A DNA stretch of 64,000 nucleotides from an uncultured Myxococcales bacterium (GTDB lineage Bacteria > Myxococcota_A > Polyangia > Nannocystales > Nannocystaceae): NCBI GenBank assembly GCA_902826865.1, contig CADEGN010000004.1, positions 830 through 64,829 on the forward strand, given 5' to 3'. Of this stretch, positions 1 through 64,000 are shown piece by piece; within the stretch, counting starts at the first letter, position 1, and every line of letters starts with the position of its first letter. Below the pieces are notes generated by a model. It worked only from the letters and a program-made list of their open reading frames with translations, had not been told where the DNA came from and did not search any database. A program made the translations under genes and the position numbers.

Positions 1-1
1 G

Positions 2-271
2 GCGGAGCTGGATGCGGACGTGCTCGGCATTGACTGGTCCATCGAGCTCGATCGCGCGATCGATGTGGTTGGGCGGGATCGGATCGTGCAGGGGAACCTC
101 GATCCGATGGCACTGTTCGCCACGCCGGAGGTGATCAGCGCCAAGGCACGTGCAATCGTCGAGGCTGGGCGACTGGCTCGCGGACACATCTTCAACCTCG
201 GCCACGGCATTTCCCGCCACACCGACCCCGGCATGGTGGCTCACCTCGTCGAGGCTGTGCACTCGGCATGA
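2..271 (+). CDS. hemE: Uroporphyrinogen decarboxylase, C-terminal part (5' end lies outside the window)
   Basis: The frame is open to the window edge. The stretch ...DWSIELDRAIDVVG..VQGNLDPMALFATPEVI..GHIFNLGHGI... is the conserved C-terminal block of URO-D/HemE. The TGA at 269-271 overlaps the next ATG (ATGA). Confidence 0.85.
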   Translation, partial: AELDADVLGIDWSIELDRAIDVVGRDRIVQGNLDPMALFATPEVISAKARAIVEAGRLARGHIFNLGHGISRHTDPGMVAHLVEAVHSA

Positions 272-804
272 ACCCGCGTGGCGTCGCGTTGCCCATGGTT
301 GTCGGGCTCGTGGGTGGGCTCGTCGGCGCGTGCCGTCCGGCCGGTACCACAGCAACGCTCCCTGCGTCGGCGACGCCGTCGGGTCCACTGCCCCCGAGCC
401 GCGCAGTCACCGGTGAAACGCTCGATGTGGTCGTTCCTCTCCTGCACGGCGGGAGCGTGACGACGACCGCCCTGCGCGGCAAGGTGGTGGTGCTCGAGCT
501 GGTCGACGCGGAGCACGTCGATGCGGCCGGCTATGTCGACTACCAGCGGTTGCAAGACGAGCGGCCCGACGACGTTGCGGTGCTCCTGGTCTCGCTCGAT
601 CCCGAGGGTTGGACCGATACGACGCTACCGTTCGTTCTCGGGTGGGATCCGCAGGGCGCTCTGGCGACGCGCTTGCGCGCCGCCCGGCTGCCGACGGTCA
701 TCGTCTTGGATCGCGACGGTCGCGTCGTCCATCAATACGGGGGGGAGCGTGCGCGATCGCAGGAGCACGCCCTCGCAGCCGCCCGCGCGCAGTTCGGCGG
801 CTAG
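268..804 (+). CDS. Thioredoxin-fold (TlpA/redoxin-like) lipoprotein lacking a CxxC active site
   Basis: 178-aa ORF with a lipobox-like N-terminus (LVGGLVGAC). The layout GKVVVLELV...LPTVIVLDRDGRVV resembles TlpA/redoxin proteins, but no CxxC is present. It is ATGA-coupled to hemE. Confidence 0.55.
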   Translation: MNPRGVALPMVVGLVGGLVGACRPAGTTATLPASATPSGPLPPSRAVTGETLDVVVPLLHGGSVTTTALRGKVVVLELVDAEHVDAAGYVDYQRLQDERPDDVAVLLVSLDPEGWTDTTLPFVLGWDPQGALATRLRAARLPTVIVLDRDGRVVHQYGGERARSQEHALAAARAQFGG

Positions 805-883
805 TGCCCGGTATCGGAAGTTCGTGCCGGGTTATGCACGGCTCGAACTTCCGACACCGGGCACTAGCCAACCACCCCGCGAC

Positions 884-1903
884 TCACGGACGGATCGCCT
901 CGAGGTGCTCCGCGATCATCTCCCAATCGGGCCGCAACCCCACGGCGATGTCGAGGTGTTCGATCGCCAGGTCGAGGTCGCCCTCGCGTCCGCGCATCTG
1001 GTACGACAACCCGAGATCCACGTGGGCCTCGGCCAGGTTCGGATTGTGCTTGACCACGAACCGCAGCACGCTGATCGCTTCGTTGTACTGCTTGGCCTCA
1101 AAGAAGGCGCTGGCGAACGAGCGCAAGAGGTCGGTGTCGAACACCCCGGCCTCGAGCAACGTGGCGAGTGTGGCCCGGGCCGCATCGTACTGGCCCCGGA
1201 CGAGCTGCCCGCGTGTTCGATCGAGTGCCGCTTGATTCGGTCGCGCCAGCCGGGCGCTCTGCTCGCTAAGTTCGGCGTGGCAGTACTCGCACGGCCCGTT
1301 GGGCGCCGAGTCGAGAGAGGCCGCCGTGGGGTCCTGTCGCATCACGCAATCGTGGGCGTCGTGGTGATGCAGTCCGAATGCGTGTCCAACCTCGTGCAGG
1401 ACGAGCTTGTTGAGCCTGCGGTCTCGCCGTGCCGATCCGTCGTTGTCGATCCGCGACAGCGACACCATCGCGATACGATCGGTCAGACTCGCGAGTCCGA
1501 AGACGTACGGCTTGTCGACCTCGTACATGTCGACGCCGGTGACGACCAGCTCCGCGACCGCATCGAGCTCCCGATCTGCGAAAAGCAGTTCGAGTGCCGC
1601 GCGTGCGTCGAGTTGGCCGCGGTCGAGGTTCCACGCACTCCAGGCGCTGAAGAGATCGCGACCTGTGCGGATCTCGCAACGCACTGGATACGTTCGCAGG
1701 AGGATCCGACACGCGGCCCGCAGGCGTTCGGCCGGTACGGGTCCAAGCGATCGCACCACCACCAACGGGCGGGGGACGTCGGGCCTGCTTGCCGCGGAGC
1801 GGGGCGTCCCCTCTTCGGAACGCACCCGCGCCTGCGCGGCCGGCTCGGCGGCGGCGGACAAGGCGAGCCAGAGCCCGCAAAGGAATGTGGTGACGCGTCG
1901 CAT
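884..1903 (-). CDS. Archaemetzincin-like (peptidase M54) zinc protease with signal peptide and C-terminal TPR region
   Basis: HEVGHAFGLHHHDAHDCVM-x16-CEYC fits the archaemetzincin signature HExxHxxGx3Cx4CxM-x17-CxxC, with the first Cys replaced by His. The last ~130 aa are TPR-like. The internal ATG at 1903 gives the signal peptide MRRVTTFLCGLWLALSAAA; the ORF in the track extends to 2017. Confidence 0.8.
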   Translation of the reverse strand: MRRVTTFLCGLWLALSAAAEPAAQARVRSEEGTPRSAASRPDVPRPLVVVRSLGPVPAERLRAACRILLRTYPVRCEIRTGRDLFSAWSAWNLDRGQLDARAALELLFADRELDAVAELVVTGVDMYEVDKPYVFGLASLTDRIAMVSLSRIDNDGSARRDRRLNKLVLHEVGHAFGLHHHDAHDCVMRQDPTAASLDSAPNGPCEYCHAELSEQSARLARPNQAALDRTRGQLVRGQYDAARATLATLLEAGVFDTDLLRSFASAFFEAKQYNEAISVLRFVVKHNPNLAEAHVDLGLSYQMRGREGDLDLAIEHLDIAVGLRPDWEMIAEHLEAIRP

Positions 1904-2023
1904 GGAAACCAAAACTGGCCGGTATCGGCCAGGCAGTGGCGGCAGGGGGCCGGATCCAGGGTGGCACTGTCGCGTTCCGGTACCAAGTGTCATTTGTCCG
2001 GCGGTGCGGTGGCGCACGCCGAG

Positions 2024-3064
2024 ATGTGGGAGCTACACATCGGTCGAACGACGCAACTCTCTGTCCTTTCGCCATGCTCGCACCCAGTGAGCAGTCCACC
2101 GCCCCGCGCGCCTGCGCCGCCCCCGAGCTTCGGAGGCGCCGATCCTGGCCGCTCCGGCGGGGGTCGCTTCGAGACATGGACCGTCGGGGAGCTCCTGCGC
2201 TGGACGCACGAGAAGCTCACGCGCTCGGGGATCGGTAACGCGCGTGTGGACGCCGAACATCTGCTGGCCTTCGCGCTCGGCTGCACACGGATGCAGCTCT
2301 ACGTCGAGCATGATCGGCCGGTGGAGGACGAGCCGCGGGCGCGGTTTCGGGGGTATGTCCGGCGCAGGCTCGCGCGGGAGCCCGTGGCGTACATCGAAGG
2401 GCGTCGGGGTTTCCACGCCCTCGGGCTCGAGCTCGAGGTCGACCGACGGGTGCTCGTCCCGCGGCCGGAGACCGAACACCTCGTGGATTGGGTGCTCGAG
2501 GACCTCCGCGGTGTGACGGCGCCGCGAGTGCTGGACGTCGGTACCGGTTCCGGCGCGATCGCGCTGGCGCTGCGGCATGGGCGTGAGGACGCCGCGTTGA
2601 TGGCGGTGGACATCTCCGAGGACGCACTCGCCGTGGCCCGAGCCAACGCCACTCGCCTCCTTGCGGACCTGGTTTTCGTCCGATCCGATCTACTCCTAGG
2701 CGTCGACATTCCGACCGGCGGTTTCCATGCGGTGGTGGCCAACCTTCCGTATATTTGCAGCGGCGAGCTTGCGACGCTTGAGCCCGAAGTTGCGGCATTC
2801 GAGCCGCGCATCGCACTCGACGGCGGTGACGACGGCCTGCGGGTGATCGCGCGGCTGATCGATCAGCTGCGCGAGCGCGACGCGGTGGCACCGGGTGGCG
2901 CGGTCTTTCTCGAGGTCGGCGCTGGCCAGGCGAGCACCGTGGGCGCCTGGCTCGGAGAACTTGGTTGGGACGTGGATGTGCGCGTCGACTACGCCCGAAT
3001 CCCACGGGTCGTGCGGGGACGCCGACCTGGGCCGAGCGTTGAGGGCCCGCAAGCGCCGCTATAG
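2024..3064 (+). CDS. prmC: Release factor N5-glutamine methyltransferase
   Basis: Only the last ~300 codons of ORF 521..3064 look real: REPVAYIEGRRGFHALGLELEVDRRVLVPRPETE, the SAM motif VLDVGTGSGAIALAL, and the catalytic tetrapeptide NLPY (normally NPPY). The start is uncertain; 2024 is the first in-frame ATG clear of the divergent upstream gene. Confidence 0.8.
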   Translation: MWELHIGRTTQLSVLSPCSHPVSSPPPRAPAPPPSFGGADPGRSGGGRFETWTVGELLRWTHEKLTRSGIGNARVDAEHLLAFALGCTRMQLYVEHDRPVEDEPRARFRGYVRRRLAREPVAYIEGRRGFHALGLELEVDRRVLVPRPETEHLVDWVLEDLRGVTAPRVLDVGTGSGAIALALRHGREDAALMAVDISEDALAVARANATRLLADLVFVRSDLLLGVDIPTGGFHAVVANLPYICSGELATLEPEVAAFEPRIALDGGDDGLRVIARLIDQLRERDAVAPGGAVFLEVGAGQASTVGAWLGELGWDVDVRVDYARIPRVVRGRRPGPSVEGPQAPL

Positions 3065-3146
3065 CGTGCATCCGCCGAAAACTGGCGGTGAACTGCGGCC
3101 GCACCCTACGGTGCTGCCCGTGCGGCCGGTGAACGTAAATCTGGCG

Positions 3147-3713
3147 ATGTTTCCGTCCATCGGAGCGGCGCTTCTCGGCGCGTGCATGAGCGGCGACGGG
3201 ATGCAGGAGAAGCTGCGCGACGCGAGCGCAGCGTACAATCAGGCCCTACGCTGGCGTGACATCGATCGCGCGGCCGAGTACCTGCCCGCCGACGCCCAGC
3301 AACGGTTCCTCGCCGACCATGAGGATGTCGGGGAGAAGCTCGTGGTCGTCGATCACGACGTGACGCGCCTCGACCTCGACAAACGCACCGGCGTCGCTGC
3401 TTCGCGCGTGGTGATCTGGTGGCATCTGGACGACAGCACGGTGGTCGAAAACACCACGATCGATCAGCTGTGGCAGTGGAACGACGGCAAGTTCATTCTC
3501 GTCGACGAGCGGCGCGCGAGCGGGACACCGCTCGGCCTGTTCGCCGAGGTCGCGGAAAAAGCACACCCCTATTTGCCGGGGCTGGCCGCGTATCGCAAAC
3601 ATCACCACATCGGCGAGGCCAACAAGAAGGGGCGCCAAGTCGGGCGCAAGCCTCCGCCGCCGGAGCCGATCGCGCCGTGGGCAAAGCGCGATGTGGTCCG
3701 CACGGGCGAGTGA
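3147..3713 (+). CDS. Hypothetical lipoprotein
   Basis: The ATG at 3147 gives MFPSIGAALLGAC (lipobox). Third-position GC bias is strong. The upstream part of ORF 2895..3713 overlaps prmC and is discounted. No domain recognised. Confidence 0.55.
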   Translation: MFPSIGAALLGACMSGDGMQEKLRDASAAYNQALRWRDIDRAAEYLPADAQQRFLADHEDVGEKLVVVDHDVTRLDLDKRTGVAASRVVIWWHLDDSTVVENTTIDQLWQWNDGKFILVDERRASGTPLGLFAEVAEKAHPYLPGLAAYRKHHHIGEANKKGRQVGRKPPPPEPIAPWAKRDVVRTGE

Positions 3714-3860
3714 GGGTGGCGGTCGCCCCCGCCGGAAACCCCGGAACGGCGCCGGGTCGGTTCGCGCGCTCACCGGTCGGGCGCGCGATCGAGCGCAATC
3801 GCCGCGAGGCCCACACAACCTTCGCCGTCCCCACGACTGAGATCGTAAAGTCGACGTTCG

Positions 3861-6347
3861 ATGGGTGAGACCCGCGGCCGACCAGACCGTTCGACATCGC
3901 GGGGGCTACGGCTCGCCACTGGCAGTGGCAACTTGATCAAGGACATCCGACGCGAGCGTCGGCGGCATGTGATCAAGCGGGTCATGCAGCTGGTGGTGGT
4001 CGCGGTGGCGGTCGTCGCGGCCGGGATCGGGTTCAAGATCTACGCCGATCGTCATGCGGTTCGCCAAGCGCTGCAGTCGGCGCGCGAGCACGCCAAGGTC
4101 GGTGCGGCGCCGGAGCTCCGTCTCGGTGCCGAGCTGCTCGATGCCAGCCTGCAACGCGAGGCCGGCGATCGTGACAGCCTAGCCGAACGCGCGATGTTGC
4201 GAGCGCACCTGTGGGTCGAGTTCGCCGAAGGCGAGGAAGCAGCGCGAGCGGCCGTCGCCGCCGCAGGCGACGATCATCCGGCCGCGCGTTTGGCTGCCGC
4301 CGAGATCGCCTTTGGTGACGGCGATCCGGCGCAGGCCCGTGAACAACTCGATGGGTCGAACGCCATCGCCAGCGACGACGTGTCCGTCCGCGCCGAGGCG
4401 GCCTGGCTCGGCGGTCTCGTCGAGCTCGCCCTCGCCCCCGACGACGATGAGCGCTTGCGCGGCGCGCTTAGCAACATCGACGCGACGCTGGCGACATTGC
4501 CGGCAAATGCTCCGTTACGGCGCGTGCGGGCACGGCTCCTCCTCCAACTTCGCCTTCCCGACGAGGCTCTCGCCGAGCTTGCTCGGGCCCGGGAACTCGC
4601 GCGTTCGCACCTCGGCTTGGCCGCGGATGAGGCGCTGTTCAATGCCGTCCTCGGCCGCGAGCCGACCGGCGTGGCGAGCGTGGCGGATCAGTTGCTCGAG
4701 CAGCCTGAGGCGTTACCAGCCCGCGACCGCTACAACACGCTGCTGGCCCGTGCGGTCGTTCACGTGCACGCCGGCGAGTTCGAACAGGGCGTGAGTCGTC
4801 TACAGGAGGCCTGGGACGGGCTGCCGAAATGGGACCGCATGGCCGTGCGCCTTGCCATCGAGACCGCGCTCGAGGCCGCCGACGCGGATCTGGCGACCAA
4901 GTGGCTTGCCGATGCCGATCTGCCGGAGGTAGAGAAATCCATCGGTCGCGCGTGGGCGACGTTGACTCGAGGTGAGCTCGTCGACTCGCTTACGGCCCTC
5001 GCCGGCCTTCCGCAGGAGCACCCCCGTGTCGGTTACCTGCAGGCGCTTGCCTTGGTCGAGCAAGGGCGTTGGCGAGAGGCTGAACCGTGGATCCGTCGCA
5101 CGGAAGAACTCATGCCGGGACGCATCGAAATCGAGGTTGCGCGCGCACGCGCCGAGATTCACCTCGGCGACAAGGCCACGGCCCTGCGCAAGCTCGAATC
5201 GATCTCGGAGGAGGAACCGTGGGCACCGCGTGCGTGGACCGGGCTAGGCGAGGCCTATCTGGCCCAGTCGGAGCCAGACCTACGCAAGGCCAAGGTGGCG
5301 CTCCAGCGCGCGATCGATCGCGAACCGGTCCCGGCTGAGGCGATGTTGTTGCTCGCCGACGTTTGGAATCGCGGGCGCGCGAGCGAACCCGAGGGCGTCG
5401 CCAAGGCGCAGGCGCTGCTTGAACAAGCGGCCAAGACCTGCCCGAGTTCGGTCCGCTATCGCGAACAGCTCGCGTACTTCCTGGCGGACGCTTCGCGGAC
5501 CAGTCGCGCGCGCAAGCTCCTGTCCGAGCTCGTGGAAGAGAAGGGCATCGCCGCCCAAACCGTGGTGCTCTACGTTCGCCTCGGTGCCGACGCTGGCGAC
5601 CGGCGGATCGACTACGAAAAGCTGCTGGCCAAGGCCGCCCAGCTCGGCGCTGAACCCACGACCATCGAGCGGGAGCGGGCCCGTGTCGCGTTGGCCACCG
5701 ATGATCGCGCAAAGGCCGAGGAGGCACGGGCGATCGCTGCCGGCCTGGTTCAGCGGGATCCGAGCGACGTCGAGTCGCGCTTGTTGCTCTCGGAAGCCTA
5801 TGTCCGCCTCTTCGATCGCAAGGAAGCCGAGCTCGCGGCGCGGCGGGGATTCAGCCACGTGCCTGAGTCGAAGCATGGGCGACTGTATTTGGCCTGGGCC
5901 GCGGCGGAGTCCCGGCTGGGCAAGCCCAAGCTTGCGGCCCCGCGCGCGCGTTCGGCCTGGCAGCGGATGCTCGACGAGGACCGGCCGGCGGCGGAGCTGC
6001 TTCCCGCGGCCGATCTTGCGACCAAACTGTGGATCCGTGCCGAGCAAGAGCGCATCGCCCTGAGCATCGCCGAGCAGCTCACGCGCCGGTTGCCCGAGCA
6101 TGCCGAGGGTTGGACCATCCGCGCGCGCACCGAGCTCGCTGCGGCCGAGACGTTCGCGGCGAGGGCAAGCGTCGATCGGGCGATCGCGCTCGACCCGGAT
6201 AGCCCGCGCGCGCACGAGATCCGCGGCCACTGCTTCCTTCGCTTCGGGCAAAAGGACAAGGCCCGGCAGGCGTACGAACGCGCGGTCGAGCTCGCGGACG
6301 GGACGCGAATGGAGAAGGAGTATCGCGAGAACCTCCACCGCCTGTGA
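3861..6347 (+). CDS. TPR-repeat protein with N-terminal membrane anchor
   Basis: 828-aa ORF with a hydrophobic helix (VMQLVVVAVAVVAAGIGFKIY), followed by Ala/Leu/Arg/Glu-rich helical repeats with TPR spacing (e.g. AHEIRGHCFLRFGQKDKARQAYERAVEL). The start could be 3861 or 3984. Confidence 0.65.
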   Translation: MGETRGRPDRSTSRGLRLATGSGNLIKDIRRERRRHVIKRVMQLVVVAVAVVAAGIGFKIYADRHAVRQALQSAREHAKVGAAPELRLGAELLDASLQREAGDRDSLAERAMLRAHLWVEFAEGEEAARAAVAAAGDDHPAARLAAAEIAFGDGDPAQAREQLDGSNAIASDDVSVRAEAAWLGGLVELALAPDDDERLRGALSNIDATLATLPANAPLRRVRARLLLQLRLPDEALAELARARELARSHLGLAADEALFNAVLGREPTGVASVADQLLEQPEALPARDRYNTLLARAVVHVHAGEFEQGVSRLQEAWDGLPKWDRMAVRLAIETALEAADADLATKWLADADLPEVEKSIGRAWATLTRGELVDSLTALAGLPQEHPRVGYLQALALVEQGRWREAEPWIRRTEELMPGRIEIEVARARAEIHLGDKATALRKLESISEEEPWAPRAWTGLGEAYLAQSEPDLRKAKVALQRAIDREPVPAEAMLLLADVWNRGRASEPEGVAKAQALLEQAAKTCPSSVRYREQLAYFLADASRTSRARKLLSELVEEKGIAAQTVVLYVRLGADAGDRRIDYEKLLAKAAQLGAEPTTIERERARVALATDDRAKAEEARAIAAGLVQRDPSDVESRLLLSEAYVRLFDRKEAELAARRGFSHVPESKHGRLYLAWAAAESRLGKPKLAAPRARSAWQRMLDEDRPAAELLPAADLATKLWIRAEQERIALSIAEQLTRRLPEHAEGWTIRARTELAAAETFAARASVDRAIALDPDSPRAHEIRGHCFLRFGQKDKARQAYERAVELADGTRMEKEYRENLHRL

Positions 6348-6393
6348 GCCGTGTCGCACGCGGCTCCGGTCGCAAGCACGTACGATAACGCCA

Positions 6394-7233
6394 ATGATCC
6401 TCGTCAGCGGTACCAAGCGCAGCGGCACGAGCATGTGGATGCAGGTCCTGGCGGCGGCGGGCCTGCCGGTGCTCGGCAAACAGTTTCCGCGCAACTGGGA
6501 GACCGTGCTCAAGGATGCCAACCCCGATGGGTTCTACGAGTCGGTGCTACGGCACGGGATCTACTACCGGACGAACCCGCACCCGACGACCGGGAAGTAC
6601 TTTCTTCCCGAGCACGTGGTCGGCTACGCCGTGAAGGTGTTCGTCCCGGGGGTGGTGCGGAGCGAACGCTCCTACATAGAGAAGTTGGTGGCGAACGTCC
6701 GCGAGTGGCGCGAATACGAGGCGTCGATCAACCGGTTGTACGCCATCGAGAACGAGCGCAATGCCGAACGGATGCCCGACTTCCGGCCGCCCTTGGTGTT
6801 TCCGCCGGCGTATGAGTGGTGGATGGAGAACTTTGCGCTCGTTCGCGATATTAGCTTGCGCCGCTATCCGGCGCGTCTACAGACGTACGACGAGGTCCTC
6901 ACGGATCCCGCGGGCACGATCACCAAGACGATCGAGTGGATCGGCACGGGCGACGTCGAGGCGGCGATCGCTGCCGTGAAGCCGAGCAATCGCACCCAAC
7001 ACCGGCCGGAGTCGGATTCGGTCGAGCCGCGCCTCGCCAAGGTGTTCGACGATCTCTACGGCGCAGTCGCCAACCACACCGGCTTTTCAGGGGCCCTGCT
7101 CGCCACGCTGAATGCGACCAACAAGGAGCTCTTGCCCAAGCTCATGGAGCTGCAGACCGCGGTCGCGCAGGATCAAATGTCGCGCCCTCGATCGATGAAG
7201 CCCGAAGACGTTGCAGGCTTGCCTGAGTTTTAG
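6394..7233 (+). CDS. Sulfotransferase-family protein
   Basis: The ATG at 6394 gives MILVSGTKRSGTSMWMQVL. This places a PAPS 5'-phosphosulfate-binding loop at the extreme N-terminus, as in sulfotransferases. The upstream part of ORF 6100..7233 overlaps the TPR gene. Confidence 0.6.
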   Translation: MILVSGTKRSGTSMWMQVLAAAGLPVLGKQFPRNWETVLKDANPDGFYESVLRHGIYYRTNPHPTTGKYFLPEHVVGYAVKVFVPGVVRSERSYIEKLVANVREWREYEASINRLYAIENERNAERMPDFRPPLVFPPAYEWWMENFALVRDISLRRYPARLQTYDEVLTDPAGTITKTIEWIGTGDVEAAIAAVKPSNRTQHRPESDSVEPRLAKVFDDLYGAVANHTGFSGALLATLNATNKELLPKLMELQTAVAQDQMSRPRSMKPEDVAGLPEF

Positions 7234-7565
7234 ACGCCGGTCGGCGGACGCGAGCACCCTCGGTGCTCGAAATCGGGCGCCGCGTTTCCGCGGGGCCGCC
7301 CGCTCATTACCTCCTCGGTATCGGACAAGGGGGTAGCCCTGGGCACACTCGGACCCCCGGTGGTCCCCGCTTCGGCCCATGATTCCCGCCTCACGATCGT
7401 CTGTTCGCCCCTTTGCATGGTGGGCCGTGCGAACCGACTGAAGAATCGCGTTGACGCACCGTCAGGCCGACGGATAGCGTTCCCGCCGTTTCTCCGCGCA
7501 GCGGCGGCGTCTTCCGGCACGGTGCCGGGGCGTCAACTTTGGGAGAAGCAGAACTAGGACTGAGG

Positions 7566-8237
7566 ATGAACTTCGATCGCAACTCCAACATCGCCTTCTT
7601 CCTTTCCTTTGGCGCTCTGTCCGTCGCATGCCCTTCAACCACCGAAGAGGATGGCACAGGCGGCCAGGAATCCACGGGTGGCAACGGCCAGACGTCCGGG
7701 AACGACGACAACAACTCGACGCCGACATCGGCCGACGAAACGACGGACACACCGACGACGGATACACCGACGACGGACGCACCGACGACCGATGCGCCGA
7801 CGACGGACGCACCGACGACCGATGCGCCGACGACCGACGCGCCGACGACCGACGCGCCGACGACCGGTACCGACGCTGGCGACTCCACGACGATCGGCGA
7901 CGAAACGGGGTCGACGACGGAGGTCGGCGGCACCACCACGACCGGCATCGGAACCACGTTCGGCACCACGACCTCGGCTGGGACGACCGGCGGCGGGATG
8001 GTCAGCCAGCTGTGCGCCGACTATGGCGAGTTGATCGGCATGTGCTTCATGGAGGACCCGGACGAGGCCGCCGGCGTCTGCGAATACTACCAAGCGCTCT
8101 TCGAGGAGATCTCACCGGAGTGCGGCGATGCCGGCGAAGACTTTTTTGGTTGCATCAACTCGCTTGAGTGCGGGGAGCTCGTGGATGGTGCATGCCCTGA
8201 CGAAGGCATGGCGCTCCAAGCGATCTGTGGTTTTTGA
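7566..8237 (+). CDS. Secreted lipoprotein with (TTDxP)n linker and Cys-rich C-terminal domain
   Basis: The ATG at 7566 gives MNFDRNSNIAFFLSFGALSVAC (lipobox). A Thr/Pro/Asp linker follows, then an 8-Cys C-terminal module (QLCADYGELIGMCF...VCEYYQALFEEISPECG...FGCINSLECGELVDGACPDEGMALQAICGF). Confidence 0.65.
   Translation: MNFDRNSNIAFFLSFGALSVACPSTTEEDGTGGQESTGGNGQTSGNDDNNSTPTSADETTDTPTTDTPTTDAPTTDAPTTDAPTTDAPTTDAPTTDAPTTGTDAGDSTTIGDETGSTTEVGGTTTTGIGTTFGTTTSAGTTGGGMVSQLCADYGELIGMCFMEDPDEAAGVCEYYQALFEEISPECGDAGEDFFGCINSLECGELVDGACPDEGMALQAICGF
7740..7865 (+). repeat. 15-bp tandem repeat, about 8 units, encoding TTD(T/A)P
   Basis: The unit ccgacgacSgaYgcR is repeated head to tail inside the lipoprotein gene (TTDTPTTDTPTTDAPTTDAP...). 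Confidence 0.85.
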
Positions 8238-8252
8238 AGTCGTCGAGGTAGA

Positions 8253-8276
8253 GGTGTGCCGCGCGAGCGGCACACC
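8253..8276 (+). terminator. Perfect 10-bp stem hairpin 16 nt after the stop (terminator-like, no T tract)
   Basis: ggtgtgccgc-gcga-gcggcacacc. A degenerate copy follows the downstream pseudogene copy at about 8793-8820. Confidence 0.4.
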
Positions 8277-8310
8277 GTGTGCCTCGGCGCCGTTGCACCT
8301 CTAGGCGACC

Positions 8311-8776
8311 AACAACTCGACGCCGACATCCGCCGACGAGACGACCGACACGCCGACGACGGACGCAACCACGACCGATGCGCCCACGACCGATGCGCCC
8401 ACGACCGGCACCGACGCTGGCGACGGCACGACGATCGCCGACGGTACGGGGTCGACGCCGGAGGTCGGAGGCACCACCACGACCGGTAGGGGAACCACGA
8501 CCTCGGCTGGGACGACCGGCGGGATGGTCAGCCAGTTGTGCGCCGACTATGGCGAGTTGATCGCTATGTGCTTCATGGCGGCCGATCGAGGCCGCCGCCG
8601 ACTGCGAAACCTTCCTAGCGTACTACCACCGCGTCTCGCCGGAGTGCGGCGCTGCCGGCGAAGACCTGTATGGGCGCATCAACTCGCTTGAATGCGCGGA
8701 GCTCATGGCTTCGCAAGGCCTTTCGGATATATGCCCCGACGCAGCCATGGCAATCGAAGCGGCCTGCGGTGCCTGA
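8311..8776 (+). pseudogene. Truncated, frameshifted tandem copy of the 3' two-thirds of the 7566..8237 lipoprotein gene
   Basis: Nucleotide similarity restarts at caacaactcgacgcc (compare 7711). The TTD frame is preceded by an in-frame TAG and has no start or signal peptide. The frame breaks between ...MVSQLCADYGELIAMCFMA and ...IEAAADCETFLAYYHRVSPECGAAGEDLYGRINSLECAELMASQGLSDICPDAAMAIEAACGA*. Confidence 0.7.
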
Positions 8777-8867
8777 AGTCGTCGAGGTAGCGGTGTGCCG
8801 TGCGCGGTGCCGTGTGTCTCGGCGCCGCCCCAGATCTAAGCAACACCCGGGCGTGCCCGAAGAACGT

Positions 8868-10544
8868 TCATGGATTCGACAACAGCACGGCGACGTCGTC
8901 GTCGGACTGATTCGTTACGAGTAGGTCCGCGACTTCATCGCCGTTTACGTCGCCGGTGGCGAGCGCGCTGGGGGCGTTGCCGACGGTGTACGACTCCGCC
9001 GGGCTAAAACTACCCAGGCCGTTGCCGACCAGGACGTCAACCGCATCGTCTTCCGTGGCGACAACGACGAGGTCGAGATGGGTGTCGCCACTGACTTCAA
9101 CCGCCAGCACGACTGCCGGGCCGGCGCTCGTGGAAAACGGTACGCCTGGGCCGAACCCGCCGATGCCGTTGCCGAGGCCGATCGTCACCTGATCGAGGTC
9201 GCTGCTTGTCACGGCCACGTCGAGGTCGCCATCGCCATTGAAATCCGCCACCGCCACCGCCGAGGTCGTGCCACCCACCTCATAGTTCGTTGCGCTGCCG
9301 AACCCGCCCGAGCCGTTGCCGCCGCGCAGGCTGAGCGCCGAGCCGGCGAGGCTGGCGAGATCGAGGTTGCCGTCACCGGTGAAGTCGGCTGCGGCGACGG
9401 CAACGGGTCCGTTGCCCGCGACGATCGTCGTTTGGGTCGCAAACCCTCCCGCGGCGTTGCCGAGCAACAGGCTGAGGTCATCGCTGCCGTTGTTCGCGAT
9501 CACTAAATCGCGGAGCCCGTCTTCGTCGAAATCGCCCGTCGCGATGGCGCCTGGTTGGGTGCCGACGTCGAAGTTGGTAGCGGCTGCGAATGATCCGCCG
9601 CCGGTTCCTGCCAGGAGCCCAACGGATCCGCCTGCCTCAGCCACGATCACAAGATCGAGCACGGGCGACGTATCGTCGAAGTGACCGGCGAGCATCGCTG
9701 CCGGGTTGTTGCCGACCGCGTACAGCGTGTCGAGGCCGAACTCGCCGGCGCCGTCACCGAGTCGGACGGTGACCTCGTCGTCCCCGCCATTCGCCACCGC
9801 GAGATCGAGCGCGCCATCGTCGTCAAGGTCCGCGACAACGATCGCGCGCGGGCCGGCGCCCACGAGCACACTCGTGCCCATGACGTAGCAGACGTCCCCC
9901 GCATCGGGGCTGCCGTCGGCGCAACCCCCCGGGTCCCCGGTGTCGGTCCCAGAGCTGCTCGCGCCCGATGTTGACGCGTCTGCGGCTGTCGTCCCCGTTG
10001 CCTCGCCGCTGCTCGATGACGCTGCCGATCCGCCGCTGCTCGCCGCGGCCGTTGTACCCGTGTCACCCGTCGAGGAGCCGCCGCTTGTGCCCGTGCCGCC
10101 GATCGGCGCCCCGCCCTGGATGAGCCCGTATGCAAACGACAGCTCAGCATCGTGGCCGATCGCCTTTTGACCCTCGAGATCCAGGTCCGGCTCCGGAAGC
10201 GCGTCGTACTTCGGCCCGGTGTCCTTACCGACGCGCAGCTTCTCGATCTCGTAGTCGCCGACGTCGGTGGTGCCGAAAAAATAGGTGACGGTGGCGTCAG
10301 CCGCGAGCGGCATGTTCGGCTGAACCCGAAACGCCTTGCCGATCGTCGGCGTGTTGGGCTGGTCGGTAATGCTGACATCGATGGCACTCGCCAGTGCCCC
10401 GGCCGGGATAGAGATCGTCAGGATCCCGTCGGCCGAGGTGATACTGCCACCATCGGGTCCGATCACCTTGGTGGCGCCCGGGGTGCTGTCGATGATGTCG
10501 TCGTCTCCGCCTCCGCAGGCGACGGGGCACAGAGATAACAGCAT
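8868..10544 (-). CDS. FG-GAP/VCBS-repeat (integrin-alpha-like propeller) lipoprotein
   Basis: The internal ATG gives MLLSLCPVACGG (lipobox). A Ser/Gly/Thr linker is followed by repeated FG-GAP calcium-loop motifs (ADLDDDGALDLAVANGG, GDFDEDGLRDLVIANNG, ADFTGDGNLDL, ADFNGDGDLDVAV, GDVNGDEVADLLV). Confidence 0.8.
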   Translation of the reverse strand: MLLSLCPVACGGGDDDIIDSTPGATKVIGPDGGSITSADGILTISIPAGALASAIDVSITDQPNTPTIGKAFRVQPNMPLAADATVTYFFGTTDVGDYEIEKLRVGKDTGPKYDALPEPDLDLEGQKAIGHDAELSFAYGLIQGGAPIGGTGTSGGSSTGDTGTTAAASSGGSAASSSSGEATGTTAADASTSGASSSGTDTGDPGGCADGSPDAGDVCYVMGTSVLVGAGPRAIVVADLDDDGALDLAVANGGDDEVTVRLGDGAGEFGLDTLYAVGNNPAAMLAGHFDDTSPVLDLVIVAEAGGSVGLLAGTGGGSFAAATNFDVGTQPGAIATGDFDEDGLRDLVIANNGSDDLSLLLGNAAGGFATQTTIVAGNGPVAVAAADFTGDGNLDLASLAGSALSLRGGNGSGGFGSATNYEVGGTTSAVAVADFNGDGDLDVAVTSSDLDQVTIGLGNGIGGFGPGVPFSTSAGPAVVLAVEVSGDTHLDLVVVATEDDAVDVLVGNGLGSFSPAESYTVGNAPSALATGDVNGDEVADLLVTNQSDDDVAVLLSNP

Positions 10545-10606
10545 CGCTAAAGAACGACCGCGCACCGCATTACCGTAGCATGGGAGTCCGAGTCTGGCCG
10601 CGAGGA

Positions 10607-12052
10607 TCAATCGCCCGCGTATCGCCCTCGTATCTCGCCCTCGTATCGGGGGGGTACGAGTGGGCCGCCCCCCGGGTTCGGGTCGCGCGCGGAACCAGGC
10701 GGCTGCACATCAGGCGGGTGGCGTTGTGCCCCGGCTGTTGCCTCCGGCCCTTGGGCGCGATGCCACGCGCCGAGGGCGTTGCGGGCGAGATCCGGGCCGT
10801 CGGCGGCCGCTGCCCCCGTACGCGAGCGGCCGCGAATCGGCCGGGGCATCGCGTGTAGCAAGGGCAAGCCGACGGCAAAGATCGCGACGGTCGTCGTAAC
10901 GGCTGCGACCACCATCACCGTAATGGCGTCGCCACCCGCTACGCCCGCGCGGGCAGGTAGGGTCGCTAGCACCGCGGCCGCCATCCCTCGCGGCAACGAG
11001 ATCGTGACCACCTTGCGTTGGTCGTAGCTGTATCCGGATCCGCGCAGAGTTGCCCAAACCGACACGGCGCGGACGACGAAGCAGACAGCGCCGAAGAGCG
11101 CCCCAAACAGCAGCAGTGACCATGGCGGACCGAGCATCAAGCCCACGAACGTAAACACGAGGGCTTTGAACACGAAGGTGATCTGGCCGTGGACCGCCTC
11201 GAGCGCCGGATCGGTCGTGGTGCCGACATACACCTCCGCGACATCGAATCGTTTGGCCAGTGCCGGGGCATTGGCCAAGATGACCGCGAACACCAGCAGC
11301 GCAACCGCGGGACTTCCGCCCGCGACATCGACGATCGCATAGACCGCACACAGTGCGCCGATGGTCAGCGGATAAGTGATCGGTCGGCGGCCAAGACGTG
11401 CCGAGATCGGAACCCACGCGATCGCAAGGATCGCACCGAGAACGCAGGCGACGGCGAGGTCGACGAGCAACGACACAACCGCACCGTGATCGCTCGTGGC
11501 AGCGCCCGGCATCACACTGATCACCGCCACTGTCACAAGCACGCACAGGACGTCGGTAATCGCCGACTCCAGGTTCACCAGCTTGGCGACACTGTCGGCG
11601 ACACGTCCGAGACGCATGCTCGGCATTACGACGAGGGCGCTAGACCCGCCCAGTGTTGCTCCGAGCACGACGCCGTGGCCGAAGCTCCAGCCCTCGAACG
11701 CGCCCAAGGCGGCGAGCGCACCGCTCAGCAGTGCGATGGCCAGTGTTGTGGCCGTGAACCCCGCAACCGCCAAGAGTACGGCGCGCGGTCCTGTCTGGCG
11801 AAGATCGTCAAGCGCAAGTCGCCCCCCGGCATCGAACAGCACGACGACCAACGCGAGGCCGCCGACGTACGGGAGCACCGCACGCAGGACCCCGGGCTCG
11901 ATCGCGCCGGTCGCACCAAGGACGATTCCAAACACCACCAAGCCCACCACGTCGGGCACCCGTGTGCGCTCGAACAGCAGCTCTCCGATGGCGCCCACGA
12001 CGAGCACCCCGGCGAGCCCAAGTAGGAACGCCGCGACCGGATCCACGTTCAA
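10607..12052 (-). CDS. Cation:proton antiporter (Na+/H+ exchanger family)
   Basis: 481-aa polytopic membrane protein with an N-terminus typical of CPA antiporters (LLGLAGVLVVGAIGELLFERTRVPDVVGLVVFGIVLG). The non-ATG start (TTG 12052 or GTG 12046) overlaps the stop of the upstream peroxidase gene. Confidence 0.8.
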   Translation of the reverse strand: MNVDPVAAFLLGLAGVLVVGAIGELLFERTRVPDVVGLVVFGIVLGATGAIEPGVLRAVLPYVGGLALVVVLFDAGGRLALDDLRQTGPRAVLLAVAGFTATTLAIALLSGALAALGAFEGWSFGHGVVLGATLGGSSALVVMPSMRLGRVADSVAKLVNLESAITDVLCVLVTVAVISVMPGAATSDHGAVVSLLVDLAVACVLGAILAIAWVPISARLGRRPITYPLTIGALCAVYAIVDVAGGSPAVALLVFAVILANAPALAKRFDVAEVYVGTTTDPALEAVHGQITFVFKALVFTFVGLMLGPPWSLLLFGALFGAVCFVVRAVSVWATLRGSGYSYDQRKVVTISLPRGMAAAVLATLPARAGVAGGDAITVMVVAAVTTTVAIFAVGLPLLHAMPRPIRGRSRTGAAAADGPDLARNALGAWHRAQGPEATAGAQRHPPDVQPPGSARDPNPGGGPLVPPRYEGEIRGRYAGD

Positions 12053-13278
12053 CCCGGATCCGGCTTGGGTGTCTTGGGCCCAGAAGGCGGCAGCTCGGGT
12101 ACCGCGATTGCGTCCATTGGTGGCGTGCCAGTTAGCGAGCCGAGAAACGCGACGACAGCCGCCACCTCGCCATCGGCGAGCTTGCCGCGGGCCGCCTGGT
12201 GCTCGGCCATGAGCTGCACGATCGTCGCGAGGTCCGCGACCGAACCATCGTGGAGGTACGGGGCCGTCTCGGCCACGTTGCGCAAGCTCGGGACCTTGAA
12301 CACAAACCTATCTGCTGCGCTCTTTGTTACCTCAGCGCGACCTTCATCGGTGAGACCCGGCCAAGGCTTCACGGTGCCGAGCTTTTGGAACATGGTGCCA
12401 CCCACGGTGGCGCCGGTGTGGCATTGGGTGCAGCCCACGTCGAGGAACAGCTGCAGTCCGCGCAATTCCTCGGCTGATAGCGCGGTGAGGTCGCCACCCA
12501 TGAACGCGTCGAACTTCGCCGGCGTGATCAGTTGGCGTTCAAAGGCCGCGATGGCCTTGGCGACGTTGTCGTAGCTGATCGGCTTACGCTCGCCGGGAAA
12601 CGCCTTCGCGAACGCGTCCTCATAGCCGGGGATCGACTCGAGGGTGGTGAGTACGGCGGCTTCGTCGGGCATCGCCATCTCCACAGGATTAAGGATCGGG
12701 CCCTTGGCTTGGCTCTCCAGGTCTTCCGCGCGTCCGTCCCAGAACTGCACGAAGTGGAGGCCCGCGTTGTAAACGCTCGGGGTGTTGCGTCCACCGAGTT
12801 GGCCCTTGTGGCCCACGGAAGTCTTGGTGCGCGCGCCATCGCGGGTGTCCGCGTCGATCCCATAGTGGTCCAACTCGTGGCAGCTCGCGCACGAGATGTC
12901 GTGGTTCTTCGACAGGCGGGTTTCGAAAAAGAGTTGGCGACCTAGGGCGATCTTCTCGGGCGTGCTTGGGTTTGTTTCGCTGCGAATCTCACGGGGCAGG
13001 GCGCCGAGAATCGGCTTGGCCCGCTCAAGAAGCGCAGCCGGAGAGACAGGCGGCGCCCCGGGGGACGTCGCCGCGCCGGCTTTGTCGTCGAACCCCTCTC
13101 GAACCGAGCCCTCGGCGCGGCGCTTGTGGACTGCGACTTCGTCGCGTCGGTCGCACGCCGCCCCGGCAAAGGCGGCAACGGCGACGACGGACCAGACCAG
13201 TCGTTGTCCCGCGTTGAGCTCGGTTCGATGTGCCAAGGGCAGGGGGCGGGCGCTGCGCGAGATTCGATCGTCGGTCAT
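12049..13278 (-). CDS. Di-haem cytochrome c peroxidase (CCP/MauG family) lipoprotein
   Basis: Two CxxCH haem sites (CASCH, CTQCH) with the spacing and context of bacterial CCP (..RNTPSVYNAGL..FWDGRA..). The ATG at 13278 gives a TM/lipobox segment (VAVAAFAGAAC). Confidence 0.85.
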   Translation of the reverse strand: MTDDRISRSARPLPLAHRTELNAGQRLVWSVVAVAAFAGAACDRRDEVAVHKRRAEGSVREGFDDKAGAATSPGAPPVSPAALLERAKPILGALPREIRSETNPSTPEKIALGRQLFFETRLSKNHDISCASCHELDHYGIDADTRDGARTKTSVGHKGQLGGRNTPSVYNAGLHFVQFWDGRAEDLESQAKGPILNPVEMAMPDEAAVLTTLESIPGYEDAFAKAFPGERKPISYDNVAKAIAAFERQLITPAKFDAFMGGDLTALSAEELRGLQLFLDVGCTQCHTGATVGGTMFQKLGTVKPWPGLTDEGRAEVTKSAADRFVFKVPSLRNVAETAPYLHDGSVADLATIVQLMAEHQAARGKLADGEVAAVVAFLGSLTGTPPMDAIAVPELPPSGPKTPKPDPG

Positions 13279-13449
13279 GGAAGTCAATCCACCCGCCGGT
13301 GCGGGCGCCCCATCGTTTACCAGCCTCTGCAAGGAGCGCAAGTCTGCGACGCCGGTGCAGCGCCACCGCCGGTGCCCGAGCGCGCCCAGCTGCGCCGACG
13401 AAATAGACGGCTTGCTGCGCCGATGCGTCGCTGTCACGCTTGGGGGGCC

Positions 13450-13992
13450 ATGTCGAAGACCTCGTTCGCCGGTTTCCCCTCGATCGCGCTTGCCGGCTTC
13501 GCTTTGCTAGGATTCGCCGGCGGGTGTGGCAGCTCATCGAACGCGCCGACCGAGCGTCTGTGGGTTTCGGGCGTGCCAACCTCCACGAGGGCTGAAATCT
13601 CAGCGTTTGTGACCACGCGAACGGGTGAAGGAAAATTCCTCGGGGCCTTCTTCAGTGGCTCGCTGTTGCGCGGCAAGCACGACGTGTTTGAGTGGGAAGA
13701 CGACGGAGCGGATGCGGCGAAGCTCAAGTTCCTCCAAGATGGCAAGGTTCGCCGCATTCGCATCGAACCGTGCAAGCCGTCCACCGGATTTGATCGATGC
13801 ATCTTGGTGCACGGCGACCCCACCGGCAAGGTTCGCTACCAGTCGCGCAAGCGTTGGACGGTGAAGCGACCCGGCGGGAAGAAGGATCTCGCGACGCTGG
13901 TCCCGAGCGTGATGGCCGAGCTCGGTGAAGAGGATCGTGACCTGGCGGCATTCACCTCGGCCGACGTTGAGCCCATCGCGGACGCGCCGTGA
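13450..13992 (+). CDS. Hypothetical lipoprotein (first gene of the overlap-coupled trio)
   Basis: The ATG at 13450 gives MSKTSFAGFPSIALAGFALLGFAGGC (lipobox). No domain recognised. Its stop overlaps the next start (GTGA). Confidence 0.6.
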   Translation: MSKTSFAGFPSIALAGFALLGFAGGCGSSSNAPTERLWVSGVPTSTRAEISAFVTTRTGEGKFLGAFFSGSLLRGKHDVFEWEDDGADAAKLKFLQDGKVRRIRIEPCKPSTGFDRCILVHGDPTGKVRYQSRKRWTVKRPGGKKDLATLVPSVMAELGEEDRDLAAFTSADVEPIADAP

Positions 13993-15641
13993 GTGATGCC
14001 GCGACGGTCGACGAGCTGCTGCGGCGGCTCGTCGATCAGTTTGAGTCGCCCTACGATTTCCTGCGCGAGTTGGTCCAAAATTCCATGGACGCGGGCAGCG
14101 ACCGCGTCGATGTCGCCCTCTATGTCCACGAGACCACCGGCGGCGAAGTCGTGTTTGAGCTCGAGTGCACGGACGCCGGCGCCGGCATGGACGAGGCGAT
14201 CATCGACGGCGAGCTCACGCGCCTGTTCGCCAGCTCGAAGAGCGGCGATCGAACGATGGCGGGCGGGTTCGGTGTCGGCTTCGTCAGCGTGTTCGCGTGG
14301 GAGCCCCACGCTGTGCTGGTCCAGACGGGGCGCCAGGGGCAGGCCTGGGAGCTGCTCTTTCATGCCGATCGGACGTTCGAGAAGCACGCGCTAGCCGAAC
14401 CCTTCGAGGGGACGAGCGTCCGGTTGTTCCGCCTCGGGCGGCTCGAGCAGCGCCCTCAGATCGCGGCCGCAATCCGCGACAGCTTGTGGCGCTGGTGTCG
14501 CTACTGCGCCTGCGACATCGAGTTCACGGACGCGCATGTTGGCCGCGTTGAGCGCATCAAAGACGAATCGAACGGCACGGAGGATCCGCTCACTGCGGTT
14601 CACCAGGTCGGCGATACCACCGTGCGCGTGGCGTTCGGGATACCTCCCCATGTCGTGCTGCTGCGCCGGGGGCTCGTGCTGGCGGAGGGATCGCCCACCC
14701 AGCATCTTGCCCGCGTGGCTCCGGTTCTCAGCACGTCATTCGAGCACCTACGCGTGTGGGCGGACTCTTCCGCGTTGCGCACCGACATCGGCCGAGATCA
14801 CGTTATCGATGATGTGGGCCGTCGTGGGGTCGAGCAGATTGTCTCCGAGCTTGTGGTTGGATTGCGCGACGATCTCATCGCGCGGCTCGAGGGCATGGCG
14901 TCGGCCTCGGGACCCTGGACGGTCGAGGTTCACGCGAACTACGGCTATCTGCATGCCCACTTGGCGTGCGAACGCGACTCGATCGGCTCCGCCCTCGATA
15001 AGCGTGGTGTCTTGCGGCGGGCGATCGGTGGCGCAACGAGCGTGGCGGCGCTTGTGCGTCGTGCGAGTTGGGGTGTGGTGGCGACGGTGGTTCCGGCGCG
15101 CGCAGGCGAACCGCAGGTCGCCGTCGCTGATCGGGGGGGTGTTCCGGTACTCATCGCCGATCGCGAGGACGCAGGGGCGTGGCTTCGCGCCTGGCTGGAC
15201 ACGTTCGACGTCGAGTTGGTTGAGCTTGACGCCAATGTGCGCGCGGTGACGGCAGCGGCCGGCGATGGCGCAACCCTTGCTGGATTGGTGGCGGCGATCC
15301 TCGTGAAGGCTGGTGTCGCGAGCGAGGTCTGTGTCGGTTCGTTTGATGGTCCCGCCGATCAGGTGTGGGGCCTGCAGCTCTCGGCCGACCCGCCAAGCGT
15401 GGTCGTGGGGGTGCGTCGGTTTGCCGCCGATCAACGGGTGGTCGTCTGGCTGGACGCCCGCCATGTACTCGTGCGGGCGGCGATGATCGAATACACCGTG
15501 CGGCCGCTGGTAGCCGCCGCGACGCTGGCGTTTGCGGTTGTTGGCACGCTGCCGCGCGGCGCGATCGATCTCGACGATGTTGCCGATGCGGTCGACGAGC
15601 TCGCGGCTTCGGCGGCGTCGCGTCCCGCGGAGGGATCGTGA
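13989..15641 (+). CDS. Hsp90/sacsin-like GHKL (Bergerat-fold) ATPase with an unassigned C-terminal ~400 aa
   Basis: N box YDFLRELVQNSMDAG, G1 box TDAGAGMD, and G2/lid FASSKSGDRTMAGGFGVGFVSVF, ordered and spaced as in Hsp90 N-domains. The rest of the protein resembles nothing I can name. Confidence 0.75.
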   Translation: MSDAATVDELLRRLVDQFESPYDFLRELVQNSMDAGSDRVDVALYVHETTGGEVVFELECTDAGAGMDEAIIDGELTRLFASSKSGDRTMAGGFGVGFVSVFAWEPHAVLVQTGRQGQAWELLFHADRTFEKHALAEPFEGTSVRLFRLGRLEQRPQIAAAIRDSLWRWCRYCACDIEFTDAHVGRVERIKDESNGTEDPLTAVHQVGDTTVRVAFGIPPHVVLLRRGLVLAEGSPTQHLARVAPVLSTSFEHLRVWADSSALRTDIGRDHVIDDVGRRGVEQIVSELVVGLRDDLIARLEGMASASGPWTVEVHANYGYLHAHLACERDSIGSALDKRGVLRRAIGGATSVAALVRRASWGVVATVVPARAGEPQVAVADRGGVPVLIADREDAGAWLRAWLDTFDVELVELDANVRAVTAAAGDGATLAGLVAAILVKAGVASEVCVGSFDGPADQVWGLQLSADPPSVVVGVRRFAADQRVVVWLDARHVLVRAAMIEYTVRPLVAAATLAFAVVGTLPRGAIDLDDVADAVDELAASAASRPAEGS

Positions 15642-18600
15642 TGGACGATCGCGTGGCCGGGGTTGTGGCCGCACGTCGGCTGTCCCGTGGTCGCGCTGAT
15701 ACGCGGCGCTTCACCATCGAACGCGTCGAGGCTCGCCTACGCTTGCGCGATCGTCCGGGGTCCGACGCGCACGAATGGAGCCTTGTGCTCGTGCGTGGCC
15801 TGCTTGCCCTCGCGGATGCGGCCACGGTCACGCTGATTGCCCAACCGGCAGAGGCCGGCGGTGGACTTGTGCTCGAGATCGGCATCGATCCCAGCGTCCT
15901 TGTCGGCCTCAAGCTCGCCGATCTCCTGGACGCGGCGATAAATCCGGATCCTGGTCCTGGCAGCGGTAGCCTTGGGCATCGCCAAGAGCGCTTCGTCCGT
16001 CTGATCGGTCGCGCACTCAACGAAGCGCTCGCTGCCGATCCAGATGCGATTACCATCGTGATTCCAGACGCCGGGCGCCGAGTCGAGCGCGTGCCTGGCA
16101 GTTCCGCCGATGACCCCTACGCGGAGCGTCCTTACGCGGGGCACGGCCGCGCGGGTCAGATCCGCATCGAGATCAAAGGACGGGCGAGCAAAGCTCTGTT
16201 CGGGAGCGGCTGGCGCCCGGATCGTGTCGCCCGACAGTTGGTGCAGCGCTGGCGTGAGCGGGTCCCAGGGCTGGTCGATCGTGGTTCGAACGCGGTCGAT
16301 CTCCGCGCCGTCCCGCCCGGGCAGTTTGTTCGGCTTGGAGCCATTGCGCGTTGGTGGCCGCGCTCGGAGTCCGGCCCGCTGTTGCTGATGCGCGATGGGG
16401 TGCTCGTCCCGGGCGTGATGGAACGCGCCGTCGCCGAACGCGTCCCGGTGGGGCGCATGGCCGGGGTTGTCGAGGCGCCATTCGTTCATCTCGTCGTCGA
16501 CGAGACGGCGATCGTTCGCGATAGTGCCCTCGACGAACTCATCGCGTGGCTGCTCGATGCCCAGGCGCACGCGATTCGCTCGGGCGACGGGGATGACCAC
16601 ACCACAGCGATTACCGCGGTCGAGTTTCCCACCACGCTGGCGGCCGTCGAGACCGCCGCAGGCGTGGCTGTGCCGCTGGAGACCCTGCAACAGACCACGA
16701 AGCCCGGCCCCGAGTTCTACTACGCGTGGAGGCCCGACGCAGCCGCTGTGCCGAGCGCACTGCGCACGACAACGCTAATTTTGTGGCCAAGCGAGCGCGA
16801 GTTGCTCGAGCGGGCGATGCCGGATCTTCAGCTCGTACCGTTGCAGGTATTGCAGATGGCGAGGGGAGGGTGGTCCGATCTCACGGCGATCGAGCAGGGT
16901 AGCCTCCCGGCGCTTCCGTTGGGGGCGGCGAACTGGAACGCCTCCGATCGGGAGATCGCGATTGACCTGTCTGTGCTTGTTCATCGGCATCCCGTCGGGC
17001 AGCGGGGCGCCGCGATCCTGCTCGGGTTTGAGCGCCGGCTCGCCGAGGGTGACCCAAGCGAGGTGATCCCCGGCATCACCCTCGTCGGTCGCGTCGATCG
17101 CCTCTTCGCTGAGACGGCGGCGCGGGCGGTCACCCATCCCGAGTATCGCGCCAGCGCCATCGCAACGATGGTGGCCAAGGCACGCGCGCAGATGTCGGAA
17201 ATCGTGGCCTACGCCCTTCGTCACGACCAAGACGACGGCGGTCTGCGTGTGCCGGTGGTTCGCGCGGCGGTCGCCAGTTGCTCGGCCGCTACGCTCGGGC
17301 TCCGCTACGTTGTCAGCACGGCGGGCGTTCGCTTGGCGTGGGAGGACAGTCCGTTGACGCAGCTGGTGGTGGCGCAGACGCGTGATGGCGTGAAGCGGAC
17401 GCTGGGCGCTGCGTTGGTCCGCGCGCGTGACGTCGGGGGCATTGTCATCGGAGACCCGACCCATCGCTGGCATGTGCTCGAGCAAGATGAAGAGGTTTGG
17501 CTGCCGACCGCCGTCGGTCGCGACTTGTTGGCCCGGGTGCTGCCAGCCGCAGCGCTGTGGACAATGCCGTGTGTACCCGCGAGTCAGATCCACGTGGCGC
17601 CGGCGGCAGAGCAGCGCCGCCTGCTACTCGATCGCGAGGAGGTCGCACGCTCGTTGCTGCGGGTTGCCAGCGACCCGCGCGCGCGTTCGCTGCTTCTCGG
17701 TCACCTGCTCGTTGCGCGGGCGCTTGGCGAGTCGACACAGGGCCTCGCCGACATCGCGTTGCTGTCGATCTTCGATCCGCGGGCCGTTACGGCCCAGCGG
17801 CTGTGGTCGTCGACCATGCGCGCGAACGACCGGCGTCGATTCGCTCTTGCACCGTGGTCGACGGCGACGCGCGATCTTACCGGTTGCGTCGTCGAGGCTT
17901 CGCCGGGTGAAGCGGCGCTCTTGCACGAAGTCATGGGGCTCGGTGTCGATGTCGAAGAAGGGGGCGAGCCGCTGACGTCGCCCACGAATGCGGCCGCTTC
18001 ACCTGTCGGAGTGCGGACGCCGAGTCCGCTCTTGTCGTTGCCGATCGCTGACGCGCTTGCGGTCGGTGCGATCCACTTGTTTGCCGAGGAGGATCGGCCC
18101 GCGATTGAGCTGTGGGCGGCCGGATTGCGGGTCGGCGAGATGTCGCTGCCGAGCCCTCTTGCGGCGATTGGCGGGCGGCTGTGGCTCTCCGATGCCGGGG
18201 TGCGTGCAGGCCACGCGGGAATCGAAAACATGCTGCTCACCCATGGCCGCGTGTTTGTTCGCACCGCCCTGGCCAGCGTCGCGCTGACGCCTCCCGGAAC
18301 CGCGCGGCGCCGGACGTTGCGTCGCTTCATCGATCACGTTCGCGCGGCGGTCGCTGCGGGGGGCGATCGTTTTCGCCTCGCGCCGATCGTCGCCGAGCGA
18401 CGTGCTCCGGCCGTGCTCGGCAACGATCACGCGAAGGCGGTGCGACTTCCTCAGCTGCGGCGGTTGTGGCTGTCCACGCTGCTGCGGCACGCTCTCGGCC
18501 GCCCGCACAAGATCGACAGCGCATGGCTATCGTGGACCGCGGCGCAGCTCCGCGATCCGTCGGCGCCGATCTGGGAGATCGAGCTGGGATCACGCCATCG

Positions 18601-18766
18601 TTGGATCAAGCGCGCCAGTGACGACGAGGCGGGGCTCGATCGCGTCGGTTTGGCGGCCGTGCTCGTTGCAGCCTCCGTGTTGGCGCAAGCGCGCGTGGAG
18701 GGGCCGGCGCTCCCGCTCGCGCTGCTCCGGATTCTCGCCGCGCTACACGTCGCGCCCCGCAGCTAG
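15641..18766 (+). CDS. Large (1042 aa) protein of unknown function, translationally coupled to the GHKL ATPase
   Basis: The ATG at 15641 (or GTG at 15638) overlaps the ATPase stop. Coding-type GC3 runs throughout. I can recognise no catalytic or binding motif. There is a hydrophobic segment near the C-terminus (GLAAVLVAASVLAQA). Confidence 0.65.
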   Translation: MDDRVAGVVAARRLSRGRADTRRFTIERVEARLRLRDRPGSDAHEWSLVLVRGLLALADAATVTLIAQPAEAGGGLVLEIGIDPSVLVGLKLADLLDAAINPDPGPGSGSLGHRQERFVRLIGRALNEALAADPDAITIVIPDAGRRVERVPGSSADDPYAERPYAGHGRAGQIRIEIKGRASKALFGSGWRPDRVARQLVQRWRERVPGLVDRGSNAVDLRAVPPGQFVRLGAIARWWPRSESGPLLLMRDGVLVPGVMERAVAERVPVGRMAGVVEAPFVHLVVDETAIVRDSALDELIAWLLDAQAHAIRSGDGDDHTTAITAVEFPTTLAAVETAAGVAVPLETLQQTTKPGPEFYYAWRPDAAAVPSALRTTTLILWPSERELLERAMPDLQLVPLQVLQMARGGWSDLTAIEQGSLPALPLGAANWNASDREIAIDLSVLVHRHPVGQRGAAILLGFERRLAEGDPSEVIPGITLVGRVDRLFAETAARAVTHPEYRASAIATMVAKARAQMSEIVAYALRHDQDDGGLRVPVVRAAVASCSAATLGLRYVVSTAGVRLAWEDSPLTQLVVAQTRDGVKRTLGAALVRARDVGGIVIGDPTHRWHVLEQDEEVWLPTAVGRDLLARVLPAAALWTMPCVPASQIHVAPAAEQRRLLLDREEVARSLLRVASDPRARSLLLGHLLVARALGESTQGLADIALLSIFDPRAVTAQRLWSSTMRANDRRRFALAPWSTATRDLTGCVVEASPGEAALLHEVMGLGVDVEEGGEPLTSPTNAAASPVGVRTPSPLLSLPIADALAVGAIHLFAEEDRPAIELWAAGLRVGEMSLPSPLAAIGGRLWLSDAGVRAGHAGIENMLLTHGRVFVRTALASVALTPPGTARRRTLRRFIDHVRAAVAAGGDRFRLAPIVAERRAPAVLGNDHAKAVRLPQLRRLWLSTLLRHALGRPHKIDSAWLSWTAAQLRDPSAPIWEIELGSRHRWIKRASDDEAGLDRVGLAAVLVAASVLAQARVEGPALPLALLRILAALHVAPRS

Positions 18767-18855
18767 ATCGGAGCGTTTTGGGGAGTGAGTGCTCGCCGTG
18801 GCCCGTCTGGCGCGGACCGTAGCCGTGGTGCGGGCAGGAACCGGTGGGCTAGCGA

Positions 18856-19080
18856 TTACAGCACGACGGCGCCGGGGCGATGGATCGAGACGTCGGCAGC
18901 GTGCAGCAAGTACTTGTGAGGATCGAGGCCACGCAGCTTGGCCGTCTCGAGGGTCCGGGAAACTCCGTCCGCGCCCGATTCCACAGGTTTGGGGTCCGCG
19001 TAGGATCCAAGAAACGGACACGTTCCCCGCCTGCCTCGGTGCGGGAGCGGACGGCAGGACCCTGCCGATCGCGAGTCGCC
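18856..19080 (-). mobile_element. Remnant of the C-terminus of an IS66-family transposase
   Basis: Minus-strand translation gives ..CRPLPHRGRRGTCPFLGSYADPKPVESGADGVSRTLETAKLRGLDPHKYLLHAADVSIHRPGAVVL*. This parallels the IS66 TnpC tail (..ALRPIALGRKNWLFAGS..GG..A..YSLI.TAKLNGLDP..YL..VL.RI..HP..). There is no start and no upstream transposase body. Confidence 0.45.
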
Positions 19081-19117
19081 CGCGAAGACGGCCGAGCCCT
19101 GCCGCTGACCGCCGCGA

Positions 19118-20182
19118 CTACCGCGGCAGCCGCGTGGCGACCCACAGGGTGGAGCTGCCGGAGGACGCGTCGCCTTCGAAGCGGGTCAGGTACAGCTGGC
19201 ACAGGTCTTCAGAGATCCAGTCGGGGGCTTCGGCGAGATCCGTCGACAGCTCGTCGACGCGCCGGATCCCCGCGAAGGCACCGCGCGGCGTATCGCGAGA
19301 CGCCGTGTAGATGTCCTGCCCGGCGCCGCCGAGGTCGGTGCGCTCCGACGCCCACCAAAGCTGCAGCCCGTCGGCCGACAGCACCGGGTTGGAGTCGTCC
19401 GACGGCGAATTGATCTCGGTCAACGGCGACAGGAGCCCGGTCCAACCGGGGATCGATCCCTGACTGAGCTGCTCGTCGTCGAGCTCGTCGGGGAGCGCCG
19501 GGTCGCGCCGGTGCCAGTACAGCGTCTGCCCGTCGGCCGACAGGTGCGGCGAGAACACCGCGCCGGAGGGGAACAGGTCCTGTGGGGCCGTCCACGGATC
19601 GTCTGCCGAGGTGCGCGTCGCGATCGCGGTGTAGCTGGCCAGGTCGTAGTAGTGGATCGCGAGGGTCGAGCCGTCGGCGCTCAGCGCCACGTCGAAGCCG
19701 TTGGGCAGCCCGCCATAGCCGTCGCCGAATACGACCGTCGGATTGGCGAATGCGTCAGCGGGGCTCGCGCGCGTCGCCATCATGATCACGGCCCGAGCTC
19801 CGTCGCGTGCGGCGAAGTAGATCGTGCGACGGTCGGACGCCAGGGACGCGGTGCTCTCGAACTGGGATATCCCGAGCCCGGGGACGGGGACCGGGTCGTC
19901 GAACGTCGCGGCGGGGTCGCACGGCATCGCCGGCTCGCCGATGCCGGTGCCGCTGCCGGTCGTATCCGTCTCGTCGCCCGTCTCGTCACCCGTCTCGTCA
20001 CCCGTCTGGCCGCCCGACCCGCCCGGCCCGCCGGTCGAAGACCCCGCATCGTCGCTCGCCTCCGCGGACGGATTGCCCGTGCCGCTTGTCGCCGTTTCAG
20101 CCGCGTCGTCACCCTCGGCGTCGGCGCAGCCGACGAGCACGCAAAAGATCAGCACCCCCGACCCACCCGCCGTGTACGACAT
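19118..20182 (-). CDS. Lipoprotein with TolB-like (PD40/WD40-like) beta-propeller repeats
   Basis: Lipobox MSYTAGGSGVLIFCVLVGC, an acidic Gly/Ser/Thr linker with (GDET)x3, then PD40-like repeats (SDRRTIYFAA, LSADGSTLAI, LSADGQTLYW, LSADGLQLWWASER). Confidence 0.75.
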   Translation of the reverse strand: MSYTAGGSGVLIFCVLVGCADAEGDDAAETATSGTGNPSAEASDDAGSSTGGPGGSGGQTGDETGDETGDETDTTGSGTGIGEPAMPCDPAATFDDPVPVPGLGISQFESTASLASDRRTIYFAARDGARAVIMMATRASPADAFANPTVVFGDGYGGLPNGFDVALSADGSTLAIHYYDLASYTAIATRTSADDPWTAPQDLFPSGAVFSPHLSADGQTLYWHRRDPALPDELDDEQLSQGSIPGWTGLLSPLTEINSPSDDSNPVLSADGLQLWWASERTDLGGAGQDIYTASRDTPRGAFAGIRRVDELSTDLAEAPDWISEDLCQLYLTRFEGDASSGSSTLWVATRLPR

Positions 20183-20535
20183 CGGCGCGCTCTGACGCAG
20201 CTCGCGCGCGGATCTTCATCGCCCCGAGAGCTTGGGCAACTTCCCGGGCAAGATTGTCGGACGCAGGCAGTGATGATCGGCGAACACGCCGCAATGCCGA
20301 ACCCGGGGTTGGCCCGGCGGAGGCACGCGACCGACCAGACGTGCGAACGAGCGACGGAACACCGCGAGGTTGCGCAGCGCGTCGAGCGTGAACCAGCGCC
20401 CATCGGACGCCGGTGACCATCGCAGGAGCGAGCGGACGCGATCGCAACGAGTCCGGTAAACGCGGCGCGCGTGCGTGCTCGGCGATTCGTCAAGCGAATC
20501 GACTATCGCCCAATGGCGAGCGCTACGATCGCGAC

Positions 20536-21447
20536 GTGCGGGGATGGACGTGGCTCGGCGCTTTGGCGAGCGTGCTCGGATGCGAGTTCCAGCGTGGCCC
20601 CCAGTGACGGGACCTCGGGCGCCGGCGCAGCGTCCTCGGGTCAGGCCAGCGACGCGTCGCCGACCTCCGTCGATTCGAACACGGCAACGACGACACCTCA
20701 GCCCGACACGTCGGAGGACGCCGGCGATCCGACCGTGGTGACGGTCGGGTTCATCATGGAACCCGACGGCGGCAACGAGTCGATCGAGTGCGACGTCTGG
20801 AAGCAGGACTGCCCGCGGGGCGAGAAGTGCATGCCGTGGGTGAACGACGGTGGGAGCAGCTGGAACGCGACCCGATGTACGCCGCTCGCCGAGGACCCCG
20901 CGGCGGTCGGCCAGCCGTGCACCGTTGTGGACTCCGGCGTCAGTGGCATCGACGACCGTGAGTTGCGGGCGATGTGTTGGGACGTCGATCCCGAGACGAA
21001 CATGGGCGTCTGCGTCGGCATGTGCATCGGCGATGAGGGCAACGCGAGCTGTGCGGATCCGTGCTCGACGTGCCACATCTCGGCCAAAGGCGTTCTGCTC
21101 CTGTGCCTTCCCCCTTCGACCCGCGGCTCCAGGACTGCGGCGACGGTGATGGTTGCTACCCGACCCCCAACTCCTTCGGCTGTGCCCCCGATGGCGGCGG
21201 GGACATGGGTGGGCTCGGCGAGCCGTGCGAGTTCATCAACGTGTGCGACCCAGGCCTCTTCTGCGCCAACCCGGAGGTGGTCCCCGCGTGCAACGACGCC
21301 GGCTGCTGCGCTCCGTATTGCGACGTGTCGGCGACCGACGACTGCGACGCAGTCCTGCCCGGCATCGCGTGCGTGCCGTGGTACGAGGAGGGGCAGGAGC
21401 CGAACTCGTGCTTCCGCGGCGTCGGCGCGTGCGTGCTACCCGGATGA
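20536..21447 (+). pseudogene. Cys-rich secreted lipoprotein gene broken by two frameshifts
   Basis: The GTG at 20536 gives VRGWTWLGALASVLGC (lipobox), then a stop at 20605. The mature part continues in the +1 frame (SSSVAPSDGTSG...CDVWKQDCPRGEKCMPW...). It shifts again at a C5 run (21110-21114) into ...FDPRLQDCGDGDGCYPTPNSFGCAP...CCAPYCDV... Confidence 0.65.
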
Positions 21448-21519
21448 AGTCCGACCGAGCGCGAAGGCGCGCCTGATCCTCGTCGCCGGTATCGGCGAGA
21501 GATCAGCGCGTCGGTGGAC

Positions 21520-23001
21520 TCATGTGCCGCAGAACGTTCGGTAGCCCCACTGCTCGTCGCCAGGCGGGACAGCGAGGTCGGCCTCGGCGGGCTGGTCGTC
21601 GTACGGCCGGGCAAGAACGCGTCGCAACCGCTGCAGCGGGCCGAGATCCCCCGCCGTGGCCGCGGCGATCATCGCTTCGATCTGATGATTGCGCGGGATG
21701 AAAGCCGGGTTGACCGCACGCATCCGCGCAGCGGTTGCTTCGCCGCCGCCGGGCTGCCCGGCTCCGTCCTCCTCGGCGAGTCGAGCGCGCCAGCGCGGGA
21801 TCCACTCCCGCGCCGCGGAGCTGTCCGCGAATCCCGCCAGCCACGCCTCAGTCGACCCGCCCGCCGCCACCTCAGCGAGTCGACGGAAGGTCAAGGTGTA
21901 GTCCGCGCGGTTCGCCGCCATCGCTGCCAACAGCTCGGCGAGCAAGCCCTCGTCGCCAGGGCGCACCGCGGTGAAACCGAGCTTGCGCCGCATTACGACC
22001 ATGTATGCGTCGTCGAAACGCGAACCCCACGTTTCAATCCGTCGAGTGAGGATCTCGATCGCACGCGAGTCACCGTCTTCAACCAAGGGAATGAGCGTTT
22101 CGGCCAAGCGCGCGAGGTTCCACTGTGCGATGCGCGGCTGATTGGCAAACGCGTAGCGGCCGTGGTGGTCGATCGAACTGAACGAGCGCCGCGGATCGTA
22201 CGCGTCGAGAAATGCACAGGGGCCGTAGTCGATCGTCTCGCCGGAGATCGAGGTGTTGTCGGTGTTCATTACGCCGTGCACAAACCCGACGCCCAGCCAG
22301 CTTGCAACCAGCTCGGCTTGACGACCGACGACCGCGTCGAGCAGCGCAAGCGCGGCCCCCTCGGAGCGATCGACCGTGGGGTAGTGGCGTGCCAGTGCGT
22401 ATTCGACCAAACCGCGCAGCCCCTCAACGTCGGCGCGCGCCGCGAGAAATTGCAGCGTGCCAATCCGCAGATGGCTCGCCGCCACTCGCGTGAGCACCGC
22501 GCCGGGCAGCGGCTGATCGCGAAGTACCGACGCGCCAGTTGCAACGGCCGCGAGTGCGCGTGTGGTCGGCACACCCAACGCCACCATCGCTTCGCTCATC
22601 ACAAACTCGCGCAGCACCGGCCCGATGGCGGCGCGACCGTCTCCGCCGCGCGAAAATGGTGTTCGCCCAGGCCCTTTGAGTTGCACGTCGTATCGTCGGC
22701 CATCGCCGCCGACCACTTCCCCGAGGAGAATCGCCCGGCCGTCGCCGAGCTGCGGAACGAAGTTGCCGAACTGGTGTCCTGCGTATGCCAACGCGATCGG
22801 CTCGGACCCCGCAGGGATGCGATTGCCGGCGAGAATCTCGACAAGTTCCACCGCAGCGAGCTCGTCGGGTGCGAGTCCAAGCACCGCGGCGAGCTCCTCG
22901 TTGAACGCCAGGATCCTGGGCGATGGCACCGGCGTCGGATCGACACGTGCCCACAGCCGGTCGGGGAGCCGCGCGTACGTCGTGTCGAAGGCAAAAGGCA
23001 T
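21520..23001 (-). CDS. selO: Protein adenylyltransferase SelO (YdiU/UPF0061)
   Basis: 493 aa with ..YAGHQFGNFVPQLGDGRAILLGEV..YDVQLKGPGRTPFSRGGDGRA..REFVMSEAMVALGVPTTRALA..HLRIGT.., diagnostic of SelO. Confidence 0.9.
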   Translation of the reverse strand: MPFAFDTTYARLPDRLWARVDPTPVPSPRILAFNEELAAVLGLAPDELAAVELVEILAGNRIPAGSEPIALAYAGHQFGNFVPQLGDGRAILLGEVVGGDGRRYDVQLKGPGRTPFSRGGDGRAAIGPVLREFVMSEAMVALGVPTTRALAAVATGASVLRDQPLPGAVLTRVAASHLRIGTLQFLAARADVEGLRGLVEYALARHYPTVDRSEGAALALLDAVVGRQAELVASWLGVGFVHGVMNTDNTSISGETIDYGPCAFLDAYDPRRSFSSIDHHGRYAFANQPRIAQWNLARLAETLIPLVEDGDSRAIEILTRRIETWGSRFDDAYMVVMRRKLGFTAVRPGDEGLLAELLAAMAANRADYTLTFRRLAEVAAGGSTEAWLAGFADSSAAREWIPRWRARLAEEDGAGQPGGGEATAARMRAVNPAFIPRNHQIEAMIAAATAGDLGPLQRLRRVLARPYDDQPAEADLAVPPGDEQWGYRTFCGT

Positions 23002-23208
23002 GTGTCACGGCCCGCGGCGAGTATAGGAGCCAGGGGCGTTCTCGCCAAACCACGTCGAGCGTTCGCGCGTCACCCGCTGCAGAACGTCACCCGAGTCCCT
23101 TGCCGCTTGGCTCGCGAGCGGAACGACGTGGCGCGTGTCGTCGCGGCCGCGTTCGCCTCGACGAGAAGACAGATCGATCGGCTCGAACCTCCTTCGAGTA
23201 GGTGAGTG

Positions 23209-23380
23209 TTACGATCGCGACGTGCGGGGATGGACGTGGCTCGGCGGTTTGGCGGGGGTGCTCGGATGCGGTCCCAGCCTGGCCCCCAGTGACGGGACCA
23301 CGGGCGCCGGACCGTTCGCAAAGGCGCGCGGCGGGTCGCGATGGCATCGCCGGCTCGCCGGTGCCGGTGCCGGTCGTCGG
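23209..23380. pseudogene. Chimeric remnant: 5' end of a 20536-type lipoprotein gene fused to an antisense fragment of a 19118-type gene
   Basis: 23209-23310 is about 90% identical to 20523-20625 (upstream tacgatcgcgac plus the GTG signal peptide). 23311-23380 matches 19895-19964 (antisense of ..TTGSGTGIGEPAMPCDPAA..). Confidence 0.6.
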
Positions 23381-23501
23381 GTCCCTCAGGCGCAGCCCGG
23401 TCCGCGACAAGGTCCACGGCTCGCCGCCGATGAACACGGCGCTCTCGCTCGCGGTTAGGGGTTGTACCTGCGAACGGGGCCGCCGCTCGCACGCGCGCTG
23501 C

Positions 23502-23510
23502 TATTATACT
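23502..23510 (+). promoter_or_regulatory. Possible -10 element (tattatact) for a near-leaderless MNT transcript
   Basis: The only AT-rich patch in a GC-rich spacer. It ends 8 nt before the ATG at 23519. Confidence 0.3.
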
Positions 23511-23518
23511 GAAGCGAA

Positions 23519-23854
23519 ATGCTGACCGCCATGCCTGTGGCGCACCGACGTGCGCTTGCCGCGTTCGCGGAACGGCTGAGACAGCGGTATGGCCCGGCCC
23601 TGACTCAGCTGCGACTGTTCGGATCCTGGGCGCGCGGCGATGCCCGGTCAGATTCGGATCTCGACGTGGCGGTCGTGATCGACGGGCTCACGCGCGACAA
23701 CTGGCGTGAAGTGATCGACATCGCCGCCGATCTCGAAGTCGAGCACGGTGTTGTGCTCGGCCCCTACGTGATCTCCACCGCCCATTGGGCTGAGCTGCAA
23801 GCGCGCGGGCGCACGCTCGCCGCAGCAATCGCTAGCGAGGGAGTTGCGCTGTGA
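23519..23854 (+). CDS. Nucleotidyltransferase-domain protein (MNT-type antitoxin of HEPN/MNT modules)
   Basis: 111 aa with the minimal-NTase motif ..LRLFGSWARGDARSDSDLDVAVVIDG.. (GS-x9-DxD). Its stop overlaps a GTG (GTGA), as in HEPN/MNT operons. Confidence 0.8.
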   Translation: MLTAMPVAHRRALAAFAERLRQRYGPALTQLRLFGSWARGDARSDSDLDVAVVIDGLTRDNWREVIDIAADLEVEHGVVLGPYVISTAHWAELQARGRTLAAAIASEGVAL

Positions 23855-23999
23855 CGGAGCAAGACATTCGGGCGACTACGACACGTTCTTCTCGCTCGGC
23901 GTGACGGAGTTACGCGGGGATCTGGAGCGGGCCCGCGCATTCGTTGAAGATGCGCGACGCGTTCTCGCAGAAGGCGGTTGGCTTGCCGCGGTCGTGTGA
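23851..23999 (+). pseudogene. Gutted HEPN-toxin gene: overlapping start plus the last ~42 codons only
   Basis: GTG 23851 (VTEQDIRA..) terminates after 17 codons. The +2 frame from 23871 reads GDYDTFFSLGVTELRGDLERARAFVEDARRVLAEGGWLAAVV*, a HEPN-like C-terminal helix pair. No Rx4-6H motif remains. Confidence 0.5.
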
Positions 24000-24172
24000 C
24001 CGTTGAGCCATCGTGGCGGGGGTTTGAGATCGCCCAGGCACTCGATCCGAGTGCGGCGGCCTCCGCGGGGGGCGACGCATCGTTGGGGCGCCGTAGACGC
24101 GGATGAGTCATCGCACGAAGTCGCGACCTGTTTGGCGTGCGACCCGAGCGCGTCCCGAGGCCCAACCGAAGC

Positions 24173-25387
24173 ATGAAGGTGACGTCGTGGTCTCGTCGCT
24201 CGCGCGGGTGGGACGCCGTGCTTGTCGTCGCCGCCCATCTGGCAACCGGGTGCCTGCCGCCATTTCCGGGTTCGGGCGAGCTGACGGGGCCCTGCAACGA
24301 CGGCAAATGTCACGGCGAGGGCACGTGCTCATCGGGCGCTTGCATCGACTCGGAAACCGCCGGCGAGGCCAGCGATGACACGCCGGGGCCGAGCGGCGGC
24401 GACGGGGCGGATGGACCCGGATCGGTGAGTGACGGACCCGACGGCGGGACCGGATCGGTGAGTGACGGACCCGACGGCGGGATCGATGCCGGCGAAAGCG
24501 GAGGGCAGGGTGACACGCTCGGCTCGTGTGATCCTGCCGCTGACGCCTGTGACGGCAGCTCTGTCGATCTCGCAACCGCGTTCGGGATCAATTGTCCGGG
24601 CGGAGCACAGATGAACGTCACGCCCCAGGGCAGCCCGCTGGCCCTGGGCGTGCGCACAACCCTTGGTGAGACCGGCGAGTGGTCGCCGCGCGAGGGTAAC
24701 TATTTCGTCGTGCTCGGCAGCGGGCGTATCGCCGATCTCGACGCGCCCGCACCTCCGATGGACGATAGCGCGTCTCCGACCCACTGCAACGACGATCTCG
24801 GCGACTTCGACCCGGAGACAATGCTGCCCAGCCCGCTGCGGAACGCGGACGTGTCAGGTGACTGCGCGAGTGACCCCAGCTTGGTGGGGACCGGGGACTG
24901 TTCGAACACGCTCGCGTCGTCGCTCGGCCTAGAAGCCCACGTCTTTGACTACACCGAGCTCCGCGTCGCGGGCGTTGTGCCCGCCCAGGCGGCCGGATTC
25001 TCCTACGACTTTGCGTTCTTCTCGGCCGAGTATCCCTATTATGTCGATGGCCAATTTAGCGACATGTTCGTAGCGTGGCTCGAGTCGGAGAGCTGGACCG
25101 GGAACGTGTCGTTCGACGACGCGCATCAGCCTGTGTCTACGGCGATGGAGTTCTTCGAGCTCCGCGACGACGAGGGCACGTTGCCCGAGTTCGCCGGTAC
25201 GTGTATGCGTGGCCATGGCGGAACCCCGTGGCTCACGACAACCGCGGCCGTGGTGCCAGGTGAGGAGATTACGGTCGTTTTTGCGGTCTTCGATGTGAGC
25301 GATTCGATCGTCGACAGCTACGTCTTTCTGGATCACTTCCGCTGGAGTTGCGAGGCGGGTAGCCACCCGACGACCGTGCGCGGGTGA
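24173..25387 (+). CDS. Choice-of-anchor-L-domain lipoprotein
   Basis: The ATG at 24173 gives MKVTSW..VVAAHLATGC (lipobox). A Cys-rich and Gly/Asp linker follows. The C-terminal domain has FSYDFAFFSAEYPYYVDGQFSDMFVAWL...VVFAVFDVSDSIVDSYVFLD, typical of choice-of-anchor L. Confidence 0.7.
   Translation: MKVTSWSRRSRGWDAVLVVAAHLATGCLPPFPGSGELTGPCNDGKCHGEGTCSSGACIDSETAGEASDDTPGPSGGDGADGPGSVSDGPDGGTGSVSDGPDGGIDAGESGGQGDTLGSCDPAADACDGSSVDLATAFGINCPGGAQMNVTPQGSPLALGVRTTLGETGEWSPREGNYFVVLGSGRIADLDAPAPPMDDSASPTHCNDDLGDFDPETMLPSPLRNADVSGDCASDPSLVGTGDCSNTLASSLGLEAHVFDYTELRVAGVVPAQAAGFSYDFAFFSAEYPYYVDGQFSDMFVAWLESESWTGNVSFDDAHQPVSTAMEFFELRDDEGTLPEFAGTCMRGHGGTPWLTTTAAVVPGEEITVVFAVFDVSDSIVDSYVFLDHFRWSCEAGSHPTTVRG
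24419..24484 (+). repeat. 33-bp tandem duplication (GSVSDGPDGGx, two units) in the linker
   Basis: ggatcggtgagtgacggacccgacggcggga occurs twice in tandem. Confidence 0.7.
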
Positions 25388-25424
25388 TGCTTGCGTGTCG
25401 CATGAGTTATTCGGCCTCACCGCA

Positions 25425-25517
25425 CTAGCCAAACAGAGCGGTGTAGTCGAGGACGCAACGCCCGTCGAAGTCCTCGGCGTCGCGGAGCTTGGCGGCGGCA
25501 ACGAACTGCGACCTCAT
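25425..25517 (-). CDS. Possible 30-codon small ORF, ATGA-coupled to the FG-GAP gene stop
   Basis: Reads MRSQFVAAAKLRDAEDFDGRCVLDYTALFG*. 25 of 29 third positions are G/C. The ATG (25517-25515) overlaps the TGA (25516-25514). It is below the ORF-track length cutoff. Confidence 0.3.
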   Translation of the reverse strand: MRSQFVAAAKLRDAEDFDGRCVLDYTALFG

Positions 25518-27178
25518 CCCGCGGGTTTCGGTTGGCAGGCTTGACCGCCTTCGATCTGCGCATTGACACGGAAGGTGTTCAGGTTCAGCCAGTGCCTGGG
25601 TTCGACCTGTGGGATCGTTCCGTCCTCACGCACGTTGGTGACGTGATAGGTGTGCTGATTCCAGATTCGTCGCGCCTGAATCCAGCGCGAGTCCGCGTCA
25701 CCGAGCACCTGCACCATCGGTGTGCCCGGCCCGGGGTTGCCATTGGACACGATGACGATCTCCGCGGACCCGTCGTTGTCGACGTCGGCAACCACGGGAT
25801 ACTCGATGAGAGTCCCGCTGTCGCGTGGGGCCTGAAACAACACCTCGCCGGCCGCTCCGAATGCGAAGAGGGTCGTTTCGTCGCCATAGATCGCGTCGGG
25901 TATACCGTCTCCCAGGAAGTCGAAAGCGGTCGACGAGGCAAGCCCAGAAACGTCGAGAACCGGCGACTGCCAGAGGGTCGCGGCATCGCTGCCGCGGTAC
26001 ACGCCAAACCACGCGGTCGAGCTGACGCCGATGTCCGCAAGGCCATCGGCGTCGCCGTCGAAGATCGCCGCCGGCCGCCGCCAGTCGGTGTCACCGGTCG
26101 GATTGACTGCGGCGTACTTCGTCGTCCCATCATGCTCGAGCACCGTGAGCCCAAAGGGACCGACGGTCATCGAGGTGACGAGCACTTCGGGGAGCCCGTC
26201 ATCATCCAGGTCGGCCACCTGCGGAGGCCCGGGCTCCACGTCGTCGCGCCTATAGTACTCACTGCCATCATGGTGGTATGCGCTCGAGCCGAGCACGAGT
26301 TCCAGTGTGCCGTCCGAGTCGAGATCGGACAGCGCCGAAGTTGCATACTGTGGCGGGAGCACTGGCGCGGAAAACACCAGCGATCCCAGGTGATCGACCA
26401 CCGTAGCCCCGAAAGCGATCTCGACGTCGCCGTCTGCATCCATGTCACCGAGAGCGACGGCGAACTCGCGGACGAACTCCACGTCGGATATCCACTTGAG
26501 TGTGCCATCGTGCTCCCAGACGGTGACATGGGCCTCGAAGCCGTCGAGCGTGGCCCCGACGATCTCCATGAGACCATCGCCATCGATATCGCCAATCGCC
26601 GGGGTGATCGTCGTTCTGACCGGTTCTGCGATGGAGTAGTGCACCGATCCAGTGGCACCATCGAGGACAACGATGTGGCCAGGCTGGTACCAAAGCGGGC
26701 TTCCCACCACGACGATGTCCGGAGTGTCGCAAAGGTCGATGCTGCCGTCCGCGTTGTCGTCGGTGAAGTTGCCGACCAGGGGCGTCGTGATGCTGTTTGG
26801 TTCGCCAGCAAGCCCGTCGAAACTCCATTGCACCTCCGGCGCGAACGCCCGAGGTGGTGCGGCCGTGCGGCAGGGCGGGACCCCGTCGCCGTCGCGCCCC
26901 GGTACGCAACTCGGTCTCGTCGGCCCGACCGGATTGGAGACGTCGGCCGACGAGAGATCGAACTTCACGTTGCCGTCGGTGATCGTGGAGTCTGCGTTTC
27001 CGATCGACGTACCGTCGACCGGAAATGCCTCGGTCGAGGCCGGCCCCCCGGTGGAGCCCGATCCACCCGTGCCGGCCGCGCTGTCGCCGGCTTCGTCGCC
27101 CTGCTGAAAAGGAGAGGGGTTGGCGTTCGAACACGCCAGCGTGGTTGAGATCAGGCACAACCTAGTCGATGATCGCAT
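25514..27178 (-). CDS. FG-GAP/VCBS-repeat lipoprotein
   Basis: Lipobox MRSSTRLCLISTTLAC, with seven FG-GAP-type loops (GDIDGDGLMEIVG, GDMDADGDVEIAFG, SDLDSDGTLELVLG, ADLDDDGLPEVLV, FDGDADGLADIGV, FDFLGDGIPDAIYG, ADVDNDGSAEIVIV). Confidence 0.8.
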   Translation of the reverse strand: MRSSTRLCLISTTLACSNANPSPFQQGDEAGDSAAGTGGSGSTGGPASTEAFPVDGTSIGNADSTITDGNVKFDLSSADVSNPVGPTRPSCVPGRDGDGVPPCRTAAPPRAFAPEVQWSFDGLAGEPNSITTPLVGNFTDDNADGSIDLCDTPDIVVVGSPLWYQPGHIVVLDGATGSVHYSIAEPVRTTITPAIGDIDGDGLMEIVGATLDGFEAHVTVWEHDGTLKWISDVEFVREFAVALGDMDADGDVEIAFGATVVDHLGSLVFSAPVLPPQYATSALSDLDSDGTLELVLGSSAYHHDGSEYYRRDDVEPGPPQVADLDDDGLPEVLVTSMTVGPFGLTVLEHDGTTKYAAVNPTGDTDWRRPAAIFDGDADGLADIGVSSTAWFGVYRGSDAATLWQSPVLDVSGLASSTAFDFLGDGIPDAIYGDETTLFAFGAAGEVLFQAPRDSGTLIEYPVVADVDNDGSAEIVIVSNGNPGPGTPMVQVLGDADSRWIQARRIWNQHTYHVTNVREDGTIPQVEPRHWLNLNTFRVNAQIEGGQACQPKPAG

Positions 27179-27363
27179 CGCACGGTTGACTAGCGTGATT
27201 CAGTCCCCCGACGACTGCCTCACCTGGTTTCGTCGGGGTGTTGTTCCTCACGTGACTCGGGCGCTTAGGCGTCGTGCGCGCGAACGCGGTCGAGGCGGCG
27301 ATTGCGAACACGTAAGAGTCAGCTCTGTCGAGCGGCCTCGGTAGGCGGGCGACCTGTCGTCGG

Positions 27364-27466
27364 GCGCTCGGCGTAGAAGCCCACGTCTTTTGACCATACA
27401 GATCCCCCGACGACCGCGCGGGTGATCGATGCTTGGGTGTCGCAAGAGTTCCTCGGCCTCACCGCC
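27364..27466 (+). pseudogene. Internally deleted remnant of a choice-of-anchor-L paralogue (3' end plus flank)
   Basis: 27364-27400 matches 24921-24955. 27406-27466 matches 25366-25423, including the stop and 3' flank. About 410 bp of gene body is missing between the two matches. Confidence 0.6.
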
Positions 27467-27468
27467 GA

Positions 27469-29890
27469 TCAGTCTGGCCTAGTCGAACGATTGCTGGCGG
27501 TGAAGCGGCGCGCGATCCCGCGGATGTTCTGGATCTCGAACGGTTTCAAGAGGCGTTCATTCGCGACCGACGCCAGGAAATCAGCGAGCTCAGGCTGATT
27601 CGCGCCGCCAGTCATGAAGACGAAGCGCTCAGCCCTGTCGGGTGCGGTCGCCGCAACCTCCCGGTACAGCTCGGCGCCGGTGACGTAAGGCATCATCAAG
27701 TCGCAGAAGATGACGTCGAAGGGCTCGTCGCGGTCGACGATCGCGCTCAGTGCCTCGCGCGAGTCGCAGAACTCCACGACGTCATGTTCCGAGGCAAGGA
27801 CGCGTGCAACGGCGCGTACAAGGGTGATTTCGTCGTCGACGATTGCGATGCGGCCGCGCGGTTGCGTCCCGCGGGCAGCGACAGCAGGGGTCAGCGCAAG
27901 GGGGGCGTCCGCGGCGACACCGACCTCGAGGCGGAACTTCGCACCCCGCCCTGTGGTGCCGCAGGAGTGCGAAAGCGACGCGCCCATCTCCATCGCGGCG
28001 CTCATCGAGATCGCGAGGCCCAGGCCCGTGCCCTGCCCCGTGGGCTTGGTTGTGAAGAACGGATCGAAGATGCGCCCCAGAACGTCCTCGGGGATCCCGG
28101 GGCCGTTGTCCTCGACCTCGAGGATGACGAGCGCTCCCTGCTGGCGAGTGCGAACAGTAATCGTATTGCGTTCGGGGTCGGCGTGCTCGAATGCCTGAGC
28201 GGCGTTGGTGACGAGGCTGACCAGGATCTGAGACAAGCGGCTCTCGGTGGCCACGACCGGCGCTACAGGGTCGAGCTCGAGCCGCACCGTTGCTCGGTGC
28301 CGGATCTCAAATTGGGACAGCCGCAGGGCGAGGCGAACCGCGCCGTGCACATCCGTGGGGGTACACGAGCTGCCATCACCGGCGAACGCGCGTAGGCCGT
28401 GGATGAGCTCGCGGATCCTCTCACAACCATGGCGGGCGTCGGACAGGGCGCGGAAGAGCTCGACCACGCGAGCTGGCCGGGCCGGCCCGATGATCTCGCG
28501 CAGTTCCGCCGCGGCGAAGTCGACGCTCGCGGCGATGCACTGCAGCGGGTTGTTGATCTCGTGACCCATACCGGCGGCGAGGGTGCCAGCTGTGACCAGG
28601 CGCTGGTGGTTCTCCATGCGCTCGCGCATGGCCTCGCGTTCGGTGATGTCGAGGAAGAGGGCCAGATGATCCGGCATCGCTGCGGACGCCCGCAAAAGCC
28701 GCAGTTCGAACCGGCGTTGGCCTTGCTCGTACGCGAACGACTGCGAAGCCGGAGCGGGGTGTTTCGTCAGGGCGGATTGGAGGGCTGCCCTGGCGTGCGC
28801 GGGTAGCAGATCCGCAAGCTTGGTCCCCGCGCCCAGGGGTTCGCGTGCGAGTGGGCCGAACGTTCGGAGCACCGTCCCACCATCGGCGAACACCGCGACA
28901 CTCGTGCTGCCAAGGTTGTCGAGCAGGGCGGCGAGGAAAGCGTGCTCGTTGGCGAGCTCGAGCTGTTGACGGCGCTTGTCGGTGACATCGACGAACGTCG
29001 CAACCGCTTCTCTCGTGTCGTCTGAGGCGAGCAGGGGTTGCGCGTTGATCTCGATCCACCTCTGGTGGGCGCCCTCCCCAATTGCCATCACGACGCCGCG
29101 CACGGCCCGTTGCTCGTCTAGGGCCAGGATCGACGGGTGTTGGTCGCCGGCAACCGCATGGTCGTCGGCCCGCAGGCTGCGCCACCATGCGTCGAGGGAG
29201 GCAGGTTCGGCGACTTCGTCGGCACCGTCGCGGAGGATCTGCTGCGCGGCCAAGTTGCTCTCGACGATCTCGCCGCGGTCATTCTGGACGATCACGCCCT
29301 CGACCATCGCGCCGAACACCGCGCGCAGGCGGGCCTCCGACACGTTTGCCCGGGCTTCCGCGTGGGCATGAGCGCGGCGGAGCCGGCGTTCCTCAAGCAG
29401 TTCGACGGTGAGGTCCGCGAGGTGGCGGAGCATCTCGAGCTGCTCGTTGGTGGGTTTCCGCGGCTGACGGTCGATCGCGCACAGAGTCCCGAGGACGAAT
29501 CCGTCCGGCGTGCGCAGGGGCATCCCCGCGCAAAAAACGAATCCTCGGATCGCCTTGCACGAGTGGGTTGTCAGCGAAACGCGAGTCGTCGAGCGGATCC
29601 GAGACGACGAGGCCCTGTGCGGCCGCCACCACGTGGCCGCAAAACGAGATCTCGCGCGGAGTTTCTGCGGCAACGAGACCGTGGCGCGATTTGAACCACT
29701 GCCTCTTCGCATCGACGAGCGAGACAAGTGCGATCGGTACGTCGAGAATGTGGGCGGCCAGCGAGGTAAGGGCATCGAAGGCCGGCTCAGCGGCGGTGTC
29801 CATCACGCCGTACCGCTCAAGTGCACGCAGACGATCGGCCTCATCAGAAGGGATCGACGGCGGCTTCATCTCGCCGTGCGAAGTTACCAT
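27469..29890 (-). pseudogene. Hybrid sensor histidine kinase (GAF-PAS-HisKA-HATPase-REC) with the frame broken at an A6/T6 run
   Basis: ORF 29393..30016 carries the GAF N-half (..RLRALERYGVMDTAAEPAFDALT..VSLVDAKRQWFKS..DPRIRF). ORF 27469..29775 continues as FCAGMPLRTPDGFVLGTLC.., with the H-box GMGHEINNPL, DNGPGIP..GTGLGLAIS and a C-terminal receiver (IVDDE..DVIFCDLMMP..KPF). The shift lies at 29532-29537. The start is 29890, 29869 or 29956. Confidence 0.75.
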
Positions 29891-30417
29891 GGCCAAGGTG
29901 GTGCGGCTGGTCGCGTTGGTCGAAACGGATGTGCCGGGCACCTCCAAGAACCGCATGCGACCGAAATGGGCCTGCTTGCGTGGGGGCTCGACGCCAAAAG
30001 TGGTGGGCGCCCCCATGAATCGAGCCGCTCAGCCCCGCCGAGCGACGGTTCTCCCACCTGCAGTCGCACCTGGCGCGCTCTCGCGCCCCGTGGTTCGTCA
30101 CACAAACGGCACAAACGCGCTGCCGCGCCGTTACGACACCCATGCATGCTGACCACCAGCATGTTCGGTGTCCCACCCCTTGACCGCTTGGTTCGCCAAG
30201 CGGGCGCAGACTGCGACACAGACCCCGTGTCCCGGGCGAAGCTGCGGGTATTGGCGGCCTTGTACAGCACGGCCGGGGTCCAAGCCGAATCGTACGTGGT
30301 GCCGTCCCTGCGCGTTTGTGCGGTCGGTGCGGCCCTCTTATGGCTGACGATTTTCGTCGCCATCATCGTGATGTGATTCGGGAACCTCGCCCCGGTACAG
30401 CTGTCCCGTGCGCCTAG

Positions 30418-32196
30418 ATGTCGCGTGGCGCGGCCCTGTTTTCCTTCGCTTGCGTGCTCTTCGCCTGCGGACCCGCGGAGCTCGGCATCACGCCGGAGAC
30501 CCCCGGAGCGATGGCGCCTGTCCGCGCGACGACCGCCACCGAGAATCTCGAGGCGTTCGCGCGCCTTTACGGCTACGTGCGTTGGTTCCATCCCACCGCT
30601 GCCGCCGCGCAGGCCGACTGGCGAACGCTCGCCGCGTCCGGCGTCGCAGCCGTCCGCGACGCGAGCGACACCGGCGAGCTGCGCGACTCGTTGCTCGATC
30701 TGTTCGCACCCATGGCCCCAGAGCTCCGCCTGTGGGTCAACGGCGAGCGTCCACCGATCGACGACGGCCGACCGATCGATCGCGAAGACCAGGTTTTCTG
30801 GCAGCACGAGGGCTACGTCGGCGTTCGCCTCTCGCTCTATGCACCGCCCTACTCGCAAACCCGGGTCGGGGGCGATACGGGTCGGCGTCGCCGCTTCCCG
30901 GAGGCACCGCCCGCGGACCGACCGCTCGAGCGCGAGCTCATCGACGGATTGTTTGTACGCATGCCGATCGTGCTCGACACGGAGCAAGCCGCCCACGAAG
31001 GTCGGCCGCCGCACGATCCCGATCTAGAGCGGGCCGCGATGTCCGGACGGGGATGGACCGAACTCGACGTTCGCCAGGGCGCCGTCGTCGAGGTCTGGAA
31101 CGTGCTGCGCCATTTCTACCCGTACCAGGACACGGTCGCGATCGACTGGAACGTGTTGCTCCAAGACACGCTACGCGACGCCGAGGACGACGCCAGCGTG
31201 GCGGACATGGCCAACACTCTCTGGCGAATCGTGCGGGCCCTCGAGGATGGCCACGGAATGGTCGGGCATCGCGATCTACTCCGGCGCGGTCAGCTGCCGA
31301 TCCGCGTCGAGATCATCGACGGCTGCCCGGTCGTTACGGGAACGCAGGCGCCACAGCTGTTCGTCGTCGGCGATGAGGTCGAAGCGATCAATGGCAGAGC
31401 CTTGGCGCCTCGCGTCGCGGAGATCGCCGCACGCTTGTCGGGTTCGCCGCAGTGGCGCAGCTTCAGGGCCTCGGCTTGGGAGGCGCTCGCGGGTCCCCGC
31501 GATAAGCCCGCCACGGTACAACTTCGCCGCGGCCGGGACCGCCTGCAGGTGGCTGCCAGATTCAGCGAGGATGGCCCGCCGGCCCCACCGCGACCCAATG
31601 CGATCCACCGCTGGCGCGACGGTGTGCATTACGTCGATCTCACGCGGGCGGCGTGGCCCGAGATTCGCGCTCGACTGCCGGAGATCGCCGCAGCCCCGGG
31701 GGTCGTGTTCGACGTGCGCGGGTACCCCAACGATACCCATCCGGTGCTCGCGCACCTGCTCACCGAAAACGAGGACGCCGATTGGATGCGGGTGCCGCAC
31801 GTGATTGAGCCGGACGGGGAATTCGCAGGATGGGAGCCCATCGGCTGGCACCTGCGCGCCGCCACGCCTCACATCGCGGGCCGAGTCGCGTTCCTTGTCG
31901 ATGGCCAAGCCATCAGCTACGCCGAGTCGGTACTCGGGTATGTGGAAGCCCACAAGCTCGGCACGCTGATTGGGTCCCCGTCCGCGGGAGCAAACGGGGA
32001 TATCGTCCGCGTCGACACCCTGGGAGGTTTCTTCGTGGTGTTCTCCGGAATGAAGGTGACGCGCCACGATGGCTCGCGCTTCCACGGCGAGGGTGTAGTC
32101 CCTGACTTCTCTGTAACGCCGACGACGGAAGAGCTTCGAGCCGGCCATGACGCGGCGCTTGCGCTTGCGCTCACCCACGTACGGCGACGGGGCTGA
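30418..32196 (+). CDS. Peptidase S41-family (C-terminal-processing/tricorn-core-like) lipoprotein
   Basis: Lipobox MSRGAALFSFACVLFAC. The C-terminal block is VVFDVRGYPN..FLVDGQAISYAESVLGYVEAHKLGTLIGSPSAGANGD..GEGVVPDF, as in S41 peptidases. Confidence 0.7.
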   Translation: MSRGAALFSFACVLFACGPAELGITPETPGAMAPVRATTATENLEAFARLYGYVRWFHPTAAAAQADWRTLAASGVAAVRDASDTGELRDSLLDLFAPMAPELRLWVNGERPPIDDGRPIDREDQVFWQHEGYVGVRLSLYAPPYSQTRVGGDTGRRRRFPEAPPADRPLERELIDGLFVRMPIVLDTEQAAHEGRPPHDPDLERAAMSGRGWTELDVRQGAVVEVWNVLRHFYPYQDTVAIDWNVLLQDTLRDAEDDASVADMANTLWRIVRALEDGHGMVGHRDLLRRGQLPIRVEIIDGCPVVTGTQAPQLFVVGDEVEAINGRALAPRVAEIAARLSGSPQWRSFRASAWEALAGPRDKPATVQLRRGRDRLQVAARFSEDGPPAPPRPNAIHRWRDGVHYVDLTRAAWPEIRARLPEIAAAPGVVFDVRGYPNDTHPVLAHLLTENEDADWMRVPHVIEPDGEFAGWEPIGWHLRAATPHIAGRVAFLVDGQAISYAESVLGYVEAHKLGTLIGSPSAGANGDIVRVDTLGGFFVVFSGMKVTRHDGSRFHGEGVVPDFSVTPTTEELRAGHDAALALALTHVRRRG

Positions 32197-32209
32197 CTCG
32201 CGTTATGGG

Positions 32210-32956
32210 ATGATGCACACCATGAAGCGGCGCGAGTGGCTCGCCGCCGAGCCGTTCACACTATCGCTCTCGGCGGGGTTCTTCGGGTTCTTCTCGCACA
32301 CGGGTGTCCTTGCTGCGCTTGAACACCACGACCTCCGTCCCCACCGCATCGTCGGTGTCTCGGCGGGGGCACTCGCCGGCGGTCTGTGGGCCAGCGGTCT
32401 TTCGGCCGACGCCGTCGCCGCCCAGTTGTTGGAGCTGCGTCGCGAAGACTTTTGGGACCCGGGGCTGCCCCTGGGCGGTTTGCTCCGCGGTCGCAAGTTC
32501 GCCGCGGAACTCTCGCGGGTGCTCGGGCCCACCGGCGTCCGGACCATAGAGGACTGTCGCGTCGCATTTGTGGCGATCGCCCACGATGTGCTTGCCCGGC
32601 GGACGCTCGCTGTCGACCGCGGCGATCTGGCCTTCGCCATCCGAGCATCTTGCACCGTGCCGCTGATGTTTCGGCCGGTGTGGGATCGAAACCGGATGCT
32701 CGTCGACGGCGGCGTGTCGGATCGCATCGGTCGAACGGCGCTCGGCGCCGCTGAGCGCGTGCTCGTGCACTACATCCCTTCGCGTCGCCGTTGGCGGCGG
32801 GACGGTGACGATCTGGAAGGAATCGGGCCGGCGCAGGTGCTGATCACGCCCGGCGTGCCGCCGCTCGGGCCGTTCGCGCTTGAGCAGTCTCGACGAGCGT
32901 TTGAGATGACGCGAAACTACGCGAGCGAGTGGCTCGCCGGTGAGCTGTGCGCGTGA
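32210..32956 (+). CDS. Patatin-like phospholipase
   Basis: Oxyanion region SAGFFGFFSHTG, nucleophile elbow GVSAG, and catalytic Asp in VDGGVSD. It starts 13 nt after the S41 gene. Confidence 0.85.
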   Translation: MMHTMKRREWLAAEPFTLSLSAGFFGFFSHTGVLAALEHHDLRPHRIVGVSAGALAGGLWASGLSADAVAAQLLELRREDFWDPGLPLGGLLRGRKFAAELSRVLGPTGVRTIEDCRVAFVAIAHDVLARRTLAVDRGDLAFAIRASCTVPLMFRPVWDRNRMLVDGGVSDRIGRTALGAAERVLVHYIPSRRRWRRDGDDLEGIGPAQVLITPGVPPLGPFALEQSRRAFEMTRNYASEWLAGELCA

Positions 32957-34884
32957 TCGGCCGGCGTCTGTTCGCTCGTCAGCATGGCCAGCGCTAGCGC
33001 CACCTGACGCTCGTGCTCGCGGGTTGGATCTTGAACCTGCAAACCCAACTGGACCGTGCGTCCGAGCAGCGACTTTGCCTCGAGCAGGCGGTGAAAGAGT
33101 GCGGCGCGCTGATCCTCGAGGGTTCGCAAACGATCGAGACCCTCGAGGATCGGCAGGCGGGCGCTCGGCGGTTCGCCCCGGGCCTCCGACGCGTTGAGCG
33201 CCCGCACCATCGCGCCCTCTTCCAGACCGGCGAGCTCGCGACTGACTGTGACGATCGCGCCAACGTGTGCCTCGATTGCCGCGACCAACGGCTCGACCGG
33301 CTCCGTCAATATCGCGAGCTCCGTGCTCGGGCCCGCCAGGCTTGCTCGGTGATCGACCAGTCGTTGGACCAGCAGCGCCAGCTCGCCGATCACATCGCGG
33401 ACGTCGCCGGGGGGATCGCCGCCAAGCAGGGTCGCCAGGCGGGCGACGAGCGGATCGGACGCGGGCAGCGCAGCGGGTGCTTCGCGCAGCCGAAACCGTG
33501 CCGGGCTGCGCACGTTGGCGGCGCGATCGTTGAGGCGCACCAGCGCCACCACCGTCGCGCAGAAGCCGGGCACGAGGGCGTAGGCGAGCGAGACACCCAC
33601 GAGAGTCACAAAGCCGCCGAGCAAAGCGGTCGTCGCGAGAGCGGCGAGTGTCCAAAGCCCCGCGTCGGTCACTTCGGTGGGCCGCACCACGCGCGTACGT
33701 ACGCCATGGCTGGCGGCGAGCTGCGCCAGGGACTCGGCGGTGTCGCGCGTGAGACCCGCGTAGAGTCGGGTGGGCAGTCGCATCCGCCCGATTTTTTCTT
33801 CGTCGGAGTACATGTGTTCCGAGCCGATCAGAAACTCGGGAATGTGCACAGGAGATGCGGAGACGTCTGCGATGAACCCGCGCAACCAGCGGATCGGTTC
33901 GGCGTCTTCACTGAGTGCCAGGAGATCGAGCCCGTACGACGGGGCGCCGGGTGCCGCACGTTGAAAGCGGACAGCCACGCGGCCGCAGCTCAAGCACAGC
34001 CGCTGACCCACGCGCATGCGCACCTGACAATGCTGGCAAACCGTCGTGGCCTCGCCGTCCCATGCTGCGGCACCTCCGCGCAGCACCCAGGCCACCTCCG
34101 CGGCGGTTGCTGGTCGGCGCGACAGGTCGCGATCGAGACAGCGGCGGACGAGGTCGTCGAGCGCAGGCGGGACGTCACGACGGACGCTGGATAGCTGCGG
34201 CAGTGCCCGCACCTCGGCCAATAGTGGTGGTCCATCGCCGAACGGAAGTTCTCCGATCAACGCCTGCCACATCATCACGCCCAAGCTCCACACGTCGGAG
34301 CGCTGATCGACCGCGGTGCGCAGCAGCTGTTCGGGCGCGACGTAGCTCGAACCGCGCAATAACAAGCTCGATGCGGTGTGACTCGAGAGAACGTCGACGC
34401 GTGAAAGGCCGACATCCACGAGCACGAAGCGGCCGCCGCCGAGACTGACGATCTGCTCGTGCCGCAGGTCTCGCAGCACGGCTCGGTCCAAGTGGACGGC
34501 GTGAATCGCATCGGCGATGGCCGCGAATACGCCGGACACTTCCTCGATCGAGATCGGTGCACGGGCGAGCCAGGTCGAGAGCGCCACGCCGGGTGGATCG
34601 GCGCGCATGCGCCACGGTGGATCGGCCGCGGGATCGCGGGGATTAGGTGCGGGTCCGATCGCGAGCGTTGGGACCAAGGAGTAGGCCTGGAGCGCCATCA
34701 GGCGTTCGATGTCGTGGACGTAGCGGCGGCGAATCGACGAATCGCGCGCAAGGTCGGCGACGAGCTGCCCGACGACCACCGGTGTGCCATCGCTCAAGCG
34801 CACGGCCCAGCGGGTCTCGGTGCCGGCGTCGAGGGGCGGACCGAGCACTTCGTGCGGTGTGGGCAGAAAAGGCAATTTACTCAC
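32917..34884 (-). CDS. Ser/Thr-kinase-like protein with degenerate catalytic motifs (probable pseudokinase), zinc ribbon and TM region
   Basis: GTG 34884 overlaps the stop of the upstream kinase (GTGA). Kinase-fold landmarks are present (LRDLRHEQIV, VDVGLS, YVAPEQ, DVWSLGVMM). The Gly-loop, the beta3 Lys and the HRDxKxxN Asn are missing or substituted. A CQHCQ..CLSCG ribbon is present. Confidence 0.7.
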   Translation of the reverse strand: MSKLPFLPTPHEVLGPPLDAGTETRWAVRLSDGTPVVVGQLVADLARDSSIRRRYVHDIERLMALQAYSLVPTLAIGPAPNPRDPAADPPWRMRADPPGVALSTWLARAPISIEEVSGVFAAIADAIHAVHLDRAVLRDLRHEQIVSLGGGRFVLVDVGLSRVDVLSSHTASSLLLRGSSYVAPEQLLRTAVDQRSDVWSLGVMMWQALIGELPFGDGPPLLAEVRALPQLSSVRRDVPPALDDLVRRCLDRDLSRRPATAAEVAWVLRGGAAAWDGEATTVCQHCQVRMRVGQRLCLSCGRVAVRFQRAAPGAPSYGLDLLALSEDAEPIRWLRGFIADVSASPVHIPEFLIGSEHMYSDEEKIGRMRLPTRLYAGLTRDTAESLAQLAASHGVRTRVVRPTEVTDAGLWTLAALATTALLGGFVTLVGVSLAYALVPGFCATVVALVRLNDRAANVRSPARFRLREAPAALPASDPLVARLATLLGGDPPGDVRDVIGELALLVQRLVDHRASLAGPSTELAILTEPVEPLVAAIEAHVGAIVTVSRELAGLEEGAMVRALNASEARGEPPSARLPILEGLDRLRTLEDQRAALFHRLLEAKSLLGRTVQLGLQVQDPTREHERQVALALAMLTSEQTPADHAHSSPASHSLA

Positions 34885-36761
34885 GTCCGCTGGACCTCCT
34901 CGAGCGCCTCGACGGTGGCGCGGATGTCTCGCAGTAGCTCGTCGGCCACGACCAGCCCCGTGCGCGCCTCGGCGGAGATAAGCCTGGCCACGAGTGCGTC
35001 GAGCGTGGCCGTGAGCCCGAGCAGCCGGGCGGCCCACGTGTCGCGTTCGTGCATGAACGCGCGGTGCTCTGGGTTTGACGGGTCGAAGTCTTTTTGAGTC
35101 ATCCAGCTCTCGATCTCGTCCATGCGCGCGCTCGCGACCATGGCGACGTTAACCGCGTGCGCCATCTCGGCCGCGGTCTCGTCTCGGACCTGCGGAGGTG
35201 CACGGCGGACCAACGCCAGCACCCGGCCAACCACCGCGCCGAGGGCCTCTCGGTGTCGCCGTTCGCGGATCTGGGGAACCGTGAACTGCAGCGCGCGCAC
35301 CCGTTGATCGAGCGCGGCGGGTAGGGCCGCCCGCGTTGTCGGGGTGGATGCGACGGTCGTGCGGCTGGCGGAAGCCGCCGTGACGCCCGCCGTGATCGCC
35401 ACCGCCACGATCACGAGCGGAAACAAGACCACCATGAGCGGCATGTACGTCAGCGACGGCGCCAATACGATCGCCGCCACCAGGGAAGCGCGTCGGCTGG
35501 TCATGCGACGCACGTGCGTGAGCATCTGCGGGTGCGAAATGCCCAACTTGGTGGCGTCGGCCTGGAGTCCGAGCCGTGCGATCGAGTCGACGATCGAGTT
35601 GGCGCTGGCGAGGCTCACGTCGCGGACCAGCACGAACGGAAATCGCGGAATTTCCCGGCGTAGCTTGCTGGGATCGAAGCCGACGCCGGCGTTAGCCTGC
35701 AACCATTCGACCAGGCGGTCACGGCGGGTGCTGTCGAGCTTGTCGGAGATCCGCCCTGGGCCGGAGACTAAGACGCGATACTCCCCGGATTCGATGATCA
35801 CCGGGGCCGCGCCGCAGCGGAAGCACACGCGCACGTCCTCGAGGATGTCGCCCCCGCAGCCGGCGCAGCGACCGGCACCGACGAGGTCGGGTGATGGTGC
35901 CTCGGCGCCAAGCGTTGCCAAGGCGACGCTTTGGGGCGCGCGCAGTTCGATCAATATATTGGCAATCGTCGCGCTTGATTGCGGGCGATCACCCGGCGAC
36001 TTGGCGAGTAGCCGACGCACGAGCCGATCAAAGCCGGGGGAAACGCGCGGGTGGAGGCTGGGGATCGGCGCGGTGCGATGGGCCTCGAGCAGGGCAAAGG
36101 GCGTCGCTCCGGAGTAGGGAGGCGCACCGTTGGCGAGCTCGAACATCATGCAGCCGAGCGCGTAGAAATCGGTGCGCGGATCGACCGCGAGTGGGTCAAG
36201 ACATTCGGGTGCCATGTAGGGCGGCGTGCCGAGCACGGTCAGCGCCCCGCGATCGGCCTCGGCGAACGAAGAGGCCCGGGCCATGCCAAAGTCCGCGATC
36301 TTTGGAACCCACCCCGAGTCGCCTCGGGCCAGAAGGACGTTGGCTGGCTTGAGGTCCCGGTGGATGACACCACCCGCATGGGCGTGGGCGAGACCACTGG
36401 CGATCCCAACCGCGAGCTCGATGATTTCGTGCTCAGGCAGGGTTCCCTGGCGCGCGAGGTAGCGCGCGAGGGTCGGCCCCTCCACGAGTTCCATCACCAT
36501 CGCGACGTGGCCGGCGATGATGTCGGTTCCCCAGACGCGTACCAGGTTGTCGGCGACGAGTCTGGCCGACAGCTCTGCCTCACGCTGAAATCGCGTGCGG
36601 GCGCCCTCGTCGCGTTGATGGCGCGGGTGGAGCAGCTTGGCGGCGTAGACATTGCCAGTCACGCGATCGCGCACGCGGACGACCCGGGCGATCGCACCGC
36701 TGCCGATCTCATCGCCGAGCTCCCAGCGCTCCCCCAAATCCTGGATTGCGCTCGGGTTCAT
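34881..36761 (-). CDS. Ser/Thr protein kinase with zinc ribbon, TM region and helical C-terminal domain
   Basis: Canonical motifs [49 protein letters not shown], followed by CAGCG..CFRCG. The start is taken at ATG 36761 (MNPSAIQDL..). Confidence 0.85.
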
Positions 36762-36865
36762 GGGCGGCCGTTTGGAGGATAGCGCTAAGCGGCGAGCGCT
36801 CCAGTGCGCGGGCGGCAAATCTGCGGCTAGGCGGGGCGAACGTGCTACAACGCCAGCGACGAGCC

Positions 36866-37309
36866 ATGCGCACCCTCGCGCTCGACGTCGGGAGCAAGAC
36901 CATCGGCCTCGCGATCAGCGACGAGGACGGGATCATTGCGAACGCCCTGTGCACGCTGGCCCGCCGCGGCCACGCCGACGACGCCCGCGACATTGCCGCG
37001 CGCGTGCGCGAGCGGGCCGTGCGTCGCGTGGTGGTGGGCCTGCCGCTCGAGCTCGACGGGCGCGAGGGACGGCGTGCTCGTGCGGTGCATGCCTTCGTCG
37101 CGGCTTTGCGGACCGAGCTTGACGCTGCGGTGGATGTCGCGACGTGGGACGAGCGTTTCTCGACTGCGGCGGCCGAGCGCACCTTACTCGAGGCAGATCT
37201 GTCCCGAAGCAAGCGCAAGCAGCACGTTGACGCAGTGGCGGCGCAGTTCATCCTCCAGGGTTGGCTCGATGCCCAAGCCCGACGCGCGGAGCCGGGGGGC
37301 ACGGCATGA
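36866..37309 (+). CDS. ruvX: Holliday-junction-resolvase-like nuclease YqgF/RuvX
   Basis: [43 protein letters not shown], the classic YqgF layout. Confidence 0.9.
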
Positions 37310-38478
37310 CGGCCAGGCCTATGTGGTGGAAGCTCCGGCGCTCGCGTCGGACCCAGCGTTGGGCGCTCGCGGCCGTGGTGCTAACCCTGGTTGTCGTGGT
37401 GTGGGTTGCGCGCTCGGCGTACCAGGAGCTGATCGCGTATCCCGATCGGCCCGGTCGCGGGACGAGCGATCCAATCGACGTGGTTATCCCGCAAGGTGCG
37501 AGCTTCCCAGAGGTGCTGGCTCTGCTCGTCGCCAGCGGAGTGTTGCCGGAAGAAGAGGCGACACAGTTTCGCCTACTCGTCTTGCACAAGGGCGCGGCGC
37601 GCAAAGTCACCGCCGGCCCCCACCGCCTCCGCGGCGACATGACGCCAGTGGAGATCATCGAAGAACTCCAGCGCAAGCAGAAGCGCAAGAGCGTCACGGT
37701 GACGGTGCCCGAGGGCAAGAACATGCTCGACGTGGCGCAGATCCTCGCCGCAGCCGGTCTCGCCGACGCCGCGAGCCTCGAAGCGGCAATGCGCGACAAA
37801 GCGGCGCTCGGCCCCCTCGGCATTCCCGGCGAGACGGCGGAGGGTTACCTTTTCCCCGACACCTATCAGTTCAACCTCGACGACCCGGCCGCCCATATCG
37901 TCGCCAAACTCGTCCAGCGCAACCGCGAGGTGTTCGCCGATCTGAAACGCCGCTACCGTGCCGAAGCCGAAGACCTAGCGGATGACCTCGGTTGGGACGA
38001 CGACGACATCATCACGCTGGCCTCCATCGTCGAGAAGGAGACCGGCGCCAAGCACGAGCGCCCGCTCATCGCGGGCGTGTTCCTCAACCGGCTGCGCTTC
38101 TCCAGCTTCAAGCCCAAGCGGCTCGAAACTGACCCAACGATCATCTACGGTTGCACCGTGCCGGCGCAAAAGTCGGACGCGTGCAAACAGTTTGAGGGCC
38201 GGATTCGCCGCATCCATCTGCGCGACCCGGACAACCCCTACAACACGTACACGCACGAGGGTCTGCCGCCCGGGCCGATCTCGAACCCCGGCCGGGCCGC
38301 GATCGAGGCCGTGTTCGCCCCTAAGAAGAGTCGGTTTCTCTACTTCGTGGCGCGCAACGACGGCACCCATCAGTTCAGCAAGACGGTGGGCGAGCACGAG
38401 GCTGCGGTCGAGCTCTTTCAACGCCGTGGTGCGGTGGGCGACGGTTCAGCGGCGGGGTCGGTCGACGACGCCGGTTGA
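37306..38478 (+). CDS. mltG: Endolytic murein transglycosylase MltG (YceG)
   Basis: N-terminal [54 protein letters not shown] overlap with ruvX. Confidence 0.9.
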
Positions 38479-39242
38479 CGCCGCGCGTGCGTGATCACCC
38501 ATCCGCTGGCCTTGCGCAGCAGCTCGAGCTGCGTGCCATCTGCGGTGGTGATCGCCGCCCGGCGATCGGACGCCGCATCGACGTTGCCGGCCGGCGCCCA
38601 GCCGCCGCCGGCGAGCCCAGCGATGGCCGGGGCGAGGAGGTCGTCGGTGAGCAGCGCGTCGTTGTCGAGCCCCTGGGCAACCAGCGAGATGGCAGACAGT
38701 CGGGCCCATACTGCCGTGGTGCGATTGTTCGCTACCTGGGCGGCCGCCGCCATGCGGGCGAGCGCGTCGGCGGCGCGTGCCGCAGGAATTCCGAGCGCTC
38801 GGTGAAGGTCCGACCCCGGGGTGGCCAACTCGACGCGAAGTCGCTCGCGTACCTTTTGTTCAGGGTCCGGCTGCGCAGCGAGGTCCCACCGCAGGATCAC
38901 CTCAGGCGCTTCCACGCGGATAAGCGTGCCCTTGTCGTTGCGTTGGTCGAATCTCCATAGCTCGATCACCGGCTCCGCACCCGGGCGGGCCACCGCGGCA
39001 ACGATTCGCAGTTCCGCCCGATCCCGGATGGCCAATTCGACGATCGGTTGGGCGAGCTCTCCGTCGGCGAGGGCGTCGGCGAGTGTCTGCCGATAGCGGT
39101 ATGGGCCTTCGCTTGGGGGCGGTGTTTCAACGGCCTGCGCTGCACCGGCAACTGGCTGCGGGACCGCGTCGCTTGTCCCCGCGCCGCCGCACCCCAGCGG
39201 TTCAAGCGTCCCAACAAGGACTGCAGCCACGATGCCGGGCAT
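38418..39242 (-). CDS. Hypothetical secreted protein or lipoprotein
   Basis: ATG 39242 gives MPGIVAAVLVGTLEPLGCGG. No domain recognised. The 3' end overlaps mltG convergently by about 60 nt. The track ORF extends to TTG 39359. Confidence 0.5.
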   Translation of the reverse strand: MPGIVAAVLVGTLEPLGCGGAGTSDAVPQPVAGAAQAVETPPPSEGPYRYRQTLADALADGELAQPIVELAIRDRAELRIVAAVARPGAEPVIELWRFDQRNDKGTLIRVEAPEVILRWDLAAQPDPEQKVRERLRVELATPGSDLHRALGIPAARAADALARMAAAAQVANNRTTAVWARLSAISLVAQGLDNDALLTDDLLAPAIAGLAGGGWAPAGNVDAASDRRAAITTADGTQLELLRKASGWVITHARRQPASSTDPAAEPSPTAPRR

Positions 39243-39257
39243 GCCGACCGCCGCGCG

Positions 39258-39338
39258 GACCGGGGAGTGGCCCAGAGCGTGGGCCAGAGCGAGGCCCAGA
39301 GCGCGGGCCGGAGTGCGGGCCGGAGTGGAAGCGAGAGC
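39258..39338 (-). repeat. 12-bp tandem repeat, about 6 imperfect units (ggcccagagcgN)
   Basis: The period-12 array gcccagagcgtg/ggccagagcgag/gcccagagcgcg/ggccggagtgcg/ggccggagtgga lies just upstream of the preferred start. It lies within the N-terminus (..ARALGLALAHALGH..) if the TTG start is used. Confidence 0.6.
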
Positions 39339-39408
39339 GCGGGGATCCATCGCTTGCAAAACGCTGCCGCGCTAGAGACCGACTCGTCAAGCGTGGTACC
39401 GTGAGTGT

Positions 39409-40506
39409 GTGAGCAATCGTCTGCGTCGCACGACGCCGCAACCGCCCCGAACCCCGGGGGCCTTGCTGGCAGGTCTGATCGCGATCGCACTCGTATCTGC
39501 GGACATTCAGCGAGCGTTTGCGCGGCCGATCGCCCTCGTCGAGGCCGGGGTGGAAGCGCCGCGGCCGCGCGCAGCGATCCTTCCATTGGCGGTCGAGGGC
39601 GAGCTCAGCGAGGTGGACCGCAAGGCACTCACGGCCGAGCTGGTGGAGGGCCTACGTCGCGGTGCCTTCGACATCGTCGAGCCTGACGCCGTCGTGGCGG
39701 AAGCGCCGACAGCCGGTTCGTGCGGGGATTCCGGTTGCTTCCAGGAGATCGCCAAGCAGACAGGCGCGACCCACATCGTTCGCGCGCGCGTCCGCGTGGT
39801 CGACCGTGACTACGACGTGAGAGTTGAGCTCGCGGACGGAAAATCCGGGTCCACCATGGCGACCAGTGAGGAGGGCTGCGAGATCTGTGGGATCCAGGAT
39901 GCCGGCAGCCTCGTCAACTCGGCGGCGGCGACCCTGCGGACCAAGCTCGACGCCCTCGCCAAGGGTCCGGCCAGTCTTGGTGTGCGCAGCGAGCCCGCCG
40001 ATGCTGAGGTCAGGATCGATGGGCAGGCCATGGGCGTAACTCCGCTACAGATGCCGGTGATTCCGGGCAAGCGGATCATCCGGGTCACCAAAGAGGGTTA
40101 CATCGCCGTCGAGCGCGAGGTGACTGTCGTCGAGGGAATGGCGGAGGAGATCTCGTTCTCGCTGCAGAAGCTTCCGTCCCGCCTACCGAAGCGCCCGTGG
40201 GGATTCGTCGCGCTCGGCCTGGGTATCGCGGGCGTCGGCGTCGCCACAACCTTCGCGGTTTTCGACGACCGCCCCTACCAACTGGGGGGCGCCTGTTCTG
40301 GGTCGAACAAGGACGCACTCGGCCGGTGCCGGCGCCTGTGGGATACGGAGTGGATCGCGTTCGGTACCGCCCTCGCCGCCGCGACCCTCGTGACGCTGGG
40401 TGTCGCGGTGCTGCTGACGTCAAGCCGACGCAAACGCGACGCACGCAAACAAAAAGCACGGGTTGGAATCGGTCCCGGGTCGCTCGTCGTCTCCGGCCGT
40501 TTTTAG
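39409..40506 (+). CDS. PEGA-domain membrane protein
   Basis: Signal/TM at the N-terminus. PEGA module LGVRSEPADAEVRIDGQAMGVTPLQMPVIPGKRIIRVTKEGYIAVEREVTV. TM segments flank a short Cys-containing loop near the C-terminus. Confidence 0.75.
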   Translation: MSNRLRRTTPQPPRTPGALLAGLIAIALVSADIQRAFARPIALVEAGVEAPRPRAAILPLAVEGELSEVDRKALTAELVEGLRRGAFDIVEPDAVVAEAPTAGSCGDSGCFQEIAKQTGATHIVRARVRVVDRDYDVRVELADGKSGSTMATSEEGCEICGIQDAGSLVNSAAATLRTKLDALAKGPASLGVRSEPADAEVRIDGQAMGVTPLQMPVIPGKRIIRVTKEGYIAVEREVTVVEGMAEEISFSLQKLPSRLPKRPWGFVALGLGIAGVGVATTFAVFDDRPYQLGGACSGSNKDALGRCRRLWDTEWIAFGTALAAATLVTLGVAVLLTSSRRKRDARKQKARVGIGPGSLVVSGRF

Positions 40507-40563
40507 CGTTTTGAGCCGAGATTGCAGCCGGTCGGGGCGAGACGCGTCGAGGCTGCGGGATCG

Positions 40564-42951
40564 TCAACCCCCTAGTTTCGTCCTCGCGCGGGCGATGCGA
40601 TCGTCCGCCTTGCTCGAACCCTGCTTCTTGGCCTGCTCGTATTGAGCGAGCGCGTCCTTGTAGCGCAGCACCTTGTAGTACGCATCGCCGAGCTTGATCC
40701 GAAAACCGTGATTGGCCGGTGATGCGGCCACTGCCTTCTCGGCGAACACGACGGCCTTCTGATCGTTACCGGTGTCAAAGTAGATATCGGAAAGACCCAT
40801 CAGCGCGGTGGCGTTGGTGTGATCGTGACCGATCGACTGGTGGAACAATGTGGTCGCGTCGCTCCGCCTGCCTGCCCGCAGCGCCGCGAGCCCCTGCTCG
40901 GCGAGGGCCTTGGCGGCTGCGGGATCGCGCGAGGCGTTTCCCAGCAGGGCGCGGGGATCTTGGCCGAGGTTCTTCTTTTTCTTGCTCGCCTTGGCGTCCG
41001 ACTCGGCGAGCCCTGGCGCCGGCGGTGTGGTGGCGGACAACGGAGCGATCGCGGATGCGACGGGCGGCTCAGCGCTTGCCGATCGTTCGCTGCGTCGCAG
41101 TCGTTCGGCGCGCGCGCGAGCGGGAAGGTTCGTCATGACCGCCACCTGGGCATTGGTCGACACCGAATTGCCGGCGACGGCCTCCTCGAGTTCCGCCTCG
41201 CGTTCCGCCTTCACGTCCGGGTCTGAGACAGCTTGGGTCCCCGCGGCGAACGCAAGGAAGCGCTCGTCATCCGAGAACGCACCCGTCTTGGCGTGCTCGA
41301 GAAAGCGAGCGAACATCACCGTGTCGATGCCGGCTCGCTTCCAGGCGATCTCGTTGTTGGGATCGAATGCCAGCGACCACAGGTAGTGGTTTGCGGCGGC
41401 CAGCGACGCCTGCTGTTCGTCGAGGTTCTCCGCCTGGCGTGTGAGGGTCGCGGCGAACTCGTTGCGCAGCTCGCCAGCGCGGGTATCTGCTGCCTCGGCC
41501 GCATCTCCCTCGAGCGCCTCGAGCTCGAGGACCTTGCGATAGGCCGTGGCCGCCTCCGGCTCCCGCCAGGGTGGCACGACCCAGTTGGCCTTGGCCGCCG
41601 CATCGAGCGCCCCGGCGGCGATCGTGTCGAGCTCACTTCGGTCGGGCTCTTGCGGCTGCTCCGATGGTTCGCGGCGCGCGAGGAACAGGCCGAGCGCGAG
41701 CGCGGCGGCGGTACTCGTCGCCGCGACAGTCGGCCATAGCCAGCGCCGGCGTTTGATTTCACCCACCGGCGAGGGCATGCGCGCTTGCAGGCGGGCGGCT
41801 CGTTCACGATCGGCGAGCTCGGGGACCGGCAGATCGTCCCACTCGGTGCGAAGTTTGAGCTCGATCTGCGCCTCGCACAGAGCTGCCTCGAGCTCAGCCA
41901 TGTTGGCGTAGCGATCGCGCGGGGACTTCGCGAGGCACTGCAGCAGCACGCGATCGAGTGCTTCCGGTAGATTCAGTTCCGGTCGTCGTTGGCTCGGTGG
42001 CGTGGGCGCCGCGTCGAGTTGCTTCTGCAGCAGCGCGGACACTTCCTCGGCGTCGAAGGGCGGAACCCCCGTGAGGAGTTCGTAGGCTGTGCAGCCCAGC
42101 GCGTAGACGTCGAGTCGGCCGTCGAACGGTCGGCCCAAGATCTGCTCGGGCGCCATGTAATGGGGCGTGCCCGCGATGACCTGCTCACCCGTTTGGCCAA
42201 CGGCCAACATCGCTGAGATGCCGAAGTCGACGATCTTCACGCGGTCGCGCCGCCCGGCCGCGGTCGTGATGATCAGGTTCTCGGGCTTGACGTCACGGTG
42301 GACCACGCCCGCCGCGTGTGCGCCAGCAAGCCCTTTGCACACCTGCCGGAGGATGGCGATCAGGCGCGCCGGTGAGAGTGTCTGCTGTGAGTCCGCCGGG
42401 ACAAGATCTCCGCCATGGAGCATTTCCATGGCGAAGAAAAGGCGACCATCGGGCAGCTCGCCGAAGTCAAAGATCTCGACGATGTACTGCGAGCCGAGCC
42501 GGCTTGCAGCCCGCGCCTCGTCGCGGAACACCTTCACCATGTGCGGGTTGCGGCTGAGATCGAAGCGCAGGATCTTGAGCGCAACGCGGCGCTCGATGTC
42601 GATGTGCTCGGCCTCGTAGACCACTCCCATCCCGCCTTCGCCCAGCCAGCGAAGAATGCGGTAGCGCGTGCCTGGGACAACGCGACCGGAGGTCAGTCGG
42701 ATGCGCGGAGACTCGCCGCCCGCGTCGGTCAGGGCAGCATTTTGCACCCGGGTCCCGAAACGGTCGCGGGGACGCGGGATCGCGGACTCCGGGGCTGACG
42801 CTGCCTCCGCCTGGGTGTGGGGCTGCGATGAGGCCGGCGGTACAACGCCGCCGGCTGCGACACGGGTGCGTTGGGCGTGGCGAGGCGGAATGGTGGGCGC
42901 GCGGTCCAACGGGAATGTGTCTTTTTCGATCGCAAGTGGCGTCTTCGCCAT
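40564..42951 (-). CDS. Ser/Thr protein kinase with TM segment and C-terminal TPR domain
   Basis: GEGGMGVVY, VALKIL, HRDVKPENLII, DFGIS, GTPHYMAPE. TM WLWPTVAATSTAAALALGLFLA. C-terminal TPR repeats (..GLSDIYFDTGNDQKAVVFAEKAVAASP..GDAYYKVLRYKDALAQYEQA..). Confidence 0.85.
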   Translation of the reverse strand: MAKTPLAIEKDTFPLDRAPTIPPRHAQRTRVAAGGVVPPASSQPHTQAEAASAPESAIPRPRDRFGTRVQNAALTDAGGESPRIRLTSGRVVPGTRYRILRWLGEGGMGVVYEAEHIDIERRVALKILRFDLSRNPHMVKVFRDEARAASRLGSQYIVEIFDFGELPDGRLFFAMEMLHGGDLVPADSQQTLSPARLIAILRQVCKGLAGAHAAGVVHRDVKPENLIITTAAGRRDRVKIVDFGISAMLAVGQTGEQVIAGTPHYMAPEQILGRPFDGRLDVYALGCTAYELLTGVPPFDAEEVSALLQKQLDAAPTPPSQRRPELNLPEALDRVLLQCLAKSPRDRYANMAELEAALCEAQIELKLRTEWDDLPVPELADRERAARLQARMPSPVGEIKRRRWLWPTVAATSTAAALALGLFLARREPSEQPQEPDRSELDTIAAGALDAAAKANWVVPPWREPEAATAYRKVLELEALEGDAAEAADTRAGELRNEFAATLTRQAENLDEQQASLAAANHYLWSLAFDPNNEIAWKRAGIDTVMFARFLEHAKTGAFSDDERFLAFAAGTQAVSDPDVKAEREAELEEAVAGNSVSTNAQVAVMTNLPARARAERLRRSERSASAEPPVASAIAPLSATTPPAPGLAESDAKASKKKKNLGQDPRALLGNASRDPAAAKALAEQGLAALRAGRRSDATTLFHQSIGHDHTNATALMGLSDIYFDTGNDQKAVVFAEKAVAASPANHGFRIKLGDAYYKVLRYKDALAQYEQAKKQGSSKADDRIARARTKLGG

Positions 42952-43290
42952 GGCCGAGCTCGTCCCAGGATCTAGTCTACGGATGCGCGGGGGCCCATGC
43001 AAAGCCACGGATCGCCCGAGGCCGGGGTCGCGCAGCCACCCACGGTCGGTGCACCTCTGTCACCCGGCCCGAAATGAGCGCCTACTCGCCGATCAGGGCG
43101 GAAGTCGCTCGACCCACAACGCCCGGCAATTGCGAGCTCGTCCGCCTGGCGCGTCGACAAACGCGGGTTCGCGTGGGGCCGCGCGAGCGAAGGCTCCGGC
43201 GACGACGTGGGGGCGGGTCGGAGCTCGGAGCCCACGCGCAAGCGTGGGCCGACGATCCGAGCCGACGATCTGGGCCAACCCAGGGCGAAA

Positions 43291-43947
43291 TCAAATGGGC
43301 GATGCCATCCAGGTCCCTTCGCAGCCGACTGCCGGGCAAGCGAAGGTACCGCTCGCGTCCCCGCTGACTTCTTGCGCCCCCTCGAGCGAGCAGTCGCCGG
43401 CGATTGCACCCACTCCACCCGCGACGATCATGCCGTCCTCGTCGATGACCCCGTCGAAATTCACGGTATCGGGTCCGGTGAAGGTCCCCGTCACGGTGCC
43501 GTCGCCGGGGATCTCCAAGGTCATGTCGCCACTAATCGCGCCGAACATCGAGCAGTCGCCGCTGAACGTCCCGACGAGGCTCACCCCCGCGTTTCCGCTC
43601 TCGCTGCCGCCGCTAGAGCCGGCGCCGCCGGTCGACTCGGTGGCCATGCCGCCGCTGTCGGTGCCACCGGTGTCACCGGTGCCACCACCGGTGGAGTCCA
43701 TGCCGCCCTCGCCGTCCGACGTTGAACCACCGGGCCCACTGTCGGCACCCCCCGAGGAATCGGCCGCGGCCCCCGTCTCCGATTCACCGCCCTGGGTCAT
43801 GCCGGTTGCCGCGGCATCATCGGCTCCGCCACTCGATCCCTGGCCAGACGTCGAGGCAGGGCCCGTTTCCTGGGGAACGCCATCGTCGCTACAAGCCGCC
43901 GACATGCAAGCGATCGAAACAACGAATGAATGCAATCGAAGGGTCAT
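43291..43947 (-). CDS. Hypothetical lipoprotein with Gly/Ser/Thr/Asp linker
   Basis: Lipobox MTLRLHSFVVSIACMSAAC, a ~110-aa low-complexity linker, and a small Cys-containing C-terminal domain. Confidence 0.6.
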   Translation of the reverse strand: MTLRLHSFVVSIACMSAACSDDGVPQETGPASTSGQGSSGGADDAAATGMTQGGESETGAAADSSGGADSGPGGSTSDGEGGMDSTGGGTGDTGGTDSGGMATESTGGAGSSGGSESGNAGVSLVGTFSGDCSMFGAISGDMTLEIPGDGTVTGTFTGPDTVNFDGVIDEDGMIVAGGVGAIAGDCSLEGAQEVSGDASGTFACPAVGCEGTWMASPI

Positions 43948-44148
43948 GAGGCATTGACTCTAACCTCAATCCACCCGGTCGGGGTATGCCCTGAAAAACC
44001 GCCCAGGCGCGGGCGAAGTTACGCGCCCCCGCCGGCGGGGGTGCCGCGCCGCGTGCTGATCACGCCGGCCACGCAGTCCGTCGCCGCGTTGGAGGTCAGC
44101 CCTCGCGAGGGCATGAAGCTATGCGGCGGCGCGGGCATATAACCTCGC

Positions 44149-45288
44149 ATGCGCTCGAGCTCCCTGGTCCTCGCTGTCTCGTTGTCCGCCTGCGGAGCCG
44201 CCCCGCGCGGGGCCGACCCGACGCCGACCGGGATGAGTGAGAGCGGAGGCGGTTCGACGATCGGCACCGGCACCGAAGCCGACGACACTGGGCTCGATCC
44301 CACCGATAGCGTGCGCCTGGATCTACCGCCGGCACCGGCCAGCACGGGCACCAATGACACTGACGGCACCTGCACGAGCTTCATCGCGAAGGGGGACATC
44401 AACAAGCAGCCGGCAGACATCATCATCGTCGTCGACAACTCGCCGAGCATGCTCGACGAGGCCCACGCCGTGCGCGACAACCTCAACGCGTTCTCCGACC
44501 AGATTGTCGCCGCGGGGATCGACATCCGGGTGTTGCTGCTGACCTCGTATCCCGATCCAAACGCCGCTCCCGAGGTCGACACCGGCATATGCATCGATCC
44601 TCCGCTCGGCGGTGGCGGATGCCCGAGTACCGATACGAACCTGCCGCTTTTCGCCCATCTCCCCCTGGTGATCGGCTCGGTTCAGGCCCTTTCGGTGACG
44701 CTCCAAAGTCACGGGAGCTGGGCCGAGATGATGCGAAGCGGTTCGGGCAAGCATGTCATCGTCATCTCCGACGACGACGCGTTTCTCAGCGCTGAAGACT
44801 TCGACGAGCAGTTCCTCGCCCTTGATCCTCTCCACGCCGGCTATGCGTTTCATGGCATCGTGGCAACCGAGTTGTGCCCGGAGGCGGGCTCTGTTGGCAG
44901 CGAGTACATCGCCCTGGCCGAGCTCACTGGTGGGATCATCGGCGATCTGTGCGAGCAGGAATTCCAGCCGCTCTTCGACCAGCTGTCGACCGCGGTTCTC
45001 GAGGGCTCGGGGCTCGCTTGCAGCTGGCCGATGCCTGCGGCGCCCGAGGGCAAGCTCATCGACCCGGAGTCGATCGAGGTTCGGCTCGCGATCGACGGTG
45101 TGCAAGTCGATCCGTTTCACTTTCAAACAATGGATGGTTGTTCGCCCGGTGTGCATGGCTGGTACTACGACGACAACGATGCGCCGACCGAGTTGATCGC
45201 TTGCCCCGCGACCTGCGAAGTCCTGTCGAGCGGAGTGACGGCGGACCTCGAGGTCGACGTCGCTTGCGCGACGAACACGGCCGGATGA
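44149..45288 (+). CDS. von Willebrand factor A-domain lipoprotein
   Basis: Lipobox MRSSSLVLAVSLSAC. MIDAS-type motif IIIVVDNSPSM followed by a Rossmann-like alternation (HVIVISDDD). Cys-rich C-terminal part. Confidence 0.7.
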   Translation: MRSSSLVLAVSLSACGAAPRGADPTPTGMSESGGGSTIGTGTEADDTGLDPTDSVRLDLPPAPASTGTNDTDGTCTSFIAKGDINKQPADIIIVVDNSPSMLDEAHAVRDNLNAFSDQIVAAGIDIRVLLLTSYPDPNAAPEVDTGICIDPPLGGGGCPSTDTNLPLFAHLPLVIGSVQALSVTLQSHGSWAEMMRSGSGKHVIVISDDDAFLSAEDFDEQFLALDPLHAGYAFHGIVATELCPEAGSVGSEYIALAELTGGIIGDLCEQEFQPLFDQLSTAVLEGSGLACSWPMPAAPEGKLIDPESIEVRLAIDGVQVDPFHFQTMDGCSPGVHGWYYDDNDAPTELIACPATCEVLSSGVTADLEVDVACATNTAG

Positions 45289-45516
45289 GATGGGCGGTTC
45301 GCGGCGGCCCGCTCCCGCACGAACCAATGAAGTGCGGGAACGCGCGTGGGCTCGCCGTCCCTCGCCACGCAGCCGCTGCCCCGCGACCAGCAGGATTGCC
45401 GCCGTCGCCGCCAGGCCGAAGCCGCCGTTGCTCGCTCTGTGCTGGCAAAACGTCAGCGGCACTGGACGCGGGGGCGGCTACCGCCCATGCTCCGCGGCCC
45501 ACTTGCCCGGCTGTCG

Positions 45517-47133
45517 ATGTCCACTTTGCAAACCGATCCTGCGATCCCCGACGTGTTGCGCGCCGCGCTGCTGCGCCGGGGTTTTGCTGAACTCACGTCC
45601 GTTCAGCGGGCCGTCTTAGAACCCGACGCCGTTGGGCGAAACCTTCGCATCTCGTCACAAACCGGATCCGGAAAGACCCTCGCGCTTGGCTTCGTGATCG
45701 CGCGCGAGCTCGGGGACGCCGCTTCGCTGCGCTCGCCCGTAGCGCTCGTCGTCACGCCCACGCGAGAGCTGGCCGTGCAGGTGCGCGACGAGTTGCGCTG
45801 GCTGTTCGCGGATATCCCGGGCGCGCGGGTCGAAGCCGTGACGGGCGGCACGGACATCGGCCGTGAGCGCATGCTTCTGCGCCGCGGCCCAGCCGTACTG
45901 GTAGCAACGCCGGGTCGGCTGCTGGACCACATTCGCCGCGGATCGTGCGAGTGCAAGGCGGTGCGACAGCTCGTGCTGGATGAAGCCGATCGCATGCTCG
46001 ACATGGGATTTCGCGAAGAGCTTGAGGCGATAGTGGCTGCGCTTCCTGCCGAACGACAGAGCCATCTCGTGTCGGCGACCTTCCCGCTCGCCGTGCGCAA
46101 GCTCGCCGATCGCGTACAAGTCGATGCCGTGCATTTGCAGGGAACGGTGCTCGGTACGGCGAACGTCGACATCGAGCACTGCGCCATGCTGGTCGAGCGA
46201 GGCGACGAGTACGCAGCGCTCGTCAACGAGCTTCTTCTCGCCCACGGTGAACGCGTGCTGGTGTTCGTCGAGCGTCGCGCGGAGACGCTCGAACTCGCCG
46301 AGCGCCTGGTCGCCGATGGCTTCGCGGTTCAGCCGTTCTCCGGCGAACTGAGCCAGCCACAACGGACGCGCACGCTCGACGCCTTTCGCAAGGGCGCGGT
46401 GGAGATCCTCGTGTCGACCGACGTCGCCGCCCGCGGCATCGACGTCCCCGACATCTCCTTGGTGATCCACTCCGCCCTCCCCGACGATGCCGACAGCTAT
46501 ACCCATCGCAGCGGTCGTACCGGCCGCGCGGGGCGCAAAGGCAAGAGCGTGCTCCTCGTGCCGGTGCGCGCCCGTGGTCGAGCTCGAGCGGTCTTGCAGG
46601 CGGCGAAGGTCGACGCCGTGTGGAGGCCGTTGCCGACGCGCGAGGAGATCCTCGAAGTGCTTGGCGAGCGCACGCGCGGGCGCGTCCACGACTTGCTGGA
46701 GAAGACGGCCGCACCTTCCCCGCGCAGCTTGGCCCAAGCGGCGCAATTGCTCGACGGCCGCGACGCGGTTGAGCTGGTGGCCACGCTCGTGGCGATGGCA
46801 AGCTCGGAGTTGCTGCCGCGCGAACCGCTAGCGACACGCTCGATCGCCGCTGACGATCGTCCGCGCCGGCCCCAACGCGATGCGCGCCCGCAGGGCCGCT
46901 TCGTGCGGTTCTCGATCAACTGGGGGCATCGAAAGGGGGCCACGCCCGCGCGGTTGCTTTCCCATGTCTGCCGCCGCGGCGAGATTGCGAGCGTGGAGAT
47001 CGGGGCGATTCAGATCGGCGATCGCTCCGCGACTTTCGAAGTTGCGGAGCGCGCGGCTGGTGACTTCGAGGAACGGGTGCGGATCCCCGATCGTCGGGAG
47101 CGCCACCTGCAGATCTCGCGTGACGACGGGTAG
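45517..47133 (+). CDS. DEAD-box ATP-dependent RNA helicase with DbpA-type C-terminal RNA-binding domain
   Basis: Q motif FAELTSVQ, SQTGSGKT, PTRELA, VLDEADRMLDMGF, SAT, HRSGRTGRAGRKG. The C-terminus FVRFSINWGHRKGATPARLL..IGAIQIGDRSATFEV is present. The start is 45517 or 45487. Confidence 0.9.
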   Translation: MSTLQTDPAIPDVLRAALLRRGFAELTSVQRAVLEPDAVGRNLRISSQTGSGKTLALGFVIARELGDAASLRSPVALVVTPTRELAVQVRDELRWLFADIPGARVEAVTGGTDIGRERMLLRRGPAVLVATPGRLLDHIRRGSCECKAVRQLVLDEADRMLDMGFREELEAIVAALPAERQSHLVSATFPLAVRKLADRVQVDAVHLQGTVLGTANVDIEHCAMLVERGDEYAALVNELLLAHGERVLVFVERRAETLELAERLVADGFAVQPFSGELSQPQRTRTLDAFRKGAVEILVSTDVAARGIDVPDISLVIHSALPDDADSYTHRSGRTGRAGRKGKSVLLVPVRARGRARAVLQAAKVDAVWRPLPTREEILEVLGERTRGRVHDLLEKTAAPSPRSLAQAAQLLDGRDAVELVATLVAMASSELLPREPLATRSIAADDRPRRPQRDARPQGRFVRFSINWGHRKGATPARLLSHVCRRGEIASVEIGAIQIGDRSATFEVAERAAGDFEERVRIPDRRERHLQISRDDG

Positions 47134-47162
47134 AGCGCCGTCCCGGCGGCACGCGTGATCGG

Positions 47163-47966
47163 TCACGCGCCTGGCACGAGCTCGAACCAGGAGTCGCTCG
47201 ATTGGTCGGGGAATGCCAGCGACAGGCGATCGGCGGCCCGGCAGTGACGGAGCACGAACATCGGGCCCTCGTCGGATTGGAGCACCAGCTGGCCCTGCTC
47301 GGCGAAGGTAAATGCGCCCATCGAAGCGGTGCTCGCCGTGAAGGAGCAACTGCACGAGGTGCGGTCTACGATCGAACACTCGATCGCCTCGGTCGTGTCG
47401 GTGACGAGCTGAGTCAGGCTGCGGCAGGCGTCGAGCGGCGCAGACGCCGCTACCGATTGTGCGCACGTGACGGGCGCTTCAAGCCAGCCGTGATCTTCGC
47501 GCTCGATCGTCCAGGTCGCCTCGGCCTGCGAGAACGTTAGATCCAGCGTCGTCACAGTGGTCTCGTTGCCAGCGACACCGTCGGCGCAGCTCGGCTCGCG
47601 GAAGTCGATGGTGTCAAGATCGAGCAGACCGACCTCAAACGCCCACGACCCACAGCTGTCATCGAGGTGCCAGTTGCTGTCGGCAACCGACGCCGCGCAG
47701 GGCTCCCAGGCGACACACATTGGCGCGCCCACGTCAGGGGCGGTCGCCGTGGTCTCGGCGCCGTCTGCCTCGGCTGCTCCCCCCGACGTCGACGAGGAGG
47801 GCGAGCCGGTCGTGTCACTCAAGGGCTTGGTGTCCGATGATTCGCTCTCGGAGGGCCGGCCCGTCGTCGCGTCGCTCGAGCCGCCGGCATCGCCCGAAGA
47901 TGACGTTCCGGCACAGGCGCCGGCGAGGGCAACGTGCAGTGAAACCAGCGTGATTCGAATATCCAT
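47163..47966 (-). CDS. Hypothetical lipoprotein
   Basis: ATG 47966 gives MDIRITLVSLHVALAGAC, followed by a Ser/Gly/Thr linker and a Cys-containing globular part. Confidence 0.6.
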   Translation of the reverse strand: MDIRITLVSLHVALAGACAGTSSSGDAGGSSDATTGRPSESESSDTKPLSDTTGSPSSSTSGGAAEADGAETTATAPDVGAPMCVAWEPCAASVADSNWHLDDSCGSWAFEVGLLDLDTIDFREPSCADGVAGNETTVTTLDLTFSQAEATWTIEREDHGWLEAPVTCAQSVAASAPLDACRSLTQLVTDTTEAIECSIVDRTSCSCSFTASTASMGAFTFAEQGQLVLQSDEGPMFVLRHCRAADRLSLAFPDQSSDSWFELVPGA

Positions 47967-48179
47967 AACGTCTCCCGGCTTTGAGCACGCCCCTCGCTCG
48001 GGACGATTCACGCCGGCGCGGAGCATGACATCGGAGGTACGAGGAAGCGGCTTAACGCCGCTTAATTCGGAGCCGCACCCGCGTCCTCATCGGCGGGGGA
48101 CTTCGCGTCGGTCGCCGGATCGCAAACGCGACGGGTGGTTGCTCCACGCCGCGGCCGCATCGCAACTCAGAAATGCACG

Positions 48180-49571
48180 TTAGCGAGGTCGACGGCGACG
48201 ACGCAGGCCGATCCCCAGGCCCAGGGTCATCCACCCGAACCCACCAACGCCGGTGGGATCGCTGCTGCACGCGCAGCCCAGATCGCTTTCGTCACCGCCG
48301 AAGCCGGGCGGCAAGGCGCCGCCTCCACCATCCTCAAAGGCTGCTCCGTCGTCGCCCGGGCCGCCGCCGTCGCCCGCCTCCGACCCGCCACCGGTGCCTC
48401 CCCCATCTCCGCCGGGGCTACCACTTTCCGACGCGTCGCCGCCCTCGTCTGCGGCCGGATTGCTCGACACGGTGACCGTGATCGTGTTGCTCGTCGTCAT
48501 GTTGCCAGAAACGTCGTAGGCCTCGACGTAGAACTCGTACGAGCCCTCGGGCGCGTTCGTGACCCCCCAGCCGTACGGGGCGGTCGCGTCGCTCTCGAAC
48601 TCATCGCCGTTGTAGAACAGCACGAGCTGCTCGATGCCGCTGCCGACGTCGTTCGCTTCTACGACAATGTCGAAGTCGGCGCCTACTTCAAACGTATCGC
48701 CATCGCTGGGTGCTGTGATCTGCACGGTCGGAGGCGCGTCGTCGGGGGCCGAAGCTCCGAACAGGTTGAGCAGCTCTTGGTGAGCGTTTTGTTGGCTGCT
48801 GCTGCCGCAGTTGGCTGCGTGTTGAGAGCCGCAAATGATGCCCCCGGTGATGCCGATGCACTCATCCGAGAAAATCGGATCTCCGCCGGCGTTGAACGGG
48901 TTCATGATGTCTCCCGGCTCGTCGACGTGCTCAAGACCGTACGAGTGCGCGACCTCCTGGCCAATCGTCGTCGCCTGGGTCGAGGCATCGAAGTTGTCGT
49001 TGGCGGAGAAGAACGCGAATGTGATGTTGCTGTGGGTCTGCTCGTCGTCGCAATCGACTGGCGCAATGCCGAGCACTCCGCCACCGAAGGGGTTGGTCGG
49101 ACCGATCATGTTCATCGTGTATTCGCCGCTCGCCGGGCGCGAGTCGGTCACCACCACGTTGTAGGCGGCCCAGTCGTTGCGAACGGCTTGCATCACCGCG
49201 TCGCGCTTCGGTCCGTTGCCGTAGGCGGCGAAAGATCCGACGCACTCGTCGATCTGGGTGACGTCGTTCTGCGCGTCGTCCCATCCGCCGCTGAGATTCG
49301 CGCCGTCAAAGTTGACGAAGATGCGGCCCTGGCTGGCTGCCTTCGGCCCCACTCGCGCGTTCATGCGTGGCGCCTGCGCGGGTACAGGCACCGGATCTCC
49401 GCGGTACTGACCCAGCCCGTGCGCTTCGAGCTCCGCGCGCGACATATCCCAGGTAGCCGGGCGCTCGTCGCCTGCGACGGCGGTCAAGGGAACGAGCATA
49501 ACGATCAGCGAGATGTGGAACCGGCGTATTTGCTTGGCTCGACCATCGCGTTCTGGGGGGGGCAGTCGCAT
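48180..49571 (-). CDS. Secreted metzincin-like protein (QExxHxxGxxH plus Met-turn) with Ig-like domain and MYXO-CTERM tail, copy 1
   Basis: Signal peptide ..LVPLTAVAG. TTIGQEVAHSYGLEHVDEPGDIMNP is the metzincin layout with Gln in place of the first His. An Ig-like module is present (APPTVQITAPSDGDTF..ITVTVS). The tail is LGCACSS..GWMTLGLGIGLRRRRRPR (Gly-Cys, TM, Arg cluster). Confidence 0.8.
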   Translation of the reverse strand: MRLPPPERDGRAKQIRRFHISLIVMLVPLTAVAGDERPATWDMSRAELEAHGLGQYRGDPVPVPAQAPRMNARVGPKAASQGRIFVNFDGANLSGGWDDAQNDVTQIDECVGSFAAYGNGPKRDAVMQAVRNDWAAYNVVVTDSRPASGEYTMNMIGPTNPFGGGVLGIAPVDCDDEQTHSNITFAFFSANDNFDASTQATTIGQEVAHSYGLEHVDEPGDIMNPFNAGGDPIFSDECIGITGGIICGSQHAANCGSSSQQNAHQELLNLFGASAPDDAPPTVQITAPSDGDTFEVGADFDIVVEANDVGSGIEQLVLFYNGDEFESDATAPYGWGVTNAPEGSYEFYVEAYDVSGNMTTSNTITVTVSSNPAADEGGDASESGSPGGDGGGTGGGSEAGDGGGPGDDGAAFEDGGGGALPPGFGGDESDLGCACSSDPTGVGGFGWMTLGLGIGLRRRRRPR

Positions 49572-49985
49572 GGTGGTCTCCTCGGGTTGGACGCGCTCGA
49601 CAGTCGAAGACGTCGCGCAGACAGACTTTCTCAGTCGTCACGATACATAGGCTCGTCGCACTGATGCAAGCACCATCGAGTGCGAACGAGCGAGCGGTTG
49701 CCACAACTGCTGATCGTCGGGGGGCTTGCGGTCTCACTTCGCACGCTCGGTTCGAATTGCCCCGACGAGGGCGCCCTGATTGTCGCCGGATCGCCGGCCG
49801 CTCAAGCGCCACTTCAAGTCCGCGTGATCAGCTCGTTGTTGGGGCCGGACGCGGTGGTGCGCGACAAATCGCCGCTTGGCTAGCCGCTGCTTCGCGTCCG
49901 TCGATATCGCCTTGAGCGAGAGCTTGGTTGGGGTTGCGGCAGGAGGAGATGCGCGCAAAAAAATGGTTTGGCGACTGCCGTCCAT

Positions 49986-50092
49986 GTCGGCTAGCCCCCA
50001 TCTCTTCCGTCTCTTCGGCGGTTTGAACTGCCTTGGAGGGCGGCGATGCCGCGCGGGCGGGCTAGCAGCTAGAGATCAGAACTTCGCCCGCC
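49986..50092 (-). pseudogene. Truncated copy of the apbE 3' end, carried along by the tandem duplication
   Basis: Matches 51935-52088 (..GEVLISTGL.. to the stop and flank) with an internal deletion of about 50 bp. It ends exactly at the duplication junction. Confidence 0.6.
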
Positions 50093-50115
50093 GCATCGCA
50101 ACTTTGAAACGAACG

Positions 50116-51498
50116 CTAGCGAGGTCGACGGCGACGACGCAGGCCGATCCCCAGGCCCAGGGTCATCCACCCGAACCCACCAACGCCGGTGGGATCGCTG
50201 CTGCACGCGCAGCCCAGATCGCCCTCGTCACCGCCGAAGCCGGGCGGCAACGCGCCGCCTCCACCATCCTCAAAGGCTGCTCCGTCGTCGCCCGGGCCAC
50301 CGCCGTCGCCCGCCGACCCGCCACCGGTGCCTCCCCCGTCTCCGCCGGGGTTACCACCGTCCGCCGCGTCACCGCCATCGTCTGCGGACGGATTGCTCGA
50401 CACGGTGACCGTGATCGTGTTGCTCGTCGTCACGTTGCCAGAAACGTCCTGGGCCTCGACGTAGAACTCGTACGTGCCCTCGGGCGCGTTCGTGACCCCC
50501 CAGCCGTACGGCGAGGTCGCGTCGCTCTGGAACTCATCGCCGTTGTAGAACAGCACGAGCTGCTCGATGCCGCTGCCGACGTCGTTCGCTTCTACGACAA
50601 TGTCGAAGTCGGCGCCTACTTCAAACGTATCGCCATCGCTGGGTGCTGTGATCTGCACGGTCGGAGGCGCGTCGTCGGGGGCCGAAGCTCCGAACAGGTT
50701 GAGCAGCTCTTGGTGAGCGTTTTGTTGGCTGCTGCTGCCGCAGTTGGCTGCGTGTTGAGAGCCGCAAATGATGCCCCCGGTGATGCCGATGCACTCATCC
50801 GAGAAAATCGGATCTCCGCCGGCGTTGAACGGGTTCATGATGTCTCCCGGCTCGTCGACGTGCTCAAGACCGTACGAGTGCGCGACCTCCTGGCCAATCG
50901 TCGTCGCCTGGGTCGAGGCATCGAAGTTGTCGTTGGCGGAGAAGAACGCGAATGTGATGTTGCTGTGGGTCTGCTCGTCGTCGCAATCGACTGGCGCAAT
51001 GCCGAGCACTCCGCCACCGAAGGGGTTGGTCGGACCGATCATGTTCATCGTGTATTCGCCGCTCGCCGGGCGCGAGTCGGTCACCACCACGTTGTAGGCG
51101 GCCCAGTCGTTGCGAACGGCTTGCATCACCGCGTCGCGCTTCGGTCCGTTGCCGTAGGCGGCGAAAGATCCGACGCACTCGTCGATCTGGGTGACGTCGT
51201 TCTGCGCGTCGTCCCATCCGCCGCTGAGATTCGCGCCGTCAAAGTTGACGAAGATGCGGCCCTGGCTGGCTGCCTTCGGCCCCACTCGCGCGTTCATGCG
51301 TGGCGCCTGCGCGGGTACAGGCACCGGATCTCCGCGGTACTGACCCAGCCCGTGCGCTTCGAGCTCCGCGCGCGACATATCCCAGGTAGCCGGGCGTTCG
51401 TCGCCTGCGACGGCGGTCAACGGAATGAGCATGAGGATCAGCGAGATGTGGAACCGGTGTATGGCTCGACCATGGCGTTCTGGGGGGGGCAGTCGCAT
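50116..51498 (-). CDS. Secreted metzincin-like protein with Ig-like domain and MYXO-CTERM tail, copy 2
   Basis: Paralogue of 48180..49571. It is identical over roughly residues 29-325 and diverges in the signal peptide, Ig-like domain and linker. The start is taken at ATG 51498 (MRLPPPERHG..); the track ORF extends to 51633. Confidence 0.8.
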   Translation of the reverse strand: MRLPPPERHGRAIHRFHISLILMLIPLTAVAGDERPATWDMSRAELEAHGLGQYRGDPVPVPAQAPRMNARVGPKAASQGRIFVNFDGANLSGGWDDAQNDVTQIDECVGSFAAYGNGPKRDAVMQAVRNDWAAYNVVVTDSRPASGEYTMNMIGPTNPFGGGVLGIAPVDCDDEQTHSNITFAFFSANDNFDASTQATTIGQEVAHSYGLEHVDEPGDIMNPFNAGGDPIFSDECIGITGGIICGSQHAANCGSSSQQNAHQELLNLFGASAPDDAPPTVQITAPSDGDTFEVGADFDIVVEANDVGSGIEQLVLFYNGDEFQSDATSPYGWGVTNAPEGTYEFYVEAQDVSGNVTTSNTITVTVSSNPSADDGGDAADGGNPGGDGGGTGGGSAGDGGGPGDDGAAFEDGGGGALPPGFGGDEGDLGCACSSDPTGVGGFGWMTLGLGIGLRRRRRPR

Positions 51499-51937
51499 GG
51501 TGGTCTCCTCGGGTTGGACGCGCGCGACACTCGAACACGTCGCGCAGACAGACTTTCTCAGTCGTGACGATACATAGGCTCGTCGCGCCGATGCAAGCAC
51601 CATCGAGTTCGAACGATCGAGCAGTTGCCACAACTGTTGATCGTCGGGGGGCTTGCGCCCTCACTTCGCAGGCTCGGTCCGAATTGCCCCGGCGAGAGGG
51701 CTCTGATTGTCGCCGGATCGCCGGCCGTTCAAGCGCCACTTCGAGTGCGCGTGATCAGCTCGTTGTTGCGGCCGGATGCGGCGCTGCGGCGACAATCTCC
51801 ACTTGGCTCGCCGTCACCCTAGAAGGGTTGGCGAGAGCTCGCGTCCGTCGGTATCGCCTCCAGCGAGAGCCTCGTTGGGGTTGCGGCAGGGGGAGAAGCG
51901 GGCCAAGCGGGGGTTTGGCAGCTGCCGTCCATGTCGG

Positions 51938-53167
51938 CTAGCCCGCATCTTTTCCGTCTGTTCCGGGGTTTGAACTGCCGTGCGAGGCAGCACCCTTGGA
52001 GGGCGGCGATGCCGCGCGGGCCGGGTCGTGCTCCGGTGCCCAGATGAATCGATCGAGCAATCCCGTGGAGATCAGAACTTCGCCCGCCCTGGTGATCAAG
52101 ATGGCCTCGAGGTCGGCCTGACGCTCGACAAATCGCATGCCCTCTACAGGTCCCATCACCGCAATCGCGGTGGTGAGCGCGTCCGCATCGGTCGCGTTGG
52201 GCGCGACCGCGGTCACGCTCTTGCAGGACTTCGACTCCTCGACAGGGTAACCGGTGCGGGGGTCGAGGATGTGCGCGTAGCGTTTGCCCTCGAACTCGAA
52301 GAAGCGCTCGTAGTCGCCCGACGTCACCACAGAAATATCGCTGCTTGGCAGGGCACCGATCACACCCTTGCGATCAGGGTCTTGGATGCCAACCATCCAT
52401 GGCTTCCCACCCTTCGTCCCCGAGACGTAGGTGTCGCCGCCGCCTTCCACCACGTGGTTGACGAAGCCGCGCGCGCGCAACAGCTCCGACGCCTGGTCGA
52501 CGGCATAGCCCTTGGCGATTGCGCCGAGCCCGACCATCATGCCCGGCTTGGCCAGCCGTGCCTTTCTGGTCGCCGGATCGAGCTCGATTGCACGCCAACC
52601 GACAAGCGGGAGCTTCGCCGCGATGTCCTCCGGACTTGGAGGGCGCGCCCCGGGCTTGAACGACCACAGCTGCCCCACGCCGTGAAACGAGATGTCGAAC
52701 GCGCCGTCGCTGATCCGGCTTACTTCGACGGAACGCTCCAACACACGGAATAGCTCCGGTGACACAACAAGCGCTTCGCCACCTGCTGCGGCGTTCAGGC
52801 GCGACACCTCGCTTGTCGGTTGCCACTCGCTCATGACCGTCTCCAGCCGCGCGATCTCGTCGAACGCGGCTTGCATCGCCTCGCCGGCTTCGGCGGCCGA
52901 GTGTCCAGGGTCCAGCCAGAGGTTGATCGACACGTGGGTGCCCATGAGCTCGCCGTCGGCGAAGATCGTTCCGTCGGCGCGAACGGGCGGAGGATCCCCG
53001 CGCTCGCGAGGCGGAGGATCCGGCGGCGCAGGCGTGAGGGGCGTGGCGAGAGCTGATGTTTGAGGGGGTGCTGTGGCGGCCGGTGGTGGATCACCGCACG
53101 CGAGGGTGAGCGCGATCGCGACCAGGTGGGCGCGCGGGCGAAGACCACGAGACGACGGTCTGCGGAT
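51938..53167 (-). CDS. apbE: FAD:protein FMN transferase (ApbE family) lipoprotein
   Basis: ..LMGTHVSINLW.., SEVSRLN, GAFDIS, GLGAIAKGYAVD, GGDTYVSG, VVTSGDYERFF, YAHILDPRTGYP, ADALTTAI. Lipobox LVAIALTLAC. The start is unresolved: there is no ATG/GTG/TTG just upstream of the lipobox, and the track ORF runs to 53488, antisense to the M28 gene. Confidence 0.8.
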   Translation of the reverse strand: MRRPSSRGLRPRAHLVAIALTLACGDPPPAATAPPQTSALATPLTPAPPDPPPRERGDPPPVRADGTIFADGELMGTHVSINLWLDPGHSAAEAGEAMQAAFDEIARLETVMSEWQPTSEVSRLNAAAGGEALVVSPELFRVLERSVEVSRISDGAFDISFHGVGQLWSFKPGARPPSPEDIAAKLPLVGWRAIELDPATRKARLAKPGMMVGLGAIAKGYAVDQASELLRARGFVNHVVEGGGDTYVSGTKGGKPWMVGIQDPDRKGVIGALPSSDISVVTSGDYERFFEFEGKRYAHILDPRTGYPVEESKSCKSVTAVAPNATDADALTTAIAVMGPVEGMRFVERQADLEAILITRAGEVLISTGLLDRFIWAPEHDPARAASPPSKGAASHGSSNPGTDGKDAG

Positions 53168-53174
53168 CGAGGAG

Positions 53175-54317
53175 ATGGCCGAAGCGTTGCCCAGGGCGAT
53201 GGACGCCGCAACAGGGCGCGCGTATTTTGCCGCCGTGCTGTGGCGGGTCACGGTCGCCGTGGTTTGGCTCGGGGGCGCCCTCGGCGGGGTCGCGGGATGC
53301 CGAAGCGCGTCGCAGGGCGACCAGGAGCCAGCGGCGGCGGCCCCCGCCAGCCCGCCGGCGCCCAGCGACGCGATCGGGGCAAAGCTCGCCGTCGTGTCCG
53401 ACGCTGCCACGATCGCGGGCATCGATGCCGCTGCCCTACGCCGCCACGTCGAGGCTCTTGCGTCGGATGCCAACGCCGGTCGAGCCACACCCTCGCCGGG
53501 TCTCGCCGCGGCTGCGGACTACCTCGTTGCGAGTTTCGGCACCGTCGGTCTCGAGGCCCCGGGCGCGGCGCCCGGCTATCGCCAGAGTTTCGCATGCGGT
53601 GTCTCCGAAGCCGGGCTCGCGAGCAACCTTGTCGGTGTGCTGCGCGGCCGCGACCCCGACGTCGCCCACCAGTTCGTGATCGTCTCGGCCCACTACGATC
53701 ACATCGGTATCGATGACGACGAAGGGGATGGGATCTACAACGGGGCCAACGACAACGCCAGCGGCGTCGCGGCGATGCTGGAGATCGCGCGGGTGTTTGC
53801 GCGAGCGCGCCCGCGTCGGTCGGTGGCCTTCGTCGCGTTTTGCGGCGAGGAGACGGGCCTGCGCGGCTCGAAATACTGGATTGAAGCGCCTCCGTTGTCG
53901 ATCGCCGACACCATCGCCGTCGTGAATCTCGAGATGCTCGGGCGCCCTGGGGTGACGCCAAGGCGCGCGTGGATCACAGGAAAGTCGTACTCCGATCTTG
54001 GTGCGACGTTCGACGCCGCGGGTGTCGAGATTGGTTTCGAGTTTCCCGACGGCGCCGACGTTGGACGGACCGAGGGCAACCTATTCGAGCGCTCGGACAA
54101 CTGGCCGTTCGCCGCGGCCGGAGTGGTCGCCCACTCGGTTTCGGCAGGCGTGCTGGACGCCTATTACCATCATGTCGACGATGAGCCCGAATCGCTCGAG
54201 TATGAAGCGATGGCGGCCGTGGTAGGAGCGATTGCCTGGGCGAGCTGGCGAATTGCCGAGGCCGAGACAATCCCGCAGTGGACGCGCGCGGGCCGAGAAC
54301 GAATCGGGCGCGAGTGA
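53175..54317 (+). CDS. M28-family zinc aminopeptidase lipoprotein
   Basis: Signal/lipobox ..VVWLGGALGGVAGC. VSAHYDHIG, NGANDNASGVAAMLE, FCGEETGLRGS, NLEMLG. The start is 53175 or 53199. Confidence 0.8.
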   Translation: MAEALPRAMDAATGRAYFAAVLWRVTVAVVWLGGALGGVAGCRSASQGDQEPAAAAPASPPAPSDAIGAKLAVVSDAATIAGIDAAALRRHVEALASDANAGRATPSPGLAAAADYLVASFGTVGLEAPGAAPGYRQSFACGVSEAGLASNLVGVLRGRDPDVAHQFVIVSAHYDHIGIDDDEGDGIYNGANDNASGVAAMLEIARVFARARPRRSVAFVAFCGEETGLRGSKYWIEAPPLSIADTIAVVNLEMLGRPGVTPRRAWITGKSYSDLGATFDAAGVEIGFEFPDGADVGRTEGNLFERSDNWPFAAAGVVAHSVSAGVLDAYYHHVDDEPESLEYEAMAAVVGAIAWASWRIAEAETIPQWTRAGRERIGRE

Positions 54318-54342
54318 CAGCCCGGCCGCGCCCGGCCAGGTT

Positions 54343-55689
54343 TCACTCGAGCGTGGGTTTCCGACGCGTTGGCGGGGGCGGCGGTGTCGTCGGCGCGCCA
54401 GGGGGAGGTGGAATCAGCGCGCGCAGGCGCTCGAGCGTGTCTCCCGGCTTGCGTGGCACGACGATTTCCTCGATCTCCTCTTCCTCGATCTCCTCGGCGT
54501 CCCCTGAAGGCGGGCCGAACTCCAGTACCTGATCGAGCAACGCGTCGAGGTCTTCGCGGCCAGAACTCGGCGGCGCTTGCTCGAGGAGGGCGAAGATAGC
54601 CTCGTCTTCTGGAGTCAGCCGGGCGAGGCTCGTCGAGGTGGACGCCGACGGATCCGCCGCGGCTAGTTTCGGTGTGCTCGAGCGCTCGCGCGCGGCTTCG
54701 GCGTCCACGTCGATGTCGACATCAAAATCGGCATTGGCAGTCGCGAACGCGGCATCGTGGCGCTCTTGCGCCTGCCACAACCCGTCGAGGGTTGGCCATT
54801 GCCGCCAGTATTCGCCGGCGGTCTCGGCAGCCGCGTGGGCGGCCGCTGTTCCCGCCGCCGGGACGCGGATGCTTACCAGCCCTGCACAGACCGTCACCGC
54901 GAACACGTGCCCCGCGTAATAGGCGTCGACGGCTTCCTTGAGCCGCCAAAACAACTCCTGCGGTTTCTCGTGGTTCCCAACGATCGCCTTCCACACCCGC
55001 AACGGGCCGTGTTCGATCACCGGAGAAAACAGGAAATCGCGTCCGCTCGAGAACAACAGCTCGAAGCGCTCCTGCTCGATGACAAAGTGATGTGGGCCGA
55101 CGCCAGCCTCGGCGAGCGCGCGCGCAAGCTCGTGCCCGGTCGGGCGCAGACGTGCGACTCGCCGGAACCGACGAACCGCAGCCGGAAGCTCGGCGTCGCG
55201 AAGAACTTCGCGCCACAGGTCCTCTGGCTCCACCCAGCTCCCGTCGAGCGGGATGGTCGCGAGGATCTGTCCGCCGGCTTTCGTCACGCGCACGAGCTCG
55301 CGGACCGCTTCACTGAGGCTCGTGGCGTCGGCCAGAACGAGGTTTGCAACCACGAGGTCGTAGCTTGCGGGGGCCATCTCGGCCACGTCGTCGAGGCCAC
55401 CAGCCTTGACGTAGACGCGGTCTTTCCACTCGGCGAGGCGGTTCTTTGCGAGATCGCGGAGCACGGGGTCGGGGTCGATCGCCACCACACGCGCGGCGGC
55501 CGGCAATCGCCCGAGTAGCTCGGCCGTGGTTCGCCCGCCGGCGCAGCAGACGTCGAGCACCAGCGGTCCGCCGTCCTTCGGCAGGTGACGAAAGGTCAGC
55601 CGTCCAAACCGGTCGTGCCACAGCGGCGCGACCTCACGATCGAGGACCCTGGCGATCCGTTCTTCGCGAAGTTGTTGTCCGATCACCAT
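54343..55689 (-). CDS. Class I SAM-dependent methyltransferase with a long acidic/Pro-rich C-terminal extension
   Basis: Motif I VLDVCCAGGRTTAELL, post-I VVAIDPD, DLVVANLVL. The C-terminal ~170 aa are acidic then proline-rich (..EEIEEEEIEEIVVP..PPPPGAPTTPPPPPTRRKP). Confidence 0.75.
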   Translation of the reverse strand: MVIGQQLREERIARVLDREVAPLWHDRFGRLTFRHLPKDGGPLVLDVCCAGGRTTAELLGRLPAAARVVAIDPDPVLRDLAKNRLAEWKDRVYVKAGGLDDVAEMAPASYDLVVANLVLADATSLSEAVRELVRVTKAGGQILATIPLDGSWVEPEDLWREVLRDAELPAAVRRFRRVARLRPTGHELARALAEAGVGPHHFVIEQERFELLFSSGRDFLFSPVIEHGPLRVWKAIVGNHEKPQELFWRLKEAVDAYYAGHVFAVTVCAGLVSIRVPAAGTAAAHAAAETAGEYWRQWPTLDGLWQAQERHDAAFATANADFDVDIDVDAEAARERSSTPKLAAADPSASTSTSLARLTPEDEAIFALLEQAPPSSGREDLDALLDQVLEFGPPSGDAEEIEEEEIEEIVVPRKPGDTLERLRALIPPPPGAPTTPPPPPTRRKPTLE

Positions 55690-55693
55690 GGCA

Positions 55694-56854
55694 TCACTGC
55701 GGCGTTAGCACGAGGGACAGCTCCAAGAAGCCGTTTTTGCGCTGCTCGAAAGCGTCTGTTTCGGTGTCGCAGTCGACGGCGTTGGCGGCAAAGCAGTAAT
55801 CAATGCGGACGTTCGCCACCCACGGGCGGGCCTTGAATTCAGCGTCCACGGGCGCATTGCTCGAGAGCGTCAGCCCGTGGCGCATCCCGACGTTGCCGGT
55901 GCCATCGTCATACAGGGCGGCGTCGACAACGACCGCCTTCTTGGCTCCGCTCGCGTCATTGAGGTCGAGCGGCGAGCTGCTCACGAAGTACTTCCATTCG
56001 TACTGGCATGTGGCTCCACACGCGCCCTCGTGGAGCACTGTGACGAGCGGGTCGCCGGGTACGCCGACCGCGATCGCGGCATCGGGATTGAACGTGCGGT
56101 GGATCGGAACAAGCGTGCGATCGTCACGCCCGGTGTGGGCCACAGTAATAGGGTAGCTGCCAGCAGCCGGTGTTGCGTTCGCCACGCAGTAGGGCACGAA
56201 CACTTCCGCACCAGACTGTTCGGCTCGGACGATGAACGCCCAAACACCGAGCCGCGTGTCCATCACCGTGCCGGCCACGGTGCAGGTCGCGCCATCCACA
56301 GAGATTCCAGTGGGCATGCCACCGTTGCCCTTGCCGCCGGGATGATCGCAGACGATGTCGGTCTCATCGCCGGTGCCTGGGACGATGTGATCAAGGAGGG
56401 AATCTCCGAAGCCGAAGCAGTAGGGATCGGCGTCGCCCGCGAGGTTGAAGGCGAGTTGCGGCGCGATGTCGACGGTGCACGTGTCGTTGGCCATCGCGCC
56501 AGCGCTGTCTGTCACCAGCAGTTCGAATGCCGCGGCTGTGGCCACCGCGGTCGGCACCCCGGAGATCACGCCGGTGGAATTGTCGACCACCAGTCCGTCC
56601 GGCAGACCAGTGGCCGTCACGACGATCGTTCCAGCTCCACCTGTCACCGTCGGAGCGTGGTTGAAGTTCGCGCCAATCGCTCCGCGCGGCAACGTGCCGC
56701 ACTGCACGCTCAAGTCGCCGCCGGTTGTGTCAGCCGATCCCTCCGACGCCATGTAGTGGTTAGAAGGGGCATTCAGATCGTCGGTGCAGGCGGCGGGGGC
56801 CAGGCACGCGATCAGGCACGTGGCAGCGCGCGAGGACGGTGCAAGTATGTGCAT
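55694..56854 (-). CDS. Lipoprotein with putative-Ig (He_PIG-like) domain
   Basis: Lipobox MHILAPSSRAATCLIACLAPAAC. ..VTATGLPDGLVVDNSTGVISGVPTAVATA.. is typical of 'putative Ig' modules. It lies 4 nt upstream of the methyltransferase gene. Confidence 0.65.
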   Translation of the reverse strand: MHILAPSSRAATCLIACLAPAACTDDLNAPSNHYMASEGSADTTGGDLSVQCGTLPRGAIGANFNHAPTVTGGAGTIVVTATGLPDGLVVDNSTGVISGVPTAVATAAAFELLVTDSAGAMANDTCTVDIAPQLAFNLAGDADPYCFGFGDSLLDHIVPGTGDETDIVCDHPGGKGNGGMPTGISVDGATCTVAGTVMDTRLGVWAFIVRAEQSGAEVFVPYCVANATPAAGSYPITVAHTGRDDRTLVPIHRTFNPDAAIAVGVPGDPLVTVLHEGACGATCQYEWKYFVSSSPLDLNDASGAKKAVVVDAALYDDGTGNVGMRHGLTLSSNAPVDAEFKARPWVANVRIDYCFAANAVDCDTETDAFEQRKNGFLELSLVLTPQ

Positions 56855-56910
56855 GGTCAGGGCGGCTCCGGCCGTGAATGGCAGAGTATCACGCCGGCTG
56901 CGACTCCCGC

Positions 56911-58338
56911 TCAGACGCGCCCGCGAGCGACCGCGGCCTCAACTGCGGCCACCGTCTTTGGGATCGACGACGAGAGGACAACCGGTTCGGTGGGTGTGCA
57001 GAGCACATCGTCTTCGATTCGGATGCCACGCACGTCAGAGAAACGCGTCAGCCGTTCGCGCGCAAATGACCCGTCTTGCGCGAATGGTTCGCAGAGTCGT
57101 GCGTCGGCGAGGATGGCTGGAACAACGTAGAGGCCAGGCTCGATCGTAACGACCATGCCGGGCGTCAGATCGCGATCGAGGCGCAGATAAGCGAGGCCGA
57201 ACTGCTCGCTCCGCGAGCGCCCGCGCGCGTACCCGGCCCGATCGCCGAGGTCTTCCATGTCGTGGACGTCGAGGCCGAGGAGATGACCCACGCCGTGGGG
57301 GAACAACAGGGCGTGGGCGCCGCGTTCGACGAGCGCGTCGGGGTCGCCGCGGAGAATCCCTTCGTCGACGAGGCCGCTGGCCAGCACGCGAGCGGCGGCG
57401 AGGTGAACGTCGCGGTAGCGCACGCCGGGTCGCACCATTGCGATCGCGGCCTCGTTAGCAGCCAGCACGATCTCGTACAGGGCGCGCTGCGTCGGCGAAA
57501 ACGCGCCCCCGACCGGCCACGTCCGCGTCACGTCGCTGGCCCAGCCCTGGTACTCGCCCCCGACATCCGCCAGCAGCAGATCGCCGTTGCTGAGGCGGTT
57601 GTGATGGGTGGTTGCGTGGAGGATCTCGCCGTGAACCGTGACGATGCTGCCGTACGCGCACTCCATCTCGCGGGCGATCAACTCCCGCTCCATTGCGGCA
57701 CGGACCTCATATTCGAACAGCCCGGGCCGGGTGACCGCCATGCCGGCGAGGTGCGCGGCAGCGGTCCCTTCGATCGCGCGCCGGATCATCTCGAGCGCGC
57801 CATCGTCGTGGCGCAGGCGCAGTTCAATAACTGCGTCGGCGAGTTCGAGATCGACCGCGTCGAGGCCATCTACGCCGGGGAATCGACCGCCGGGCCAACG
57901 GCGCTCGAGCAACGCAGCTTGGCGCGCACGCGTGAGGGGGTCCAGCGAGGGAAGCGTTGCGACGGCGCGTGCACCCCCTGCAGAAGCGATTGCGGCAGGC
58001 AGCTCGTGGATCGATCGCAGCGCATCGACGCCGGTGGTTCGGCAGACTTCGCTGGCACTCGGGATCTCTCCGTGCCACAGCGCGTCGTCCTCCGCCGCCG
58101 GCACCACGAAGAGCTCGCACCGCCCGTCATGCACGAGCAGCGCGGCGTCGGTCAACGCGGCGCCGCACAAGTAGAGGAAGTGACTGTCGGCGCGAAAGGG
58201 GTAAGAGTTGGCCGGATAGTTGCGCCCGCGTAGACCACCCGCAAAAACCAGTGCGGCTCGAGGTCCGAGTGCGGCAGCTAGGGCGCGGCGCCGGCCGACG
58301 AATCGGTCGGAAGGCTGCACGGGGAGGCGGGTCGACAT
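56911..58338 (-). CDS. pepP: Xaa-Pro aminopeptidase (M24B)
   Basis: N-terminal ..YPFRADSHFLYLCG... The catalytic domain has DLLLADVGGEYQGWASDVTRTWP, FPHGVGHLLGLDVHD, VVTIEPGLY, GIRIEDDV. The start is ATG 58338. Confidence 0.85.
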   Translation of the reverse strand: MSTRLPVQPSDRFVGRRRALAAALGPRAALVFAGGLRGRNYPANSYPFRADSHFLYLCGAALTDAALLVHDGRCELFVVPAAEDDALWHGEIPSASEVCRTTGVDALRSIHELPAAIASAGGARAVATLPSLDPLTRARQAALLERRWPGGRFPGVDGLDAVDLELADAVIELRLRHDDGALEMIRRAIEGTAAAHLAGMAVTRPGLFEYEVRAAMERELIAREMECAYGSIVTVHGEILHATTHHNRLSNGDLLLADVGGEYQGWASDVTRTWPVGGAFSPTQRALYEIVLAANEAAIAMVRPGVRYRDVHLAAARVLASGLVDEGILRGDPDALVERGAHALLFPHGVGHLLGLDVHDMEDLGDRAGYARGRSRSEQFGLAYLRLDRDLTPGMVVTIEPGLYVVPAILADARLCEPFAQDGSFARERLTRFSDVRGIRIEDDVLCTPTEPVVLSSSIPKTVAAVEAAVARGRV

Positions 58339-58442
58339 GGACTTGGTTGTAGCGGAAGCCGCTGTCTGCGACCATCCCGTGCCGTGGGTCGCGTGGACAT
58401 TGCGGGGGCGCGCGAGCCGATGCTTCGCCCGCGACGGGAGAG

Positions 58443-59861
58443 ATGACCGACTCTGGCGGCGATGGTCGCGCGACACTCGGCTCGCGCGGACAGTCCGAGG
58501 TGTTCTTGCTGGGCCCGAGGTTGTGCGTCGACCGTCGGTTCCTGGTGGGACTGATCGTGCTCGCGATTGCCACCCGATTCGCCTGGGTGATGTGGATCCA
58601 TCCCCCTTCCGACTACGTGTTTAGCGACATGCGCAAGTACGTCGAGCGGGCGCAGGCGCTCGTCGACCACGGTTTTCTCCCCGAGCGCACGATGGCATGG
58701 CAAGCGTGGGGAACCCACGCGATCCTGGCGGTGCCCTTGGCGATGTTTGGCCGCGAGGCGTTGACTGCCGCGGCGATACTGTGGGCGAGCATGGCAGCCT
58801 TGGCCGTTCCGCTCGGCTACCTGCTCTGCGTGCGGGTGTGCAGTCACGGCCGGATCGCTAAGGCGATCGGCATTGCCCTGCTCTTGTGGCATCCGAACCT
58901 GTCCAACGCCGGCTACTTTCTCAGCGAGACGCCGTTTCTCTGCTTCGCCCTGGCATCAACGCTCTTGCTCGTCGTCGTCCTCCAAACCGGACGCGGCGCG
59001 TGGGCGGCGGGGTTGGTGTCGGCCGTAGCTTTCGCCGTCCGACCCCAGTCGGCCATGTTCTACGCGCTGGCGCTGCTTACTTGGTGGTGCTGTCGCCGCC
59101 GCTTGCCCCACGTTCGCGCGCCAGCGTTGGTGGCCGTCGCGACCCCGCTTGTCGCCATGCTCCTGTTCTCGCTATGGCGCTTCCACGCCCATACCGGCTA
59201 CTGGGCGGGCGTCGCTGAGAACGCGAACATGAACCTCACCGCCGGTCGTTGTCACAACGTGGTGACGCAAGCATTCCGTAGCGAGCGCGAGTTGGCGCGC
59301 AGCGAGCGAGAGGAAAACACCCGCGACGGACGTCGGGTGAGCCTGCCGAACTACCGCTTGGCCGGGCGGCTGCCGAGCTGGCATCCCATGGCATTGGATC
59401 CGGCGTTCGGCGAAGAGACCATTCGCTTCGTCGGCTATATCGGCGATCCCGAGATTCATCGCGACATCCGCCGGCGCTGTTATGCGAAGACCGGTGTGCT
59501 CGGGCAGGTCCGTTACAGCATTACGAACGTGATGCTGTCGTGGTTCGTCGATCGCCAGTGGCCCGAGATCGAGCGCGGCTCTCGCCAATTTCTCCCCCCG
59601 CTGCTCGTCTACAATGTGCTCTTCCAGGTGCTGGTTTGGGCGCCGTCGCTCATCGGCTGCTGGCTGGCGCTGCTGCGCGTGCGTCGCGATCCGGCGCTGG
59701 CCCTGGTCGCGTGGCAGCTCGTCAACTCGCTCGTAGTGGCCGCGGTTTTCTTCGGGACGATCCGGCTGCGCACGCCCTACGATCCCTACGCGTTCGTGCT
59801 GGGTGCCGTTGGATGGACGTGGCTCGTGGCGCGTTTCGTGGCCTGGCGGGCCCAAGCGTGA
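58443..59861 (+). CDS. GT-C-fold glycosyltransferase (ArnT/PMT-like) membrane protein
   Basis: About 11 predicted TM helices, with an early periplasmic-loop acidic motif (HPPSDYVFSDMRKY) and the overall layout of family 39/83 glycosyltransferases. Confidence 0.65.
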   Translation: MTDSGGDGRATLGSRGQSEVFLLGPRLCVDRRFLVGLIVLAIATRFAWVMWIHPPSDYVFSDMRKYVERAQALVDHGFLPERTMAWQAWGTHAILAVPLAMFGREALTAAAILWASMAALAVPLGYLLCVRVCSHGRIAKAIGIALLLWHPNLSNAGYFLSETPFLCFALASTLLLVVVLQTGRGAWAAGLVSAVAFAVRPQSAMFYALALLTWWCCRRRLPHVRAPALVAVATPLVAMLLFSLWRFHAHTGYWAGVAENANMNLTAGRCHNVVTQAFRSERELARSEREENTRDGRRVSLPNYRLAGRLPSWHPMALDPAFGEETIRFVGYIGDPEIHRDIRRRCYAKTGVLGQVRYSITNVMLSWFVDRQWPEIERGSRQFLPPLLVYNVLFQVLVWAPSLIGCWLALLRVRRDPALALVAWQLVNSLVVAAVFFGTIRLRTPYDPYAFVLGAVGWTWLVARFVAWRAQA

Positions 59862-59886
59862 GCAAAGCGCTGGTGCCGGCGGCCGA

Positions 59887-60546
59887 GTGCGCTGGACGCT
59901 CGTGCCACGGCTGTGGCATCAAGCGCCCCCGCTCGTGATCCTCCGCGTCGAAGCCGAACGTCCCTCGCCCCGCGCGCTGCGCCCCGCGATCGACGCGCTG
60001 ATGGACGGCGAGGTCGTCATCTACCCGACGGATACGGGCTATGCGTTCGGATGTGCCCTCGCATCTGCACGCGGGATCGCCAACCTGCGTCGGCTCAAAG
60101 GGATCCACGAGAAGCACGCCAAGCCCCTGACGATGCTCGTCCGCGATCTCGCCGAGGTCGCCCGCTATGGCCACGTGGGCAATCAGTCATTTCGCTTGAT
60201 TCGCCGCATGCTGCCCGGTGCGTACACGATGGTGCTGCGCGCGACCTCCGACGTGCCGCGCGCGATGAAGAACCGCAATCACGAAGTTGGCCTGCGCGTG
60301 CCCGACCACGCCGTTTGCCGCATGTTGGTCGAGCTACTCGGTCAACCGCTCCTGACCGGCTCGGTGACCGCGGCTGAGTCCGAGCCCGGGCTCGAGGATC
60401 CTGATGAACTCGCACGTCGCTTTGTGCGCGAGGTCCACGTGGTCATCGACGGCGGCCCGCTCTACCCAGATCCATCGACGGTGCTCCGCCTGGTCGATGA
60501 TCAGATCGAGGTCATTCGGGAAGGCAAAGGCCCACTGCCGCAATGA
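59887..60546 (+). CDS. tsaC: L-threonylcarbamoyladenylate synthase (YrdC/TsaC family)
   Basis: ..GEVVIYPTDTGYAFGC..RLKGIHEKHAKPLTMLV..LPGAYTMVL..VGLRVPDH..LLTGSV..VIDGG.. The start is taken at GTG 59887. Confidence 0.85.
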   Translation: MRWTLVPRLWHQAPPLVILRVEAERPSPRALRPAIDALMDGEVVIYPTDTGYAFGCALASARGIANLRRLKGIHEKHAKPLTMLVRDLAEVARYGHVGNQSFRLIRRMLPGAYTMVLRATSDVPRAMKNRNHEVGLRVPDHAVCRMLVELLGQPLLTGSVTAAESEPGLEDPDELARRFVREVHVVIDGGPLYPDPSTVLRLVDDQIEVIREGKGPLPQ

Positions 60547-60903
60547 GCCCGTTCGATCGCCACCCAACCGACCAACCCGTGGTCGGATGGGAGTTGGGGC
60601 AATTTTTCAGCGGATGCAGCCCGTGTCGTGGGATGGGTCCCTGCGCCACCCGTGTGGCATTTGTTCGCGGGTCTAGCTCTAGCGCGAACCGTCGAGCCGG
60701 CGGCCCATCGGTCGATTGCCTAGGACCAGGCCGATCTGCGGGCCGCAGGCTTTCTGCCACACACCGGCCGTCTGCCGAAACTTGACGCCCCCGAAGCGAC
60801 CGGCTTAGAGTCCCGCCGCGCGTCGGTGCACGCGTGATCTGCATTGCGCCAAGCTCTGCTCAGCTTCCCCTCGGTTCGCACCGTCGCCAAACGGAGAACT
60901 CAA

Positions 60904-61242
60904 ATGCGCGCACGTACTTCCCTCCTCCTTCTCGCATCTACGCTCACGTTCGGCTGCGCTGGTTCGCTCGGCTGGCAGCCGCCCGTCGGTGGCTTCTACG
61001 CCGGCGCCAAGGGCATCAATCCTGCGACTCAGGTTCAGATCAACGAGGCAGCTCGCCCCGGTCCGAAGTCCGGGAAGTCCTGTGCGTCAGGCGTGCTCGG
61101 CCTGGCCTCGTGGGGCGACATGAGCCTCGACGGCGCTAAGAAGGCCAGCGGTATCACCCGCGTCGATACGCTCGACTACAAGACCATGGACATCCTCGGG
61201 GTCATCTACCAGCAGCACTGCACCCTGATCACCGGCGAGTGA
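60904..61242 (+). CDS. TRL-like family lipoprotein
   Basis: MRARTSLLLLASTLTFGC (lipobox). ..GFYAGAKG..GKSCASGVLGLASWGDMSLDGAKKASGITRVDTLDYKTMDILGVIYQQHCTLITGE matches the TRL-like pattern. Confidence 0.7.
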   Translation: MRARTSLLLLASTLTFGCAGSLGWQPPVGGFYAGAKGINPATQVQINEAARPGPKSGKSCASGVLGLASWGDMSLDGAKKASGITRVDTLDYKTMDILGVIYQQHCTLITGE

Positions 61243-61273
61243 TTCCCCGGACCCAACCGGGGTCCAACCAACA

Positions 61274-61316
61274 GAGGCGCGATGGCGAGGCCGCCATCGC
61301 GCCTCGCGCTGTTTTT
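61274..61316. terminator. Rho-independent terminator between convergent genes
   Basis: Perfect 14-bp stem gaggcgcgatggcg-aggc-cgccatcgcgcctc, followed by gcgctgTTTTT on the + strand. Confidence 0.65.
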
Positions 61317-61322
61317 CTGGGC

Positions 61323-61928
61323 CTACTTTTTCGCTTTCGCGATCTTCTTGAGTAGGTATGCCTCGAGCTTGCCCTGGGTCATCTTGCGACGATACCGCTC
61401 GAGCTTGGGCGCGACCGTAGCCATGTCCCAGTAGCGGATCGCGTCGTACATCCGCAGCATCGCGTTTACCGCGGCGAGCTCTCCGCGGATATCGAGTGCG
61501 GTAATCCCTGAGCCCGGCCGGATGTTCGCCAGGACCCACTCAGCCTTGCCGCATTGATAGGCCATCCGCATGTATGCCGAGTAGAAGAACTTGCGATCCG
61601 TCAGCGGTGGTACGAGCACCGGGTTGACGATGAGAACCGCCGGATCCGTGTTGGCCTCGACCCAATCGAGTGCGTAATCGCGGGCGCGGATCCACTGTTT
61701 GCTGTTCGCCGTCGCCGGGGCGACGCCCAGCAGCCAGCGGCAGGTCGCCAGCGCCCGCTCACGGTGCTCGGGAAGAACTGACGCATCTTCGAACGACCAG
61801 GTCTCGGGGATGCCGGCGGGCGGCGGCGGCGGCCTCACGTCGCGCAGGCGAACGCCGGGCTCGCGCGACGCACACGCCGCGAGCATGCACCCGACGGCGA
61901 TCGAACCCAAACGCAGGGCGACAGACAT
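61323..61928 (-). CDS. Hypothetical lipoprotein
   Basis: MSVALRLGSIAVGCMLAAC (lipobox), with a helical body and a Lys-rich tail. No domain recognised. Confidence 0.6.
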   Translation of the reverse strand: MSVALRLGSIAVGCMLAACASREPGVRLRDVRPPPPPAGIPETWSFEDASVLPEHRERALATCRWLLGVAPATANSKQWIRARDYALDWVEANTDPAVLIVNPVLVPPLTDRKFFYSAYMRMAYQCGKAEWVLANIRPGSGITALDIRGELAAVNAMLRMYDAIRYWDMATVAPKLERYRRKMTQGKLEAYLLKKIAKAKK

Positions 61929-61993
61929 GCCCAGCCCGAATAGCCGAAAGCGATCCCGCGCTCAAGCGCCCATGGTATCTGGGGGCGCGTCCC

Positions 61994-63241
61994 ATGCAGC
62001 TCGCGATCCCGAAGTTCCAGTTTCGCTTCGTGCCCGCCCTCGGCAACGTGATTCACCCCGGGAACTTCCACCCGGTTGGAGCCCAGCGCATCGCCGAACA
62101 GATGGTTGCGCGATGCGAGCGGTCTGGGACCAACCGATCGCGAGCCGGACAGTGCTGGCTGGTGGTGGGTGGATCCGGAGGCTTCGGTAGCGCCGCCCGG
62201 CTGGTGCTAGGGATCGGTCGCGGCGCGGACACGATCAACGTCTCACTCGATGGCCAGCCCAACCCAGATAGCAGCAACAAGGTCCGCAAGATCGGTTCGC
62301 CCGGGTTCCACCGCAACCTTGCGATCGAGAGGACCCTGCGCGCGCGCGGGCGCATGGCACAGTCGATCGATGGAGATGCGTTCGATCCGCAGATCCGCGC
62401 GCGTGTCATTGAGTTGCTGGGCAAAGAGCCCGGCCGCAAACTCGACGGGGTCGTCTGGGCCCTGGCGGCGCCGCGGGCAATCGACTCCCGCACCGGCCAA
62501 GGCGTCGCGAGCGCGTTGCGCCCACTCGGCGCGAGCGTCGCGATCAAGACATTTACCGGTCGGGACGGCGACGAGGGGCCCAAGGTCTCACTGCTCGAGC
62601 TCACGCCGGGAACGCCGGAGGAAGCGATCGCGACCATCTTCGTGATGGGCGGCCAAGTTGTCGCCCAGTGGATCAACGCGCTTCGAGCCGCCGATGCGCT
62701 GGCGCCGGGCTTCCAACTCTTGACCATCAGCTACCGCGGCAATGCCTTGAACGAAGGTGTGTATCGCCGGGGGCTCATTGGTCTGGCCAAGGCGGACCTC
62801 GAGTTCCACACGCGCGTACTCGATCATCAGCTCGCCCAGGAGTTCGGCGGTCGTGCGGTCGCCATCGAAGGGCCGGCTGTCGTCACTGAGGCCTCCGGTG
62901 GCATTCCTGGAGTGCCGTTTTACATGGCGCACCTGCTCGACGTGATGCGAGACCGCTTCGAGGATCCCCTCGACTCGATGCTGCGGATGTTTGTCGAGCA
63001 CTTCGATGGCGATGCTCCCAAGCTGGATGGGGAGAAGCTATTGCGCATGGATGACCGTGAGCTCGCCGGTGACGTGCAAGCCGAAATGGCGACGCGTTTC
63101 GATGCGTCGACGCCCGGTCAGCCGTTCCCGCCCGCCCTGTACGAGCGCTTCATGGCGGAGTACGCCCGGACCCGCGGATTCGAGGTTTCGGGGCTGGACT
63201 ACGAAGCCGAGTTCGATACCGACGCCGTGTGTCAACCGTGA
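61994..63241 (+). CDS. fabV: Trans-2-enoyl-CoA/ACP reductase (FabV/TER family)
   Basis: ..HPVGAQ.., WLVVGGSGGFGSA, GVVWALAAP, and ISYRGNALNEGVYRRGLIGLAKADLE, which carries the Y-x8-K catalytic pair of FabV. The start is ATG 61994. Confidence 0.8.
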   Translation: MQLAIPKFQFRFVPALGNVIHPGNFHPVGAQRIAEQMVARCERSGTNRSRAGQCWLVVGGSGGFGSAARLVLGIGRGADTINVSLDGQPNPDSSNKVRKIGSPGFHRNLAIERTLRARGRMAQSIDGDAFDPQIRARVIELLGKEPGRKLDGVVWALAAPRAIDSRTGQGVASALRPLGASVAIKTFTGRDGDEGPKVSLLELTPGTPEEAIATIFVMGGQVVAQWINALRAADALAPGFQLLTISYRGNALNEGVYRRGLIGLAKADLEFHTRVLDHQLAQEFGGRAVAIEGPAVVTEASGGIPGVPFYMAHLLDVMRDRFEDPLDSMLRMFVEHFDGDAPKLDGEKLLRMDDRELAGDVQAEMATRFDASTPGQPFPPALYERFMAEYARTRGFEVSGLDYEAEFDTDAVCQP

Positions 63242-63415
63242 AACCAGCCGGCGCGGCCTCAGATCCCGTGCGCTTTGCCTAGAGCGTTGCCCGTATGCGT
63301 GGGCGAGCTCACCATGTTCGCTGCGGGTGTTCGGAATGGCCCCCTCGCGAGCGCGCAGCCGAACGGACCGCGCCGATCGAGCACTACTAGCTGCCTATTG
63401 CTGCGCCGAGGTCCC

Positions 63416-64000
63416 ATGCCTTTCACCTCCCATTTTCGCGCTGCGTTCCCCGCCGTTCTTCTCGCCGTCGCTTCAACCGCCTGCGACGATGCCGGCGGGG
63501 CGAGCGAAGACGACGACCCTGCGTGCGAGGACGGCAAGTGTGACGGTTTAGGGGCTCTGGGCGGGGAGTTGGCCACGTTCAATGATCCAATCGCGGTGTT
63601 CTTGCGCGACACGATCGATGCCAAGGGCCGCATCAGCGTCAGCTATCTCGACATGCTCAAGGCGATCTCGGCGCAGCAGGGTTGTAGCGAGGACAACATC
63701 GATTCGTACGTGATCTCCGACGACCTCGTCGCCCAGACAGCGGCGTTTCCCCGCGTCGTCAACACCCTGTGCTCGAATGATCGCACGAAGGCCGATCTGG
63801 CGTTCTTTGCCCTTTCGTTTGGCGACGCATCGGGCACGGATCTCGACACGCGCAAGATCGAGATGTTCGCGTGGGATCCAGTCGCCTTCCAGTATCGATT
63901 CTACAAGGGCACGGCCGCCAAAGGCACAAAGACCAAGGTCGCGATCACGCTCGACCCGTCCGAATGCAAGGAGTGCCACCTCCAGCCCGAGCACATCGAG
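63416..64000 (+). CDS. Lipoprotein with a CxxCH haem-c motif, N-terminal part (3' end outside window)
   Basis: Not in the ORF track because it has no stop. ATG 63416 gives MPFTSHFRAAFPAVLLAVASTAC (lipobox). 195 codons are open to the window edge with strong GC3, and the last residues read ..DPSECKECHLQPEHIE. Confidence 0.55.
   Translation, partial: MPFTSHFRAAFPAVLLAVASTACDDAGGASEDDDPACEDGKCDGLGALGGELATFNDPIAVFLRDTIDAKGRISVSYLDMLKAISAQQGCSEDNIDSYVISDDLVAQTAAFPRVVNTLCSNDRTKADLAFFALSFGDASGTDLDTRKIEMFAWDPVAFQYRFYKGTAAKGTKTKVAITLDPSECKECHLQPEHIE

Follow-up and report, generated by a model that had tools for sequence, protein, structure and literature searches.

Two neighbouring genes in the window, by which we mean the whole 64,000-nucleotide stretch of DNA that was analysed, encode a pair of proteins, B and C, which seems to be a hitherto undescribed variant of the Hsp90 chaperone made up of two proteins. 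The reading that we favour, at a probability of roughly 55%, is that B and C form an Hsp90-type clamp made of two proteins, with B as its ATPase and C as a catalytically dead, enlarged partner. C would derive from the same three-domain scaffold as B, losing on the way the residues that bind Mg (Asn) and adenine (Asp), the glycine-rich loop and the Arg position of the middle domain, and gaining ~490 residues, and translation from overlapping cistrons would yield B and C in fixed proportion. We infer a physical association of B with C, its stoichiometry and a chaperone activity: the two would bind each other through their N- and C-terminal dimerisation surfaces, in the simplest case as an Hsp90-like heterodimer or hetero-oligomer that is asymmetric, the ATP cycle of B would drive opening and closing, and C, large and fast-evolving, would be the platform to which a lineage-specific client or target binds. 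The usual view of bacterial HtpG is that of a homodimer that needs no obligatory partner, has few known clients and lacks dedicated co-chaperones, and we know of no Hsp90 whose gene is accompanied by that of a dedicated paralogue, catalytically dead and twice its size. An earlier note on this DNA could not place the gene set in any described system; both proteins can now be assigned at the fold level, to Hsp90, whilst it still holds that no characterised system matches, and the B-C pair was not described in the profile libraries or literature searched.

Gene order and the Hsp90-like ATPase B

The three overlapping ORFs reported earlier, here A, B and C, were all found on the plus strand (Table 1), and the sequence confirms a stop/start overlap at both junctions. 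At the first of these the GTG start of B (13989-13991) overlaps the TGA stop of A (13990-13992), whilst at the second the GGAGGGA motif constitutes a strong Shine-Dalgarno before the start of C, and an in-frame GTG is present at 15638 as well. The GC content of the locus is that of its flanks. The trio had been taken for one unit, which holds for B and C, given their overlap, the Shine-Dalgarno and their linkage across genomes, but not for A.

Table 1. Features of the locus and its surroundings, with positions in the window.
Feature	Position	Strand	Remarks
Di-haem cytochrome c peroxidase (CCP_MauG)	12049..13437	-	Pfam 1e-54; divergently transcribed
A	13450..13992	+	180-aa lipoprotein ORF (predicted)
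B	13989..15641	+	550-aa ORF
B N-domain, residues 1-175	13989..14513	+	N-box LRELVQNSMDAG, G1 box TDAGAGMD, SSKSGD lid, G2 box GGFGVGF
B middle domain, residues ~176-340	14514..15008	+	Carries loop VWADSSALRTDIGRDHVIDD
B C-terminal alpha/beta module and terminal helices, residues 341-550	15009..15641	+	Putative dimerisation region
B-C coupling site	15629..15643	+	Shine-Dalgarno GGAGGGA 15629-15635; B stop TGA 15639-15641 overlaps C start ATG 15641-15643
C	15641..18766	+	1041-aa ORF
C residues 1-550	15641..17290	+	B-like module: degenerate GHKL N-domain, middle-type loop, alpha/beta module
C residues 551-1041	17291..18766	+	Extension: alpha/beta and beta-rich modules, amphipathic helix-turn-helix at end; without profile matches
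IS66 transposase C-terminus relic (…LETAKLRGLDPHKYLL…)	ORF 18856..18984	-	Pfam PF13817 (IS66_C), E 6.9e-4, 20.2 bits, below cut-off of 30
Patatin-like phospholipase	32147..32956	+	Pfam PF01734 at 7e-23

B passes the Pfam models HATPase_c_3 (32.5 bits against a cut-off of 25, E 1e-7) and HATPase_c (27.7 bits against 26.4), and its residues E27, N31, D34, D62, G64, G66, K84 and G92/93/95/97 are invariant in 44/44 homologues, which bears out the complete Bergerat ATP site claimed before and supports the assignment of B as a GHKL ATPase with an Hsp90/sacsin-type site. In the middle domain, R269 and D270 of the loop ADSSALRTDIGRD are likewise invariant in all 44 sequences. From a motif alignment with Hsp90 sequences we take this loop to be the likely counterpart of the Hsp90 catalytic-Arg loop 'VDSxDLPLNxSRExLQ' (yeast R380, E. 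coli HtpG R336), and R269 is likely the equivalent of the middle-domain catalytic Arg. B is predicted to be catalytically competent and should bind and hydrolyse ATP.

The AF2 model of B (pLDDT 89, pTM 0.81) ends in two helices, residues 506-519 and 528-544, and the pLDDT of its lid (residues 85-93) falls below 50, as is expected when a mobile lid is modelled. Foldseek aligned the model with whole chains of TRAP1, Hsc82, Hsp90-beta and HtpG (E 4.5e-19, probability 1.00, about 630-690 aligned columns), all 50 of the matches listed being Hsp90-family chains; TM scores against Hsp90 structures were only 0.4-0.5, values to be expected when inter-domain angles differ. A profile search of the PDB matched B to HtpG at 2.7e-8 in two stretches, one in the N-domain and the other pairing query profile positions 290-519 with HtpG residues 345-590. 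Model and matches point to a three-domain (N-M-C) Hsp90 architecture along the whole length of B, contradicting the earlier view that its remaining ~400 aa are unlike the Hsp90 middle and C domains. The same view had set B apart from MutL, GyrB and TopoVI-B, and this part stands: as a member of any of these B was rejected, the matches being confined to the N-domain and below all cut-offs (11-23 bits against 180-937), those to MutL and TopoVI-B covering ~60-85 residues at E 2.7e-5 or weaker.

B shares with HtpG and TRAP1 the N/M/C fold and, in their Hsp90-type form, the N-box, G1 box, SxKSG lid and G2 box; at the presumed place of the catalytic Arg it has an Arg-Asp loop that is invariant. C shares the fold. 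B differs in being ~75-170 aa shorter and only 12-16% identical to solved Hsp90s. In NCBIfam its score is 18.5 bits for the curated HtpG model PRK05218 (cut-off 371) and 25.8 for the 'HSP90 family protein' model PRK14083 (cut-off 455), so far under these equivalog cut-offs that B belongs to a separate, deeply diverged paralogue family and is not an HtpG orthologue. More than 290 homologues of B were found, the named ones nearly all from Nannocystaceae. Some of these homologues carry automatic 'HtpG' labels, which the present assignment corrects.

By sequence, the nearest relatives of B are the sacsin models, both sub-threshold: the NCBIfam sacsin N-terminal ATP-binding domain (NF047352) is its best domain-level sequence match (6.9e-11, 42.5 bits against a cut-off of 50), and Pfam SACS (PF25794) also matches (24.9 bits against 32.8). 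Sacsin strings together several Hsp90-like N+middle modules of ~1000 aa, ATP binding being doubtful in some of them (PMC9880540; PMC3629688). This eukaryotic protein is one polypeptide of 4579 aa that also has UBL, DnaJ and HEPN domains (PMC3710099), whereas here those three domains are absent and the modules are separate genes. B was also considered, and rejected, as the Tiamat protein TmtA of PADLOC, the best match covering positions 72-149 of a 1486-position model (E 5.1e-5), with no PADLOC match for A or C.

Protein C and its degenerate ATP site

Sequence searches of Pfam, NCBIfam, PADLOC and the PDB gave no match to C, in agreement with the earlier description of a 1042-aa partner without a nameable signature; Pfam matches were absent in 21/21 members of its family, and its relatives amount to only 89 cluster representatives among 1.84 billion proteins. 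In structure, C is not the orphan that it had been taken for. The best Foldseek match of its AF2 model (pLDDT 77, pTM 0.43) is TRAP1 (E 2.7e-7), and among the 50 matches listed Hsp90-family chains occupy ranks 1-47 and 50 and GyrB/TopoII ATPase regions ranks 48-49 (~1e-4). When the merged C superfamily was compared with the B family by hhalign, residues 1-550 of C aligned with B (87% probability, E 3.9e-6, 360 collinear columns), and the order of secondary-structure elements in the AF2 model of C mirrors that in the model of B. A fold is now assigned to a family of >1000-aa proteins with no match by sequence in Pfam, NCBIfam or the PDB.

At the position of the Mg-binding Asn, C and its relatives have A, G, S or I (Asn in 0/32), and at that of the adenine-binding Asp they have T, V, Y, W or I (Asp in 0/32). 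The G2 box GGFGVG of B reads RLIGRA in C, and the position of B R269 is occupied by E, H or D in the C family. Since the Mg-Asn, the adenine-Asp and the glycine loop are missing in 32/32 C relatives, C is a pseudo-ATPase, in which the GHKL ATP-binding motifs are absent and the fold alone is kept; by sequence and model it is an Hsp90-like paralogue that has diverged, its ATP site dead and a ~490-aa extension added. Heteromeric GHKL assemblies that keep, as a structural partner, a protomer or domain whose ATP binding is weakened or lost include MutL-alpha MLH1-PMS1, meiotic TOPOVIBL and Rec102/Rec104 (PMC12733681; PMC11347134; bioRxiv 10.1101/2020.02.21.960211), which are precedents for an assembly with a degenerate partner but belong to another GHKL branch and have DNA-directed functions.

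In the extension, residues 920-966 are disordered in the model, and a faint similarity suggests that residues ~564-640 may repeat the alpha/beta module at 326-399 (hhalign E 1.7e-3, 16% probability). The hydrophobic segment noted earlier at the C-terminus corresponds to the amphipathic helix-turn-helix and is unconvincing as a transmembrane segment, since the windows of highest hydropathy in C fall inside folded domains. In searches of Pfam, NCBIfam and PADLOC, no domain of the nuclease, protease, TIR, SIR2 or pore type could be recognised in C. Identity within the C family is 30-45% as against 45-58% within the B family, C diverging much faster.

Linkage across genomes and a second pair

C lies downstream of B on the same strand in 6/6 B-seeded loci, and B lies upstream of C in 19/21 informative C-seeded loci, the other two (L017 and L019) having a membrane cytochrome c upstream of C in place of B. 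Several Nannocystis-type loci have 1-3.5 kb of other genes between B and C; with these intervening genes and the two exceptions, strict adjacency is not obligatory. Conserved linkage is seen for B and C, whilst A is confined to one clade. Among named sources the B-C pair is restricted essentially to Nannocystaceae, and in Nannocystis, Enhygromyxa and Plesiocystis it sits on the chromosome among housekeeping genes, in conserved synteny; copies of the pair on plasmids or phages were not found.

A second, deeply diverged pair, B2-C2, has a layout identical to that of B-C. B2 is 35% identical to B and has 'LEHTLSRD/ETV' (TLSRD/E) where B has the R269 loop, and the C-like families of both pairs are related by hhalign (99%, E 2.4e-18). 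The 4-nt stop/start overlap of B and C also occurs in E. salina and, for B2 and C2, in L031 and L033. One contig, JACKDU010000001.1, carries both a locus of the first pair (L012) and one of the second (L031).

Tentatively, we go one step further than the two-protein clamp: B and C might be an obligately asymmetric Hsp90 heterodimer, with one live protomer and one permanently dead protomer bearing a ~490-residue client platform. The arrangement would have been duplicated whole, at least once, in the Nannocystaceae to serve different lineage-specific clients (e.g. the patatin-like phospholipase, whose gene comes after C in most relatives). The contribution of protomer asymmetry to the Hsp90 cycle is still debated, and an asymmetric cycle using one ATP at a time has been proposed for TRAP1 and Hsp90. 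An operon that combines a live Hsp90-like protein with a dead one would offer a natural experiment on enforced asymmetry, family-wide and duplicated as a pair, and an obligate heterodimer would be both the first hard-wired form of that one-ATP-at-a-time cycle and the first bacterial Hsp90 with a dedicated partner. Since strains of Nannocystis and Enhygromyxa can be cultured, the pair would also be experimentally tractable. Were it only a diverged chaperone and its client, the outcome would be a modest family annotation.

Competing readings and the flanking genes

The clamp of B and C competes chiefly with a reading in which B is a lone homodimeric Hsp90-like chaperone and C its dedicated client or regulator, or an independent co-expressed scaffold, without being a protomer of a mixed dimer. 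To our knowledge all characterised Hsp90s are homodimers, and B may therefore dimerise with itself, which is a point against a B-C machine; that B has complete terminal helices of its own, that no B adjoins C in L017 and L019 and that C evolves so much faster are also in keeping with a lone chaperone. Hsp90 dimerisation, however, is mediated by the N-domain and C-terminal helices, and C keeps the whole Hsp90-like scaffold including both, which is hard to explain for a mere client, whilst the stop/start overlap argues for stoichiometric production and the genes have duplicated and diverged as a pair. We consider a lone B unlikely on balance. That B and C are neighbours through inherited synteny alone, with no functional interplay, is improbable: both genes are confined to one bacterial family of broadly conserved gene order and intervening genes are tolerated in some genomes, but the B-then-C order recurs in the anciently diverged second pair at unrelated genomic locations, the overlap is maintained in distant members, and B and C are homologous to each other, as would fit subfunctionalised partners.

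Two further readings enlist the flanking genes. A GHKL conflict or anti-phage system (Tiamat- or MORC-like), with B as sensor or ATPase, C as large effector and the patatin as membrane-attacking effector, would accommodate the weak TmtA matches of B, the patatin gene directly after C in nine relatives (L001, L005-L009, L023, L034 and L035; tblastn/tblastx synteny), the adjoining IS66 relic and the rapid divergence of C. TmtA, however, is a single protein of 1300-1650 aa, of which only ~80-95 generic GHKL N-domain positions match B, and C has neither a PADLOC match nor a recognisable effector domain; the conserved chromosomal setting amid housekeeping genes, the GC content, which is not atypical, and the lack of any mobile or defence-island context also speak against it, as does the patatin gene itself, which is missing from the Enhygromyxa loci and the second pair and displaced by ~13.4 kb from C in the window. 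We hold this reading to be highly improbable. The least probable that we consider is a single three-part, envelope-associated ATP-driven machine of A, B and C, as the earlier note had it. The A-B overlap in the window would suit it, as would the co-orientation of the three genes in 14 distinct loci besides the window and the position, in L005-L009, of the A stop within a few bases of the B start, which, as judged from tblastn hit boundaries and ORF ends, would fit an overlap or near-abutment. A, however, occurs only in a Nannocystis-like clade; no Enhygromyxa or Plesiocystis locus has it, nor has the second pair. It has the marks of an exported protein where B and C have no signal peptide. Its N-terminal signal peptide (MSKTSFAGFPSIALAGFALLGFAGG-C) leads to a lipobox Cys (FAGGC) that is aligned in 13/13 sequences (A and 12 homologues), and two further Cys, of the kind typical of exported proteins when paired, are conserved in the 12 homologues. 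The lipobox is relaxed, as its -3 position is Ala instead of Leu, Val or Ile, and with its signal peptide and invariant Cys A may be taken for a bacterial lipoprotein, as had been claimed; no Pfam, NCBIfam or PADLOC match to it was found. By tblastn, the divergent CCP_MauG gene was found in exactly those loci that have A, one to one. A is probably an exported, clade-specific operon neighbour and not part of the B-C machine, and the divergent periplasmic cytochrome c peroxidase is a likelier partner for it than B and C are.

The IS66 remnant said to lie directly downstream of C exists, but merely as a minus-strand relic of ~17 residues (about 18901-18951) under the Pfam cut-off, with no further IS66 signal found in the downstream ORFs. 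It lies at a synteny breakpoint, in the place where relatives have the patatin gene.

Gene arrangement around B and C

The earlier note had read three co-oriented, overlapping ORFs, encoding a lipoprotein (A), an Hsp90/sacsin-like GHKL ATPase (B) and a much longer partner (C), and these were borne out at the same coordinates, with both junctions read directly from the sequence. The GTG start codon of B (13989–13991) overlaps the TGA stop codon of A (13990–13992), whilst the ATG of C (15641–15643) and the TGA of B (15639–15641) have a single adenine in common, with a GGAGGGA Shine-Dalgarno sequence 5 nt upstream of this B–C junction. The GC content of the region (0.65–0.69) is like that of its flanks, and a scan for promoters and terminators gave nothing above shuffled expectation. 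The IS66 remnant placed downstream of C was recovered as a relic of ~17 residues in a 42-aa minus-strand ORF, although the match is sub-threshold (PF13817, IS66_C, E 6.9e-4, 20 bits against a cut-off of 30) and nothing larger accompanies it: the larger ORFs downstream of C, which lie on the minus strand and encode a PD40-repeat protein and SelO, gave no transposase match.

Features of the window and of the homologous loci (L numbers) discussed in the text
Feature	Sequence	Coordinates	Strand	Remark
FG-GAP repeat protein	window	8868–10610	−	
Na+/H+ exchanger	window	10607–12052	−	overlaps stop of peroxidase gene
Di-haem cytochrome c peroxidase (CCP_MauG)	window	12049–13437	−	divergently transcribed from A
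A	window	13450–13992	+	180 aa
B	window	13989–15641	+	550 aa
C	window	15641–18766	+	1041 aa
IS66_C relic ORF	window	18856–18984	−	42 aa
PD40 protein	window	19118–20182	−	
SelO	window	21520–23001	−	
Gene X	window	24137–25387		
FG-GAP repeat protein	window	25514–27178	−	
Hybrid histidine kinase-response regulator	window	27469–29775	−	
S41 peptidase	window	30418–32196	+	
Patatin-like phospholipase	window	32147–32956		Pfam 7e-23
Pair 2 (B2–C2)	L031	5214–10711		4-nt overlap
Pair 2 (B2–C2)	L032	5188–10645		
Pair 2 (B2–C2)	L033	5250–10597		4-nt overlap
Membrane cytochrome c before C	L017	4346–5884		
Membrane cytochrome c before C	L019	2331–3818		
Insert between B and C	L001	9922–11137		
Insert between B and C	L003	9943–10666		
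Insert between B and C	L034	7659–9119		

Folds and ATP sites of B and C

In searches of A, B and C against Pfam, NCBIfam and PADLOC, the profile libraries detected only the GHKL N-domain of B, with a Pfam HATPase_c_3 match above cut-off. The nearest sequence relatives of B are the N-domains of sacsin, with matches (NCBIfam, 6.9e-11; Pfam SACS) that are both below their cut-offs, whilst those to the HtpG, PRK14083, MutL and TopoVI-B models are all far below theirs. B is thus no orthologue of HtpG, scoring 18–26 bits on the equivalog models against cut-offs of 371–455, and yet some of its homologues are automatically annotated as ‘HtpG’ or ‘Heat shock protein 90’. The AlphaFold2 model of B is confident (pLDDT 89, pTM 0.81) and the top matches in a Foldseek search of the PDB were solely full-length Hsp90-family chains, led by TRAP1 (4.5e-19) and including Hsc82, Hsp90-beta, GRP94 and HtpG, each over 630–690 aligned columns. 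In a profile search of PDB sequences, B matched E. coli HtpG (2.7e-8) over the N-domain and, separately, over HtpG 345–590, a stretch that takes in the last part of the middle domain and the C-domain. The view that the last ~400 residues of B are not Hsp90-like is therefore wrong, and B is a compact, complete Hsp90 paralogue.

The Bergerat motifs quoted for B are present, and in an alignment of 44 B homologues the residues E27, N31, D34, D62, G64, G66, K84 and G92/93/95/97 are invariant (44/44), such that, going by these motifs, the active site looks intact. Invariant R269 and D270 sit in the loop VWADSSALRTDIGRDHVIDD, which aligns by motif with the catalytic-Arg loop of Hsp90, ‘VDSxDLPLNxSRExLQ’, and is its putative counterpart.

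C had been described as an orphan, which holds for its sequence but not for its structure. It has no Pfam, NCBIfam or PADLOC match, Pfam was equally silent on the whole C family (21 members) and on seven members of a distant C-like family, and profile searches of PDB sequences with the C-family alignment, alone or merged with the distant family, gave nothing meaningful (best match MEK1, E 1.1). When 1.84 billion cluster representatives were searched exhaustively with an HMM, only 89 relatives of C were recovered, together with the distant C-like family (1130–1260 aa), which is homologous to C over most of its length (hhalign 99%, E 2.4e-18) and has a visibly degenerate Hsp90 N-box, ‘…DPHFYILELVQAAVANG…’, at the N-terminus. 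The model of C (pLDDT 77) matched Hsp90-family chains at ranks 1–47 and 50 of the 50 Foldseek matches listed (best TRAP1, E 2.7e-7), the remaining two being GyrB/TopoII ATPase regions (~1e-4), and, element by element, the helices and strands of C 1–545 follow one another as they do in B 1–544. In the alignment merged with the distant family, C 41–427 is collinear with B 19–438 (hhalign 87%, E 3.9e-6, 360 columns), a probability reached only once that family was included; the first comparison of the C family alone with the B family was not significant (1.3%) and domain slices of the C family were equally weak.

Judged from this merged alignment, C has a dead ATP site across the superfamily. The Mg-binding Asn position is A, G, S or I (Asn in 0/32 sequences), the adenine-binding Asp position is T, V, Y, W or I (Asp in 0/32), the G2 box GGFGVG of B becomes RLIGRA in C, and the position equivalent to R269 of B is E, H or D. 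Residues 551–1041 are modelled as extra alpha/beta and beta-rich modules with helices at the end, and there is a weak hint of an internal repeat (module 564–640 versus 326–399, E 1.7e-3). The hydrophobic segment noted at the end of C is an amphipathic helix-turn-helix and, going by its hydropathy and the model, no convincing transmembrane anchor. A Tat-like ‘TRRF’ near the N-terminus was rejected as a signal, since it lies within a conserved helix and strongly charged sequence follows it.

In three further proteins of 424–643 aa (P0222, P0225 and P0227) the match to the C-family profile is limited to its N-terminal third or less. Each protein has a stretch resembling an N-box (‘Y.LELVQAAV…’), which is not as clear in P0222 and P0225, followed by one or more hydrophobic transmembrane-like segments, so that the pseudo-Hsp90 head may have membrane-anchored relatives.

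Linkage of B and C and a second pair

A scan seeded from C, in which each GTDB species was represented by a single genome, yielded 26 distinct loci, all from Nannocystaceae or unclassified Myxococcales/Polyangia MAGs and including Nannocystis, Enhygromyxa salina and Plesiocystis pacifica. Five were set aside, L015, L016 and L018 having too little upstream DNA and L028 and L030 being duplicates of the B-seeded L003 and L002. By tblastn, B lies upstream of C and in the same orientation in 19 of the 21 informative loci; in the two exceptions, both MAGs, a ~500-aa membrane cytochrome c (Cytochrome_CBB3/Cytochrom_C) precedes C instead, and a patatin gene lies ~1 kb downstream. A C homologue followed B in 6/6 B-seeded loci, which were picked by size of contig only. 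Some Nannocystis-type genomes carry 1–3.5 kb of small or opposite-strand genes between B and C, either Pfam-less genes of 118–243 aa or one 486-aa opposite-strand gene, and those of L001 have no homologue at any of the other loci, suggesting that they were inserted recently.

The distant C-like family (C2, 1198–1236 aa in L031–L033) has a HATPase_c_3/sacsin-like protein of 576–596 aa (B2) directly upstream in the three loci examined (3/3). B2 is 35% identical to B and has the loop ‘TLSRD/ETV’, whilst C2 retains the N-box Glu (‘LELIQAAVANG’) and lacks the Asn and Asp. Only pair 1 (B–C) is found in the window. Pair 1 (L012) and pair 2 (L031) occur together on contig JACKDU010000001.1, such that the pair was duplicated, or was retained, as a unit. 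No plasmid or phage relatives of B or C were found.

Proposed mechanism, lipoprotein A and the downstream region

Taking the folds, motif states, coupling, linkage and paired duplication demonstrated for B and C together, we propose, with a probability of roughly 55%, that they form an Hsp90-type ATP-driven clamp divided between two paralogous proteins. B would provide nucleotide binding and hydrolysis, whilst C, a dead and enlarged paralogue produced in a fixed ratio with B, would associate with it and offer a large, fast-evolving surface for a lineage-specific client; the physical association, heterodimer geometry and chaperone function are what we infer here. So viewed, the pair would work like Hsp90, TRAP1 or HtpG. 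We know of no degenerate GHKL-type partner described for Hsp90. Such partners are known for MutL-alpha (PMC12733681) and as TOPOVIBL and Rec102/Rec104 (PMC11347134; bioRxiv 10.1101/2020.02.21.960211), and long ‘HSP90-like’ proteins from Archaea and Bacteria without family marker residues were reported with no paired arrangement (Chen et al., 2006; PMC1525184). Our literature search found no description of a bacterial Hsp90/sacsin-like pair, or of a degenerate partner, like B–C. The finding holds up and is easier to interpret than the earlier note supposed, without amounting to a categorically new machine; it would gain in interest if B and C were shown to be an obligate live/dead Hsp90 heterodimer.

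It is possible, though we consider it unlikely, that B functions as a homodimer of which C is a client or regulator, and improbable that the synteny of B and C is without function. A defence system of the GHKL type, in which the neighbouring patatin might be the effector, seems marginally less probable again: weak PADLOC matches of B to the TmtA N-domain, the patatin neighbour and the IS relic would suit it, but chromosomal synteny conserved across genera, the lack of an effector domain and the lack of mobile copies argue against it, as do the absence of any PADLOC system and the flank-like GC.

Least probable is the three-part machine including A that the earlier note had proposed. A is a genuine lipoprotein and is conserved: an alignment of 13 sequences shows its lipobox Cys, a further two conserved Cys and an acidic tail. 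It is confined to a Nannocystis-like clade and missing from the Enhygromyxa and Plesiocystis loci and from pair 2. A and CCP_MauG co-occur one-to-one (window 12049–13992; L001, L005–L010, L012, L013, L023–L025, L034 and L035), which suggests a role for A in the periplasm as partner or substrate of this peroxidase. A is predicted to be exported and neither B nor C has a signal peptide. Given its clade restriction, its co-occurrence with the peroxidase and its export, we regard A as an operon neighbour peculiar to that clade and connected more plausibly with the periplasmic peroxidase than with B–C.

In relatives (L001, L005–L009, L023, L034 and L035) a patatin-like phospholipase gene follows C after ~10–260 nt, with a further gene, X, after it in L006–L009. 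Synteny in the window breaks immediately 3′ of C (18767–32956), where the IS66_C relic sits; gene X (24137–25387) and the patatin gene (32147–32956) lie farther downstream, among the genes listed in the table. Two FG-GAP repeat proteins (8868–10610 and 25514–27178) flank the region around B and C.
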